NCBI GenBank assembly: GCA_963823665.1 | Contig: CAWGMQ010000007.1 | Location: forward strand, 928,001 to 992,000 | Source: an uncultured Planctomycetota bacterium | Lineage (GTDB): Bacteria; Planctomycetota; Planctomycetia; Isosphaerales; Isosphaeraceae | Direction of reading: 5' to 3' | DNA: 64,000 nucleotides | Shown here: positions 1-64,000 of the stretch, piece after piece | Layout of the letters: every line of letters begins with the position of its first letter | How positions within the stretch are numbered: the first letter of the stretch is position 1 | The notes under the pieces: model-generated | What the model saw: the letters and a program-made list of their open reading frames with translations, nothing else | The model's database searches: none | Told to the model about the DNA's origin: nothing | Translations under genes and position numbers: made by a program

Positions 1-452
1 CAAGTGAAGCGGCGATCGTGCACGACTGGCCGGGTGATCCACGGCATATTCTGCGGGTCCTTCAAGCTGCCATACCGCTTCCGGCCGAGTCGCGGACGCC
101 GGAGGAGTGGACGATTCTGATCGAGGCGGCGGAGCCGGGCTGGGTGATCGTCAGCCAGGTTGGCGACCCGCAGTGGAAAGTACAAGCCATCGATGAGGAT
201 GGCTCCTCAAAGACGGACAGCGAAATCTTGCCGGCGTTTCGTCGAGCGGGTGAGCCCTTGGGCTGGCAATGCGTGGCGATTCCTGGCGCGGGCCGCTGGA
301 CCTTGCGGCTGGAGTACGAAGCGAATGACGTGCTGGTTGGCTTGACGATCTCGTTGATCGCGTGGACCGGGTGGCTCGTCGTCGTGCTGCGCGCGGGTTA
401 TGACATGTGGCGCAGTACGGTCAGGACGATGGCCAACACGACGGAGGCTTGA
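1..452 (+). CDS. 3' part of a membrane-anchored protein (YfhO-like C-terminus), truncated by window edge
   Basis: Open frame from the window edge; ...[12 protein letters not shown]...[14 protein letters not shown] followed by a TM helix resembles YfhO-family C-termini. Confidence 0.4.
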
Positions 453-453
453 A

Positions 454-1482
454 GTGACGACCAAGATCGGTGTGGCGCTCGTGGGCGCTTCGGGATATGC
501 GGCGCGCGAGTTGATTCGAATCATGGCGGGCCATCCGCATGCGGAGCTCACCGTTGCGACTTCGCGCAGCGAAGAGGACCGCCTCGAGGCACTGCATCCG
601 AGCCTGGCCCGGCGAACGAATCTGCGGTGCGAGCCGTTTGATGCCGCGCGGCTGGCTGCGCGGGCGGCTTACGCTTTTCTGGCGCTGCCGCATACGGCGA
701 GCATGACCATCGTTCCGGAACTTCGCGGGCGCGGGGTGCGCGTGATCGACCTGAGTGCGGACTATCGCCTCGCCGATGCTCAGGTCTACGAGGACTGGTA
801 TGGTCATGCGCACACGGATGCAGGCAGGCTTAGTGAGGCGGTGTACGGTCTTCCCGAGCTCTATCGGGAGCAGATTCCCTCGGCCGGCCTGATCGCCAAC
901 CCGGGATGCTACACTTCGGCGAGCATTCTGGCGCTGGCACCGCTGGTGGAGGAGGACCGGATCGAGCGGGCGGGGATCATCATTGACGCCAAGAGCGGGG
1001 TTTCCGGCGCAGGGCGTTCGCCCAAGCTGACGACGCATTTCCCCGAATGCAACGAGAGTCTCTCGGCGTACAGCGTGGGCCGGCACCGGCATACGCCGGA
1101 GATCGACCAGGTCTTGACCGAGGTGGCACACGGCCGCGGCGAGAAGGTGGAGGTCATCTTCACGCCTCACCTGGTTCCGATGGACCGGGGAATCCTGGCG
1201 ACGATCTACGCCGTGCCGAAAGGCCACGTGCCGGTCGAGCACGAGCTGATCGAGCTTTATCGGAAGTACTATGTGCAAAGCCCGTTTGTGCGGATCGTCG
1301 AGCATTTGCCGGCGACCAAGGATTCGGCGTGGACGAATTACTGCGACATCACCGTGCGGGTTGTACGGGGCCGGATTCTCGTTCTGTCGTGTCTCGACAA
1401 TCTCGTCAAGGGGGCGGCCGGCGTGGCGGTGCAGAACCTGAACTTGATGATCGGGTGCGCGGAGGAGACGGGGCTGATCTGA
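454..1482 (+). CDS. argC: N-acetyl-gamma-glutamyl-phosphate reductase
   Basis: GASGY Rossmann motif, IANPGCY catalytic Cys, [26 protein letters not shown] start at 454. Confidence 0.96.
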
Positions 1483-1678
1483 ATGGGGCGGAGGACGGAG
1501 GACGGAGAGGCCGCGTGGATCGCTTCTGCGTGCCGTCTCAGTCGATCCATAATAAATGACGCGACGGAACGAACAGCTTTGCGAATCGCCAAGGTGCAAG
1601 CGCCGCGACCTCTGGCGAAGTCGATCGCCTGCACGTGTTTCAACCCGCCAACCAGAGCCAGAAACGGGAGCTCTTGCC

Positions 1679-3343
1679 GTGTCTGATGGCCTCAAGCGCG
1701 TTTACGGGATCGACCTGGGTACGACTTACTCGGCGATCGCGTATGTTGACGAGCATGGGAAGCCCGTCATCGTTCCGAATCAAGAAAGTGAGCGGATCAC
1801 TCCTTCCGTCGTTCTATTCGATGGTGAGAACGTGATCGTGGGAAACACCGCCAAGGAGTCGGCCAAGGTTGAGCCCGATCGCGTCGTTTCGCGGATCAAA
1901 CAGAGTATGGGCGATCCCAATTTTGTGTTCCACCACGACGGGCAGTCGTACAGCCCCGAAGACATCTCCTCGTTCATCCTGCGCAAGGTGGTCGGGGATG
2001 CTGAGATTGCCCTTGGCGACAAGATCAGTGATGTTGTGATCACTTGTCCGGCCTACTTCGGGACTTCCGAGCGTGAGGCGACGGCGAACGCCGGCCGGCT
2101 TGCCGGGTTAAACGTCCGGGCCATCTTGAACGAGCCGACGGCGGCCGCGATTGCTTACGGGCTCGAGCAGGGTGAGGACCAGATCGTGCTGGTGTACGAC
2201 CTGGGCGGCGGCACATTTGACATCACGATGATCGAGATCAAGGACCGGTTGATCCGGGTTATCTGCACCGGCGGCGATCATCGCCTGGGGGGTGTGCTGT
2301 GGGACGAGGCGATCGTCTTGTACCTGGCGGAGCAGTTCAAGACCCAGACGGGCGAGGAAGGGGACCCGCTCGACGATTCCGAGGTCCTGAATGATCTGTT
2401 CCTTCAGGCCGAGCGAGGCAAGAAGACGCTTTCGCAGCGCGAGAAAGCGCCGTTCCGGGTGACGCACGCGGGGCATCAGGCACGGGTGGAGCTCGATCGC
2501 GCCAAGTTCGAGGAAATCACGAAGCACTTGCTCGACCGCACGATCGAGCTGACCCGCGAAATGCTGGCCGATGCCCGCGGCAAGGGATACGCGCAGTTCG
2601 ACAAAGTGATCCTGGTGGGGGGCGCGACGCGGATGCCGCAGGTTCGCGACCGGCTGGTTGCGGAGCTGAACATCGAGCCGGAGATTTACGACCCTGACGA
2701 GGCTATTGCCAAGGGGGCCGCACTGTACGCGCTCAAGGAATCGCTGCTGGACCACGTGGAGGATTTCCTGGCGACGCGGACCACCGCCGCCGGTAAACCT
2801 GCCGGGCCGGTCGACATGAGCGAGATTTCCGAGGAAGAGGTTGCGCAGGCGCTCGATCACCTCGAGAAATCGCTGGGCCTGACGTTGACCGGGCCGGTGC
2901 GCGAGCTGGTGAGCACGCGGATTGTGAACGTGCTGTCCAAGAGCCTGGGGGTGATCGCGCGGAACGAGCAGAGCCTCGACGTCGTGTGTTACCTGCTGCC
3001 GAGGAACTCGGAGGTGCCGCTGGAGCGGATGACGGATTTCGGCACCGATTCGGAGAACCAGTCGGCTGTTGATATCCGGGTGATGTCGGGCGAGCGCGAC
3101 AGCCCGGACCCGCTCGACTGCCAGGAAGTCGGTGTGGCGTCGCTCTCGCTTCCTGACCGGCTGCCGGCGCACAGCCCGATTCGCGTCAAGTTCGCGATCA
3201 GCAAGGACGGACGGCTGGGCGTTTCAGCCACCGACTTGACGGGCGGGGGCTCGATCGACGTCGAGTTCCAGACCGAGGCCGTGATGAACGCGGAGGAGGT
3301 TGCGGAGAGGTCGACGGCGCTGCGATTATTGAATGTGTCGTGA
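1679..3343 (+). CDS. Hsp70-family protein (non-canonical, lacks helical lid)
   Basis: [33 protein letters not shown] start after GGGAG; ends shortly after the beta substrate-binding domain. Confidence 0.9.
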
Positions 3344-3351
3344 GAGACCTG

Positions 3352-5478
<2,127 letters not shown>

Positions 5479-5482
<4 letters not shown>

Positions 5483-6425
5483 GCCGAGCGACCTTACCAG
5501 GCCCGGTCACGCCGCCGCCGGTGCCGCCGCCATTACCGGCGGCTCCATCGGTTGCGGCGCGACCGAAGGTTCGAACCGCCCGGGCCAATTTGCGGCAAGC
5601 GTATGACCTGGCGATCATGGGGGGAGCCGGCGCGCTCGTCGGGCTGTTCCTTTACGTCGAGATGGTTGGCGCCGGATCGGTGTATGTGCGCGATGTGTGG
5701 GCCGGGCTCTTGATTGGTGGGTCGCTGGGAGTTTTTTTGAACGCATACGGCCCGGCTCGGGACGGGGCCTGGCTCAAGATGGCGCGTGCGATCGCGTGGG
5801 GGGCACCTGCGGCGGCCGTGGGTGGTGCGCTCGGGCTACTGGCGGGCGAGGTGGTCATCGGCCTCTTGCGCGGGGGGCTGCTGGGCGCACACTCTCCTGG
5901 GCTGTGCTGGGGCTGGGGATCGGGCTAGGGCAGGGGCTGGCAGACCGATCTCGAGAGCGCCTGGTGTACGGACTCTACGGCGGTGGCATCGGCGGCTTTG
6001 CCGGCGGCTTCCTGTTCGAGTCGCTGCGGAGCACGTTTTCGAACCGCACGGAGATCAGCCAGGCCGTGGGGATCGTGCTTCTGGGGGCAGGGTTGGGTTT
6101 GTGCCTGGCGCTTGTTGAGCAGGTGTTGAGGCGAGCATGGGTTCAAGTTCAGAGCGGACGGCAGGAGGGTCGCATCTATCTGCTGGCTCACCCGCGCTGC
6201 CGGCTGGGATTGGACGAGCGAGCGGAGATCGGCATTTTCGGTGACCCGGCGGTTGCTCGCCGGCACGCCGAGATCGAGTCGACGCCGCGGGGCTATGTCT
6301 TGCGCCACCTGGCGGGGCAGGGCAATACCCGCGTCAACGGCGGTGCGGTCGCCGCGGAGCGGCTGCTGCAGGATGGGGACCGCATCGAGCTGGGACATAC
6401 GCTCCTGGTCTTCCGGCATCGCTGA
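5479..6425 (+). CDS. Multi-pass membrane protein with C-terminal FHA domain (frameshift near 5890)
   Basis: Gly-rich TM helices, then DPAVARRHAEI...TRVNG...LQDGDRIELG; ATGA overlap with upstream gene. Confidence 0.75.
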
Positions 6426-6441
6426 GACCACAAAGGGAGAG

Positions 6442-7998
6442 ATGGCACGCCTCATGAACTCGTCGCCCGTAAGTCCGGCACGCCAGCCGCTCGTTCAAAC
6501 GGGCCGCTGGCTAGTTGAAATCGTGCGCAGGCGCGAAGTCGGCCGCGCTTTGCGCTAGAGTCTGGCGAGACGGTGGTCGGCAATGCCCTGAACGGCCAGG
6601 CCGGCCTTGATCTTCGCGAGCAGGAGGGAACCTCAACGCGTCGCATGGCCGGCCGCCATGCCTCGTTCGCATGCTCGGGACATGATATCTCGATTCGCGA
6701 TCTGGAAAGCCCCGGCGGCACATTTGTGAACCAGCAGAGGTTGTTATCCGGGCAGCCGAGAAAACTATCGGCGGGTGATGTGATTCAGCTTGGCGGCGTG
6801 CAGCTCAAGGTGAAAGAGTCGAGCCCGACAAGAGTGTCGGACGCACGGGTGGTGGCGGGGAATCCGGCGGGAGTGTCGGACCCACGGGTGGTGGCGGAGA
6901 CACGGGGTCAGCCGGCGGGGTCCGTGTCGGGCGGGCGGCTACTCTCTTCGTTTTCCATGGCGAATGGAGCGCAGTGCCGGACGTGGGAGGACTTCCTCAT
7001 CCTTTCCGCCCAGAGCTGGGCGAACGTACGCGATGAACTGGTCTCGGGCAGGCTGGCTGAATACCTTCGCCGGATCGGGCGGACGGAGCTGATTCCGCTC
7101 CCGGCGCCAGGTCATCCGCCGGATGAGCGGCTTGACGAGTGGCTGGCGCGCATTCCGGCCAATCAGTCGAGCGCTCCGGAGCTCGACGTGCATCCCGAAA
7201 CGCTTCTGGTGCAGGCGAAAATGGGGGGCGGCGTTGCGAGGCTTTCGCTGCGAATCACCAACGTCGGCTTTCGGCTGTTGCGGAGCAGCTTGCGGATCGA
7301 GCCGGCGGACGCGCGGTGGGTGCGGCTGCTCGCAGGGGGAGACGGCAAGGCGTTTCCGACGATCGACCAGACCGAGATCCCGGTCGAGCTCGAGCTTCCG
7401 GAAACCATCGATCGGGTGTTACGCGCAGCGATCGTCATCGAGAGCAACGGCGGCACGCGCCGGGTCGAGGTTCGGATCGAGCGGCCGGCTGACACGCTGG
7501 CTGAGGCCGAGCCGGCGGTGGGGTCGGCGGTTCAGGAAATGCCGATGCTAGCCAGGCAGCTCAGAGAGCGGCTGGCGCGGGTGAGTCTGATTGCGCGGGT
7601 GGTCGTTTGTGGAGGAGGCGCGGCTGGGGTTCGGCTGCTCGTCGCGCTCTTCGAGCGCACTACCGATCGGCGGCGCAGGCAGCAGTGTCGCGGAGCCGCG
7701 GATCGCGGCCGTTGCGCTTTTGACCGTGGGTCTCGGCGTGCTGTGGGGCTTGATCCTGGCCAAACGCCGCGGCGAGGCGCGTGACCTTGTGACCGGAGGA
7801 GTGGCGGGGGGCTTGCTCGGCTTGCTGTCGTCCGCGCCGTTATTCTCGCTGCTCCAGAGTGCGGAGCGCGTTCTGGGCTCGTGGTCGACATCGGTCGCTG
7901 CCGTTTGTCTCTTTTAGGGCGCAGCCGGTGCGGTCGTTGCGCTGCTCTCGAAGTTCCTTGTTCCACACCGCCAGGAAGATCGGCAGGAGAGCCGCTGA
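6442..7998 (+). CDS. N-terminal FHA domain protein with a beta-sandwich domain and C-terminal TM helices (frameshifts near 6550 and 7650, in-frame stop at 7915)
   Basis: RHA...IRDLESPGGTFVN...LSAGDVIQLG FHA signature; hydrophobic C-terminus; joined across three frames. Confidence 0.7.
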
Positions 7999-10154
7999 TG
8001 GCCAGGTACTTGGCGATCGTGCTTGCTGTTCTCTGTCTGGCCGCTGGGGCTCGTGGCCAGACCCAGGCGCCGCGCGACGAGGAGATCGCGCGGGCGATCG
8101 CCAGGGGCGTTATATTCCTCAAAGCGGCGCAGGGCGATAACGGTGAATGGCGGTACGGCGAGCAGCCTCAGCACAGCCTTGGCATGACGGCACTGGCCGG
8201 GCTTGCGCTGCTGGAGAACGGCATTGCCCGCGACGCGCGCGAGATCAGCAAGGCGCGCGAGATCGTGGCGACCCAGGCTCGCGAGTCGAATCAAACGTAT
8301 GATCTGGCGCTGGCGATTCTCTTTCTGGCGCGATGCCAGCAGACGCGAACGAGGCAGGACGATTCGTTGATTCAGTTGCTCGGGCGGCGGTTGGCGCACG
8401 GCGATCACGGGGGGATCTGGGACTACTCGGTTCCGATCAGCGAGGAGGAGGCGACGCCGGAGTCACCGGGCTCGCGGCGCGGCGGACGCGGGCGGGCGGC
8501 ACGGATCAATCGCAATTCTGGCGGCGCGGGCGACAACTCGAACACGCAGTTTGCGCTGCTGGGTCTCTGGGCGGCCGGCCGGCATGGATTTGATTCGGAC
8601 GAAACGCTTGAATCGATCGACGGGCACTTTCGTTCGAGCCAGCTTCGCGACGGACGTTGGGGTTACCGGAACAACATGCAAGGGTCGGAGGCCATGTCGT
8701 GCGCGGGGCTGATGGGCCTGGCGATCGCCGCTTCGCGGCCGAGCCTGGCGGAGCGGCAGACCGCGCGGCGCGGGGAGCGGCACTGGCTGCGGATCCCGCA
8801 TTCCAGGCGGCCTTGCGCGCCGTGGGCCAGGACGCCCGGCGGGCCGGGGAGCATTCGGACATCTACTATCTCTGGTCGCTCGAGCGTGTGTGCGTGGCGC
8901 TTGGACTGCGGTCGCTCGATGGATTTGACTGGTACGCCCACGGCGCAGCGGATCTTGCTCGAGCGACAGGAGAGCGACGGGGGCTGGCCGAGCGATCGTT
9001 GGGGCAGACTGCCGAGCACCGCACTCGCCTTGCTCTTCCTGCGAAAGGCCAACCTCGCCTTCGAGATCGATCGGGTGCTGCGGTTGCCCGGACGGAGCAT
9101 CGAGGTGGCCGCGGTGGCAACGCGTACGCGGGAGCCCGAGCCGCTGGGCCCGTCGACCGAGGCTCAGGCGGCCTCGAGCACGCGGCCGGACGACTCGGGC
9201 AGCACTGCGGGTGCTGATCAAGTGAAGGTGATCGTCACCGGCGCCAGTCAGCAGGCGTTTCCGCGGATCGCGGTTCAGTTCGAAGTGAAGCGATCAGACG
9301 GCTCTTTCTTGCTCGACGCCGGGCGCGACGACTTTCGCGTGACCGAAGAGGGACGCGACGTCCCAGTGGTCGAGTTTCAGGCGCCGCAGAACAAGGAGGC
9401 GATTGCCACGACGGTCGTTCTGGTCGTTGACCGTAGCCTGAGCATGGAGGAGGAAGACCGGATCGGCGGATTGAAAACGGCGGTGCGCTCGTTTCTCGAA
9501 AAACTGCCGGAGGGCTCCAAGGTTGCCTTGATTGCGTTCGGGAGTGATGTCGACCGGCTGACTGATTTCACGACTGACCGCGCCAGTTGCAGCAAGCTGT
9601 CGATGCGCTCAAGCCGGACGGCGCGACGCGGTTCTACGACGCGGTTGCGGAGGGGCTCAAGCTGCTCGACCGCGAATCAGGCCGGCGGGTTGTACTGGCG
9701 CTCACGGACGGCGAGGACACGTTCAGCCAGGACGCAACGCTCGAATCCGTGATCGCGTCGGGACAGCGGCTGGGCCTACCGGTTTACACGCTCGGGCTGG
9801 GAACGGAAGAGGAGATCGAGAGCGGCGACCTGCGCCGGCTAGCCACGTCGACGCGAGGACAGTACTATCCCGCACGGAACGCCGGCGAGCTGCGCGATCT
9901 ATGAACAGATTGCCGAGCGGATACGGTCGAGCTACTCGATGGTCTATCAGAGTGACCGGAAACTCGCCGACGGCACGCTTCGGCCGGTTCGCATTTTTTA
10001 CCGCGGCAGCAAGACGGCGGCCGGAGAGACGGCGATCTTCATTCCGGGCATGGTGGTGCCGGCCGGCGGGTGGGCGCTGCTTTTTCTCGGGCTGCTGTGC
10101 GTGCTGGGGGCGTTGATTGTGCTGCCCTCACGGATGGCGCGCCGGGCGGGTTAA
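7998..10154 (+). CDS. Secreted, membrane-anchored protein with prenyltransferase/squalene-cyclase-like repeats and a vWA domain (several frameshifts)
   Basis: Signal peptide; QGDNGEW, QLRDGRWGY, QESDGGW repeats; DNSNTQFALLGL; DRSLS MIDAS and LTDG; C-terminal TM helix. Confidence 0.75.
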
Positions 10155-10188
10155 GTGGTTTTGCGAATTGTGCACCCTGGCGCGAGGA

Positions 10189-10221
10189 CCCTCACCCCGG
10201 CCCTCTCCCGGAGGGAGAGGG
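10189..10221. repeat. REP-like palindrome between convergent genes (possible terminator)
   Basis: CCCTCACCCCGG CCCTCTCCC-GGA-GGGAGAGGG perfect 9-bp stem. Confidence 0.65.
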
Positions 10222-10300
10222 AGCGATAAGTCGGCGTGTTGGCTTTCGCAACGCGTGACGCTCCGTGTCGCGTTTGGAATTCGCAGACGCCTTCTTCGCA

Positions 10301-11743
10301 TCAGGGCGCGCTACTCAGGAGCCAGGGGATGCCGACGGCCAGCAGGGTGAGCAGATAGATCAGGCCGAAGGTCAATCCGAGAACCCAGAAATCCTTGCGT
10401 GGGATGAAGCCGCTGCCGAAGTAGACCGGAGCCGGGCCGGTGGCGTAGGGCGTGATGACGCCCATCAGACCGATCGAATAAACCAACAGCAGTGCGAGGA
10501 CGCGGACAGGCATTCCGGGAAATGCGGCCCCGGCGGCCAGGATTGCGGGGAGGACAGCCATCGTGTGGGCGGTGAGGCTCGCGAACATGTAGTGGACGAG
10601 GTAGAAGAAAGACACCAGCACGAGGATCGCCATGACCGGGCTTGCGCCGACGATCAATCCGGATATTCCTTGAGACGCCCAGGCCACGATCCCCACGCGC
10701 TCCAATCCCTCGGCGAGAGCCAGCAGCGTTGCGAAGTAGATCAGGGTGTCCCAGGCGGCGCGGTTGCCGATCACATCATCCCATTCGAGCACCCGAGTGA
10801 CGATGAGGAGTGCGATCACGGCGAGGATCACCGTCGTTGGACTGATCCAGTCCCCGCCGAAGAGCCACATCGAGAACGCGACGAGGATCAGAAGACACAT
10901 CACGACCTCCTTGCGCGACGGCCGGCCCATGCGGGCCAGCTCTTCGCTCGCCCAGGTGGATACCTCGTGACTCGCTCGGATTTCCGGCGGATAGATCAGG
11001 TAGATGAGCAAGGGCAGCGGCAGGATGAGCAGAAGACCGATGGGCAGAAAGCCGGTCGTCCACTGGGACCAGGTGAGGTCAATTCCGGTCGTCTTGCGGA
11101 CGATTCCGAGCGCGAGGAGATTCGGCCCCAGCGCCGTCAGGAACATCGAGCTCGTGACCGCGGTTGAGGCGAAGGCTGTCCACATCAGGTAAGCGCCGAT
11201 CCGCCGGGCGGTCGGGCCCGGCGCAGAGTCGTAGAGCGCGGGAATGCCGCGGATGATCGGGAAGATCACGCCGGCGCTTCGGCCTGTGTTGGAGGGCGTG
11301 AATGGTGCGATCGCGAGGTCGGCCAGCATCACCGCGTAGCCGAGGCCGAGCGTTCGCTTGCCCATCGAGGCGACGAGCGAGAGGGCAATCCGTCGTCCGA
11401 GGCCGGTTTTGTCGTAACCTCTTGCGAACACGAGCGCGCCGAAGATGAGCCAGACGGTGACGTCCGAGAAACCTCCCAATCCCCACTGGATCGCCTCGGC
11501 GGGCTTGGGCGAGATATAGCCGAACGCGGTGGCGAGCGTCATGCCGAGTAAACCGACGGCTGCGGGAGGGATCGGCTCGAGAACCAGTGCGACGATCACG
11601 GCCGTGAACAGACCTAGATAGCTCCAAGCGTTTTGCGAGAGGGCGGTGGGATGAGGGAGCAGGGCGATCACGGGCCATACCACGAGAGGCGCTGCGGATC
11701 GCCAGACGCGTGTCATCGTGTGTTTGGTCACCGGGGAAGTCAT
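10301..11743 (-). CDS. DASS family di/tricarboxylate or anion transporter (CitT/TtdT-like)
   Basis: KTGLGRRIAL, PFTPSNTGRSAG, SSMFLT...PN, HYMFASLTAH, TPYATGPAPVYFG. Confidence 0.9.
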   Translation of the reverse strand: MTSPVTKHTMTRVWRSAAPLVVWPVIALLPHPTALSQNAWSYLGLFTAVIVALVLEPIPPAAVGLLGMTLATAFGYISPKPAEAIQWGLGGFSDVTVWLIFGALVFARGYDKTGLGRRIALSLVASMGKRTLGLGYAVMLADLAIAPFTPSNTGRSAGVIFPIIRGIPALYDSAPGPTARRIGAYLMWTAFASTAVTSSMFLTALGPNLLALGIVRKTTGIDLTWSQWTTGFLPIGLLLILPLPLLIYLIYPPEIRASHEVSTWASEELARMGRPSRKEVVMCLLILVAFSMWLFGGDWISPTTVILAVIALLIVTRVLEWDDVIGNRAAWDTLIYFATLLALAEGLERVGIVAWASQGISGLIVGASPVMAILVLVSFFYLVHYMFASLTAHTMAVLPAILAAGAAFPGMPVRVLALLLVYSIGLMGVITPYATGPAPVYFGSGFIPRKDFWVLGLTFGLIYLLTLLAVGIPWLLSSAP

Positions 11744-11767
11744 CTCGCGGGCATTTCGCTTTGTGGC

Positions 11768-13105
11768 TTACTCGCTGCGCTTTGAACCGCTTCGTTCCGA
11801 GAGGTAATCTCGACCTTGAAACTGCTCGGGAAGGCAGGGCATTTCGCGCCCGGCGGCGGGGTCGTCGTGAATGTAGCGGTAGCCTTGGCCGTAGCCGACT
11901 CCCTTCATGAGCGAGGTGACTGCGTTGCGGAGGTGGAGAGGCACCGGTTCGCGCGCCGAGGCGGTGGCATCGGCGGCGGCGGCCGTGTAGGCCTTCATCA
12001 CGAGGTTCGACTTGGGCGCGCGGGCCAGGTAGATGGTTGCCTGGGCCAGTGGAAAGAGTGCCTCGGGGAGACCGATCAGGTGGGTGATCTCTGCTGCTGC
12101 TGCGGCCTGCACTATGGCGTTCGCGTCGGCCAGGCCGACGTCTTCGGACGCGAGGATACATAGCCGTCGCGCGATGAAGACGGGGTCAGCGCCGCCTTCG
12201 ATCATTCTTGCTAGCCAGTACAAGGCGGCGCTCGAATCGGAGTTTCGCACGGATTTGATGAGGGCCGAGATCAAGTTGTAATGGTCTTCGCCCTGGCGAT
12301 CGTAGGCGAAGCGAGCGCGGCCGAGCGCCTCGACCAGGGTTGCTTCCGTGATGTGACGAGTGCCGTCTGGCGCCGGTGCGGTTGCTTCGACGGCATCCTC
12401 GAGCGCGGAAAGTGCGACGCGGGCGTCGCCGCCGGCCCAGCGAGCGAGCTTATCGATGAGATCAGGATCGACGCGTGGCTTCGCTTGCGCGAGGCCGCGG
12501 TCTTTGTCTTCGAGGGAGCGATTGAGGATCTTGGCGAGTTCTTCCGGCGCGAGTGGTTCGAGAACGACCACGCGGCAGCGAGAAAGCAGCGCGGAGTTTA
12601 CCTCGAATGATGGGTTCTCTGTGGTGGCGCCGATGAGCGTGATTGTGCCGTCTTCGACGGCACCCAAGAGCGCGTCTTGCTGCGCCTTGTTGAAGCGATG
12701 GATCTCGTCGATGAACAGGATGGTCGGGCGCGAGCGGCGCTGGCTTTTGCGGGCCTCTTCGATTGCGGCTCGAATGTCTTTCACGCCGGCGAGCACGGCG
12801 GAAATCGCGATGAATTCGGCGTTTTGATGTGCGGCGACCAGGCGGGCGAGCGTGGTCTTGCCGGAGCCGGGCGGGCCCCAGAGAATGAGCGATGACAGCT
12901 TGCCTTCGCGGCGAATGGCCGATCCGAGCAGGGATTTCTCGCCGACCACTGCCGATTGACCGACGAATTCGTCGAGGCGGCGAGGGCGCATGCGTTCGGC
13001 GAGCGGGGCGTCGGGGGCGGCCGGTGGCGGTTCGTCGGGCTCTTCGAACAGGCTGGCTGGGGCTTCCCGGGGCATGCGTGGGGTCTCGTGGGGGTTCGGC
13101 GGCAT
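11768..13105 (-). CDS. rarA: Replication-associated recombination protein A (MgsA/RarA AAA+ ATPase)
   Basis: [54 protein letters not shown]. Confidence 0.95.
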
Positions 13106-13194
13106 CTGCGTGCGGGGTGGGTGGATCGCGGTGATAGTATACCAGGATGGGCGTGGGACGGATTAATCACTCACAGCGCGCATGGAGTACTTCC

Positions 13195-13584
13195 ATGGAT
13201 CAAGGCCCGTTGGTAGCTGAACAGATCGAGGCTGGGGCGAAGTTTCTCGCCGAATTTGAAAAGAAAACGCGCGTGTCGACGGCTTTCTGGCTGAGGACCG
13301 GCGAAGAAGACTCGTGGTATCTCTACATCGCATCTGATGAATGGAATGATACCAACCGTGACGTGTCCTATCGGGAGGTTCTGCGGATCGGTCGAGAACT
13401 TCGCGACTCCAATTTCGACCCGTTCCAGATGAAAGTCATCACGCTCAGCCATCCGCTTGCGAAGGGCGCGCTCGATTTTCAGCAACAGTTTTCCAGCAAG
13501 ACGGCGATGCGGCTGCGTGGACGGAATTTTGGCGGGTTTCCTGTCGATGAGTCTTATATTTGCCCGACTCCGATCGCGGTATAG
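13195..13584 (+). CDS. Hypothetical protein
   Basis: ATG preceded by GGAG; globular-looking 129-aa product. Confidence 0.65.
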   Translation: MDQGPLVAEQIEAGAKFLAEFEKKTRVSTAFWLRTGEEDSWYLYIASDEWNDTNRDVSYREVLRIGRELRDSNFDPFQMKVITLSHPLAKGALDFQQQFSSKTAMRLRGRNFGGFPVDESYICPTPIAV

Positions 13585-13675
13585 GATATCGGTGGGAGGA
13601 GAATTTCGCGGTCTGAGACCTCTTCCACGTTGGAACGGCGTCTCGCTACGTGAACCAGATTGAAGGATTCCGCTG

Positions 13676-14035
13676 ATGGGAAGCGAGTTCATCGACTTGA
13701 ATGCCCCGTCCTTACAGCGGACGCTGCCGGCGCTCCCCGCGGACTTGCCCCACGGCTTGCTTGCACCGCCCAAAGAGGTACGGGATTATGTTACGGCGCT
13801 GGACGAAAAGCTACTGAAGGAGCACTGGTTCAGGATGAACGAGGAGGCTAGGGTGCGGGAGCTGAATCTCCACACGCTGAACTACTACTTCGACTACTTG
13901 GGGCATGAGGTTAGCTACCGCGAGACACCGCAGGGACCGGAAGTGCTGGCGGTTGGTGATGAGGAGATCTTGGCGTTGACGATGGGCATGGGTTTGGAAG
14001 AGCAGTCGCGGCTACGGAGCTGGCTTCCCGGATGA
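13676..14035 (+). CDS. Hypothetical protein
   Basis: AAGGA upstream; plausible 119-aa product. Confidence 0.6.
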   Translation: MGSEFIDLNAPSLQRTLPALPADLPHGLLAPPKEVRDYVTALDEKLLKEHWFRMNEEARVRELNLHTLNYYFDYLGHEVSYRETPQGPEVLAVGDEEILALTMGMGLEEQSRLRSWLPG

Positions 14036-14045
14036 GTCGACTTCC

Positions 14046-14504
14046 CTACACAATTGTGGTCCATAGACGGGCATCGCAGTAGCGGGCGAGGTGGCCGACG
14101 TTCTGGGTTGCGACGATGATTTGATCACCCGGCTGGCCGATTGTTGCTGCGCAAGCTGCCAGGATAACGTCGGCATCGAGGGAGTCAGGCGAGGCAGTCG
14201 GTAAGCCGCGCTGGCGAGCGTCAGCCCAGAAAAGAGCGGCCAAGCGCCATTCCGCAGTCGTGATGGGAGCATACGTCATCTCGCCGGTGACGACCAAAGA
14301 ATCAAGTCGGTGAAGCGAACCGGCCGCCCCGATGCGGGGCAACTCGCGACGGACTTCGTAGTCGGCAATCTCCGGAACAATAATGTCGATTCCCCGCGCG
14401 AGCAAATTGTCAAGCCAGCGGCGGCACTGGTCACCCAGGAGGGTTCCACGGCGCCGACATGCTTGACCTAGTGGGCCGGAATCGAGAAGTACAAACTCCC
14501 TCAT
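14046..14504 (-). CDS. PIN-domain (VapC-like) toxin
   Basis: VLLDSGPL, PEIADYEVRRE, LDADVILAA, VATQNVGH acidic PIN pattern. Confidence 0.85.
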   Translation of the reverse strand: MREFVLLDSGPLGQACRRRGTLLGDQCRRWLDNLLARGIDIIVPEIADYEVRRELPRIGAAGSLHRLDSLVVTGEMTYAPITTAEWRLAALFWADARQRGLPTASPDSLDADVILAACAATIGQPGDQIIVATQNVGHLARYCDARLWTTIV

Positions 14505-14507
14505 GAG

Positions 14508-14793
14508 TCAGTAACACCCCTTGAAGACGGGCCGATGAGGACGAAGTTCGTCGATCGCCCGGATCCTCCTCGTCGGGTGGATCATCGGGATCGTTGGGGA
14601 TCTCAGCGATCTCGCGGAGTCGCCGCCGCGCTGATTCGAGTCGCTGCCGGCGCTCCTCCTCAGTCTCAAGCTTGAGCTTGCCGTCGGGCCCCAAGCCCGA
14701 AGGACGAAGACCGTGATCGTGCCGAGCTACGGGGTGGGAATAGCTTCCCGGTACGTCATTGTTGGGGAGTGGTCGATGCGCCTCGCTGTACAA
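14508..14793 (-). CDS. Probable cognate antitoxin (frameshift near 14560, start uncertain)
   Basis: Small charged ORF ending 3 nt before the PIN gene start. Confidence 0.5.
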
Positions 14794-14796
14794 AGA

Positions 14797-14825
14797 GCGG
14801 ACGGCACACGGAGTGTGCCTGCTAC
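14797..14825 (-). repeat. GTAG-type REP element
   Basis: Minus strand GTAG-CA-GGCACAC-TCC-GTGTGCC hairpin. Confidence 0.7.
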
Positions 14826-14871
14826 GGGTTAGGGCCCTGCCGGGGGCACGCCAGGCTTGGCTTGGTTCTGG

Positions 14872-15405
14872 TCATGATTCGTCCAGGCTTACCCGGAGCG
14901 CTCGGAGGCCGCGCTGAAGCAGGCCGCCGATCGCGGGGATGCTGCGATTCATTTGCTTGGCGATCTCGGCCGTTGGCAGGCCCTGGAAATGTCGTAGCTC
15001 GACGGCCTGGCGCTGGTCGCCGGGAAGCTGGGCTATTGAATCGGCCAGGCGGATCAACTGTTCGTGGCGAATGACGCGCTGGCTTGGGGACGTTTGATCG
15101 GCCGCCAGGATTGCTTCCAAGCGTTTCGACGACTGTTCGATGCTCGCGGCCAGGGAACGCTCGCGCAGGCCGGCTTTGGGTGCGAACTTGCGGACCGCGT
15201 CGGTGAGCGTGTTGGCAAGGATCGTTCGCAGCCAGGCGACTTGTTCCGCATCGGACGTGCCGCGGAATTGGTGACCGTTTTGATGGGCCTTCAACAGCGT
15301 TTGCTGGACGAGGTCCGAAGGATCGAGCTTGGCCTGAATCTCGTGTACGAGCTGCTAGCGAGCCAGGAGCAGCAAGTAGGTTCGATAGGATTCCACAGGA
15401 CGCAC
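14872..15405 (-). CDS. ECF sigma-70 factor, planctomycete type (frameshift near 15345)
   Basis: YRTYLLLLAR, LDPSDLVQQT, AWLRTIL, SPSQ, LPGDQRQAVELRH, EIAKQM; GGAGG 8 nt before GTG. Confidence 0.85.
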
Positions 15406-15688
15406 GGGAACGACCTCCTCGTGGTGCGTGCAGGGCTGACCTATGGATTGTTGACCGATGAACGGGTGGAACTCAGCGCGAGGGGCAGGATTTTGAGAAT
15501 AGGGGTTTCACGGCGTGCAAACATTTCGTCTTTCGCTCGGCTCGATTGTCCTCGGCGGGTGAGAGCGAAGCAACGGCGCGGTCGTGGGCGAAACGGTCGT
15601 GGATGATAGGAGCCGTCCCGAGGCGCGGTTCGGCGGATCGCAATTTGGCCAGGGCTGCGGCAATCTTCGAGTGGCGTGTCGAGCGTCT

Positions 15689-15835
15689 GGAGACCTTCGG
15701 TCGGTGAGGAGGGCGGGGTCGGGAGAACCCGCGCCCAACAGGGAGGGCGGGGTCGGGAGAGCTGCGCCGGACGAGGGGGACCCTTCCCGGAGCGAAGGCC
15801 GACACTGGGGCGGGGTGGGGACGCCCGAGCCCAAC
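15689..15835. repeat. Cluster of REP-like direct repeats
   Basis: GAGGGCGGGGTCGGGAGA twice and GCCCAAC twice in an intergenic gap. Confidence 0.5.
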
Positions 15836-15913
15836 TGCGAGGAGACGCGTCCACCACGCGTTGTCCGATCGCTTCGGCCTGGAATCGGCGTTCCCTGATC
15901 GACCCGGCCGCGG

Positions 15914-20781
<4,868 letters not shown>

Positions 20782-20800
20782 CGGACTGGTTCCCATGAGG

Positions 20801-21676
20801 CTAGTGATGCACGGTCCGCTTGAGCACGCCGCCGGAGGCTTCGGCAAGCGGGTGGACGGTGACGAATGCGGTGGAGTCGATCTCGTTCACGATGTCGAAG
20901 ATCTTGCCGATTTCGAGCCGGGTGACGACGCAGAAGAGGATCTCCAGATCGTGGCCGCTGCGGCCGCCCCGGCCTTTGAAGACGGTGACACCGCGCTCGA
21001 GGCGGCAGTTGATCGCGTCGCGAATCAGTTCGCTCTTCTCGGAGACGATGTTGATCGCCGTGTATTCCTCGATGCCATGCAGCAGGAAGTCGAGCGTCTT
21101 GGACGCAGAGACATACGTCAGAATCGAGTAAAGGCTCTTCTCGACGCCCAGGAAGAACGCCGCGCTCAAGAAAATGATGACGTTCAGCCCGAGGATCACG
21201 TCGCCGACGTGAAAGACGTGGCTGCGCTTGCTGATCAGGAGCGCGGCGATGTCGGTTCCGTCCAGGACCGCACCGCCGCGCATGGCCAGGCCCATGCCCG
21301 CTCCGAGGAAGAAGCCGCCGAAGACGGCGGTCAGCAGCTTGTCGGAGGTGACGTCCGGAAAAGGGACGGTTGCGAGGCAGAGGGAGAGTCCGACGATGCT
21401 CACCGCGCTTCGGATCGCGAACGCCGGGCCGACCTGGCGGTAGCCCAAGGCGACGAAGGGCAGGTTGATGACCAGCAGCAGAATGGGCAGCGGAATATAC
21501 GCGGACCCTCCGGGCAGCGGAATGCGCAAGGTCTGGGCGAGGAGCATCGAAACGCCGGTCACGCCGCCGTCGATGAACCCGCTGGACATGAGGAAACCGT
21601 GCAGCCCCATGCCGGCCGAGAGTATTCCGAACACAATGAAAAGTGCATTGCCGATCTCACGTGGTAGCCATTTCAT
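20801..21676 (-). CDS. YitT family membrane protein
   Basis: DGGVTG, INLPF, GAVLDGTDI, GVT..G.GG, IDSTAFV. Confidence 0.9.
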   Translation of the reverse strand: MKWLPREIGNALFIVFGILSAGMGLHGFLMSSGFIDGGVTGVSMLLAQTLRIPLPGGSAYIPLPILLLVINLPFVALGYRQVGPAFAIRSAVSIVGLSLCLATVPFPDVTSDKLLTAVFGGFFLGAGMGLAMRGGAVLDGTDIAALLISKRSHVFHVGDVILGLNVIIFLSAAFFLGVEKSLYSILTYVSASKTLDFLLHGIEEYTAINIVSEKSELIRDAINCRLERGVTVFKGRGGRSGHDLEILFCVVTRLEIGKIFDIVNEIDSTAFVTVHPLAEASGGVLKRTVHH

Positions 21677-22010
21677 GGGATTGAGGATACTCGGCGGCAC
21701 TCCGGGTGGCAACTTCCCGGGTGTGGGGAGGCACGGGAGCGGGAAACGGGGCGGGTCGCGATCCCAACGGTCGGCTCCTCCGAGATTACAGCCGCGTGAA
21801 TCGCGGGCTTCGCCGTGCCTTCGCCGCCTACGGCTTGTGGCTTGACGACGATCGTCTCGACATCGAGACTGATTGGGTGTTCGCGATTCTGGGACAAAGC
21901 GGCCGGCGGTGAGGCGAGCGACAGTGCGCCTCGGCGGGAGCCTCGTGCTCCCGAAATCGCGAAACGCCGTTCCGGCGCTTTACCCGGACGAACACCGCGG
22001 GAGAGAGACC

Positions 22011-23225
22011 ATGACGCGGCTGGCGGTCGTGATTGTCGCGATGACACTTCCCGTGTGCGCTTTTACGCAGACGAAGGACTCGTCTCCCGAAGAGCAATAC
22101 GCGACGCTGATGCGCGGGTACCAGGAATCGCTCAAGCGAGCGACCGCGGGAATTCAGGCCGCGAAGTCGAAAGAGGAGCGGCAGAGGGCGGTTGCTACTT
22201 ATCCGACGATCGACCGAATCGGACCGCGGTTCCTGGAACTGGCGAGAAAATACCCGCGTACTTCGGCGGCGTGTGATGCTCTCGTTTGGATCGTCGGGCA
22301 GGGTCGAGTGGGACCGGATTACTTTCCATCGTCGCGAAGCGAGCTGGCCGGCGAGGCCATGGATCGGCTGGTACAAGACCACGTCGAGGAGAGGCGAGTG
22401 GGCGTGCTGTGCCGCTCGCTTGTTGTTTATCCCTCGCCATTGCGCGACACATTTTTGCGCAAGGTTTACGAGAAGGCAACCAACCGCGAAGTGCGGGGCT
22501 ATGCGTGCCTTTCGCTTGCCGAGTATCTCGCCGCGAAGTCCAAGGCGGTGGCGGGGGCCCGGAGCCGCGGTCAGGCCAATCGTCCCGAGAATGTCGATCC
22601 CGCGTTCACCGCATATGCCGAGCACATTCGCACGGCCGACGCCGTGGCGCTCAGTCGCGAAGCGGAGACGCTGTTCGAGAGGACGATCCGCGAATATGGC
22701 GATTTTTCGATCTCGAGAGGCGGTCAGAAAATCACGTTTGCTCAGCTTGCCGAATCAGGTTTGAGGGGACTGCGGCAGATCGGGGTGGGGAAAGCGGCGC
22801 CGGAGATCGAGGGAGAGGATGTCGACGGCAAGCCTCTCCGGTTGAGCGATTACCGGGGGAAGGTCGTGATGCTCGTTATTATGGGAGAGTGGTGCGGGCC
22901 GTGCCGGGCGATGTATCCCCAGGAGCGCGAGCTGGTTTCCCGGCTGATGAACAAGCCCTTCGCGCTTCTGGCCATTGATACCGATACCGACAAGGCAACG
23001 CTGCGGAAGGCGATCTCGGCCGGGGAGGTTACCTGGCGGTGCTGGTGGGACGGCGCGATGGACGGGCCAATCTGCAAGGTGTGGGACATCCGTGGTTTTC
23101 CGACCGTTTATCTCATCGACGCACACGGCATCATCAGGGATTCTATGATGGGAGGTGGCAAAGTGCTCGATGAGTCGGTCGAGAGGCTGCTCAAGGAAAT
23201 GGAGAATTCCTCGACCTCGAAGTAG
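22011..23225 (+). CDS. Exported TlpA-like redoxin with helical N-terminal extension
   Basis: Signal peptide; APEIEGEDVDGK..LSDYRGKVV, WCGPC, cis-Pro FPT. Confidence 0.88.
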   Translation: MTRLAVVIVAMTLPVCAFTQTKDSSPEEQYATLMRGYQESLKRATAGIQAAKSKEERQRAVATYPTIDRIGPRFLELARKYPRTSAACDALVWIVGQGRVGPDYFPSSRSELAGEAMDRLVQDHVEERRVGVLCRSLVVYPSPLRDTFLRKVYEKATNREVRGYACLSLAEYLAAKSKAVAGARSRGQANRPENVDPAFTAYAEHIRTADAVALSREAETLFERTIREYGDFSISRGGQKITFAQLAESGLRGLRQIGVGKAAPEIEGEDVDGKPLRLSDYRGKVVMLVIMGEWCGPCRAMYPQERELVSRLMNKPFALLAIDTDTDKATLRKAISAGEVTWRCWWDGAMDGPICKVWDIRGFPTVYLIDAHGIIRDSMMGGGKVLDESVERLLKEMENSSTSK

Positions 23226-23340
23226 CGGTCATTCCGGTCCCTTTTTCTCAGGGATCTGGTATGTTGGGGGCGGGTCGCGGCCGCGCTCGATGGCGCAGGA
23301 CGCGAGCGGACGGATCGACATCGCGTGCAAGGAGGTCAAC

Positions 23341-26200
23341 ATGCGCATGGCGTCATTTACATCATTGGTTGTCCTGGTGGCGTCGTCGTCGGATCTTCCG
23401 CGATTCGCGGTCAGGCATGCGGCGCTGGAGCAAGCTCGGTCGTCACGGCTTTCGGCTCGCTGGATCGGGCAGGACGGGCATGATTACGTGGGCCCGCATG
23501 AGAGGCTTGCGCCCAGCGATATTCAGGATATTCATATTGCGATTGCGGGACTGGATCCGCGCCGCGAGGTGGTCTTTGTCGAGGTCAGGTCAACCAACGG
23601 GAACTTCTGGCGATTTGCGGAGAAGCCGGAAGGGTATCGGGCCGAATTCAAACGTGCCAAGGGAGCACGGACGGGGGATGTGTTTTTCGAGCCGGCGGCG
23701 GTCGAGACGGGGCGGCCGTTTCATGTGCTGGTTCGCTACGAAGATGGATCGACAGCCGAGGCCGATCTGCCCGGCGGCAAGGCGGATGACAAGCTGCCAG
23801 TGAAGACCGTGGCACTTGCGGCGCGGTGGATCGGCCAGGACCGGCAAGACCGCACCGGAGCGGGGCCGTCGGTGGGCGGCGACGGGTTTCAAGACGTGCG
23901 GATCCATGTCAGCCGGCTTTCGACCAGGTTGACCCTCAAAGGAATCCGGGTTGTGGGGACGAGCGGCGCGACGTGGGAATCGGGGCCGAACCCCAAGCTG
24001 TTGCCGAGCGCCGAGCTGGTGCGCGACGCGAAGGATCCGTCTCAGGGCGACCTGTACTTCCAGCCGAATCGTGACTTGACGGGCCAACGACTGAAGCTGA
24101 CGGCCCTGTACGACAACGACCAGGTCGACACGACCACTGTGAACGCTGGGCGGTGCGATCCCGCGCTGCGGATGCCGCAAGTGGCGCTGCCGAAGTTTTC
24201 GGAAGTGGCGGCGGACGTCCGATGGCTGGGGCAGGATGGCTTGAGCGCGACCGCGCCGGGCGACGTACACCTGGCCATTTCGGGACTGCCGGGTTCGCAG
24301 GGGATCGCCGCCGCGGTTCTGAGCAACTCGCAACGAGGCGTGTGGATCTACCGCAAGAATGACCGCGCCAATGTGGCTGTCGATCCGTCAGCCGAATCGC
24401 TCACGATCAAGGCGAACGCGCAGAGCAGGTCACTCGACGTGTTCTTCCCTCCATATCGGGATGAGAGCAAGGGCACGATGACGCTGCGGTTGATTGCAGC
24501 CGACGGCCGGAGCTCGATCCTCCGGTTCGCCGGAGGCGTCTGCGACCCGGCCAAGCGCTCGGGCGAGCCGGTGCGGGAGAGCGCGACCGCGAAGCCGGGC
24601 GACGACCTTCAAAGCGTGGCCGATCGATTCGGGTCGATGACGCTTGGGGCCGGGACTTACCGGCTGAATAGGCCGCTCGTGCTCAACCGTCCGGTGGCGA
24701 TCGTCGCGGAGAACGGGGCTACGCTCGTCTTCTCACAGCCGGCGAGTGATGCGCCCTGGTCAGCGGCGATCAAGATTCATTGCGGCAACACGACGCTTTC
24801 CGGCTTCAGCGTGCGCATCGAAGGGCCGATCCGATGGAGGAACGACGTCGAGTATGGGCCGGCCTTGATCGGGATGACGGACAATTTCGATCAGGGTCAC
24901 GACGATCCCAAGTTCAACGTCGTCTTCAAGCGTTTAGACCTGGAGATTCCGGCGAGCAGCAAACTCCGCGGGCTGGGTGGACTCGCTCGGGCTCATGAGG
25001 CTGAAACGGGCCAGGAGCGGCGTGATCGAGGGGAACATCCTGCGCGGGGGCATGATCGAGTTTTTCGACGGGCCGTGGCGGATTGTCAGCAATGAATTTC
25101 GGGGCACGCCGCCCGGCAGCTATTCTCACGCGGTTTTCGCCGGTCACGGTGTTCACGACGTGCTCGTGCAGAATAACGTCACCAAGAGCGTGGGGCCCAG
25201 CGGCAAGACGTGGCGGTTTCTGGTCTTGACCTGGTTCGGCGCCGGAGACGTGGTCGAGGGAAACACGATCGAGCAGGTGGGGGCCCGGGATGACGACACG
25301 ATTCCGTGGAGCAATGAGCCGGAGATCATGCTGACGGAAGCCTATCACCTGAAGTACGAGGGTAAGGTCATGGCCCTGTCGACCGACGGACGAGTGCTGC
25401 GAACCGGGCAGCCGCAGGGTGACTGGGTGCGGACGGGTGATGTCGTCTCGCTGTTGAACGGGCCGGCGGCGGGCCAGTGGCGCCAGGTTGTACAGGCGCT
25501 CGAATCGACGGCCTATCTGGTTGATGCCGCGATTCCCGCGGGAACCGAGGTTGTGTCGATTTCGACGGCGTTTGTGGGTGAGACGTTTCAGAAGAACCGG
25601 GTGGATGTGCGGGGCGGCCGGCGGTCGTCGCCTCTTGTTCTCGCGGGCAACAACTTCGGAACGAGGGTTATCAAGAATCACTTCCTGGGAGGGGAGTTTG
25701 CGGTGCGGCTGACTGCCTTTCCCACGGAGTCGCCGGTGATCTGGGGCTGGTCGCACGCGCCGTTCCTGGGGGGTGTGATCGAAGGGAACGTTCTGGAGGA
25801 TGCGGAGAAGGGGGGGCTCGTCGGCGTCGAGCACGACGGGCGTTTCATCAAGACGAACCAGGGGCGGGTTTACATGACGGCCGCGCTCAATGACAACGAA
25901 GTGCGGTGGAGCGAGGGCTTTTTGAGCAGAGCAGCCGGAACGGGCTCGAGAGACACGCCGCCGGGGCTCACGCTGGGGTACGCGCCGTCGCACGACGCCG
26001 GTGAGCTTGTGGTGACGGTGCGCGGCAACCGGCTGGTGGCACCGGCGGGGCGGGAATCGGCGAAGGCGCTGGTGATTCCCGCGGCTGATTACAACGGGGG
26101 GCGGGTGCAAAACCGCAGGCTGCCGCTTTCGGATAACGGTGCGGGTGCGCGCCCGACCTCGCGCGCGGCAAGCACGAAGGCCGGCGCTCGTTCGCGATAA
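23341..26200 (+). CDS. Secreted protein with three N-terminal repeats and a parallel beta-helix (pectin-lyase-like) domain (frameshift near 24965)
   Basis: RWIGQD/RWLGQD repeated three times; LGAGTYRL, VIEGN, VQNN, VEGN beta-helix turns. Confidence 0.7.
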
Positions 26201-26446
26201 ACGACGCGGATCCCTTATTTCTTCGGCCTGGTTCAAAGGAAGAAAGGGTAGACTCACTCGGGACGGTTCGCAGCACGTGGGGTGGGTACAACCCATCCAG
26301 CCCAGAAGCGCATCGTCCCAACAACCCGCCCAGCCCGCTCCCCCCATCACGCGGCGAGCCGCTTCGTCCAACCCCGCGCCAGAGCGGCACCGGGACTTCT
26401 CTGCCGCCAAAACCACGGATTGGCGTCACATCCTTACCACCATTGG

Positions 26447-26610
26447 GTTTAGGTGTGACGATGGAATAATCGGAACTCCGGGGTTTTTCGCCGTAAATAC
26501 TTGTTCGGCTAACATTTAGGGCGTGACGATCGAATATTCGGAACCGTGCTTTTCTTGGATGTAAAGTCGTGTGGTGACTAATGTTATGGCGTGACGATCG
26601 AGAATTCAAG
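26447..26610 (+). repeat. Degenerate tandem repeat with 68-bp period
   Basis: GTGACGAT(G/C)GA at 26455, 26523 and 26591. Confidence 0.7.
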
Positions 26611-27692
26611 GCTCTGGCTTCTAAACATCGGCACTGAATCCGACTGCGGGTGAGTCCATTTTTCGGGCTCCGTCCAGACAGGATTTCGTTTTGTAGATTT
26701 GTCGCGCGTCCTTACGCCACAAGGCTTACGGGAACGGACGTGCGCACTTTTGACCGCGAGCCAGGGGCCAAACTCGATCCATTCCTCGCTCGCACCATGC
26801 CAGCCTAAACACCTCGCTCCTCCCCAGTCATGCATTCCTGCGCTCCGGCTCTCGAGACACGGTTTCGCATGTTTCATATAAGTAGTAGTAAGTGGAACTA
26901 AATGGGACTATATGGGACTCTAACCCTAAAAAAGTCTCATTTTCCTTGCTGTCTTGATCCCCGTCCGGCGCCTCGCCGGAACGCCATGGAACCGTACGGA
27001 AATCCTGAGAGCCAAAGGGGATAACGCCAAGAGTCCCGCTCATGATCGCCCCGCCCACGAGGAGAAAACTCACCCTCACCGTGGTCCACCCCCCGTCCCA
27101 CGCCCGGTCCGGTCCAAACTCGAGAGCATTTCACAGTAAAAAGTCCGTGATGCGGCCTGAAAGGCGGGATCGAATGACGCTCATCGAGAATGACGTTGAG
27201 AAGAAGACAACTCGCGATGTGGTGATGGATCGGATGAAATGAAATTCGAGCCCCGGACCAACCCGCATGGTTGCCTGCCCAGGGTTACGTTAAGGAACAG
27301 GCCGGAAATAACTTCCCGATTTCGGTTCTCAATCCTACCACGACGGAAAGCCCTCGTTCCGACGCTCTGCGTCGGAACGGTCTTTGTGCCGCTCCGCGGC
27401 GCACTTCACGTAAATCGACGGAATTTGGTTCCGGCCCGTTCCTAAGCGTCGCGACGCCCGGTCATCCGCGACGAGTGTATCCGTCCCCCGGCGTGGGGAC
27501 GTGCAGGCGCAGCCGGCGGTGGGGGGCGTGCATGCGAACGACAGCAAAGCCCGGACAGTGACGCCCTACCGGCCACCCGCACCGATCACGGAACTTCCCC
27601 TACTAATATTATGTGCGGGTTTTCGAAATTGGCCATTTCTCAATCGCATTTTCGATTTGCGTGAAAAGCGCAAGTTCAATAGCGATGGGTAA

Positions 27693-28703
27693 TTAACTGC
27701 TGAGAAAACTCGTTCTGAGATGCCCGTTCAATACAGTTTGAAAACTGCCAGGGTGCAACCCACCATCCGACCCCAAACCCGCCCGCTCCCCGCCAACGGC
27801 CCCCGCCGGATCCGCGTGGGTTGCGCTCCGCTCCACCCACCCTACGGAAACCACATTCTTCGCCAGCGCCTCCTCCGCCCGCCGCAGAATCGCCTCCATT
27901 CGATGCGCATACGTGTGCTTCGCAATAGCCTCGGCTAGCCCCGCGGCCGCAATCCGCTCGCGCAGCGATTGGCGCCCGAGATAGAACGCCAGCTTATCGA
28001 GCAAGTCATCGCCATCGCGGTAAGTTGCCAGGTGCACGCCATCGCGGAAAAGGTCGGCGAGGCCGTTGTCGCTCAGGTCGTTGGTGAGTAGCATCGACCC
28101 GCAGGCAACCGCCTCGAAGACGCGCATATTCACGTCATTGCGGATACTCCGATTGAACGCGATGCGGGCAGCCGAATAGGTGCGTGCCATGTCGTCGAAA
28201 TAGCATTGGCCGATGAATGAGTTCCGATATCGCCGCTGAATCAGCCCCAGCAATTCGCCTCGTGGCCCCGGAAAAACGTTTCCGACGAACGCAACGTCGT
28301 ACTGCTTGGCCACATCGTCGTGCTTGCGATGAATACCGGGGTCACAAGCCAGCGGCAGCCACGAAGCCGAGCGAACACCGATGCCGCGGAGTAGATCGAC
28401 CCCGTCGCGCTGCGCGGCAAACACCAGGTCGAACCGCGGCGCCTTCTCGCGGCAACGGTCGAAATCAAGGTGCGTATCAATCGCCCAGAAAGCGCTCGGC
28501 CGGCAATCCGGCGGCAGGTGATAGCGCAGTCCGTCATCGATATTGAGGTATAGATCGAAGCCGGTGCGCGGCATACGGTCGAGCTCGAAAGGCTGAAAGT
28601 GCTGAACTTCAACGAGCCGCTCGAGAGCGCGGTGGCAATAAACCCCAGCCGTCTCCGGCCGCAGGGTGGTGTCAAAGACGACGGCGACGCGTTGGATTTC
28701 CAT
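27693..28703 (-). CDS. CgeB-like / GT-B glycosyltransferase (C-terminus possibly truncated)
   Basis: WLPLACDP, YDVAFVG, NDVNMRVFEA, HTYAHR. Confidence 0.8.
   Translation of the reverse strand: MEIQRVAVVFDTTLRPETAGVYCHRALERLVEVQHFQPFELDRMPRTGFDLYLNIDDGLRYHLPPDCRPSAFWAIDTHLDFDRCREKAPRFDLVFAAQRDGVDLLRGIGVRSASWLPLACDPGIHRKHDDVAKQYDVAFVGNVFPGPRGELLGLIQRRYRNSFIGQCYFDDMARTYSAARIAFNRSIRNDVNMRVFEAVACGSMLLTNDLSDNGLADLFRDGVHLATYRDGDDLLDKLAFYLGRQSLRERIAAAGLAEAIAKHTYAHRMEAILRRAEEALAKNVVSVGWVERSATHADPAGAVGGERAGLGSDGGLHPGSFQTVLNGHLRTSFLSS
27815..27846 (-). repeat. GTAG-type REP element inside the 3' end of the glycosyltransferase ORF
   Basis: Minus strand GTAGGGTGGGTGGAGCGGAGCGCAACCCAC. Confidence 0.65.
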
Positions 28704-28969
28704 GGCTCGTTGTCCGCAGAGTGGGGTGATCAAGGGAGAAGACGTCGGTCCGCAAGTGGACGGTCAGCAATTCAGCTCATCTTCGGGTGAAGGCGAAATT
28801 GGAGAATTCGGAGTTTGGTCCGCAGATGACGCAGAGGAACGCAGATAAATCAGATGGAAGACAAACGGAACGGGCCCGCGCCGGAACTGCCGTTGGGTGC
28901 GGGCGGCCGGACTTTATTGGGTCCCTTTTGGTGGGTGAAGCGCCGATGGTGTCTGCGCCCGTGCCGCGA

Positions 28970-29280
28970 GGGAAGCCAGGGAAGCCAGACATCCACTCTG
29001 GCGAGTGGGTTCCGGAGAAGCCACGCGGGGAAGCCAGACATCCACTCTCTCGAGGGGAAGCCAGGGAAGCCAGACATCCGCTCTGTCGAGGAGTGGGGAA
29101 GCCAGACATCCACTCTGTCGAGGAGGGGAAGCCAGACATCCACTCTGTCGAGGAGTGGGGAAGCCAGGAAGCCAGACATCCACTCTGTCGAGTGGGTTCC
29201 GGAGAAGCCACGCGGGGAAGCCAGACATCGGGAAGCCAGACATCCACTCTCTCGAGTGGGTTCCGGAGAAGCCACGCGAA
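28970..29280 (+). repeat. Array of 11 head-to-tail, variably truncated copies of a transposon end
   Basis: (G)GGAAGCCA starts at 28970, 28979, 29028, 29055, 29064, 29096, 29126, 29158, 29167, 29215, 29230. Confidence 0.9.
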
Positions 29281-29545
29281 GGTGGCTCGCACCGGTTCGC
29301 GTGCCGCGAATGCTGGGTGCCTCGCGGCCGATGCGACGCACAGCAGATACTATACCACGCGCGGTAAGCAACCGGGTGCGCTCTGGTGCCTCGCCGGCGC
29401 TCGCACGCATCGGTTGCTGGGAACCGTTAGAGATGGACGGCGGTGCTTTGTCGCGCCGGCGAAACGGAACGACGCTTGCCGGCCTTGAATCCAATCGAAT
29501 TCCGCACCTACCGCTACCACCAAGGCTCACAAGCGAGCCGCTTAC

Positions 29546-30270
29546 TTACAGAAACGCGACCTGCGCGGCCGCCTTGCCCTGAAACCAGCACCGTGAACAA
29601 CGCGGTGCGGCACGCACAAGCGAGCTCGCTCGACCTGCCGCTTGCTTGAACATGCGACCGAAGTCGCGCACCGTGTCCACCCAATTCGTTCGATCCACTC
29701 CCAGCCGGTCCAGGATGGGAGCCAGGTCTTCCGGGATTGCCCCACGCTTGTCCCGCCCCCCCGGCCCGTCCAATCGAGCAGCATGACGTACTTTCTGGTC
29801 TCGATCGGCAGAAATCCTTGATCCGACGCCGGCGCAGGGAGCGGCCGTTTTGACGCCGCCTGGAGCGGCACGGCCGAGACCGTGGCTGAGGAGCCAGCGT
29901 CGGCCATCAGCATCGCCAGGTCGTTGTCGTCGGGCTCCGCCGGCTCGCCCGTAACATCGTCGCGTTGCGGAAAGAGCTTGTGCCAGCGCAGAGCGACTTC
30001 GGTGTCGGACCACAGTTCGACGCGGTCGGGTCGATTGCGGAGCACAAGATGCAGATGGTTGCTCATAATGGCGTAACTACACACATCAATTCCGAAGAGT
30101 CCGGCGAGGTGGCGTAGGCGATCGATAATCCACGCCTTACGGTGAGAGTAATCACGACCGGAGTAGGAGTCGGTGCCGCGAAGGAAGGCTCTGCGGACGC
30201 ACCGAGCAATGCAGTCATACACACCGACGAACGCCTCTTGCACGATGTGGCGGCGTGCAGAGGCAGGCAC
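29546..30270 (-). pseudogene. RAYT-like Y1 transposase with internal deletion
   Basis: CIARCVRRAFL and MSNHLHLVL present; segment with YIDLNP seen in the copy at 38364-39580 is missing. Confidence 0.85.
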
Positions 30271-30335
30271 GTAAGGCTCCATTACCATGCAGGTGCAGCA
30301 CGTTAGCGAGAGTATTCATAAGGTCAGTAATGGAC

Positions 30336-30363
30336 AAAATAGCAACAGTGGCGCGGGTGTCAA
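30336..30363 (-). promoter_or_regulatory. Putative sigma70 promoter of transposase 1
   Basis: TTGACA-16 nt-TATTTT, conserved upstream of both transposases while the spacer diverges. Confidence 0.65.
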
Positions 30364-30513
30364 GAGTCTTGAGAAAAAATTTGACAGACAGCGAAGAGGG
30401 TTCGCTCGGAGCGACCAAGACTTGCGACGACCGCCGCCACGGCTGCGCGGGGACGACCCTGGCGCGACATCTGGATGAGGGATGCCATCTTCACATCAGA
30501 TAGGTGGGTGTCT

Positions 30514-32524
30514 TTGCGTCAGGAAAAGCTCGAGAAAGGAGGAAGTGCCTCGAAACACAGAAACCTTTCATCGCGACCCTGCGGGTTAACGAATCCCGCC
30601 CGGCAGAGCCTGGCCGGCAGCCGGAAGCAAGTCTTGCGTGGGGAGGGGTGACCCTCACTGCGAAGCGTAGACAGCGAGTCTCCATGCCATGCTATCGAGC
30701 CCCGAAATACTCATCGTGGGAGCCTCCGTTGTAGACACAAGCGGGGGCCGTGTCGACACGCCGCAATGGCCTGGCGTGTTCGGTCCTGCCGGGGTCCAAG
30801 AACATGGCGCAGGGACGCGAGGGTTGCTCGGGAACCTGAGAGCCCCATCCGTCTCCACTGACATTTCCGGCTCGGGATCCGGAATACCAACTCCCCGGCC
30901 CACGACCTCGCGTCGGGTCGCTGGGAGCGAACAGGACGCAAGGGTGGTATCGCCACACGAAGGCAACGAAGTGCGGCGAAAGGGGCGGATGGGAGTCGGA
31001 GCGTCTCGTAGTACCGTTGAAGCCGGGGAACCACTCCGAGGGACCCGGTGGAGGGAAGGAGACGCCATGTCACACAACCGTTGGAGGGAAACATGGCGGG
31101 TGCATCGGAACCCGTGGACGTGTCCACGAAACAACAACGGATAGCGGAACTCGCTCGGCGAAGCCCGGAGATGGGATTCACATCCCTGGGGCACTTCATC
31201 GACCTCGATTGGCTGCTCACAGCTTACTACCGGACCCGCCAAGACGGGGCGGTGGGCGTAGACGGACAAGATGGCGAGGCCTACGCAGCGAACCTGGTCC
31301 CGAACCTACGGTCGCTGCTGGAACGAGCCAAGTCCGGTACGTACCACGCACCGCCTGTGCGGCGAGTGCATATCCCCAAGGCAGGCTCAGCGACCGAAAC
31401 CCGGCCACTGGGAATCCCGACCTTCGAGGATAAAGTGCTCCAGCGTGCTGTCGTGATGGTTCTGGAGGCGATATACGAGCAGGACTTCAAGAACTGCTCG
31501 CATGGCTTCCGGCCCGAGCGATCGGCACACACTGCGTTAGAGAGCCTGTGGCAACAGACGATGAACATGAAGGGCGGATGGGTAGTGGATGTGGACATTC
31601 GTAAGTTCTTTGACACGATTGACCACGGCCATCTACGCGACTTCCTCAAGCGTCGGGTGCGAGACGGAGTGCTGCTCCGGCTCATCGGCAAATGGCTCAA
31701 TGCGGGCGTCTTCGAGAACGGGTGCGTTACGCACCCCGAAATGGGGTCGCCACAAGGGGGTGTGATCAGCCCGATCCTTTCGAATATCTTCCTGCACTAC
31801 GTGCTGGACGAGTGGTTCGAGCGGGAGGTTCAGCCTCGGATGATGGGCAGATCGTTCTTGATCCGCTATGCGGACGACTTCGTCATGGTCTTCTCATGCG
31901 AGTCCGACGCACGGCGTGTGATGAATGTGTTGCCCAAACGCTTTGAGAAGTACGGCTTGACCATCCACCCGGACAAGACGCGGCTGGTGCCGTTCGAGCG
32001 GCCATCGGACCGTCCCAAACCGGAAGGCAGACCCACACGAACTCCACCAGGGACTTTCGACCTGCTGGCGTTCACCCATTACTGGGGTCGCTCCCGGCAG
32101 GGTCGCTGGGTGGTGAAGCGCAAGACGTCCAAAAGTCGATTTCGCCGCAGCCTGCGAACGTTGGCGGATTGGTGTCGCAAAAATCGCCATCAACCGCTCA
32201 AGGTGCAGCACCGGATACTAGGTCAGAAACTGCTAGGCCACTATGCCTACTACGGAATCACCGGCAACTCCAAAATGTTGTCACGGTTTCGCAGTGGTGC
32301 CACCTGGCTCTGGCAGCACTGGCTGTCGCGCCGCGGCGCGGCCGTCGGATGACGTGGGATCGGTTCGCTCGTTTCCTGAAGCATAAACCGCTTCCGGCAG
32401 CGATCGCGATCCACTCGGTATGCCGTCTCGTAGCGAACAAGTGACATGACGAGCCGGGTGCCTGAATTGGGCAAGCCCGGATCTGTGGGAGCCTTGGGGG
32501 AGCGATCCCCCAAGGCGACCCGGC
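30514..32524 (+). mobile_element. Group II intron
   Basis: 5' TTGCG; domain V GAGCCGGGTGCCTGAATTGGGCAAGCCCGGATC at 32451; domain VI hairpin ending CGACCCGGC; EBS1-like AGACAC at 30733 complementary to the 5' exon GTGTCT. Confidence 0.92.
31093..32444 (+). CDS. ltrA: Group II intron reverse transcriptase/maturase without endonuclease domain (frameshift near 32340)
   Basis: GVDG, RPLGIP, GFRP, DIRKFFD, GSPQGG, RYADD, GHYAYY maturase X motif. Confidence 0.93.
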
Positions 32525-32809
32525 GCCTTCCCTTGTTAACATCAATCTTTGCGGTTTCCCTCATCACTTAACATGCAAGAAGTATGCCCCCAAAAGATCG
32601 TCGATCTCACGCACCTGTTGCAAGACTTCGTTTGCAGTTGGGAGTCGACCTAGAAGTTGAAATCGAATACGAAATAGGGTCCAAAGATCATTTATCTTAT
32701 CATGAACGTTCCCCGCAACGGCAACTAGATTGCCTGGGTTGTTGTATTCCCGCGAGGAAGACCTGTTCGCTGCCCTCGATAAAGCAATCGCGCAGAGGTC
32801 GAAAGAGGT

Positions 32810-32916
32810 GGGAGCCACGGACAGTTGATACGCCAGATCGTCCTGAGAAAGCCCCGCTCGATCGCTCGGCTCATGCCGATCGCCGGCTTAATCCGTTGAT
32901 GGGTGTCTGGAATCCC
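32810..32916. mobile_element. Short non-coding unit ending in the transposon end motif
   Basis: GGGTGTCTGGAATCCC at 32901-32916; weaker left motif GGGAGCCACGGACAG at 32810. Confidence 0.55.
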
Positions 32917-32939
32917 TTGAAGCTCACGACTGTGCCGGA

Positions 32940-33744
32940 TTATCGCTTGCGCTTGCGAGCGCGAAGACGCCCCGCATCACGAAGAAGTTGCGCTGTCCAA
33001 CGTGCCGCGGCCGGCGGTAGGGGCGGTTGCGGAGCTTGAGTGTAATCGATGTCGTCGTAGCCGCCATTCTGATAGCACTGCTCAATTAGAGCTTGCAAGT
33101 CGAGCGGAACGTCGGAGTCAGTCGCCCGCAATGGCACTTTGATCGTGGGCAGCCGATCGGACAGGGCGATGGGGTGGTACTCTGCCTGCAAGCGCCGCCC
33201 GCCCCGGCGCACAACCACCCGATACTCGGTAAGCACATTCGGCTCAATCGCATCCATCGGCAGTGCGACGACCCAGTCGCCCCCACGCAACAAGTCGATC
33301 TCCACGAGATTCACACCCGCCAGACGGAGCTCCTGCTGCTTCCGTAAGTACTGTTCTTGGCCGTCGCCGGGCCTTTTGTTTGAAGGACTCAAGACCTCCA
33401 AGACGGTCACGAGTCGCGAATCGGACGAGACTTCTCGTATCTCGAGGAACCGCTGAGTCTCGGGCTCATCGGCCAGCTCGATCACGAGCGGCTGGGCAAC
33501 GGCTATGCTGCCGGCGCGTCCGGCCGCTCGCCTCGATGTGCGCTCCGTTTCGATGACGCGCACGTCGGGGAAGAGCGAGCGGGGGCGGTCAAACAGCGAA
33601 ACAACCACTCGCTCTTCAACCCTGGCGCAAATACCTGGGCAGCAGCGTTTGCAACCGGTCGCGCGCATATGTTACCAAACTGGTGTGAACATCACCCCAG
33701 TATCGCTCCAGGTAAGGGTCCATACCGGGAAAGGGACTGGGCAC
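32940..33744 (-). CDS. DUF4058-like (PD-(D/E)xK-related) protein, frameshifted near 33640
   Basis: MPSPFPGMDPYLE start, EVLSPSNK, LVEIDLLRGG, PLDLQAL. Confidence 0.8.
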
Positions 33745-34084
33745 TTGAATCCTCACGGAAACCGCTGATACGAAACGAGCGAACACACGATTTGACCCCT
33801 CGTGGGCGAATTGTGCCCAGTCGGAAGTGACGGGAGCGTCGCCGCAAACCGATCACACCAGAGCATTCGAACCATTGTTGAGTACCTCTGGCAAGCATCC
33901 GGCCGAGCACCGCTCGTACCAACCAGATTCTAAGCGAGTTTAGCACGTATTGCCAACGCTGGTGCCCAGATCGTTGGCAAGAAGATGTGACGGACTGCGA
34001 GCTCCGAGTTCCTCACCCGAATCCGCCGACCAAACCGACGACAAGCTCGAAGCACGATGCGTGTCCTGGCCCTTCTGGACCGGG

Positions 34085-34303
34085 TTAGAACTTCGGGGCC
34101 GCCTCGACCCGGACCAGGACATCCAGGCTCACCGCCTGGCACACCCGGGTCCCGTCCCAGCGCACGTAGACCATGCCCGCGCGAGGCCCGTCTGGCCGGG
34201 CAAGCCCGACCACGGTCCCGGGCCGTTCGGCGGTGCGGCCGTGGCGCGAGCTGGTCGCGAATGCGGCCAGGTCCAGGGTTACGCGGTCGCCTCTGTCGAA
34301 CAT
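34085..34303 (-). CDS. Small hypothetical protein, possibly SH3/KOW-like barrel
   Basis: MFDRGDRV...GTVVG...VYVRWD pattern. Confidence 0.55.
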   Translation of the reverse strand: MFDRGDRVTLDLAAFATSSRHGRTAERPGTVVGLARPDGPRAGMVYVRWDGTRVCQAVSLDVLVRVEAAPKF

Positions 34304-34329
34304 GGGCGGGGTCCTGGGCTGCGTTAGCG

Positions 34330-34587
34330 TTTGGGAGAGCGGCATCTGCTTCGCAGTGATGTCCCTGAAGACGAAAGGTGTTAGGATCCATCTCAAGCGC
34401 GTGCATTCTCATGCCTACCTCAGGTTTATCGGCTATAAATGGCATTTCCGTGAGTGCCGAAAGAGCCAAGAGGTGATTTCCATAATCTGGGTGGCCAGCT
34501 TGAATGTGCCGAAGTTCATGGCCGAGCAGAAAGATCATGCAATCCCATGCGAGATACTCGGTCACGAGTTGACGAACGGCGTCAGTA
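34330..34587 (-). pseudogene. Internal fragment of an HExxH metallopeptidase gene
   Basis: FLLGHELRH and later EAD; no start codon; abuts the end motif at 34588. Confidence 0.5.
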
Positions 34588-34738
34588 GGGATGTCAGACA
34601 CCCACCGTTTGCCGAGTGTCGGGCACTGGCCTTCTGCGTGTTCGAAATGACCAGAAGCCGTGGTTTTGCACCGAACGAGCGAGCCGCGAATGAGTGGATG
34701 CGGAGGACCGTGACAAAAGGATGGGTGACTGGATTCCC
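34588..34738. mobile_element. 151-bp miniature element with inverted end motifs
   Basis: GGGATGTCAGACACCC ... GGGTGACTGGATTCCC (12/16 complementary); left end continues ACCGTT like the end at 39720-39741. Confidence 0.7.
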
Positions 34739-35024
34739 TTGCTCGCAAGCCTCGTCAAACTTGCCCCCCATCGCATCAAGAACCGCGAGATCATTCTGAA
34801 CGAGCGCCCGAAGCCGGGGGTTCGTGCCCCTCGCAAAACCGCGCCAGCCGCAGATACGCTGCCCGAGCGTCATCATATCGCCCCTCGCGCGCCAGCTCGC
34901 AAGCCTTCCAATACCCAGCCGGCAGGCCATTCCTGGCACGGCCCGCCTCGCCATCGCCCTTGGCCACCCGCGGCTCCTTCGCCTTCTTCTCACCCCGCCC
35001 AGATGCCTTCCCGCGCTTAGACAT
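34739..35024 (-). pseudogene. 5' fragment of a TPR-like protein gene, cut at the miniature element
   Basis: LAREGRYDDARAAY and QNDLAVLDAMGGKFDEA TPR-like helices; coding character stops at 34738. Confidence 0.5.
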
Positions 35025-35216
35025 CGCCGCCCCCGACCAACTCTGGATTCTAGGTTGCCGAGCTCAAGCTGCGATTCGGTCCGACTCCGTGGCGCCTTCG
35101 TGATCCCCTTCGGCATCGCCCGGGTCAGCGACGATTCAGACCCAGCTCGGCCCGCGCTCGACCCGCTCCTCTCCTTCGCCCGAATTCATTCGTGAAGATT
35201 CGTGCCATTCGTGGTC

Positions 35217-35470
35217 AACCAGCATTTCATACCCGCACATTCCCGACGCCCTCGCACCTTCCTCGCCCGTGTCATCTCATCTGCGTCCCATCGGCGTCAT
35301 CTGCGGACAAATCTCCGGTCCCTCGTCGTTCCCCTATCTCCGTTCAACGCGATCCGTGATTAACCAGCATTTCATACCCGCACCTTTCCGACGCCCGCGC
35401 ATCTTCCTCGTCTTTGTGATCTTATCTGCGTCCCATCGGCGTCATCTGCGGATAAATCTCCGGTTCGCCC
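35217..35470. repeat. Two diverged copies of a roughly 145-bp intergenic unit
   Basis: AACCAGCATTTCATACCCGCAC and ATCTGCGTCCCATCGGCGTCATCTGCGGA each occur twice. Confidence 0.75.
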
Positions 35471-35519
35471 ATCGCTTTCCCATCCCCGTCTAACAAATGA
35501 TCCGCCATCGTCCGTTCGC

Positions 35520-35903
35520 TCAAGTCGGTCCATTCGGTGGAGCAGGCCAGTGCGCCAGCGCATCCTTGAGCGCCCCGATCGCCAGTGCCGGGCAATGCAG
35601 CTTATCCGGCGGCACGCCATCCAGCGCCTCGATCAGATTCTCGACCGTCAAGTCCCGGCATTCCGCGATCGATTTCCCATTGATCATCTCCGTCAGCATT
35701 GATCCACTCGCGGTCGTCGGCCCGCAACCCACTGTGTGGTACTTCGCAGCCGCGATTCGCTCGTCCTCAATCCTCAAATAAACGATCATGAACGCCCCGC
35801 GGCCTGGCGCACCAGCATGGCCGGTCAGGTCGGGGTTCTCGATCGCCCCGCCGTTGCGAGGGGCCATCACGTGCTCAGTGAGCCTGTCGGAGTACTTCCC
35901 CAT
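35520..35903 (-). CDS. IscU/NifU N-terminal-like protein lacking the first Cys ligand
   Basis: YS..L.EH..PRN.G, GCGPTTASGSML, K.HC; GAPGRG in place of GxPxCG. Confidence 0.8.
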   Translation of the reverse strand: MGKYSDRLTEHVMAPRNGGAIENPDLTGHAGAPGRGAFMIVYLRIEDERIAAAKYHTVGCGPTTASGSMLTEMINGKSIAECRDLTVENLIEALDGVPPDKLHCPALAIGALKDALAHWPAPPNGPT

Positions 35904-36022
35904 GTTCGGCGCTCACGCACCGGGACCCTTGAACCCAAGCCTCGTCGAATTATGTTGAAAAGACGTCTGACCGCCTGAACGGCCATTGCGCCGCCGGGCC
36001 GCCGGGGCCGACAGAGCCGTCC

Positions 36023-36364
36023 TCAGCCCTCTCGCTGCTCGCGCCATCGGTACACATGCACCGGCCGGCCGTCTTTGGACGCCGCCCGCAGTTCGCCGGT
36101 CTGGGGATCGGGCTCGACCACAAGATAGCGCACGGGGTTGTCGCGGAACAGCTCGGTCGTACCGTCCGGCTGGGTGACGACGTACAGGCCCCTGGTGCGG
36201 TCGTGGTCGAAAGAAAAATGCCTGGGAGCTTCTCGAACCTCGTAGGTGCATGTGACCACTCCGGGCGTCGCCTCGTAGCAGACAGGATCCGGCCATCTTG
36301 CCGGCGCGTCGGCCCCGCCTGGATCCATGGGCCGACGGCCTTCGGCGTCAAATTCGGAATTCAT
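36023..36364 (-). CDS. Hypothetical protein
   Basis: GGAGG upstream; globular-looking product. Confidence 0.55.
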   Translation of the reverse strand: MNSEFDAEGRRPMDPGGADAPARWPDPVCYEATPGVVTCTYEVREAPRHFSFDHDRTRGLYVVTQPDGTTELFRDNPVRYLVVEPDPQTGELRAASKDGRPVHVYRWREQREG

Positions 36365-36589
36365 TGCGGGCACCTCCAGAGAAACGGGTCAACGGAACGA
36401 GTGTGAAAAAGAAACGTCGCGCTAACACTCTCTTCCTGGCTGAGGGGAACAGGGACGCGGGAGCGAAACAAAGACGCGATCATTTCGTCTATGAATCTGA
36501 CTGCCGGCTGGAATCCGCGTAATTAGATTGTCGCCTCGGTCGCCGATTCGCTCGCTTTCCGCGGGCGGCCTTCAGGAGAAACGGTCTGC

Positions 36590-36742
36590 TCCAGGGCGAG
36601 ATGTTGCCGCAGGTGAGCCTCATCATCACACGCTCGAACGCCTCAAAGTCGGACTCCTTGTGGAACATACGCATCTCGCCGACGGATCGGTTCAGGACGT
36701 CATAGACAGACCCCCAGGTGCTACTCTCGCCGTTCTTGGCAT
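36590..36742 (-). pseudogene. N-terminal remnant of a second RAYT/Y1 transposase family
   Basis: MPRTARVAPGG then VYDVLNRSVG...F...DFEAF (frameshifted), truncated before the HUH motif. Confidence 0.7.
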
Positions 36743-36807
36743 GACAACATCCGCCTGCAGAACTGACGGGTTCCGTCAATACTAATCGAGTCGCTGTTTC
36801 CGTCCGA

Positions 36808-37595
36808 TTAAAGGAGATTGTTGCCCACGTAGGCCCTTATCTGGATTCCAGGTATCGCATCAAGAAGGGCCCTTACTCCGGCTTCAGTCACACGCGTCTC
36901 CGTTACGTCTAGGGTCCGCAGGTTGCTGAGAACCCCTCAAATGGAGCAGACCTGCATCGCTGACCTCAGTGTCGCTGAGGTCTAGCTCGCGGAGATTAGT
37001 CAGTCCCTTCAGGTGCACCAATCCCGAATCCTTGATTCTGGCCGAGAACCAGAACGAGCTGTTGCAGTTGGGTCAATCCACGCAGATGAATCAAGCCCGC
37101 GTCAGTGACGTTGCTCCCATAAAGCAGAATCCGTTGCAGACTCGTCAGCCTATTCAGATGAACGAGGCCGGCGTCCGAAACCGACGACGCCCTGATTTTC
37201 AACTCGACTAATCCGGTCAGTCGACCGACAGGGATCATATCGTTGTCGGTAAACGTGAGCGAATGAGTTAGCCATCCCATCTGCTCAACGGCCACGGCGG
37301 TGTCGAAGTAGTCGACTCCAAGTGCATTGATTAGCCATCGTGGAGCCCGAGACTCGCTGATCCAACTGCGTGAGGCAGTCCCCTTTTTGTACTGCCATCC
37401 GTACCAGACACTGCCATCGGCTCTCCGGATCGCATCTACCGCGTCGCGCTGGACTCGGGCACAATGGACCATCCACCCAAACCCGCCCCCCAGTATCAGA
37501 ACGAGCAGAACGAACGCGCCGATGCTGATCTGGAAGTAACTTCGCCAGTAACCAGTCGCCTGCTGCGCGCGCATCATACCGCCTTCACTGACCAC
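36808..37595 (-). CDS. Membrane-anchored leucine-rich repeat protein (frameshifted)
   Basis: N-terminal TM; VSDAGLVHL, VTDAGLIHL, DSGLVHLKGL repeats. Confidence 0.8.
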
Positions 37596-38363
37596 TAAAT
37601 CACAGTTTCGGGGACGCTCTGCTTACTTGGACGGCCGTCGGCTCGGTCCGCGTTTGTGCCGTTTGACGGTTGTGTTCAGTATTCTTCGGGCCAGGCCAGA
37701 AAGATTACTTGGTCGTGCACTCTGCCCGTTTGTTGGTGACCACGCATCAGTTCCACTTCTACCTCCGGAATGACGATCGCAACGAAGACAAACCGGTGGG
37801 CGCTAAGTCGAAGAGAGGGACTCAGGGACTCAAGGGACTCAGACACCCACTCACTGGAGTGGGTTCCGGGGAAGGCGGACGCAGGTGAGTGGCACCGATT
37901 CGCGTACCTCGGTTGCTGGGTGACCCGCGGCCCTTCGCGGCCGACGCCGCGCACAGTAGGCAATGTACCACGCTCAGTCAGCGATCGTACGCGCTTGGGT
38001 AGGTTGCCGGCCACTGCACGCGTCGAAGATGCAAAGACACCCACTCACTGGAGTGGGTTCCGGGGAAGGCGGACGCAAGTGAGTGGCACCGCTTCAGGTA
38101 CCGCGATTGCTGGGTGACTCGCGGCCCCTCGCGGCCAACGCCGCGCACAGCAGACGCTGACCACGCTCGGTCAGCGATCGTATGCGCCTTGGTAGGTCGC
38201 CGGCGCTTGCATGTGTCGGTGCTGCGAACCGATCGATATCGACGGCGGTGCTTCTTCGCTTGCCGCGCCGCGCAGGGAACGAGGCTCGCCGACCTCGAAT
38301 TCAATTGAATTCCGGGTCCGTTGCACCGACTGGCGCTCGGGAGAGAGCGAGCGAGCCTCTTAC

Positions 38364-39580
38364 CTACAAAAACGCGAGTTGAGCGGCCGCCTTGCCCTGA
38401 AACCAGCGCCGTGAGCAACGCAGTGCAGCACGTATAAGCGAACTCGCTCGACCTGCCGCTTGCTTGAACATGCGACCGAAGTCGCGCACCGTCTCCACCC
38501 AATTCGTTCGATCCACTCCCAGCCGGTCCAGAATGGGAGCCAGGTCTTCCGCAATTGCCCCGCGCTTGTCCCGCCTGATTTCCCGGCCCGTCGATCGAGC
38601 AGCATGACGTACTTTCTGGTCTCGATCGGCAGAAATCCTTGATTCGACGCCCGCACAGGGAGCGGCCGTTTTGACGCCGCCTGGAGCGGCACGGCCGAAA
38701 ACGTGGCTGAAGAACCAGCAGGTGCCCGACGCCCCGCAGCATCGACATGGTCACCCGCGATCGGTTCGCACGCCTCAACCGTTTCTGAGGATGCAGCCGG
38801 CGAGCCTTCGGCCTGCCTGGTTATGGGAACGACCTCGTTCTCCCGCAACGTCAGTTCGCACAGCCAGGGACCCGCGCGATTGGAAGTTTCAGTTGAGCCT
38901 TCCTCGCGCGATGAACACAATCCACCCGGAGCGCCGACCAGGTCCAGAATGCGGTCAGCCCCCGACGTGAATTGCGATTTCTCCGGCGTAGTGGCGATTC
39001 CCGCCCGAATCGGGTTGAGATCGATATAGACGCTGCACGCCAAAAGCGCCGCCTCATCGAGCAGCGGCTGCGACTTGAAGCGGCCGGCCCAGAATCTCCC
39101 GGGCGAGTCGTCCTCGCGATTGGCCGCTCGGGCGACCCACTCGCACAAGCACCTCATGAACCACGACAGACTCGACAGCCGGCCGCGCTGAGCCGCCAGC
39201 CTCTCAGCATCGCCCATGAGCATCGCAAGGTCTTGGTCGTCGGGCTCCGCCGGCTCGCCGGTGACATCGTCACGTTGCGGACAGAGCTTGCGCCAGCGTA
39301 GTGCGACTTCGGCGTCGGACCAAAGCTCAACACTGTCGGGTCGATTGCGAAGCACCAGATGCAGGTGGTTACTCATAATGGCATAACCGCACACCTCAAC
39401 GCCGAAGAGTCCGGCGAGGTGGCGCAGCCGATCGAGAATCCACGCCTTACGGTGAGAGTAATCACGACCTGAATAGCAGTCGGTACCGCAAAGAAAAGCT
39501 CTTCGAACCCACCGAGCGATGCAGTGATAAACACCGACTTGATCCTCGTGGACGATGTCGCGGCGAGCAGAGGCTGGCAC
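38364..39580 (-). CDS. RAYT-like HUH/Y1 transposase (one frameshift near 38590)
   Basis: YHCIAR.VRRAFLCG, MSNHLHLVL (HUH), GRFWAGRFKS, YIDLNPIRAG; GTG after GGAG. Confidence 0.88.
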
Positions 39581-39644
39581 GTAAGGCTCCATCACCAGGC
39601 AGGTGTAGTACGTCAGGTGCATATCCACACGAACAGTAATGGAC

Positions 39645-39672
39645 AAAATACCAATACTGCGGCGGTTGTCAA
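39645..39672 (-). promoter_or_regulatory. Putative sigma70 promoter of transposase 2
   Basis: TTGACA-16 nt-TATTTT. Confidence 0.65.
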
Positions 39673-39751
39673 GCGTGTTGGGAAAAAAAGTCGACAGCAC
39701 ACACGTTCTACTCGAAGCGAACGGTGGATGTCTGGCTTTCCTTGCGCGCAC

Positions 39752-40054
39752 TCGCACGATGCCGGTGAGCTGGTGGTCACTGCACGCGGCAACCGGCTGG
39801 TGGCACCGGCGGGGTGGGAATCTGCAAACGCGCTGGTGATTCCTGCGGCGGATTACAACGGGGGGCGGGTGCAGAACCGCAAGCTGGCGCTTTCGGATGA
39901 CGGTGCGGACGCGCGGGCGACCTCGCGCACGGCGGGCAAGAAGCCAGGGACTCGCGCGCTGAGTGGCTTGGGCGGTTCGGGGACCGCGGGCGGCTCACCG
40001 CTCGTTGAAGTCGTCAATCACCCGTCGGTTGTTCGGACGTCTCAATCAGCGTAA
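39752..40054 (+). pseudogene. Orphan diverged copy of the 3' end of the beta-helix gene
   Basis: SHDAGELVVTARGNRLVAPAG...ALVIPAADYNGGRVQNR matches 25988-26170. Confidence 0.85.
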
Positions 40055-40145
40055 GCTACGTCTCTTGACCGTATCATCGTCCTGACGCGGTGAACGGGCA
40101 CGTTTCGCCCGACGCTTAACGCTTGCGGACAAACCGAGGATCTGA

Positions 40146-43100
40146 ATGGACCGTCGAGTGGCGGCATCGCGAGCGGAGCGGAGGCGCAGCTTTCGGAGGG
40201 TGCCGTCCTTCGAGCCCCTGGAAATGCGATGGTTGCGCGCGTCGATCGCGGCCTCGGCCGTTCCCGTCATGCCGCTGAGCGCGTCAGCCTGGACCTCGGT
40301 GGGACCGGCGCCGATCCTCGACGGCCAGGTCCCAGGCAACGGGCCGGTGACAGGGCGGATCCGAGCCGTGGTGCCGGACCCGGCCGACCCGAGCACCTTG
40401 TACATCGCGGCGGATGGCGGGGGCGTCTGGAAGTCCGCGGACGGCGGGACGAGCTGGACGCCCCTGACCGATCACGTCGATGACGGCAGCGGCAACCCTG
40501 TGAACCAGGCGATGGGGGCGCTGGCCGTTGCGAGGAGTAGCCTGCCCTCGACCGGGCCCGGCGGCGAGATCCTCTATGCCGGCCTCGAATCGGAAGACAC
40601 CCAGGGCGTCCTGGTCTCCTTCGATAGCGGCGCGAGCTGGACTCTGGAGAACGATGGCGGTGCGTTCGCTGGCTTGGGCGTCGATAAGCTCGTCGTCGAT
40701 CCGACCGATCCGACGGGTGAGACGGTCTACGCGATGATGAACAACCTGGATTTCAACGGGGTCGTCGGTGGCCAGCCGGGCATCTACAAGTCGTCCGACG
40801 GCGGCCGGACGTGGATCGATTCGGGCGCCGGCATCTCGACGGATGACACCTTCACCGACTTCGTCGTCGACCCCTCGAACGGCCTGGTCCTGTACGCGGC
40901 AGTCGGGCCCCCCATGTTCCAGCAGGGCGCGAGCGGGATATACAAGTCCCTCGACGGCGGCGGCACCTGGACCGAGCTGTCCGGCGGGGCCCCGAGCGGC
41001 GACGCGGCCGGGAACATCGCGATGGCGATTTCGCCGTCGGATCCGCAGACGCTCTTCGCCGTGAGCACCGACCCGACGACCGGCGCGTTCCGGGTCGTGC
41101 GGACCGCCGACGGCGGCACGGCCTGGACCGACGCGACCGGCAATGTGAAGTCCGCCGGGCCTCCGTACCTCATCGCCATCGACCCGACGAATCCGAGCGT
41201 CGTCTTCCTTTTCGGCGGGGGCCAATACGCCGGGGAGGCGACATACGACGCCGGTTACGACATGGAGACGACCGACGGCGGGGCGAGCTGGAATGACATC
41301 TCGATCGACCCGGCCGGGAACGGCCCGCACATCGATGACCATGCCTTTGCCTTCGACGCGAGCGGGGACTTGCTCATGGGCAATGACGGCGGCCTCTGGG
41401 AGCTCACCAAGCCGACGAGCCTGACGACCCAGCGCTGGATAGATCTCAACGGCAACCTCGACATCACCGAGTTCTACGGCGTGGCCCTCGACCCGACGGA
41501 CGCCGGCATCGCCTACGCCGGCTCGCAGGATCAGGGCATCGATAAGGTCCAAGCCGGCGTCGGCTGGGTCCAGCTCCAGCAGGGCGATGGCGGCTATGCA
41601 CGCGTCGATCCGTCCCACCCCGGGACCGTCTACATGGAGATCTATGGCATTGATCTCAAGCGCTCGGACGATGGCGGGCAGACCTTCACGGAGATTTCGC
41701 CCGGGTTCGACCTCCAACTGCTGTCCTGGGGCGATGGCTCGGGGGTGCCGACCACGGGCCAGAACCTCGTCATCGCTGGCACCGACAGCGACGGCCTGCT
41801 CCACATCCGGACTTTCGATTCCGCCCGCGTCCGAACCGACACCTACGAGGCACTGGAGGGCGGCACGCTCCATCTTGTGTCGGCCGACGCCTCGGGCAAT
41901 GTCCTGTCGGACGCGGCGGAGTCGAGCCTCTCCGCGGCCGCGACCGAGTCGATCACCGACCTCAAGCAGCAGCTACCCGGCTTGTTGCCCCCGCACGTCC
42001 TCACCCAGGCCGAGGACACGCAGGTCAACTTCGAGGCGACAACAATCACCGGTGAGACCCTCGGCGGCAAGTTCTTTATCCCCTTCGTCCTCAATCCGTC
42101 TGACCCCTCGGAGGTTCTCTACGGGACGGCAACGCTCTACCAGTCGACGGACAGGGGCCAGACGTGGACGAGCATCGGCGACTCCCGGGGCGTCGTTCAA
42201 CCCGTTCGCCGCGCCTATCGACGCGTTGGCCCTGTCGGGCACGGGGAGCGACACCACGATCTATGTCATGGCCGGAAACGACATCTACACCTCGAAGGAC
42301 GACGGGGCCACCTGGCAGGGTCGCGCGGTCCCGGGTTATAACAGCTTCCACTACGGCGACGCCTCGCTGGTGATCGACCCGACCAATCCGATGGTCGCCT
42401 ACGCCGTGAGGTACCAGTCCAATCCGGCCGGCACTGCGCCGATCGAGACCGGACACGTCTTCCGCACGGCCGATGGCGGTGGGACGTGGACAGACATCAC
42501 CGTCGACCTGCCCGATACTGCCGTCAACGCGATCGCCGTGAACGTCGTCGGGGGCACCACGCAGATCTGGGTCGGCACCAATCGGGGAGTCTATGCCTCG
42601 ACTGACCTGGGAGCGAGCTGGTCGACCTTTGGCGACGAGCTCCCCAACGCGACGGTGACGTCGCTCGAATACGTGGCGAGCTCGAACATCCTGCTAGCCG
42701 GCACGTACGGCCGGGGCGCCTGGGAGATCCTCGACCAGGGCGCTCTGCTCGTGCCCCCCGCGCCTCAGCTCGCGGCCGGGAGCGACACGGGCGTGAGTAG
42801 CACCGACGGGCTCACGCGGGACAATGGCTCCTCCTCCGCGCCAGTGACGTTTACCGTCAGCGGGGTCAGCCCGCTCAACGGCTTCGTTCAGCTCTATGAT
42901 GTCACCGATCCCGGAGGTCCCCTGCCGCTGGGCGGGCCGGAGCAGGCCATCGGCGGGATTGCCACGATCACCCTGGGCGGCGGCGGCGACCTCCCCCTGG
43001 CCGACGGCGTCCATCGAATCGCCGCGACGGCCGCGGTCACATCCGGCGGCGCTCCGAGTGCCGTCTCGGGATCGACCGCGGTCACGATCCAGACGAGCGT

Positions 43101-44084
43101 CCATATCGTCTCGACCACCCCGGCGGCCGGCTCGTCGGTCGCCGTACTGCCGGGCGGGCAGGTTACAATCCTGTTCGACCACACGCTCGCGAACCTGACT
43201 GACGGCGGAGGGGCGCTGGGACCGAATGATCCGAACGCCTTGACACTCACCACTGCCGGCGGCCAGGCGCTGGCGATCACCACGGTCTACCACGTCGACA
43301 CGGCGGATGGCACCTCCAGCATCGTGCTGACCCCTGTCTCGCCGCCCATGGCGGCCGTCGAGACCCTCCGAGTCACTCCGGGCGCGTTCACCGACCTGGC
43401 CGGGAATACCGTGAGCACCCGGGCGGCGGCCGGTTCACGTTCACCGTGACCGGCCCGAGCAACGCCCCCGTGGCGCTGAACCCGGTCCCGAACCAGACCG
43501 TGATGCCCGGTGGCCTGCTGCACGTCCAGTTCACCGCCAGCGACCCCGACATCGGGCGGACGCTGATCTACAGCCTGGGACCCGGCGCGCCTGTGGGTAC
43601 CTCGATCGACCCGAGTACGGGCCTGTTCACCTGGACTCCCGGCCCGGCCGAGGCTGGGCAGACCTATGACATCGCGGTGACCGTGGCGGTCCAAGGCGTG
43701 CCCGGAGTGAGCGACACACAACCCCTGATGGTCACCGTTCTGGCACCGCCGCAGGTCGAGAGGATCATGACCACGCAACGCCGTCGATCCGGGATCGATC
43801 AGGGAACGAGCGCGATCACCATCCTCTTTAACGAGCCGATGGCTCCATCGGCGGGGCTCGCGAGGTTCTATGCGGTCGAGACCCCGCGCAGGGTTCGCGT
43901 CGGCAAAAGAATTGCGACTCGCCTCGTTCCCGTCCGCTTCACCGCGAAATTGACCGCGGCAAACGGCGTCGCGCTGAGGCTCGCCAAGCCGTCGAAGGCC
44001 CACCTCGCGTTGATTGTCCGGGCCGGCGTCCGGGCTGCCAACGGCCTGACCATGGGCCAGGTGTTCAGCGAAAGCGTGCAGTGA
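40146..44084 (+). CDS. Large planctomycete extracellular protein: BNR/VPS10-like beta-propellers plus Ig-like domains (frameshifts near 42190 and 43430)
   Basis: FEPLEMRWL leader motif; many S/TxDGGxxW Asp-boxes; SIDPSTGLFTWTP Ig-like motif. Confidence 0.8.
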
Positions 44085-44257
44085 CCCGGCGAGAATGCCG
44101 CGAGGACCGAGACGTGCCGGAAGGCTGTAGTCGCAGGGCCACCTGATTTTGGGGGGGCGCTCGTCCTCCTTGCCCGACCCCGTCCGGAGCCGTAGACTCG
44201 ATCGGCCTTGACACTGCGACGCCTCGATCGATCCTCCGACGCACGGGCGGGATGGGC

Positions 44258-45452
44258 ATGGACCGGAAGATTCGGCGATTGTTTGCGCACGCTGTTGTGG
44301 TCGTGCTGAGTTGCGGGGTGATTGCGCGGCGAATCGGGCTTCTGCAAGAAAGTGGCCATTTTTCCGATCAATGCCAAACACAATCACGCCTCCTGCGTGG
44401 TGCAGACGAGGGATGGAAGCCTGCTGGCGGCGTGGTACGCGGGCAGCGGGGAGCGGACGGCGGATGACGTTGTCATCGAAGGAGCGTGGCTGCCGCGGGG
44501 CCAAGCTGCGTGGGGGCCGAAGTTCTTGATGGCCGATACGCCGGGTTATCCGGATTGCAATCCGGCGCTCTTCGCGGCGCCGGATCAATCGCTGTGGCTG
44601 TTCTGGCCGACGATTCTCGACCACCGGTGGGAGGGCGCGCTGCTCAAGTTTGCCCGCTGTGAGCAGCCGGTTGGTCCTCAATCGCCGATCAACTGGACGC
44701 GAAGTGGCGTGCTGCACGTGACTCCCAAGGGGTTTGCCGACGACATGAAGCGGGCGATCGCGAGCTTGAGCGCGGAGGAGACGGGGCGATATGGGGCCTA
44801 TTTGAAGCGCGAGGAGGACCGGTCGCGCGATGAGCTCTATCAGCGGCTGGGCTGGATGCCGCGGGTGCATCCGGTCGTGCTGCCTTCCGGGCGATGGATC
44901 CTGCCGCTTTACACGGACACGTTCTCAGCGTCGATCATGGCAATCTCCGACGATCGGGGGCAGACATGGGCAGCGAGCAAGCCGCTCTTCGGTTTCGGCA
45001 ATATTCAGCCGAGCCTGGTGCGCAAGAACGACGGAGAGCTGGTGGCGTTCATGCGGGACAATGGTCCGCACAAGAAGATCCGGTTGAGCAGCTCGCGCGA
45101 TGACGGTGTTTCGTGGACGCCGGTGGTCGATTCGCAGTTTCCCAACCCCGGTGCCGGCATCGAGGCGATCCGGCTGGCGAACGGGCACTGGGTTTTGATT
45201 TACAACGATTTGCCGCGTGGCAGGCACTCGCTGGCGGTCTCTGTTTCCGAGGATCAAGGGTTGACGTGGAAGGCGACGCGGCATCTCGAGCAGGTGGCGG
45301 CTGGGGGCGGGCAGTTTCACTATCCTTCGATCATCCAGGCGGCCGACGGGTCGATGCATGCGACGTATACGTACAGGATGACCGGGGAGGGGAGCACGAT
45401 CGAGCACGCTCACTTTGACGAGGCGTGGCTTCTCGCCGGCGATCAAAAATGA
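44258..45452 (+). CDS. Exported sialidase-like BNR-repeat protein (frameshift near 44325)
   Basis: SDDRGQTW, SRDDGVSW, SEDQGLTW Asp-boxes; HYPSIIQ. Confidence 0.8.
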
Positions 45453-46779
45453 CACAGGGAAGTGACGGCGGTGGGAGCCGTGCCGAAGCTCATGGTTCCA
45501 TCCGCGAGCGCCTCGGCTCGAACCGACATTATCCGTGGCTGGTAGTAGGGCTGCTCTGGTTTTGCGGGTTCTTCAACTACGCGGACCGGCAGGCGGTTTT
45601 CTCGGTTTTTCCGCTGATCAAGAAGGAGTTTCACCTCGACAACACGACCGTGAGCTTGCTCGGCTCGGCCTTCATGCTGGTTTACGCGGTCGCGTCGCCA
45701 TTCACGGGCTATGTGGTGGATCGCATTTCGCGCCGATGGTTGATCGCCTCGGGGCTTGCGCTCTGGAGTCTGATCTGCGCAGCGACGGCATTCTCGCGGA
45801 ACTTCGGCCAGCTTGTCTTCTTCCGCGCGGCCGAGGGTCTGGGCGAGTCGTTTTATTTTCCGGCGTCAATGTCGCTTCTGGCTGACTACCACAGCCGGCG
45901 CACGCGCTCTCGGGCGCTGGGCATCCATCAGACGAGCGTGTACCTCGGCACGGCGGGAGGAGCGGCACTTGCGGGCTTTCTCTCGAGGCGCCAAGGATGG
46001 CGGTCGCCGTTCTGGGTACTGGGGCTTACCGGGACGGTGTACGCCGCGTTTCTGATTCTGAGCCTGATCGAGCCAGTCCGCGGTCAGGCAGGAGGTGAAA
46101 CGGCTGAGGCAGATCCGCGGCAGCGCGAGGAAATGAGCCCGACGCGAGCGGTATCCGCGCCACTGAGTGCCAAGATTGCGCGGCTCATGAGCAACCGCGC
46201 GGCCGTTCTATTGTTTGCCGTGTTCGTCGGCGCGAACTTTGTGGCGGCGACCTTCCTCACGTGGCTCCCCACGTTCATTTTTGAGGCGTTTGATGTGGGA
46301 CTGCATAATGCCTCGTTCACATCGACGTTCTGGCCACTCGCGAGTCTGCCTGGCGCACTCCTTGGAGGGTTTGCGGCTGATCGGGCTGCGCGCGGAAGAG
46401 CGGAGGACGTATCCGCGTGCAGAGCCTGGGCCTTCTGCTGGCGGCTCCATTCGTTTTTCTGGCTGGTTGGTCGACGTCGGTGCCGTTCTTGATCGCCGGG
46501 TTGATTGGAGCTGGTCTTTGCAAGGGGATCTACGACTCGAACATCTTCGCGTCACTCTTCGACGTGGTTGCACCGGAGGATCGCGGCAGCGCGGCGGGGA
46601 TGATGAACTGCCTGGGATGGGTCGGCGGGCTCGCCGCCCCGTTTGTCGTCGGGTTTGCGTCGGACCGGCTTGGGCTTGGGGTGGTGATCGGATCGACTGC
46701 GGCCGTCTATTTGCTAGTGGGCTTGCTGGCACTCGTGGCGGCGCGACTGGCGGAGACGCGCGCGCACGAGCCGGCGTGA
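45449..46779 (+). CDS. MFS transporter (frameshift near 46410)
   Basis: NYADRQ, GYVVDRISRR motif A, RAAEGLGE; about 12 TM helices. Confidence 0.88.
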
Positions 46780-46815
46780 CTCGTTGTTCCTTCTCACATT
46801 GCGGGGGCTTCGAAA

Positions 46816-48491
46816 GTGAAATCTGGGGCGGTCGAAAGCAAAGGTGCTTCCCGGGGCTACGCGTGGGCGGCCTCGGGCGATGTGAATGCGTTCTTCGGAC
46901 TGATGCTGGACAACATCGGCGTCATGATCCTGATGGGGAGCCTGCTGGTCGGGGCGTTCGGGATGCCCAGGGAGTTCGTGCTCACGCGGATGATCCCCGG
47001 CACGGCGGTCGGGGTGCTGGTCGGTGATTTGATTTACACGGCCATGGCGTTTCGTCTCGCCCGGAAGACGGGCGCAGGGACGTCACGGCGATGCCGCTTG
47101 GCCTTGATACCCCGAGCACGTTCGGCACGGTGTTCCTGATCATCGGTCCAGCTTACCAGAACGCGATCGGCCGCGGTCTCGACACTGAAAGTGCGGCACG
47201 ACATGCCTGGTTCTTGGGCATCACAATGTTACTTGCATCCGGAATCTTCAAAATCGCGTGTGCACCGTTTTCGGGTTGGATTCGGAGGAGTGTGCCGCGT
47301 GCGGGGTTGCTGGGTTCACTTGCGGCGATCGCGCTGGTATTGATCAGTTTCCTGCCGTTACTGCATATTGCGGCGCATCCGGTGGCTGGGATGGTGGCGC
47401 TGGGATTGATCCTTGCGACGCTGACGGCGAAGTGGCGGCTTCCGGGTAACTTTCCGGGTGCGCTCGCGTCGGTTGTGGTCGGGTGTGTCGTTTTTTACGG
47501 GCTTTACGCCGTCGGGTGGGGACCCGGTGCCGGGAGCGAGGGGGATGCACCGGCGTTGGCGATCCGGGCGGTATTGCCGATGCCGATCCAGGAATGGCTC
47601 GCGTGGTTTGGCGATGCGGGCCGCGATGCGCTGCGGTATCTGCCGGTGGCTATTCCACTTGCGCTGGCGACCGTGGTGGGGGGGATTGACTGCACGGAGA
47701 GTGCGGCGAGCGTGGGCGATGAGTATCCGACGGGGCAGATCATCGCGGCCGAGGGGTTCTCGACGCTCGTCGGGGGGCTGTTTGGCGGAGTGATCCAGTC
47801 GACGCCGTACATCGGTCATCCGGCTTACAAGGCGATGGGAGCACGATCGGCCTATACTCTGGCGACGGCGCTCTTCGTGGGGGCGGCGGGGATCTTCGGG
47901 TTTTTTGACTGGATCTTCTACTTCATTCCCGAGGCGGTCATTTTCCCGATCTTGATCTTCGTTGGCCTGGAGATCACCTCGCAGTCGTTTCACGCGACGC
48001 CGGTGCGGCACTATCCGGCTGTCGCGCTGGCATGCGTGCCGGCACTCGCGTATCTGGCGGTGCTTTCGTACAAGCAGCTTTTGCCGGAGCTGAAGCCGTT
48101 TACCGAACTTCAGCCGGCCACGCAGCACTGGATACAGACGGTGACGGTGCTGGCGGGCGGAGGGGGGTTCATCGTGACGAGTTTGTTGTGGGCGACTGCG
48201 CTCGTGCATATGATTGATGGGAGGATCCGGCCGCTGGTGACGACGCTATTGATCGCTGCCGTTTTCTCCTGGTTTGGCGTCATTCACTCGCCACTCCAGT
48301 CGAGCCCGATCAGTTCGCCGGGGGCGGTGATCCGGCAGCTCGAAGCGGAAGGGCGGGCCAAAATCACTTCCCAACAGACGCCGTATCAGTGGGCTGGCGC
48401 TTACGTGCTCACGGCGATCGCGCTGCTGGCGCTCCACCGATTCGGGAAACCGCCGGAGAGTGCGACGGCAGAGGCTTCGCACGCGGGTTAG
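46816..48491 (+). CDS. NCS2/AzgA-related permease (frameshift near 47080)
   Basis: GDVNAFFGL, MPLGLDTPS, ESAASVGDEY, YIGHPAYKAMG. Confidence 0.75.
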
Positions 48492-48762
48492 CGTAGGTGG
48501 ATCAGGCGTTCGAGAACGTCGCGTCCTACTGCTTTGGCACGAGTAAGATATGGACGGGACGATCGACTGGAATTAACCTAGTCACGAGAGACACGCCGGC
48601 CGCGGTTCGGGTGGTGATCGGCAAATGAACCCGGTGGTATGAAAATTGCTCTACAGCCGGGGAACCTACCCCGAAGTCATTCGGACCAGCCCGTCACATA
48701 CAGAATTCCGCGGCCCCGTTTGCTTTTATTTAGGCGTTCGCCCAGATTGAGACTCGCTCGAC

Positions 48763-50549
48763 ATGCGTAAGGGAATTGGGGTCAGTCCGGGGGTCGTGGT
48801 GGGTGTGGCCCATCGGGTTGAGTCAGTTTTTGGCGAGTTCGAACAGCAGACGCTGGAGAGTCCGGGTCTGATCGCGGATGAGGTCGAGCGGTTTGAGCGG
48901 CGCTCCTCGACGCGGGGACGATGTACGAAGCGCTGATTCAGAACGTCGCCGAGAAGGTGGGTGATTCGTCGGCCGAGATTTTCAAGAGTCACCTGCAAAT
49001 CGTCAATGATCCGTCGCTGCGCTCCAAGGTTCGTGGTCTGATCGAGAACCAGCGTTTGACGGCGCTATCGGCCCTGCAAGCGGTGATGAACGGCTTCGCA
49101 GCCCAGTTCGCGCAGATCAAGCAGGAGAATTTCCGCGAGCGGGTGAATGACATCCGGGATGTGATCTTGCAGATCGAATCGCACCTGCGCATGCACAACG
49201 TCGCTCCGGCCGACTTTGCGGGCGCCTCGCGCAACGGGTCGGGGAACGGCAACGGTGATGAATGCATCATCCTGGTGGCGCGAGAGATTCTGCCGACCCA
49301 GGCCTTGAGCATGGGCGACTTGCCGATCGCCGGGATCGTGACGGAGCTGGGGGGCGGCACCAGCCACGCCGCGATCCTGGCGCGGAGCCGCGGCATTCCG
49401 GCGGTCTCGGGGCTCGAGGGAATCATGTCGGAGGTCGAGACCGGCGACATGATGGTCGTCGACGGCCGGGACGGGATGGTCATCGTGCGGCCGGACAAGG
49501 AAGCCACCTCGGCCTGGCGGAAAGTGCAGCGGGAGTTCTTCAACTTCAAGGACCGGCTGTTTGCGAACCGGGACCTGCCCGCTCGCAGCGCCGACGGCAC
49601 GCAGGTCGAGCTGCTGGCCAACATCAACAACCTGGCCGACGCCCAGTCGGCGACCAAGGTCGGCGCGACGGGCGTGGGCCTGTTCCGCACCGAATACCTG
49701 TTCATGACCCATCACGACGTGCCGGGCGAGGAGGAGCAGTACGAGTATTATCGACAGATCATCATGAACTCACCTGGTCAGTCGGTCACGATCCGGACGC
49801 TGGACCTGGGTGGCGACAAAACGGTGCCTTATCTGGGGCGCCGGGGTGAGGCCAACCCGTTCATGGGCTGGCGGTCGACGCGGATCTTCTTCGAGAACTC
49901 CAAGCTCTTCGTCACCCAGATCAGGGCGATTCTACGGGCCGGACGTCATGGGAAGGTTTCCATGCTCTTTCCCATGATCACGTCTCTCGAGGAATTGCTG
50001 TTCATCAACAACCTGGTGCAGGAGACGCGGAGCAACCTGCTGCGCGAGGGGATTCCTTTCGGCGAGGATGTGAAGCGAGGGATGATGGTCGAGGTTCCCG
50101 CGGCGGCTGTGTGTATTGATTCCTTCCTGCGCGAGACCGACTTCATCTCGATCGGATCGAACGATTTGATTCAGTACCTGGTTGCCGCGGACCGAGACAA
50201 TCCCAAGGTTGCGCATCTGTGTGAATCGCTGGCGCCGGCGATCTTCCGGGTGCTGCGCATCGTGCTCGACGCCTGCCAGAGGACCGGCACGCCGGTCACG
50301 CTTTGCGGCGAGATGGCCGGTCAACCGCGCGCCGTGCTGGTGCTCTTCGGCATGGGGCTGCGGCGGTTCAGCATGAGCCCGGCGTTCATTCCGACGGTCA
50401 AGGAGCTGCTATCGTCGGTGACCACGGCACAGGCCGAGCGGTTTGCCCATCACGTGCTGCAGCTCAGCACCAACGAGGAGATCCGCTCGTATCTGACGGC
50501 GCGGCTGCACGAGGTGTCGAGCGCGCTCGAGGTGTTTGACACGAACTGA
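48763..50549 (+). CDS. ptsI: Phosphoenolpyruvate-protein phosphotransferase (PTS enzyme I), frameshift near 48910
   Basis: GIGVSPG, TSHAAILAR phospho-His, GVGLFRTE, RTLDLGGDK, SIGSNDL, CGEMAG. Confidence 0.92.
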
Positions 50550-50562
50550 GTTCTGAACTGGT

Positions 50563-51686
50563 TCATTTCGGCCGGGCGGGTTTTGTCTGGGCGACCCGTC
50601 GCTGCAAGAGCTGGCAGAGGTTCTCGATTTTCTCGAGTTTTTCCGGGTCGTCGAAGATGGATGCAGCCCGGCGCTTGAGGTCCTGGATGTTCCAGTCGCT
50701 CGAGTCGTCGAGTGCGTTGTTGGCTTCGCTCAAGCTGGGCTGGAACCGGTAGTACAGGTAGGGATGCTTCACGACGTGCGTGAGCTGGCGCATGTGGCCG
50801 TCGACGGTATCGCTCGAGCCGTCGTAGGCGATATCGATCAGCGGGCGGGCCCAGTGCAGGCTTCCCCAGCGCCTGGCGTCTTCGTAGCGGATGCGGACAT
50901 TGAGCTCGCCGGTTCCCAGGGAGAGGACGACGTATTCCAGCGGTTCGCACGGGTCGCCATCCGCCGCGCGGACCTCGACGGGCCGCTCGCTTTGCCTGGA
51001 GCTGCCGGGAGACACGTCGGTCGAGGGCATATCGCCGGGAAGGTTCTGCATGCTGACGGCCTCGGCGTAGGCGCAAAGTGTCGGGTTGTTCACGAAAATG
51101 CCGGCGTCGATGAGTGTGAGCGGCGGCAGGTTGGACCGGCGGGCGCGCTTGATCTGAAACGGGGAAAAATAGGTGGGCGCAGCGGACGTGCAACGCGCGA
51201 CTTCCCACATTCGAGGGTTGAACCGGCTGGTTTTCTTGCGCGTGCCTTTCGTCGGGTGAAGAAGAAAGGGCGGCACGACTCGATTTCGTAGCTGGTGATC
51301 AGGACTTCGGTCAGGGCATCGCTCAGCCGAGTGTCTTCGCCCATGTACCGCTTGAGGATTTTCTCGAAGCGCTCGGACGGGTATTTCTCTTCGAGCAGGC
51401 CGTGCAGCGACGTGATGTTCTGCCAGAATGAATGAAAGACCTCCTTGCCGTCCTTCTCGTAGAAGGAGACGAGCTGAGAGGCCCTGTACTTGGGCCGTTC
51501 GACGTCGATGCTCTGGGGAATGGTGAGGCCTAGCGCCAGGACACCGCCGGTTGACGTGCCCGCGATCAGGTCGAACATCTGCGCGATTCGGTGGCCGGTG
51601 CGGCGCTCGATTTCGGCGAGAATCATGGCGGGGATGATCCCGCGGATTCCACCGCCGTCGATGGAGAGGATGGTGAATAGGGGCAT
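50563..51686 (-). CDS. Patatin-like phospholipase (frameshift near 51250)
   Basis: DGGGIRG, GTSTG, SAAPTYF, DAG, SLGTG. Confidence 0.9.
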
Positions 51687-51845
51687 TGATTAGTTGTCAG
51701 TTGTTAGTTGTTAGTTGCTGGTCGATCGTGCTCGCGCGGCTTCAATTGGGTGGTGGTGATCGTGTGCGGGGTCGAACCGAATCTAGTGCTCGTGGGGGAG
51801 AGAAGCAATAATGCGGGAGGGGTTGCGCGTCAGATGGAGGCAGTG

Positions 51846-52408
51846 ATGAACGCAAGAGCTTGCTGGAATGGGTGTGACATTGTCGTCGAAGCGGGTGATA
51901 TTACCAAGCTCGACACGGATGCGATCGTCAACGCGGCAAATTCCGGGTTGTGGGCTGGTGGCGGGGTGTGTGGGGCGATTCATCGCGCGGCGGGGCCGGC
52001 ACTTGGGGAAGCGTGCAAGCACGTCGTGGCGGAACAGGGACCTGTCAGGGTGGGGCAGGCGGCGATCACGCCTGGAGGTGGCCTTCGGGCCAGGTATGTG
52101 ATTCATGCGGTGGGGCCGGTGTATGGTGAGAATCCGGCGAAGGCGCCGGAGCTGCTGGCGTCGGCTTATGTGAATTCGTTGCGGCTGCGCGCGAGAATGG
52201 GCTTTCCAGCATCGCCTTTCCGTGCATCAGCACGGGGATCTTCGGCTATCCGGCGGACGAAGCGTGCGAGGTGGTGATCGATGCTGTGCGGCGCGATCTG
52301 GAAAAGCACGGGGGGCTCAAGACGGTTGTGTTTTGTGTTTTTGGGAAGGGGGATCTTGAGCGGTATGAGCAGGCGCTGGGGCGGGGGCCTTCGCCAGACC
52401 CAGCATGA
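51846..52408 (+). CDS. Macrodomain O-acetyl-ADP-ribose deacetylase (YmdB-like), frameshift near 52195
   Basis: GDIT, AIVNAAN, GGGV.GAIH.AAG, VIHAVGP, AFPCISTGIFGYP. Confidence 0.9.
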
Positions 52409-53795
52409 TCATGCGCCGGCTGCGTTCGGGGCGCAGCACGCTCGCGGCGGGTGAGAGGCACGAGCGGTGCGAGTAAGGCGCCGCAGTCCGGCGGCGAGGA
52501 GGGCGAGCAGGCAGTGGCCGGCGGTCAGGAACGGGTCAACGTAGATCGGTGTCCGTGCGCTTTCCACGGAGGTGATGAGGAGCACGCCGTCTCGGATGCT
52601 GTAGGCGAGGTCGAGCTGGGCGAGGTAAAGTCGCAGGGTCGTCTTGAGCGGGACGCCGTCGAGGTTGATCGTGCCGCTGGACGTCATGGTCTTGTCGGCT
52701 TCTGAAATGCCGATCGGGTCGGCGTAGATGGGGATGCCCTTGCCGTCGGGGCCGCGTGTCGTCTGCTCAACGTATTTCAGGACGTGTTCGAGCGGCGTCT
52801 CGATGCGGAAATGCATCGGCACGGGCTGCTCGAGCGCCCGCCAGATGCGCAAGTTTGCTGCTGCGGTGCCGCTCCAGGAGGATGGCAGGCCGCCCACACC
52901 GGAAGGAAACCAGCCGCGGATGGCGTGGAGCAGTTGTTCGGTAGGAAGCTGTGGCACCAGAGTATCCATGTCAGGGTGACGGCCGAAGGCGAGGGTCATG
53001 TAGCCGGAGCCCATGAGCGCGGCTCCGAGCCAGATCTGGCGGCGGCTACCTTGCTCGCCGGCGGCGCCCAGGATGGTCAGGCCCAGCAGCGCACATGTCG
53101 ACAGGAAGGTCGCGCCGGCCCAGAAGTCCGGGGCCGATGTGGAGAGGAACGCGACGAAACTCATGGCAACCACGCAGGCTGCCAGCCCGAGGATTGCCGA
53201 CCAGAGCCGCCGGCGCGGGGAAGTTGGAGGTAGGGCGCTCATTTCGACGTTGGGCTGATCGGCATTTTTCTTGCGGCCGCCGAAGAGCAGGGTCGAGAGC
53301 GTGCCGCCGAGCAGGGCGGCGAGCAGGGCCCAGAGGCAGTGGGCGATCTGCCGGAGGACGTGGTCTGGAGGAGGGCTGGGCGGCCCGCCGCCGAACCCGC
53401 CGGCAATCATGCCTGTCATCTGGAGACCGGCGCTTCGCATTCCACCGAGGCCTCCCATGCCGCCTCCCATGCCACCCATGCCTCCGCTGAAATGGGCTTT
53501 CGCGCCGAGCCGCGTTCCGATTGCGTCGAGCAGAGCCATCGTGGGCAGATCGAAGGAGGTCCAGAACGCCAGAAACAGGTAGCCCCAGCCGAAGAGCGCG
53601 AAGCCGAGCCACCAGGCGCGCTCGGAATCGCCGCGGCAGACGACGCCGACGATCGCGAGGCAGAGCACGGCACATGTTAATAGAAACGTCGCGCCCGCCC
53701 AGGTTCTCGGAGGCGTTGCGAAAGGCCGCCAGGCTGAGCGCGATGACGAGGACGGCCGCCATTAACCCTGCGATCGGAAAGCGGACCTTGCGCAT
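52409..53795 (-). CDS. Membrane protein with a duplicated TM module and an STN-like domain (frameshift near 53700)
   Basis: W.G.A..G.GY..LAF and HCL.ALLAA each twice; PLKTTLRLYLAQLDLAYSIRDGVLLIT. Confidence 0.6.
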
Positions 53796-54289
53796 GATCA
53801 GGCCCTCCGCGAGCGCCGGCAAGGGAGTTGCGCGCTGGGTGAGCGGGAACGCCAACGTTGCCGCGCTGGTCCGGCTCCCCAACGCCCTCAGACGTGTATG
53901 CTCCGGAACTTATTCGGACATCGCCCGCTTTGTATCCTTTCAAGTGATGGCACCAGGATGTTGCCGGGTCGCGGGCTGGCTGCTAGTCTATGCCGTTCGA
54001 GTCGTCACGAGGGTGCTCATCGCGGCGCGGCTCTGCGAGTTTGCGCTGCACTGAGTTTCTTCGATCCGGGAATGCCGGGTGGCTGGTTTCTCAAGAACGG
54101 GAATGGGCGGCGAGACGGCCGCATTGGATTTCGTCCAGAACTTGAAACTCTCTCGAGACTTAGGTATCTCTCCATGTTCTGTGTGATCACGGCATCGACT
54201 TTGCCTTTAGAAAGTGCCGCCCGTAGACGATTCGTTCCGCGCGCGTTGACTGGGATGCATGGTGGTTTTCGGGAAGGCAGCGCTGATTG

Positions 54290-55531
54290 ATGGCGAAACG
54301 TCTTAGCACCAAGGAAATTCTCGAAGCGGCCCGTAGAGGTGGGGCGGCGAAGCCGGCTGAGGAAGCCGCGCCTGCTACGGAACCGGCCGAGGACGCCGCA
54401 GAGGCTGTGGCCGCGGCGGAAGCATCCGAGCCGGCGGAAGCGGCGGCGGCCAATGTGCCGACGCCGTCATCGCTGGGGAGGCCGCTGACGCTGAAAGAGA
54501 AGCTGGCGGCGGCGAGGGCGGGGGGTGCACCAGCACCAGCGCCTGCTGCTGCGCCTGCCCCGAAAGCGCCTGCTGCGGCCAAGGCGGCTCCGGTTGCGGC
54601 GGAAGAGCCGGCCGAGGAAGCCGCGCCTGCGGAAGCAGCGAAGACCGTACCGGCGCCTGCCAAGCCGCTGGGGCGGCCGATGACTTTGGCGGAGAAGCTG
54701 GCGGCGGCGCGCGGTGGAGGAGGCGGGGCGGCTCCGGCCGCGGCTTCCGGGGCGGCCAAACCGACGGCTGCCAAAGCGCCTGCGGCCGCGGCCAAGACGG
54801 CAGCGCGGGCCCTGCCGCCGCTCGAGAAGATGAGCGATCCTCGCGATCTGGCCGAGGCGGCTCGCCAGGCGTCTGCCAAGAAGGCCAAGGAGATTGCCGC
54901 GGAGGCGGCGGCGAAAGCACCGCCCAAGCCGGCCGCGAAGGCGCCGGCCAAGCCGCAGACCGTCCCGCCCAAGCCGACACGCGAGCTGGCCGGTGCCGGT
55001 GCGACGGCCGGGGCGCAGCAGGCGAGTCGCCGCAATTTCTTGACCAGCACCATGACATGGATCATCGCGGGCTGGTTCACGTTCACGGCGGCACTCTCGG
55101 CCATGACGCTGATGACGGTGCGGTTCATGTTCCCGAACGTGCTGGCCGAGCCGCCCACCACGATCAAGATCGGTCTTCCGTCGCAGTTCGATGCCGAGGA
55201 TGTCAGCGACCGGTACAAGGCCGAGTGGGGATTCTGGGTCGTGCGGTCAACCCGGTACAACGGACAGGACATCCTGTACGCGCTTCAGTCGATCTGCACG
55301 CACCTTGGCTGCCCGCCCAACTGGCTGGCGGCCGAGCAGAAATTCAAGTGCCCGTGCCACGGCAGCGGTTTTTACATCTCGGGAATCAACTTCGAGGGCC
55401 CGGCGCCCCGGCCGCTCGAACGGTTCAAGGTGTTGCTCGCCGACGACGGGCAGATCATCGTCGACAAGAGCCAGAAGTTCCAGGAAGAGCTGAAGCAATG
55501 GACTGACCCGGACAGTTTTATTCCGGTTTGA
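54290..55531 (+). CDS. Rieske [2Fe-2S] subunit with long Ala/Pro/Lys-rich N-terminus
   Basis: SRRNFL Tat-like motif, CTHLGC, CPCHGS, GPAPRPL. Confidence 0.92.
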
Positions 55532-55658
55532 TCTCGACCGGCTTGATCTCGATCGATTTGCGAAGAGTGTGAGCCGGCAGGGAGCTCGACTGCCCGGTTC
55601 AAAACGCAGCCGAGCAGAACATCACGCCTTGCAGGAAAGCATCCGAGAGAAATCGCCC

Positions 55659-56432
55659 ATGCGGATCATGGAATACATCGCGGAGACCCAGCTCTGGAAG
55701 AGTGTCTTCCGGCACCCGATGCCGACCGACCGGCGCAACCGGGTGGTGGTGATGCTCACCAACTTTTTCCTGCACCTCCATCCGGTGAGCGTGCGCAAGC
55801 AGGGGATCGCGCTTTCGTACACGTGGTGCATGGGAGGGACGACGTTCTTCCTGTTCATCGTCGAGACGGTCACCGGCGTGCTGCTGATGTTCTATTACCG
55901 GCCGACACTCGAGCATGCGTATAACGACATCCTGGCGCTGCGCGACGTGACCACGCTCGGGATCCTCCGCGAGCTGCATCGCTGGGGGGCGCACGCGATG
56001 GTGATTGCAGTCTGGCTGCACATGTACCGTGTGTTCTTGACCGGGAGCTACAAGCCGCCGCGCGAATTCAACTGGGGGGTCGGCGTGATCCTGCTGGTGC
56101 TCACGCTCTTGCTGTCGTTCACGGGTTACTTGCTGCCCTGGGACCAGCTTGCGATCTGGGCCATCACGGTGGGCTCGAACATGGCGCGGGCGACGCCGGG
56201 ACTGGGGGTGGAAGGCCCGGGGGCGTCGATGCTGGCGTTAAACGGCGTCAAGCTGATCACGCCGGCGTCGGACGCGAAGTTCGCGCTCCTGGGGGGCCGG
56301 GCCGTGGGCGAGATGACGCTGAACCGGTTTTACGTTCTGCACTGTGTGGCAATACCGCTGGCCGCGGCGCTGCTCATCATGATTCACTTCTGGCGAGTGC
56401 GCAAGGACGGCGGGATCAGCGGGCCGATGTGA
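55659..56432 (+). CDS. Cytochrome b N-terminal subunit (b6-like, split type)
   Basis: [45 protein letters not shown]. Confidence 0.92.
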
Positions 56433-56457
56433 TTGCGGCGGGTTTGAGGCAATACTC

Positions 56458-58049
56458 ATGCATCATCCAGATTTGTCGGGACCAGTGCTGGCTGGGCTGG
56501 CGTGGTACTACCTGCTGGCCGCGATGATGAACGCGGCTGCCGCAGCCTATGTCGCATACGGCGAGATGGTCTCGCCGGGGGCATCGCGGCTGGGACTGGC
56601 GCCCAAGACACGGCGGATGCCGGGGTGGCTGGTCGGCAGCTTCTTCGCGCTATACGGCCTGGCGTTCGTGCTGGTTCTGTTTCGCGAGGCGCTGCCGGGT
56701 GCGCTCAAGGTTGTATACGCCTTGTGTGCGGCGGCGAATGCGCTCCTGGCCGTGTTCGCCGGTGCGGATGCCGCGCATTTCGCGGAGTTGAAAGCGCACG
56801 GCCACGGCGAAGGCGACCCGAGCAACCCGCCGAGCCTGGACGATCACCAGCCGGCCGTCGGGCTGGGGGGGCCGATCAATCGCACGCTCTGGACGCTGAT
56901 CTGGAGCGTGTGCGCCGTGATTTTCCAGGCGATGGGGATCACTTACCTGCTGGGAGGCGAGATCTTCCTGCCGCAGTTCGCGCGTGATGCGGTGGACTTC
57001 GTCGCCGGGCCGACCACGTTCTTCGTGGGGGCGACACTGGCCTTCGCGGCGTTCCTGCGGTTCAGGCGGTTCTTCGCCAACGGGCTGGTCGGGTGGGCGA
57101 TGGTGAACCTGTTCCTGCTCTATTTCGGTCTCTCCATGACCGACTACGATTTCCGCGACATCGTCACCAAGCCCGACAATGTGCCGATCGTCGGCCTGCT
57201 CATTCTGGTCGGATACTTCTACTGGTTTGCGCAGCGGCGGGCTGTGATCAACGACGCTCGGACTCGACCAGGGCCAGCCGACGCTCGAGCATCTCGAGCC
57301 GGAGAAGACCCTGTGCTGGCCCGACCTGGTTTACACCGAGCTGATCTGCATGGTCGTGTGGACGATCGTGCTGGTGGTCTGGGGGATCGCGCTGCGGGCG
57401 CCGCTCGAACAACCGGCCAGCTCCACGGTGGCGCCGAACCCTTCGAAGGCGCCGTGGTATTTCCTGGGTCTTCAGGAGATGCTGGTTTACTTCGATCCGT
57501 GGATCGCGGGCGTGCTGCTTCCCAGCCTGATCATCGTGGGCTTGATCGCGATTCCGTACATCGACACGAACAAGAGCGGCAACGGCTATTACTCGTACAA
57601 AGACCGCAAGTTTGCCTACATCACGTTTCAGTACGGGTTCGTGGTGCTCTGGGTCGTGCTCGATCCTGCTGGGCACCTTCCTGCGCGGGCCCAACTGGAA
57701 TTTCTTCGGCCCCTATGAGTTCTGGGACCTGCACAAGGTGATTCCGCTCAACAACGTGCAGCTTTCGGACATGCTGTGGATCCAGATGATGGGGACGTCG
57801 AAGCCCCAGAACTACTTCGTCCGGGAGTTTGCCGGAATCTTGATTGTTCTGGGCTACTTCCTGATCACGCCGTACTTGATGTACGTGTTCTTCTTCAAGA
57901 AGTATGCGAAGGAAGCGGGCATGCTTCGCTTCATCACGCTGTCGATCTTGATCCTGTTCATGGCGTCGCTGCCGATCAAGATGGTGTTGCGGTGGACGAT
58001 CAACCTGAAGTACATCGTGGCCATTCCCGAGTTATTCTTTAATATCTAG
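56458..58049 (+). CDS. Cytochrome b C-terminal (subunit IV-like) protein with extra TM helices (frameshifts near 57265 and 57660)
   Basis: WPDL, PNPSKAPWYFLGLQE (PEWY equivalent), IPYID. Confidence 0.8.
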
Positions 58050-58088
58050 TCGTTCTTCCATATCCAGGCGAACCGAGATTCAAACACG

Positions 58089-61000
58089 ATGCCGGCAACC
58101 GAGGAAACCTACAGACACCAACCGATCTTGCATCTGGTCTTCGCGATCTCATCGATCGCGATGCTGCTGGTGACGATCTGGATGGTGATGGCCGACCACC
58201 TTCGCCCCTGGAAGGGCGTCCAGCGCGAGTTTCAACGGGTCGAGCGGGAGAAACTCAAGGTGTCGGAGCAGGAGAAGCAGGAGGAGCTCGACACCAAATA
58301 CAAGAGCCAGCTTGACGGCATTGATGCCAAGATCGAGGCGGCGAGCAAGGCGGCGGAGGAGCATGCCGCGCGGCTGCGGACGGTTGATAACGAGCTCTCC
58401 ACGCTTGATGGCGATAAAGAGCGGCTCGACATGGCGAAGCGGTTTGCGAAGACGGAGCTCGACAGCAAGCGCAGTCTTTACGACGGCATGATCGACCGTG
58501 GGGAGGATCGTGGGGCGAGAGAGTATCTTGCGGGCGTAGTGGCCGATGCCGAGAAAGCGCTTCTGGACCGATCCAAGGACTTTGAGGCCGCGCTGGCCAA
58601 GTACGACGCCAAGAAGAACGAGAAGGAGACGCTGCTGGGCAATGTGACTGTGCTCGAGAAGGAGAAGGAGGGACTCCGGCGCGAGTTCGAGCGTGTGCAG
58701 CGGCTGATCAAGCAGAAAGACGACCTGTACGGGCTCGGCGGCATGTGGGCCAGTGCCAATGCGTTCCTCCGGGACCTGCCGGGCATCGACATCATGGCGC
58801 CGACCAAGATCCAGCAGATCAGCCTGCCCGAGCTCTTGATCAACTACAATTTCAAGGAAGTTCCTCGGTACGACCGCTGCCAGACCTGTCACCAGGGGAT
58901 CGACAAGCTCGGCTATGAAACGACAGCCGACGGCAAGGAGATGCCGACCGTCTACAAGACGCACCCGTTCTTCACGAGCGGTGCGACGTACATCGACCCG
59001 CGCGGCAAATCGATGAAGGCGGGACTTTACCTGGATGCGAACGGTCCGCACCCGATCAACAGCTTCGGCTGCACGATCTGCCACGCCGGCCAGGGATCGG
59101 GGACCGACTTCACGTTTGCCTCGCACACGCCCGACTCACTCAAGCAAGCCGAAGATTGGAAGAAGGACCACGGGTGGGAGGATTTCCACTTCTGGGACTT
59201 CCCGATGCCTCCCGACCGGTTCATCGAGTCGCAGGTTGCTTGAAGTGTCACACGCGGATCACGGATATTCCGCAGGCGACCAAGCTGCAGGCCGGGTATC
59301 AGCGGATTGCCAAGTTCGGGTGCACCGGGTGCCACCAGATCGGCGGCGAGGGAGCCACGGGAGGTCCGGACCTTTCCGACGAGCGCCAGGTCGGCCCCAA
59401 CCTCTCGCACATCGCGGCCAAGGATTCGAAGGACTGGGTGGTGAAGTGGATTGCCAACCCGCATGCGTTCCGCCCCGATTCGCGAATGCCGCGGTTTTAC
59501 GGGCTGACGAACAATGGTGCGGAGGAAGACCGGGCCAAGAACTTCGCGGAGATCTACGCGATCACGCACTACCTCTACGTCAAGAGCACACCGCCTCCGG
59601 ATTTCACCGATCCTCCGGCGGCGACAGACAAGGCCAAGGGCAGGGATCTATTCCTGCAGAAGGGCTGCCTGGCCTGCCATCAGCATCGGCCTTACACGGA
59701 TGAAGACATCCGGCGGCCCAACAAGCTGGCCGAGAAGAATCCGGCCTACAAGGTGGACGTGGCGCTCACATTCGACCCGACGACCTTCCCGCCCGCGGTG
59801 CAGCAGAATGCATTGGCTGATTTCGGGCCGAACCTCTCGAACATGGCCGCCAAGTTTGCGAGCAAGGGGCAGGGGCTCAAATGGCTCTCGAACTGGATCC
59901 AGGCGCCGGAGCGATATCACCCCAAGAGCTTGATGCCGAACCTGCAGCTCACGTCCGAGGAGGCAGGGCACATCGCGAGCTGGATCTTGTCGGGGACCGA
60001 GGAGTGGCCGGTGAAGGTGGAGGTGCTGCCGGCGGAAAGCAAGGAAGTGACGCGCGGCCCTGGACGAGCTGGTGAAGCTGTATGTTTCCAAGAGCGGCAG
60101 CTTCAAGACGGCAGACGGCAAGTCGATCGTCAAGTCGCTCAGCGAGCTTGACGAATTCGTCGAGAAGGAGCTGAAGCCCGAGGACAAGCTGTTGTACCTG
60201 GGCGAGCGGACGATCTCGCGGCTGGGCTGCTTCGGCTGCCACACGATACCCGGCTTCGAGAACGCCAAGCCGATCGGCACGGCGCTCAACGACTGGGGAG
60301 TGAAGAACCCGGCCCGGCTGGAATATGGACATATCGCCGAATATCTTGCGGACCAGCCTCAGGACACGGAGAAGGCTCGTGACGGCACCGATCTCTTCTA
60401 CCAGGAGAAGATCACGCACGAGACCCGGATGGGGTTCCTGTACCAGAAGCTGCACCGGCCGCGGAGCTATGACTACAAGAAGAAGAGCGAGAAATACAAG
60501 ACGTGGGACGACCGGCTGCGCATGCCCCAGTTTGCCTGGGCGAATGATCCCAAGGCGATCGAGGAGGTCATGACGTTCGTGCTGGGCTTGACCGGTGAGA
60601 AGGTCAATTCCAAGTACCTGGCAACCACGAAGACGACACCGGCGAAGACGGCCGTGGCGGAGGGAGCGAAGATCCTGAACCGGTTCAACTGCGACGGCTG
60701 CCACGTGCTGGAGATGCCCAAATTCAAGATTGCCAAGGGGACGAAGGTGGCGGAGGCCATGCCCGATTTCAAGGGCAACCTGATGTCTTCGTACAAGGGC
60801 CGCGCCAACGATTATCTGGCCGAGCTCGATCCGTCGCTCAAATATGACCCCACGAAAAAGCTGGGGGCCAATGAGATCGAGCAGGAGCTGGAGATCGGCA
60901 AGGATGACGGCGAGGAGATCACGATCGAGGGTATGCCGACGGGGCTTTCGGAAAACGAGCTGACCGTGCAGCTCTGGCAGCCGGTGAAGATCCGGGGGTA

Positions 61001-61823
61001 TACGTTCAGCGTGGCGGACAACCTCACGCTCGATCAGACGCGGATCGAGAAGACGCCGGGCAAGGGGGGCGATTTCCCGTTCCTGTACGCGGCGTATCAG
61101 AATGCTAACACCAACGCGCCGGTCGAGACGTTCTGGAACCGGCTGCCTCCGCCGCTGCTGCGTCAAGGTAACAAGGTGCAAACGCCGTGGCTATCGGCGT
61201 TCCTGCACGATCCGCACATGATCCGGCCGGCGGCCCAGTTGCGGATGCCGCGGTTCCATTTCGGGAAGGACGAGAAGGCGAGCTTCAAGGAGGCGGCTGC
61301 GCTGGCCAATTACTTCGCTGCGCGGGATCGGGCTCCGTTCCCGTATCAGTCGATTCCCGAGCAGACTCCGGCCTATATCGAGGAGCGGAAGAAGGCCCAT
61401 CCCGACTACCTCGGGGCGGGCTGGACCATGATGACCAACAAGGCCTCACCGTGCCTGCAGTGTCATGCGATCGGGCAGTTCAAGCCCAGCGGGGGGGCGT
61501 CGGTGGTGAACGGGCCCGACCTGCGGCTGGTTGCTTCGCGGTTCCAGCCGGGGTACCTGGAATCCTGGATTGCCAACCCGCGGCGGATGGTGCCGTACAC
61601 CGCCATGCCGCAGAACATCGCGCCGCACGGGGACATTCAGATTCAGGTTCCCAAGACGTTCGAAAACAAGCCCATCGACATGGTGCGGGCCGTTCGCGAC
61701 ACGCTGCTCAACTACGTCAATGCCGTGGAGCTTCAGCTTGCCTCAACAAGTGCTGCCCCCGTCCCGGCGGGCGGCTCGGCGGCGGCCGGAACGCCGGTCA
61801 AGGCGCCCGGCACTGCTCCTTGA
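58089..61823 (+). CDS. Large membrane-anchored multiheme cytochrome c, eight CxxCH (frameshifts near 59235 and 60060)
   Basis: CQTCH, CTICH, CLKCH, CTGCH, CLACH, CFGCH, CDGCH, CLQCH; N-terminal TM and coiled coil. Confidence 0.85.
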
Positions 61824-61894
61824 CCTTTGGAAACTCGTCCCAAACTATCGCGCCAGGGGGCAATTCAATTCCTGGTGCCATTCGAGGAGAGGCC

Positions 61895-62857
61895 ATGTTC
61901 ATGTTAGCTCATCTTTTTTCAGGCAAACGGGGATCTGTCGGGCTCGCCTCTGCGCTAATGCTCGCGGCCGGTATTGCCGGCTGCGGAGGGGGGACGCCGA
62001 CGGATTCGAGTGATGTCAACGTGGTGTTGCCGGAGCCGGGTGTGAACGTGTCGTCGTCCAAGGCGGCAGCGCCCGGCGCGGCTTCCGGGAACAATGCCGC
62101 TGCGGCATCGCCGTCCGCGGCGGCCCCGGCGGCGGCGGGGGCACCTGCTGTTGCTTCGGGGTGGGGAACGTTCAAAGGGCGGGTCGTGCTGGACGGTGCG
62201 GCGCCGTCTCCCAAGATTCTTCAGGACAAGGGCAAGGCGGAGAAGGACATCACGGTGTGTGCGGTCGACGCACCGATCGTGTCCGAGAAGCTCGTCGTCG
62301 ATGATGCCAGCAAGGGTGTCAAGAATGTACTGGTCTATTTCCCTCGGCCGTCGGCTGTCAGTGACGACGCCAAGAAGGCAAAGACTGGTAAGACCGTCAC
62401 GTTCGACCAGGCGAAGTGCATCTTCGAGCCGCACGTGCTGGGGATGATGGTGGGTGAGACCGTGGTGCTCAAATCGAGCGACCCCGTGAACCACAACGTG
62501 AACGTGAAGCTCAAGGCTTCGACGTTCAATCAGACGATCGCCGGGGGGCAATCGCAGAAGTACCCGCTCACGGGTTCCGAGCGGACCCCGGGCCAGGTTG
62601 TCTGCGATATTCACCCGTGGATGAGCGCGTGGTGGATGGTTCTCGACAATCCTTATATCACGGTGACGGACAAGGCTGGTAACTTTGAGATCAAGAATGT
62701 GCCTGCCGGAGCGCAGAAGGTTGTCGTCTGGCAGGAATCGGTGAAGGGAGGCGGCTTCGTGACGGCACCTTCGGGAGAAGAGGTCACGATCAAGGCCAAC
62801 GACACGACGGAGAAGGAATTCAAGATTGAGTCGAGCAAGCTGCTTCCCCCGAGCTGA
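61895..62857 (+). CDS. Lipoprotein with cupredoxin-like and carboxypeptidase-regulatory-like domains
   Basis: IAGC lipobox; C.FEPHV, HNV, CDIHPWM, GNFEIKNVPAG. Confidence 0.8.
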   Translation: MFMLAHLFSGKRGSVGLASALMLAAGIAGCGGGTPTDSSDVNVVLPEPGVNVSSSKAAAPGAASGNNAAAASPSAAAPAAAGAPAVASGWGTFKGRVVLDGAAPSPKILQDKGKAEKDITVCAVDAPIVSEKLVVDDASKGVKNVLVYFPRPSAVSDDAKKAKTGKTVTFDQAKCIFEPHVLGMMVGETVVLKSSDPVNHNVNVKLKASTFNQTIAGGQSQKYPLTGSERTPGQVVCDIHPWMSAWWMVLDNPYITVTDKAGNFEIKNVPAGAQKVVVWQESVKGGGFVTAPSGEEVTIKANDTTEKEFKIESSKLLPPS

Positions 62858-62922
62858 GGGCTGTGTCATGAGTGGATCGGTTGCTGTTGCGCGACGGTCG
62901 TGTAAGCTTGGGCACCGGAATG

Positions 62923-62957
62923 CACCCCCCCTGACCCCCCCTTTTAAAGGGGGGGAA
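62923..62957. repeat. REP-like palindrome
   Basis: CCCCCCTGACCCCCCTTTTAAAGGGGGG, same architecture as 10189-10221. Confidence 0.5.
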
Positions 62958-63049
62958 GTATGGCGCATGCTCCGCGGGAGGCTATTGGCGCTCGTTAGGA
63001 CTAACGTCTGCGACCAACCACGAGCCGGGTTCACGCGTCGGCTGATCGT

Positions 63050-63852
63050 TTGGCTCTGCGTGGCGATTCCGCTCTACGCTCCGTTTTCGGCTGCGGCGGC
63101 GGGTACCCCGGCGTGCTTGCTTGCTGGCCGCCGGCGCGGTCGGCCAGGCGGACACCGGGACGATCAAGGGGCGGTTGGTGTGGGGGGATGACAAGATCCC
63201 CGAGATCAAGGAGCTGGTCTCGAAGGGGCAATCTGACGTGAAGGATTCGGCTGTGTGTGCGACGTCGTCGATCAAGTCGCGCGAACTGGTGGTTGACCCG
63301 AAGACCAAGGGGGTTTCGTACGGGGTTGCCTACCTGCTCAGGCCCAAGGGAGATCGCACGGAGCAGGTGAAGGCGCTGCTGGCCAAGAGCCCGAAGGTCG
63401 AGCTCGATCAAAAGAACTGCGAGTTTCAGCCGTATGTTCTGCCGTTCCACAAGGACCAGAAGCTGGTGATCAAGTCGAGCGACCCGATCGGGCACAACGT
63501 GCGGTTCACGGGGTTTAACAATACGGGCGTGAACACGATGGTCGCGCCCAACGGCGTGTTCAACGTTCCCGCTCTCGAGGGCGAGACGCGCCCCATGAAG
63601 CTTCAATGTGATATTCACAATTGGATGACAGGTTACCTGCTGGTGCTGGACCATCCGTTCTTCGCGACCACGGCTGTGGACGGCTCGTTCGAGATCAAGG
63701 GTGTTCCGGCTGGAAGCCAGAACCTGATCGTCTGGCACCATACCGGGTATGCCAATCCGGGCCTGGGACGGGGAATGCCGGTCACGGTGAAGGCGGGTGA
63801 GACGACCGACGTGGGCGAGATCAAGATGGACCCGGCCACCAGGATCAAATGA
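63050..63852 (+). CDS. Paralog of the preceding cupredoxin-like protein (start uncertain)
   Basis: GTIKGR, CEFQPYV, HNV, CDIHNWM, GSFEIKGVPAG. Confidence 0.78.
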
Positions 63853-64000
63853 CGGCGACTTTCGTGGCGTTATCGGGTCGGCCGCGTGCTCCAGCTCATG
63901 GGTTTGCTCATCTTGCCGTTTGCGATTGCGTCGGAGCTCGATGGAGAAGGTGCACCTGGGGCAGTCGATGCTGATTGCCGCGGGGGGTGCTGTGCTCTTT
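63849..64000 (+). CDS. Small membrane protein, partial
   Basis: ATGA overlap with the upstream stop; hydrophobic sequence running to the window edge. Confidence 0.45.

Follow-up and report, generated by a model that had tools for sequence, protein, structure and literature searches.

The stretch of DNA analysed here (the window, 64,000 nt) probably contains a hot spot of a HUH/Y1 transposase family bounded by terminal inverted repeats (TIRs), of TnpA-Y1 subclass 2.3 and TIRtron type, together with a 151-bp non-autonomous satellite, at which single ends would be nicked, copied and rejoined. In this soil bacterium the ends of this little-studied family, and the miniature built from them, accumulate as co-oriented runs in accessory regions, where they seem to act singly and to cut, delete and duplicate the DNA next to them. 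In our best reading the arrays that result are imprecise, and their behaviour is closer to that of IS26 and ISCR than to that of integrons.

The terminal repeat, its enzyme and the 151-bp unit

The first-pass annotation described a recurring motif; its pattern gave 10 exact matches in the window, every one within 28979-39741. Counted over the whole genome, the motif had 85 exact matches compared to 0 for a reversed control, and its true unit was 17 nt, with the consensus (G)GGA[A/T]NNC-AGACA[C/T]CCA. Conservation dropped sharply beyond either side, and the composition of the flanks was close to random. A weight-matrix scan of the window identified 14 TIR sites, 13 of them in the interval given above. 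Family-wide, the TIR core was observed 249 times compared to 21 expected (counted in the L054-L120 loci that are 6 kb or longer). Genome G009 had 34 transposase matches and zero exact motifs, and G030 had 34 motifs and one transposase match. DNA-dependent counts for G000, the genome of the window, cover approximately 2 Mb of its 16.5 Mb.

Inward-facing TIRs flank each of the two transposase genes, as had been noted, although the TIR at 38027-38043 is degenerate. The site annotated as split was also confirmed, and removal of the intron (30514-32524) joins 30505-30513 to 32525-32532 as a full TIR. The product of the first gene (29542-30288) aligns to residues 1-129 and the C-terminal part only. 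Over 1.67 kb, element 2 shares 83% identity with full copies; its gene, which starts at an ATG at 39592, carries a one-base shift near 38595 relative to intact copies that may be an assembly error, and its protein matches NF047646 weakly (E 6e-8, below the cut-off). The genome contains 32 transposase matches, many of them broken.

The proposal that a RAYT-related HUH enzyme owns the motif was supported by the HUH/Tyr fold, invariant residues and profile evidence. A sequence search of the PDB with the transposase returned nothing. The AlphaFold model (pTM 0.78) matched TnpA-REP best in a fold search of the PDB (4ER8, E 8e-5), followed by the IS608 and ISDra2 TnpA proteins. H76, H78, Y189 and N193 were invariant in 49 relatives, with the consensus motifs MSNHYH and VYVDLNP. 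The transposase profile spans 341 positions, and planctomycete copies are approximately 409 aa long with a disordered insert. No Pfam domain was found in the transposase, the C-terminal HTH of subclass 2.1 included. Subclass 2.3 is described as having an NHYH-type HUH motif, a YVDLNP-type Tyr motif, a length of approximately 325 aa, a core insertion and a long C-terminal tail (Quentin, Siguier, Chandler, Fichant 2018, PMC6006769). The transposase was assigned to this subclass from a table of motifs and lengths. It shares the HUH and Tyr motifs, the core insertion, the tail and the presence of several diverged copies per genome, but differs from the published members in its conserved TIRs, its near-identical copies in unrelated flanks and its gene-less satellite.

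The 17-nt TIR bounds both the 1.8-kb element and the gene-less 151-bp unit, and only this stretch of 17-20 nt is common to the unit and the transposase elements tested. Two short non-coding units had been annotated. The 151-bp unit is repeated in the genome; the 107-bp unit stood only in part, with one good TIR and a degenerate partner under the matrix threshold, and no copy of it was present among the matches listed. The 151-bp units cluster, and the local co-orientation reported for them was confirmed: pairs within 25 kb were co-oriented in 18/20 cases (neighbour pairs) and in 11/11, compared to 5/10 between clusters. Transposase clusters kept one orientation along contigs in 7/8 steps, which hints at replication-strand bias. 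GC skew, used to probe such a bias as the cause of co-orientation, agreed at 21/35 loci and 11/19 clusters and gave no usable signal.

Table 1 Features of the island and its flanks in the window
Feature	Positions	Strand	Remarks
Conserved flanking gene, 3' end	25981..26190	+	duplicated at 39745-39954, 86% identity over 210 nt
Island with the cluster, approximately 18 kb	26191..44160	.	its two flanks adjacent in four relatives
Head-anchored partial copies in series, from the 3'-side end of the transposase element	28970..29246	+	eight matrix matches at 28979-29230
Transposase element 1, internally deleted	29230..32532	-	homology to full 1.8-kb copies L007, L019; 5'-side TIR split by intron
Transposase gene 1, deleted, putative subclass 2.3	29542..30288	-	HUH motif kept, catalytic Tyr region missing
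Group II intron with reverse transcriptase	30514..32524	+	between TIR positions 8 and 9
Predicted EBS1 of intron, AGACAC	30733..30738	+	complementary to last six 5'-exon bases
Lone TIR, degenerate partner near 32810	32900..32916	-	28.9 bits; partner below threshold
DUF4058 gene	32940..33743	-	PF13267, E 6e-53; frame break near 33668; full-length homologues in G033, G030
Cargo piece, 565 nt: small gene and cut gene with HExxH motif	34023..34587	-	adjoins 151-bp unit
151-bp gene-less unit, two inward-facing TIRs	34588..34738	+	at least 41 copies in genome
Remnant of multi-copy glycosyltransferase/TPR/IscU gene cluster	34739..36431	-	cut exactly at TIR edge
IscU	35520..35903	-	within 34739-36431 remnant; family profile match
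Second Y1 transposase family (subclass 2.1-like), deleted copy, multi-copy	36442..36805	-	
Leucine-rich-repeat-like gene piece	36996..37595	-	ORF sequence; family match only sub-threshold
Partial copy of element 2's 3'-side end, 194 nt, head-anchored	37833..38026	+	87% identical to 38035-38218
Transposase element 2	38027..39741	-	degenerate 3'-side TIR, gene 38360-39592, 5'-side TIR 39725-39741
Duplicate of flanking gene's 3' end	39745..39954	+	starts at outer TIR edge

Mobility, partial copies and junctions at the terminal repeat

The element moves, because copies up to 97-98% identical (in G001) sit in unrelated flanks. L019 and L007 share 95% identity over 1,799 nt, and the similarity breaks off at the TIR edges. 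A 1.1-kb multi-copy element in G001, with at least six ends at 95-99%, was considered as a cargo carrier and rejected, as it is a deleted transposase copy. No consistent target duplication was found at 41 units.

Partial self-copies of 6-134 nt were present at 76 of 262 ends (29%), compared to 4 controls. They start at TIR base 1. The start lay 7-9 nt outside the core in 63/69 perfect cases in this genome's set; in more distant relatives it was 8-12 nt outside the core in 43/54. The two element ends are alike, and partial copies were seen at both. All the partial copies at 28970-29246 begin at TIR base 1 as well, each with its own stop point. It is highly improbable that the partial copies and the patchwork are artefacts of long-read assembly. 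The assembly does contain several one-base frame breaks, and in short-read contigs from two runs an additional base is present near 32334, in the reverse transcriptase gene of the intron. Against this, the same partial copies, with their fixed start base, are also found in relatives that span several phyla and assemblies; a 387-nt contig of run X1, which may be the source sample, covers 39467-39853 and crosses the TIR/39745 junction without a difference; and in a contig of run X2 a related intron is connected to the TIR of a unit. Runs X1-X3, which contained 0.28, 0.06 and 0.05 of the words, yielded no strain variant of the locus. A plasmid search returned 13 records, all below 60% identity and mostly very large replicons.

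TIR edges also terminate local direct duplications, at 11/295 compared to 0.64 expected. At L134 the unit and approximately 4 kb are duplicated head-to-tail, starting at TIR base 1. Other multi-copy elements (the intron, an IS, the transposon itself) take part in several of these 11, and a plain insertion would truncate such elements too. Clean insertions numbered 0/9 and 0/24 in testable cases that were hand-picked from 63 within limited DNA, and the abundance of gene families and patchwork sequence overwhelmed the empty-site searches with L014 and L154.

The gene that ends near 26190 in the window is joined directly to the gene region from approximately 44161 in G001, G033, G030 and G021. 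Of the two copies of this flanking gene's 3' end, one is favoured as the original by 10 diagnostic sites and the other by 9. The DUF4058 gene had been described as lying close to a site, and its stop at 32940 is indeed 23 nt beyond the TIR edge at 32916. Two gene fragments had been said to end exactly at the 151-bp unit. The cut at 34738/34739 stood, as the gene continues in TIR-free paralogues: the glycosyltransferase/TPR/IscU cluster is intact in L159-L162 and in five G001 loci, and the window has 5.9 kb in place of 1.9 kb. The edge at 34587/34588 is a junction common to the sister species G001, in which the 34023-34587 piece lies in a different locus (L129:1384-1917, 87% identity) at the same unit junction. 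One junction is thus common to two loci while the unit's far flank differs. Motif copies, which the annotation had placed at the ends of gene fragments, were commoner at gene-cutting junctions than expected by chance.

Cargo and shared DNA

Integrons comprise IntI, attI and attC, and carry repeated short sites in one orientation, accessory or toxin-antitoxin cargo and group II introns at the sites. The first-pass annotation proposed an integron-like platform; on this reading the 151-bp unit would be attC-like and the Y1 enzyme would excise and insert defined cassettes between sites. We consider this reading improbable. In its favour, the units are clustered and co-oriented, and toxin-antitoxin and defence genes abound in the cargo: 72 scanned proteins included four PIN proteins, ParD/ParE, Xre/MbcA, Phd and nucleotidyltransferases, and a scan of 26 proteins included restriction-modification, PD-T4-10 and PDC-S31. 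Sixteen segments shared by G000 and G001 were 89-97% identical, compared to 76-86% for flanking conserved genes. The annotation had seen no tyrosine integrase, and none exceeded the IntI family cut-off in G000 (92% complete; best TIGR02249 match 113 bits, cut-off 265) or G001 (84% complete; no match). The window unit also folds well on its own (z -3.3).

Defined cassettes were nevertheless not what the arrays contained. Genome-wide, genes beside units numbered 50 in the same and 69 in the opposite orientation, and in 7/119 cases a stop codon lay no more than 50 nt from the edge of a unit. None of the 113 segments shared between genomes or of the 157 shared within a genome was a cassette with the same pair of boundaries in different arrays, and no shared cargo had a TIR at both ends in two genomes; cargo ends were variable and often cut genes. 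No long hairpin was conserved across units, as the consensus fold of 36 units reached only -6.7 kcal/mol, with a double change in 2/14 pairs, and spacers between units ranged from less than 1 kb to more than 10 kb. The locus thus differs from integrons in lacking an IntI above the cut-off and a conserved folded site, in its mixed gene orientation and in its imprecise cargo ends. Three candidates were rejected: an attC-like stretch suspected in L154, which did not survive inspection; a toxin-antitoxin pair between TIRs in L016, taken for a fixed cassette, whose right-hand ends differ in G000 and G001; and a mutual exclusion of IntI and high-copy transposase, as G033 has both (IntI with an internal stop). 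No attC site in the window was called by a simple detector that lacked a working positive control.

The annotation had also expected strain-variable cargo with breakpoints at the motif. TIRs coincided with 7/177 inter-genome and 5/252 intra-genome breakpoints of shared DNA. Most cargo traffic in these regions therefore has other causes, because 170/177 breakpoints lie elsewhere. Of the proposed capture and shuffling of segments, ownership of the motif by the enzyme and TIR edges at gene-cutting junctions were borne out, but precise cassettes were not. Every recognisable cargo gene in the window is on the minus strand, as noted before; this bias is partly inherited, because 34739-36431 is a cut remnant of one multi-copy gene cluster. 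The second Y1 family has a full gene with an NHWH motif in L163 and many partial copies.

These breakpoint counts, the mixed orientation of cargo genome-wide, the presence of the second Y1 family, introns and other IS in the same regions, and the many broken transposase matches would all be expected of a passive graveyard, in which an ordinary IS and MITE family inserts cleanly at random and survives in dispensable islands, with co-orientation from strand bias or local hopping and cargo brought by other routes. Such a graveyard is a rather unlikely explanation. None of the 9 and 24 testable cases was a clean insertion, and the window shows 1.9 kb replaced, not an insertion. Head-anchored copies at 29% of ends and the unit-plus-4-kb duplication need repeated activity at resident ends, and co-orientation is lost between clusters. 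Where the annotation had pictured random scatter as the opposite case, the sites cluster, co-orient and bear traces of repeated end activity.

A proposed one-ended mechanism and its relation to known systems

In the mechanism we favour, the enzyme would bind the 9-nt core and nick one strand approximately 8 nt outside it, a cut site that we infer from duplication ends only. It would stay tyrosine-linked to the element's 5' end while the 3'-OH of the flank primes displacement synthesis, and the linked end would be rejoined to whichever 3'-OH is available, so that ends would act singly and cargo ends would be imprecise. Short synthesis would give partial self-copies, long synthesis a tandem copy of the unit and neighbouring DNA, and joining to a distant or foreign strand a deletion or new junction. 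The direct repeats so formed could afterwards gain or lose DNA through homologous recombination or transfer from end to end, and the outcome would be arrays that run in one direction and carry mixed, frequently broken cargo. A nick, prime and rejoin model of amplification that can include flanking genes has been published for TnpA-REP (PMC3333891). More speculatively, and with a good deal less confidence than in the hot spot itself, the 151-bp unit may be a kept joining site specific to the enzyme, and the subclass-2.3 enzyme a means of integrase-free gene capture and exchange, a sloppy integron analogue with one end precise and the other free. The fixed TIR end would then be ligated to any single strand that comes in, and arrays of one direction would build up from toxin-antitoxin, defence and other accessory DNA.

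The closest relatives share parts of this behaviour. TIRtron/TIRYT elements likewise have a Y1 gene between terminal inverted repeats, not REPs, and their TIRs are dispersed as monomers, dimers and clusters with the consensus GGGGWSAS (Di Nocera, De Gregorio, Rocco 2013, PMC3733652); the TIR here is GGGAWNNC-AGACAYCCA. The text of that account that we consulted gives no mechanism, co-oriented arrays or end duplications, features found here. The 26 TIRtron examples placed in the subclass scheme belong to 2.1, 2.2 and 2.5, and subclass 2.3 is not represented among them (PMC6006769). REPtron, REPIN and BIME systems resemble the family in enzyme fold, non-autonomous inverted doublets and tandem amplification with flanks, and in REP-type chemistry a 5'-phosphotyrosine is resolved by an incoming 3'-OH (PMC3333891, PMC8266576, PMC3116915, PMC5581495). 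In contrast, the TIR here has no GTAG foot and no conserved hairpin, and the units cluster in islands, whereas REPIN doublets are described in the same papers as random in extragenic space. The REPtron gene is single-copy and non-mobile; here it is multi-copy, with 95-98% identical copies in unrelated flanks. IS200/IS605 elements have a short TnpA, subterminal hairpins, no TIRs and a fixed tetra- or pentanucleotide target, whereas TIRs are present here and the flanks are near random.

IS26 builds up arrays of directly oriented copies interspersed with unique DNA, and its targeted reaction, a transposase-dependent cointegration at a second copy, leaves no target duplication (Harmer, Moran, Hall 2014, PMC4196232). 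The direct-repeat arrays seen here, in which unique DNA separates the copies, and the L134 duplication are similar, but IS26 uses a DDE transposase on full IS copies, and here a HUH enzyme and a gene-less 151-bp unit are involved. One-ended rolling-circle transposition of IS91/ISCR, to which PMC3333891 and PMC7923331 refer, shares HUH chemistry, one fixed end and variable capture of adjacent DNA. IS91-type enzymes are Y2 enzymes with distinct ori and ter ends, whereas the ends here are alike. A search of mainly open literature returned no paper on TIRs, satellites or arrays of subclass 2.3.

The locus and genome supply the 17-nt substrate, a predicted cut position and intact enzyme copies, and natural products are at hand as short and long head-anchored duplications and gene-cutting junctions; the question is therefore directly testable. 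If the proposal is true, a HUH enzyme with a short, unfolded recognition word, a nick at a set distance from it and the capacity to join arbitrary 3' ends could be of use in DNA joining. Should foreign genes enter the arrays, accessory-gene turnover in large soil genomes would have a route that has gone unrecognised.

The group II intron (Rfam group-II-D1D4-6, 138 bits; TIGR04416 over cut-off) parasitises the TIR. All 20 of 20 intron copies have the TIR core as 5' exon, and ORF-less copies of 733 nt are numerous. The predicted EBS1 is the sole exact match to AGACAC in the first 560 nt, lies within a hairpin loop and co-varies with the exon in relatives, whose introns have a changed EBS1 matching other Y1 TIRs. 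RmInt2 of Sinorhizobium meliloti is similar in that all copies lie in the inverted repeats of the insertion sequence ISRm17 (PMC4615759), at one inverted-repeat position and with EBS1-IBS1 pairing, as here. The numerous ORF-less copies and the changed EBS1 of relatives set the present intron apart from RmInt2, and so does its target, here the TIR that a Y1 element and its satellite have in common.

Transposase and terminal inverted repeats

The protein encoded by the transposase gene (Table) had no Pfam match, and its match to the REP-associated tyrosine transposase was weak (E 6e-8, below the cut-off). H76, H78 and Y189 were invariant in an alignment of 49 relatives, and relatives were found in genomes of the Isosphaeraceae and Planctomycetota. 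The predicted structure of an intact copy (pLDDT 79.5, pTM 0.78) gave TnpA-REP 4ER8 as its best fold match (E 8e-5), followed by IS200/IS605 transposases. Judged by motifs and length, the transposase appears to belong to subclass 2.3 as defined by Quentin et al. 2018. In the sections of PMC6006769 consulted, its authors saw no REP-like flanks in that subclass and, for class 2 overall, no evidence of mobility. For subclass 2.3, the literature searched held no account of terminal inverted repeats (TIRs), satellites, end duplications or arrays; the supplements of PMC6006769 and PMC3733652 could bear on this point. A second Y1 transposase family, similar to subclass 2.1 and with ends of its own, was present in the same regions.

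The recurrent motif reported in the first-pass annotation was found where it had been placed; its pattern had 10 exact matches in the window, and none of them lay outside 28979-39741. A weight matrix built from 214 ends located 14 TIR sites in the window, 13 of them in the same interval. The conserved part was 17 nt long and the sequence outside it was near random; the ends were picked by the motif, so conservation figures within it are circular and those outside it are not. The source genome (G000) amounted to 16.46 Mb on 12 contigs, and the window corresponds to C7:928001-992000. The genome contained 85 exact matches, which were clustered, compared to 0 for the reversed control. Among 60 relatives, exact matches numbered 54 in G001, a member of the same genus, 93 in G033 and 34 in G030, with 0-4 in the other 57. 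G030 had 34 motifs yet one transposase match, and G009, another genome, had 34 transposase matches and 0 exact motifs; these counts speak against a tidy link between motif and transposase. The ends in G009 are probably a different TIR variant.

In G000, 32 transposase-gene matches were identified; the majority were 78-93% identical, and many were broken. An intact gene copy was located at L019:6556-7785 (C8:1396555 onward in G000), whereas the copy in the window carries a frame break. Full elements were approximately 1.8 kb long and bounded by inward-facing TIRs. Two loci (L019 and L007) were 95% identical across 1,799 nt, with divergence starting at the TIR edges. Element copies within G001 were 97-98% identical; in a further genome, four loci (L043-L046) with unrelated flanks were 88-93% identical. 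In Gammaproteobacteria, Acidobacteria and other taxa, the transposase gene was flanked by the 9-nt core of the TIR, RGACA[C/T/G]CCA. Across those of the loci L054-L120 that reach 6 kb or more, 249 cores were counted where 21 were expected, and six of these loci held none. In 18 loci of one gammaproteobacterial genome (L073-L115), extra cores lay past the 3' end of the gene, separated by differing spacers of 20-60 nt. With a median gene identity of 82%, the surroundings had diverged around cores that were still intact, a hint that either the cores are under selection or ends are repeatedly made anew.

The 151-bp unit and the cassette reading

The 151-bp unit is a gene-less satellite with two inward-facing TIRs. 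Scoring 40 of 98 candidates yielded 42 matches, and because only these candidates were scored, the count of 41 units in G000 is a lower bound. Of the 121 genomes of the family, four contained the unit, at full length in G000 and G001 and partially in two more. The TIR was the sole sequence that it had in common with the nine transposase elements tested, and the satellites are REPIN-like. No consistent target duplication was found at the 41 full units. One copy was predicted to form a long hairpin (z -3.3); the consensus fold of 36 copies was weak, with almost no covariation. Units were clustered, with 20 neighbour pairs no more than 25 kb apart versus 2.5 expected. Besides the locus in the window, arrays were located at C11:550-580 kb, C11:696-717 kb and C6:910-923 kb. 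Near, and mostly outside, these clusters, the TIR was present in 6 of 60 20-kb stretches. A run of 0.4-0.9-kb modules beside one unit (locus L154) was shared at 85-95% with genomes of three other genera, and no TIR was detectable at its module boundaries.

The first-pass annotation had read this arrangement as an integron-like platform. Its observation was confirmed, and its interpretation was borne out only in part. Units were co-oriented with one another in 18 of the 20 neighbour pairs and, in G001, in 11 of 11 pairs among the units listed (at least 21); between clusters, direction was the same in five cases and opposite in five. Co-orientation did not hold for the nearest genes, of which 50 ran with the unit and 69 against it, and a stop codon lay within 50 nt of a unit edge in just 7 of 119 cases (both counts used gene calls from our own codon model). 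Cargo between units was accessory, with matches to toxin-antitoxin, restriction-modification and other defence systems and to ordinary enzymes; the scans covered 72 of the 87 proteins called in one set and 26 in another. Sixteen segments of 0.3-1.9 kb were common to G000 and G001 at 89-97% identity, compared to 76-86% for conserved genes flanking the window. Breakpoints of shared segments fell at TIR edges more often than the null predicted (7 of 177, against a mean of 1.2 and a maximum of 5), with 96% of all breakpoints away from these edges; within genomes, no clear excess emerged (5 of 252, against a mean of 1.8 and a maximum of 6). None of the shared segments had a TIR at each end in the two genomes alike. 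No IntI scored above the cut-off in G000 or G001. Mixed gene direction, the scarcity of stop codons near unit edges and the lack of TIR-bounded shared segments all argue against a platform of precise cassettes, which we regard as very improbable.

Probable one-ended activity at the TIRs

A head-to-tail partial self-copy of 6-134 nt was present at 76 of 262 ends, versus 4 control points, in a test that looks for copies starting at the TIR. In an unanchored test, 63 of 69 perfect duplications here had their start 7-9 nt outside the core; in distant relatives, the start lay 8-12 nt outside it in 43 of 54. A TIR edge marked the end of a local direct duplication in 11 of 295 cases versus 0.64 expected, several of the 11 involving other mobile elements. 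At locus L134, the duplication of a unit and approximately 4 kb of cargo began at TIR base 1 and ended at a TIR-free point. A homologue without the TIR reached the edge at 63 of 478 edges, many of these being other partial copies. In the 24 cases hand-picked from the 63 as non-trivial and examined over 2.8-12 kb, the homologue never resumed right past the element's far end, and none of nine blocks with homologues on both sides showed clean resumption across the element.

Ends of this kind, among many broken transposase genes, could belong to a passive graveyard of transposon and satellite copies, a reading that we consider unlikely. The best explanation, and probably the correct one, is one-ended HUH/Y1 activity at the TIRs, by nicking, priming and rejoining at a free second point. 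HUH enzymes yield a 5'-phosphotyrosine and a 3'-OH, and the link is resolved by an incoming 3'-OH (available text of PMC8266576). In the model proposed for TnpA-REP, as given in the part of PMC3333891 consulted, a nick, priming and a joining step onto the newly made strand would amplify BIMEs, flanking genes included. The same chemistry would apply to subclass 2.3, with the first cut fixed approximately 8 nt outside the core and the second point free. This combination would explain the short partial copies, the long duplications of unit plus cargo, the gene-cutting junctions and the missing target duplications. The direct repeats produced would resemble the arrays of IS26 (PMC4196232), and the likeness drawn here is limited to such arrays. 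The element in G000 works like the TIRtron in the accessible portion of PMC3733652. By the tests run, it is not a REPtron, an IS200/IS605 element or an integron.

The group II intron and the window island

The group II intron of the window had six long copies at 99-100% identity and at least 14 shorter ones; the six short copies mapped were 733 nt long and ORF-less. The TIR core was the 5' exon in all 20 copies examined, and is complementary to a predicted EBS1. Among 29 relatives of the intron in other genomes, a change in the exon mostly comes with a change in EBS1, and about five had a core like that of G000 (one of six flags was spurious). Intron homing into the inverted repeats of an IS is already known from RmInt2 (PMC4615759, in part), and the TIR-targeting intron is therefore a further example of established behaviour. 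In two other genomes (G003 and G068), the intron lay within the TIR of a subclass-2.1-like Y1 gene. Several 5' exons of the intron's relatives in the family's other genomes (L248-L276, L293, L272) were TIRs of subclass-2.1-like Y1 elements, and so the whole lineage may be specialised on Y1 element ends. The ORF-less form, at 14 or more places in G000, shared the target of the full intron and outnumbered it, which implies that it is mobilised in trans; the part of PMC4424553 consulted describes introns lacking an ORF as rare in bacteria. The TIR arrays also held introns of a second family, located at TIRs or next to them and with another RT nested inside.

Coordinates of features in the window and, where a locus number is given, elsewhere
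Feature	Position	Observation
Island	26191-44160	missing at the same site in four relatives
Transposase protein	38360-39592
Group II intron	30514-32524
151-bp unit	34588-34738
Segment adjoining unit	34023-34587	same junction in a different G001 locus; unit's other flank differs
Glycosyltransferase/TPR/IscU cluster	27693-28733; 34739-36431; L159-L162, L146, L183-L186	at least five copies each in G000 and G001
Copy of flanking gene end	39745-39954	86% identity
Inverted-repeat element, another family	27287-27449	160 bp; G001 copies 85-94%
Direct repeat	35204-35489	140 nt; core inverted at 28809-28835
Second Y1 family	36442-36805; L163
Module run	L154:7800-11100
Second intron family	L005:7071-10230; L011:8729-13158
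One-base frame breaks	33668; 32334; 38595; 25095/24977; 42341/41587

Within the island, the cluster copy beside the unit (34739-36431) was the truncated remainder of a cluster found whole at four other loci of G000 and five of G001; 5.9 kb had taken the place of 1.9 kb of it, and the right break of this replacement fell exactly at the TIR edge. The copied end of the flanking gene had the same geometry as the L134 duplication. Short-read contigs differed from the assembly at 32334 and 29757, and some of the frame breaks are therefore probably assembly errors; an assembly artefact as the explanation of the observations is scarcely credible. The 140-nt direct repeat represented yet another family of repeats, located within the multi-copy cluster, and an IscU-like gene was part of this repeated accessory module.

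What the first reader, a model, noticed from the sequence alone, without database searches (positions are those of the whole stretch)
30503..32532. Group II intron inserted precisely inside the transposon end motif
Seen: deleting 30514-32524 joins GGGTGTCT to GCCTTCCC, giving GGGTGTCTGCCTTCCC, a 14/16 match to the reverse complement of the left end GGGAAGCCAGACATCC. A hairpin loop in domain I (30722-30748) displays AGACAC, complementary to the 5' exon GTGTCT, which is the most conserved core of the motif. The intron is antisense to the transposase and cargo and encodes no endonuclease domain. Established: group IIC-attC introns parasitise integron attC sites in antisense orientation. Inference: this is an intron lineage specialised on the ends of these Y1 elements; 32901-32916 holds an unoccupied GTGTCT target.
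Basis: partly seen in the sequence, partly recalled or inferred. Interest (0 to 1): 0.78.

Follow-up and report, generated by a model that had tools for sequence, protein, structure and literature searches.

The report
Intron homing into transposase end repeats
A self-splicing mobile intron has copied itself 20 times into one exact spot of a short repeat that marks the ends of a family of tyrosine-transposase elements; hiding in the ends of other mobile DNA is a known intron strategy, but this target family appears not to have been described.

Summary
The element is an endonuclease-less group II intron at 30514-32524, probably class E. The genome holds 20 copies (6 with the protein gene, 14 without). 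All 20 sit after TGGGTGTC, and 18 are followed by G. EBS1 (30733-38), EBS3 (30797) and a weaker EBS2 covary with the flanks across 75 homologues.

The target 10-mer occurs 194 times (control 8). It brackets long HUH/Y1 transposase genes and ~149-bp inverted-repeat units.

- Only 1 of 20 copies sits at a transposase gene; 14 sit in short non-coding units.
- Orientation follows the chromosome strand, not the transposase.
- Recognition is by base pairing, as in RmInt2 (which homes into IS inverted repeats), not by a hairpin as in IIC-attC.
- Specialisation is partial: 20 of 42 close homologues use the related TIRYT end core, with repeated EBS1 retargeting; others use unrelated targets.

No paper on introns in TIRYT ends turned up in my searches. 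This scan has noted similar cases on other DNA. Verdict: a real, well-supported new variant of a known strategy.

The parts
30514..32524 (+). Group II intron, IIB-type, probably class E; begins TTGCG, ends GGC
30505..30513 (+). 5' half of the interrupted end motif; IBS1 = 30508-30513, IBS2 just upstream
32525..32532 (+). 3' half of the interrupted end motif; first base G = IBS3
30733..30738 (+). EBS1 (AGACAC)
   Evidence: exon positions -1 to -5 pair in 64-73 of 74-75 homologues, 21-28 expected
30708..30716 (+). EBS2 region; two registers possible
   Evidence: columns 30710-12 covary with -10 to -12; register 30711-16 pairs 4-6 of 6 in the 20 copies
30797..30797 (+). EBS3 (C)
   Evidence: pairs with +1 in 65 of 75, 37.8 expected
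31093..32352 (+). RT/maturase gene, no endonuclease; one base missing near 32334 in this copy
32451..32524 (+). Domains V (5-nt loop) and VI
   Evidence: z = -4.6
29542..30309 (-). Broken HUH/Y1 transposase gene (frameshifted, about 485 nt deleted)
28979..29246 (-). Tandem array of 8 end motifs at the far end of the Y1 remnant
32900..32916 (+). Empty target motif, no inverted partner seen nearby
34589..34737 (.). 149-bp non-coding unit with the motif as terminal inverted repeats; at least 40 relatives in the genome; both ends empty
37834..39757 (-). Second Y1 element: open frame 38360-39757 with HuH and Y---NP motifs, bracketed by outward-facing motifs at 37834 and 39725

Best explanation
This is a mobile, endonuclease-less, IIB-type (probably class E) group II intron. 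It retrohomes by base pairing: EBS1, EBS2 and EBS3 read about 12 bases of a motif that forms the terminal inverted repeats of a long HUH/Y1 transposase family (subclass 2.3-like) and of its short non-coding derivatives. SHOWN: the boundaries, the pairing, the identity of the target as a repeat bracketing Y1 genes, and one insertion strand per region. INFERRED: reverse splicing into single-stranded lagging-strand template at the replication fork, primed by nascent DNA as in RmInt1/RmInt2. Because the target is an inverted repeat, each unit offers one site on the favoured strand. The 14 ORF-less copies are probably mobilised in trans. Relatives read the TIRYT core CTGAC[AC]|CC or GTGTCC|CC; this sub-lineage has changed EBS1 to read a different Y1 end family. 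The gain for the intron is about 200 non-coding, self-renewing safe sites.
For: 20 of 20 copies follow TGGGTGTC and 18 of 20 precede G. The 10-mer occurs 194 times against 8 for the reversed control. The motif faces outward upstream of 10 of 16 and downstream of 11 of 16 long-Y1 matches. 7 of 8 motif-rich genomes among 121 family genomes hold 3 or more long-Y1 matches, against 1 of the other 113. EBS1-IBS1 pair at 5 or more of 6 in 73 of 76 distinct pairs (shuffled mean 22, max 32). The TIRYT core lies at the junction in 20 of 42 homologues at 64% identity or more, against 0.5% of random flank positions. Junction sequences of L073, L080 and L059 match Y1-gene ends in their own genomes. The same GGGTGTCT junction occurs in three other genera, all motif-rich. 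In ten regions, 20 occupied and 17 empty sites lie on one strand, 0 occupied and 46 empty on the other; G>C skew is positive on the intron strand in 8 of 10 clusters.
Against: No splicing or mobility was observed: no contig joint skips the intron in 4 runs. Local repeat tests around homologous insertions were weak (2 of 46; 1 of 19). A Y1 gene within 1 kb was found for 4 of 14 core-type loci against 1 of 23 others (p = 0.057). 62 of 84 homologues lack the TIRYT core, including L081-L084 and L086 inside the nearest clade. Skew is near zero in 2 of 10 clusters, and replication direction is not known. Most arrayed units share one orientation, so strand bias and end preference are separated by only two reversed units. 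The class assignment rests on one presumed class E reference (support 86/91). Mobility of the 149-bp units by the Y1 enzyme was not tested.
Confidence: 0.85

Rival explanations
1. No lineage-level specialisation. EBS1 drifts freely in this intron class, and variants that happen to match an abundant repeat simply reach high copy number and are over-sampled.
For: Homologues show many unrelated targets. Only 2 of 42 distant homologues carry the core. The target 10-mer is almost all repeat in this genome, so pairing alone explains the flanks.
Against: Two separate supported clades (14 rows at 100 and 9 rows at 98) keep TIR-type targets across genera and phyla through several EBS1 changes (UGUCAG, GGUCAG, GGACAC, GGACAU). 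Two further homologues (L108, L110) sit in motifs beside Y1 genes at other positions.
Confidence: 0.3
2. IIC-attC-like recognition: the protein reads the hairpin formed by the unit's inverted ends, and pairing is secondary.
For: The units fold into long hairpins closed by the terminal motifs. Position +7 is C in 20 of 20 copies although no EBS reads it.
Against: A full 6-bp EBS1, EBS3 and EBS2 covary. 6 of 20 copies have no inverted partner within 400 nt. The RT groups away from the class C-like reference. The +7 C follows from the repeat's own sequence.
Confidence: 0.08
3. The copies arose passively, by duplication or Y1-mediated transposition of an intron-bearing unit rather than by independent homing.
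For: Several copies share about 140 nt of upstream unit sequence and cluster in arrays.
Against: Copies lie in both ends of the 149-bp unit, in other unit families, in a Y1 gene end and in tandem. Units differ by 5-19% while full-length intron copies are 99-100% alike.
Confidence: 0.07

Closest known systems
RmInt2 of Sinorhizobium meliloti GR4 (class D; PMC4615759, PMC5894124, passages read)
   Same: Endonuclease-less IIB-type intron whose copies all lie in the inverted repeats of another mobile element (ISRm17). Two targets per element on opposite strands, lagging-strand-template bias, EBS1/2/3 pairing.
   Different: Here the class is probably E (31.8% identity to RmInt1). The target is a Y1/HUH end motif present about 200 times, mostly in non-coding units. 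The habit extends across a clade with EBS1 changes, and ORF-less copies outnumber full ones.
TIRtrons / TIRYT (PMC3733652, passages) and TnpA-Y1 subclasses 2.1 and 2.3 (10.1101/279083, section 18 and passages)
   Same: Y1 genes flanked by terminal inverted repeats; TIR repeats dispersed as monomers, dimers and clusters. The GGGGWSAS core is the reverse complement of the relatives' target.
   Different: The motif here is a variant that does not fit GGGGWSAS well, and it flanks a long Y1 with subclass 2.3-like insertions, for which the preprint found no REP-like structures. 'Intron' has 0 hits in PMC3733652 and 'group II intron' 0 in the preprint.
Group IIC-attC introns (PMC7923331, PMC4424553, passages)
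   Same: Parasite of a dispersed recombination-type repeat; lacks En; lands in gene-poor positions among small accessory genes.
   Different: IIC has a 3-4-bp EBS1, no EBS2 and needs an upstream stem-loop, with a fixed antisense orientation. None of these holds here.
IS elements that target REPs: ISPa11, ISPpu9/10, ISPsy8, ISRm19/22, IS1397, IS621 (PMC1525189, passages and tables)
   Same: Every copy breaks the repeat at one fixed position.
   Different: They are DNA transposons. That paper's table lists only 2 of 9 P. putida group II introns as REP-associated.
Class E group II introns (PMC3753933, PMC3552965, passages)
   Same: No En domain, 5-nt loop in DV, alpha' in a terminal loop, EBS2 present.
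   Different: U1 with penultimate G in most of this clade (64 T/G, 25 G/A, 3 other of 92). The passages I read describe no repeat target for the class.

Membership tests
Group II intron | DI-DVI ribozyme with catalytic DV | tested here: met
   RF02005 at 138 bits; DV/DVI fold z = -4.6. RF00029 did not reach its gathering score in the window.
Group II intron | RT/maturase in DIV | tested here: met
   TIGR04416 330 bits against cut-off 300
Group II intron | Splices and retrohomes | not testable with these tools
   Contigs of 4 runs show no intron-skipping joint; 20 sites imply past mobility
Class E (IIE) | IEP falls in the class E clade | tested here: inconclusive
   Groups with the disrupted RT on pRmeGR4b, taken by me to be S.me.I4, against RmInt1, a class C-like RT and a CL-like RT (86/91). 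One presumed reference only.
Class E (IIE) | No En; 5-nt DV loop; alpha' in a terminal loop | tested here: met
   these features are shared with class F (PMC3753933)
IIC / IIC-attC | No EBS2, short EBS1, upstream stem-loop required | tested here: not met
   EBS1 covaries at five positions and EBS2 at three; 6 of 20 sites lack an inverted partner
IIC / IIC-attC | Target is an attC site (RYYYAAC...GTTRRRY) | tested here: not met
   Unit ends read GGA...CAGACACCCA and TGGGTGTCTG...TCC
TIRtron/TIRYT | Y1 gene flanked by terminal inverted repeats | tested here: met
   Outward motif upstream in 10 of 16 and downstream in 11 of 16 long-Y1 matches
TIRtron/TIRYT | GGGGWSAS core in the TIR (most, not all, TIRYTs) | tested here: not met
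   Not met at the window's junction; met with at most 1 mismatch (my pattern also allows A at position 6) in 22 of 84 homologues
TnpA-Y1 subclass 2.3 | Long protein, Y---NP, insertions after beta1 and beta3 | tested here: inconclusive
   Sequence fits the published description by eye; no profile to test. NF047646 32.7 bits, below cut-off 80.
REP/REPIN with RAYT | Short palindrome with a 5' GTAG/GTGG foot | tested here: inconclusive
   The motif is an imperfect short palindrome used as an inverted doublet 120-150 nt apart; no canonical foot was tested
TIRtron/TIRYT | Transposase binds and moves the repeats | not testable with these tools
   Needs biochemistry

The most novel reading that the evidence does not exclude
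The ~149-bp inverted-repeat units are the recombination sites of an integron-like gene-cassette system run by a HUH/Y1 transposase instead of a tyrosine recombinase. They cluster 1-3 kb apart around one or two small genes (PIN, ParDE, Xre antitoxin, nucleotidyltransferase), while 20 flanking 20-kb stretches hold 5 motif hits in all. This intron clade would then be the base-pairing counterpart of IIC-attC introns, following such sites from one Y1 family to another by rewriting EBS1.
Probability: 0.15. Interest if true: 0.8.

Novelty: new variant of a known kind. Interest (0 to 1): 0.47.

Why it matters
It extends the RmInt2 strategy (homing into another element's inverted repeats) to HUH/Y1 elements and shows it at clade scale, with natural EBS1 retargeting between end families. 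The introns also act as markers: they point to the terminal motif of a long Y1 family for which the published survey found no flanking structure, and to an undescribed family of short non-coding units. That makes the open question of what TIRYT-type enzymes act on testable with defined substrates. The pairing mechanism itself is textbook.

Tried and rejected
Local repeat-enrichment tests around homologous insertions were mostly negative (2 of 46; 1 of 19 core-type and 0 of 29 others). They are too strict for degenerate motifs and are reported as weak.

A single pattern over 25 relatives' genomes showed modest enrichment in some genomes (G018 80 vs 12, G021 39 vs 8) and none in others. It does not separate target classes, and G021's intron does not use that motif.

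Laying 4 runs found no joint skipping the intron. These are contigs, so absence shows nothing; the RNA runs cover only the intron body, at 90-99% likeness, and do not show transcription.

A PDB sequence search with the Y1 protein found nothing relevant. The plasmid pPAES01 (first 50 kb) gave no class E reference. The careful 70-row tree did not finish, so the quick tree was used.

Unidirectional cassette orientation was considered: genes between units face both ways, so a classic integron layout is rejected. A cargo transposon at 28979-32532 is rejected, since only a broken Y1 gene lies inside.

Toro 2013 supplements were listed but not read, and its alignment figures are not held. bioRxiv supplements are closed; Table S1 of 10.1101/279083 could bear on the subclass 2.3 ends.

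Full report
1. The observation. The window holds a group II ribozyme (RF02005, 30590-30804, 138 bits) and an RT/maturase without HNH. DV and DVI fold well. Removing 30514-32524 restores a 16-mer matching the left motif at 14 of 16 positions, EBS1 starts at 30733, and an empty site lies at 32900-32916. The left 'end' is an array of 8 motif copies. Between that array and the intron lies only a broken Y1 gene.

2. Copies in the genome. A pattern search finds 20 5' ends: 6 copies with the protein gene and 14 ORF-less copies of 732-733 nt. Positions -9 to -2 are TGGGTGTC in 20 of 20, -1 is T in 19, +1 is G in 18 and +7 is C in 20. This fixes both boundaries. Only 2 of the 6 protein genes read through without a break. 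The window copy lacks one base near 32334, which may be a sequencing error. In public runs, one contig leaves the intron at about 32525 into the flank of another copy and one spans the 5' junction; these runs may include the source sample.

3. The target. TGGGTGTCTG occurs 194 times against 8 for the reversed control. It appears in two settings. First, it faces outward on both sides of a long HUH/Y1 transposase: upstream of 10 of 16 and downstream of 11 of 16 matches examined (16 of the 30 loci returned). Second, it forms the terminal inverted repeats of 138-164-bp non-coding units. The 149-bp family has at least 40 members at 81-95% identity (40 of 96 candidates scored). Among 121 genomes of the family, 8 hold 49 or more copies of the 10-mer. 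Seven of these have 3 or more close Y1 matches, against 1 of the other 113; kin are not independent, and G068, the exception, is 73% complete. The protein has the HuH and Y---NP motifs and fits the description of subclass 2.3 (10.1101/279083, section 18; judged by eye). Y1 genes with terminal inverted repeats are the TIRtrons of PMC3733652 (passages read). Of the 20 intron copies, 14 have an inverted partner within 300 nt, two more are tandem insertions beside such a copy, and only the window copy abuts a Y1 gene.

4. Recognition. I took 159 homologous loci (80, 79). EBS1 pairs with the 5' exon at 5 or more of 6 positions in 73 of 76 distinct pairs (shuffled mean 22, max 32). A blind column scan over 75 distinct rows picks 30733-30737 for -1 to -5, 30797 for +1 (65 of 75, 37.8 expected), and 30710-30712 for -10 to -12. 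This is IIB-type recognition. The RT groups with a presumed class E reference against class D, C-like and CL-like references (86/91). DV has the 5-nt loop that PMC3753933 gives for classes E and F.

5. The lineage. Both ends could be defined in 84 of the 159 loci; 75 were dropped for a missing end. The TIRYT core spans the junction in 22 of 84: 20 of 42 at 64% identity or more, 2 of 42 below, against 98 of 20,100 random flank positions. Several loci come from one genome; distinct junction 8-mers give 4 of 6 and 7 of 24 in the two upper bands. On the quick tree these targets fill most of the nearest 20-row clade and a second 9-row clade, with exceptions inside (L084, L086) and unrelated targets elsewhere. 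In seven relatives' genomes, 8 of 12 RAYT-type genes carry this core 77-81 nt upstream of the domain, against 1 of 18 other Y1 loci at a like distance (30 of 85 matches). The junctions of L073, L080 and L059 match such ends in their own genomes. Introns abut Y1 genes in L068, L073, L074, L079, L095 and L108, although the formal contrast is weak (4 of 14 vs 1 of 23, p = 0.057) and local repeat tests were mostly negative. The window's own junction recurs in G068, G067 and G060, all motif-rich.

6. Orientation. Relatives downstream of a Y1 gene are in sense orientation, and those upstream are antisense, so 'antisense' only reflects which end was hit. In ten regions of this genome, 20 occupied and 17 empty sites lie on one strand, and 0 occupied and 46 empty on the other. 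Two reversed units were hit at their opposite end, keeping the strand. G>C skew on the intron strand is positive in 8 of 10 clusters and near zero in 2. This fits insertion into the lagging-strand template, as shown for RmInt1 and RmInt2 (PMC5894124, PMC4615759, passages), but replication direction is inferred.

7. Prior art. RmInt2 lies in the inverted repeats of ISRm17, and its authors give the same rationale: doubled targets, one always on the lagging strand (PMC4615759). IS elements that target REPs are known (PMC1525189). Introns hiding in mobile elements is general (PMC7306698, passages). My searches found no paper on group II introns in TIRYT or RAYT ends. Most subscription papers are outside the library. 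The scan's own notes list five similar cases in other genomes. I did not check them and count them as no support; I had reached the TIRYT reading from the papers before seeing them. No look-alike by sequence was on record.

8. Verdict. The feature is real, and the target is a Y1 end motif. It works like RmInt2 and is not a IIC-attC intron. It is a new variant of a known kind; interest 0.47. The bolder reading, Y1-run cassette arrays with an intron parasite, rests on clustering and gene content only and is weakened by mixed gene orientation; probability 0.15.

Noticed in passing
L168:12707-15126, L170:7783-10202, L171:9444-11863, L172, L176, L177, L178: A second intron (2420 nt, 569-aa RT with HNH, CL-like) sits in 7 of 7 examined copies between DV and DVI of this intron family or of a related ORF-less family: an intron that homes into the catalytic end of other introns.
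   Followed up: partly
G000 C11:551-580 kb, C6:910-923 kb, C3:186-206 kb, C5:1-8 kb and others: Arrays of 138-164-bp inverted-repeat units, 1-3 kb apart, separate small accessory genes including toxin-antitoxin pairs; gene orientation is mixed.
   Followed up: partly
14 sites in G000, e.g. L168:5453-6184: The 732-nt ORF-less form shares its first ~546 nt with the intron at 95% but has its own DIV-DVI, so it looks like a recombinant rather than a simple deletion.
   Followed up: partly
L173:8169, L173:9451, L172:12264, L172:14641: A 163-bp unit family carries, internally, the target followed by the intron's first 8 bases: a chance match or a captured junction.
   Followed up: no
L178 near 13740, minus strand: A 21st junction retaining only about 20 nt of the intron's 5' end.
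   Followed up: no
L064, L066, L068, L136: In a Thermoguttaceae genome, 4 of 6 homologous loci have DV interrupted at one position by the same element, whose ORF start looks IS110-like to me from recall.
   Followed up: no
L372, L373, L376, L377 (G068): RT-less 3007-nt relatives with the same EBS1 carry a ~2.3-kb insertion in the ribozyme, of unknown nature.
   Followed up: no
L058 and window 30728-30740: The EBS1 loop of the nearest relatives and the loop here are complementary to overlapping parts of the same kind of motif, four bases apart, suggesting retargeting by a register shift (inference).
   Followed up: no
G065: 23 matches to the long Y1 family but only 14 copies of the motif, so probably a different end sequence.
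   Followed up: no
window 25981-26195 and 39745-39959: A 215-nt stretch from the end of a beta-helix-like gene is repeated at 85% directly beyond the second Y1 element's end.
   Followed up: no
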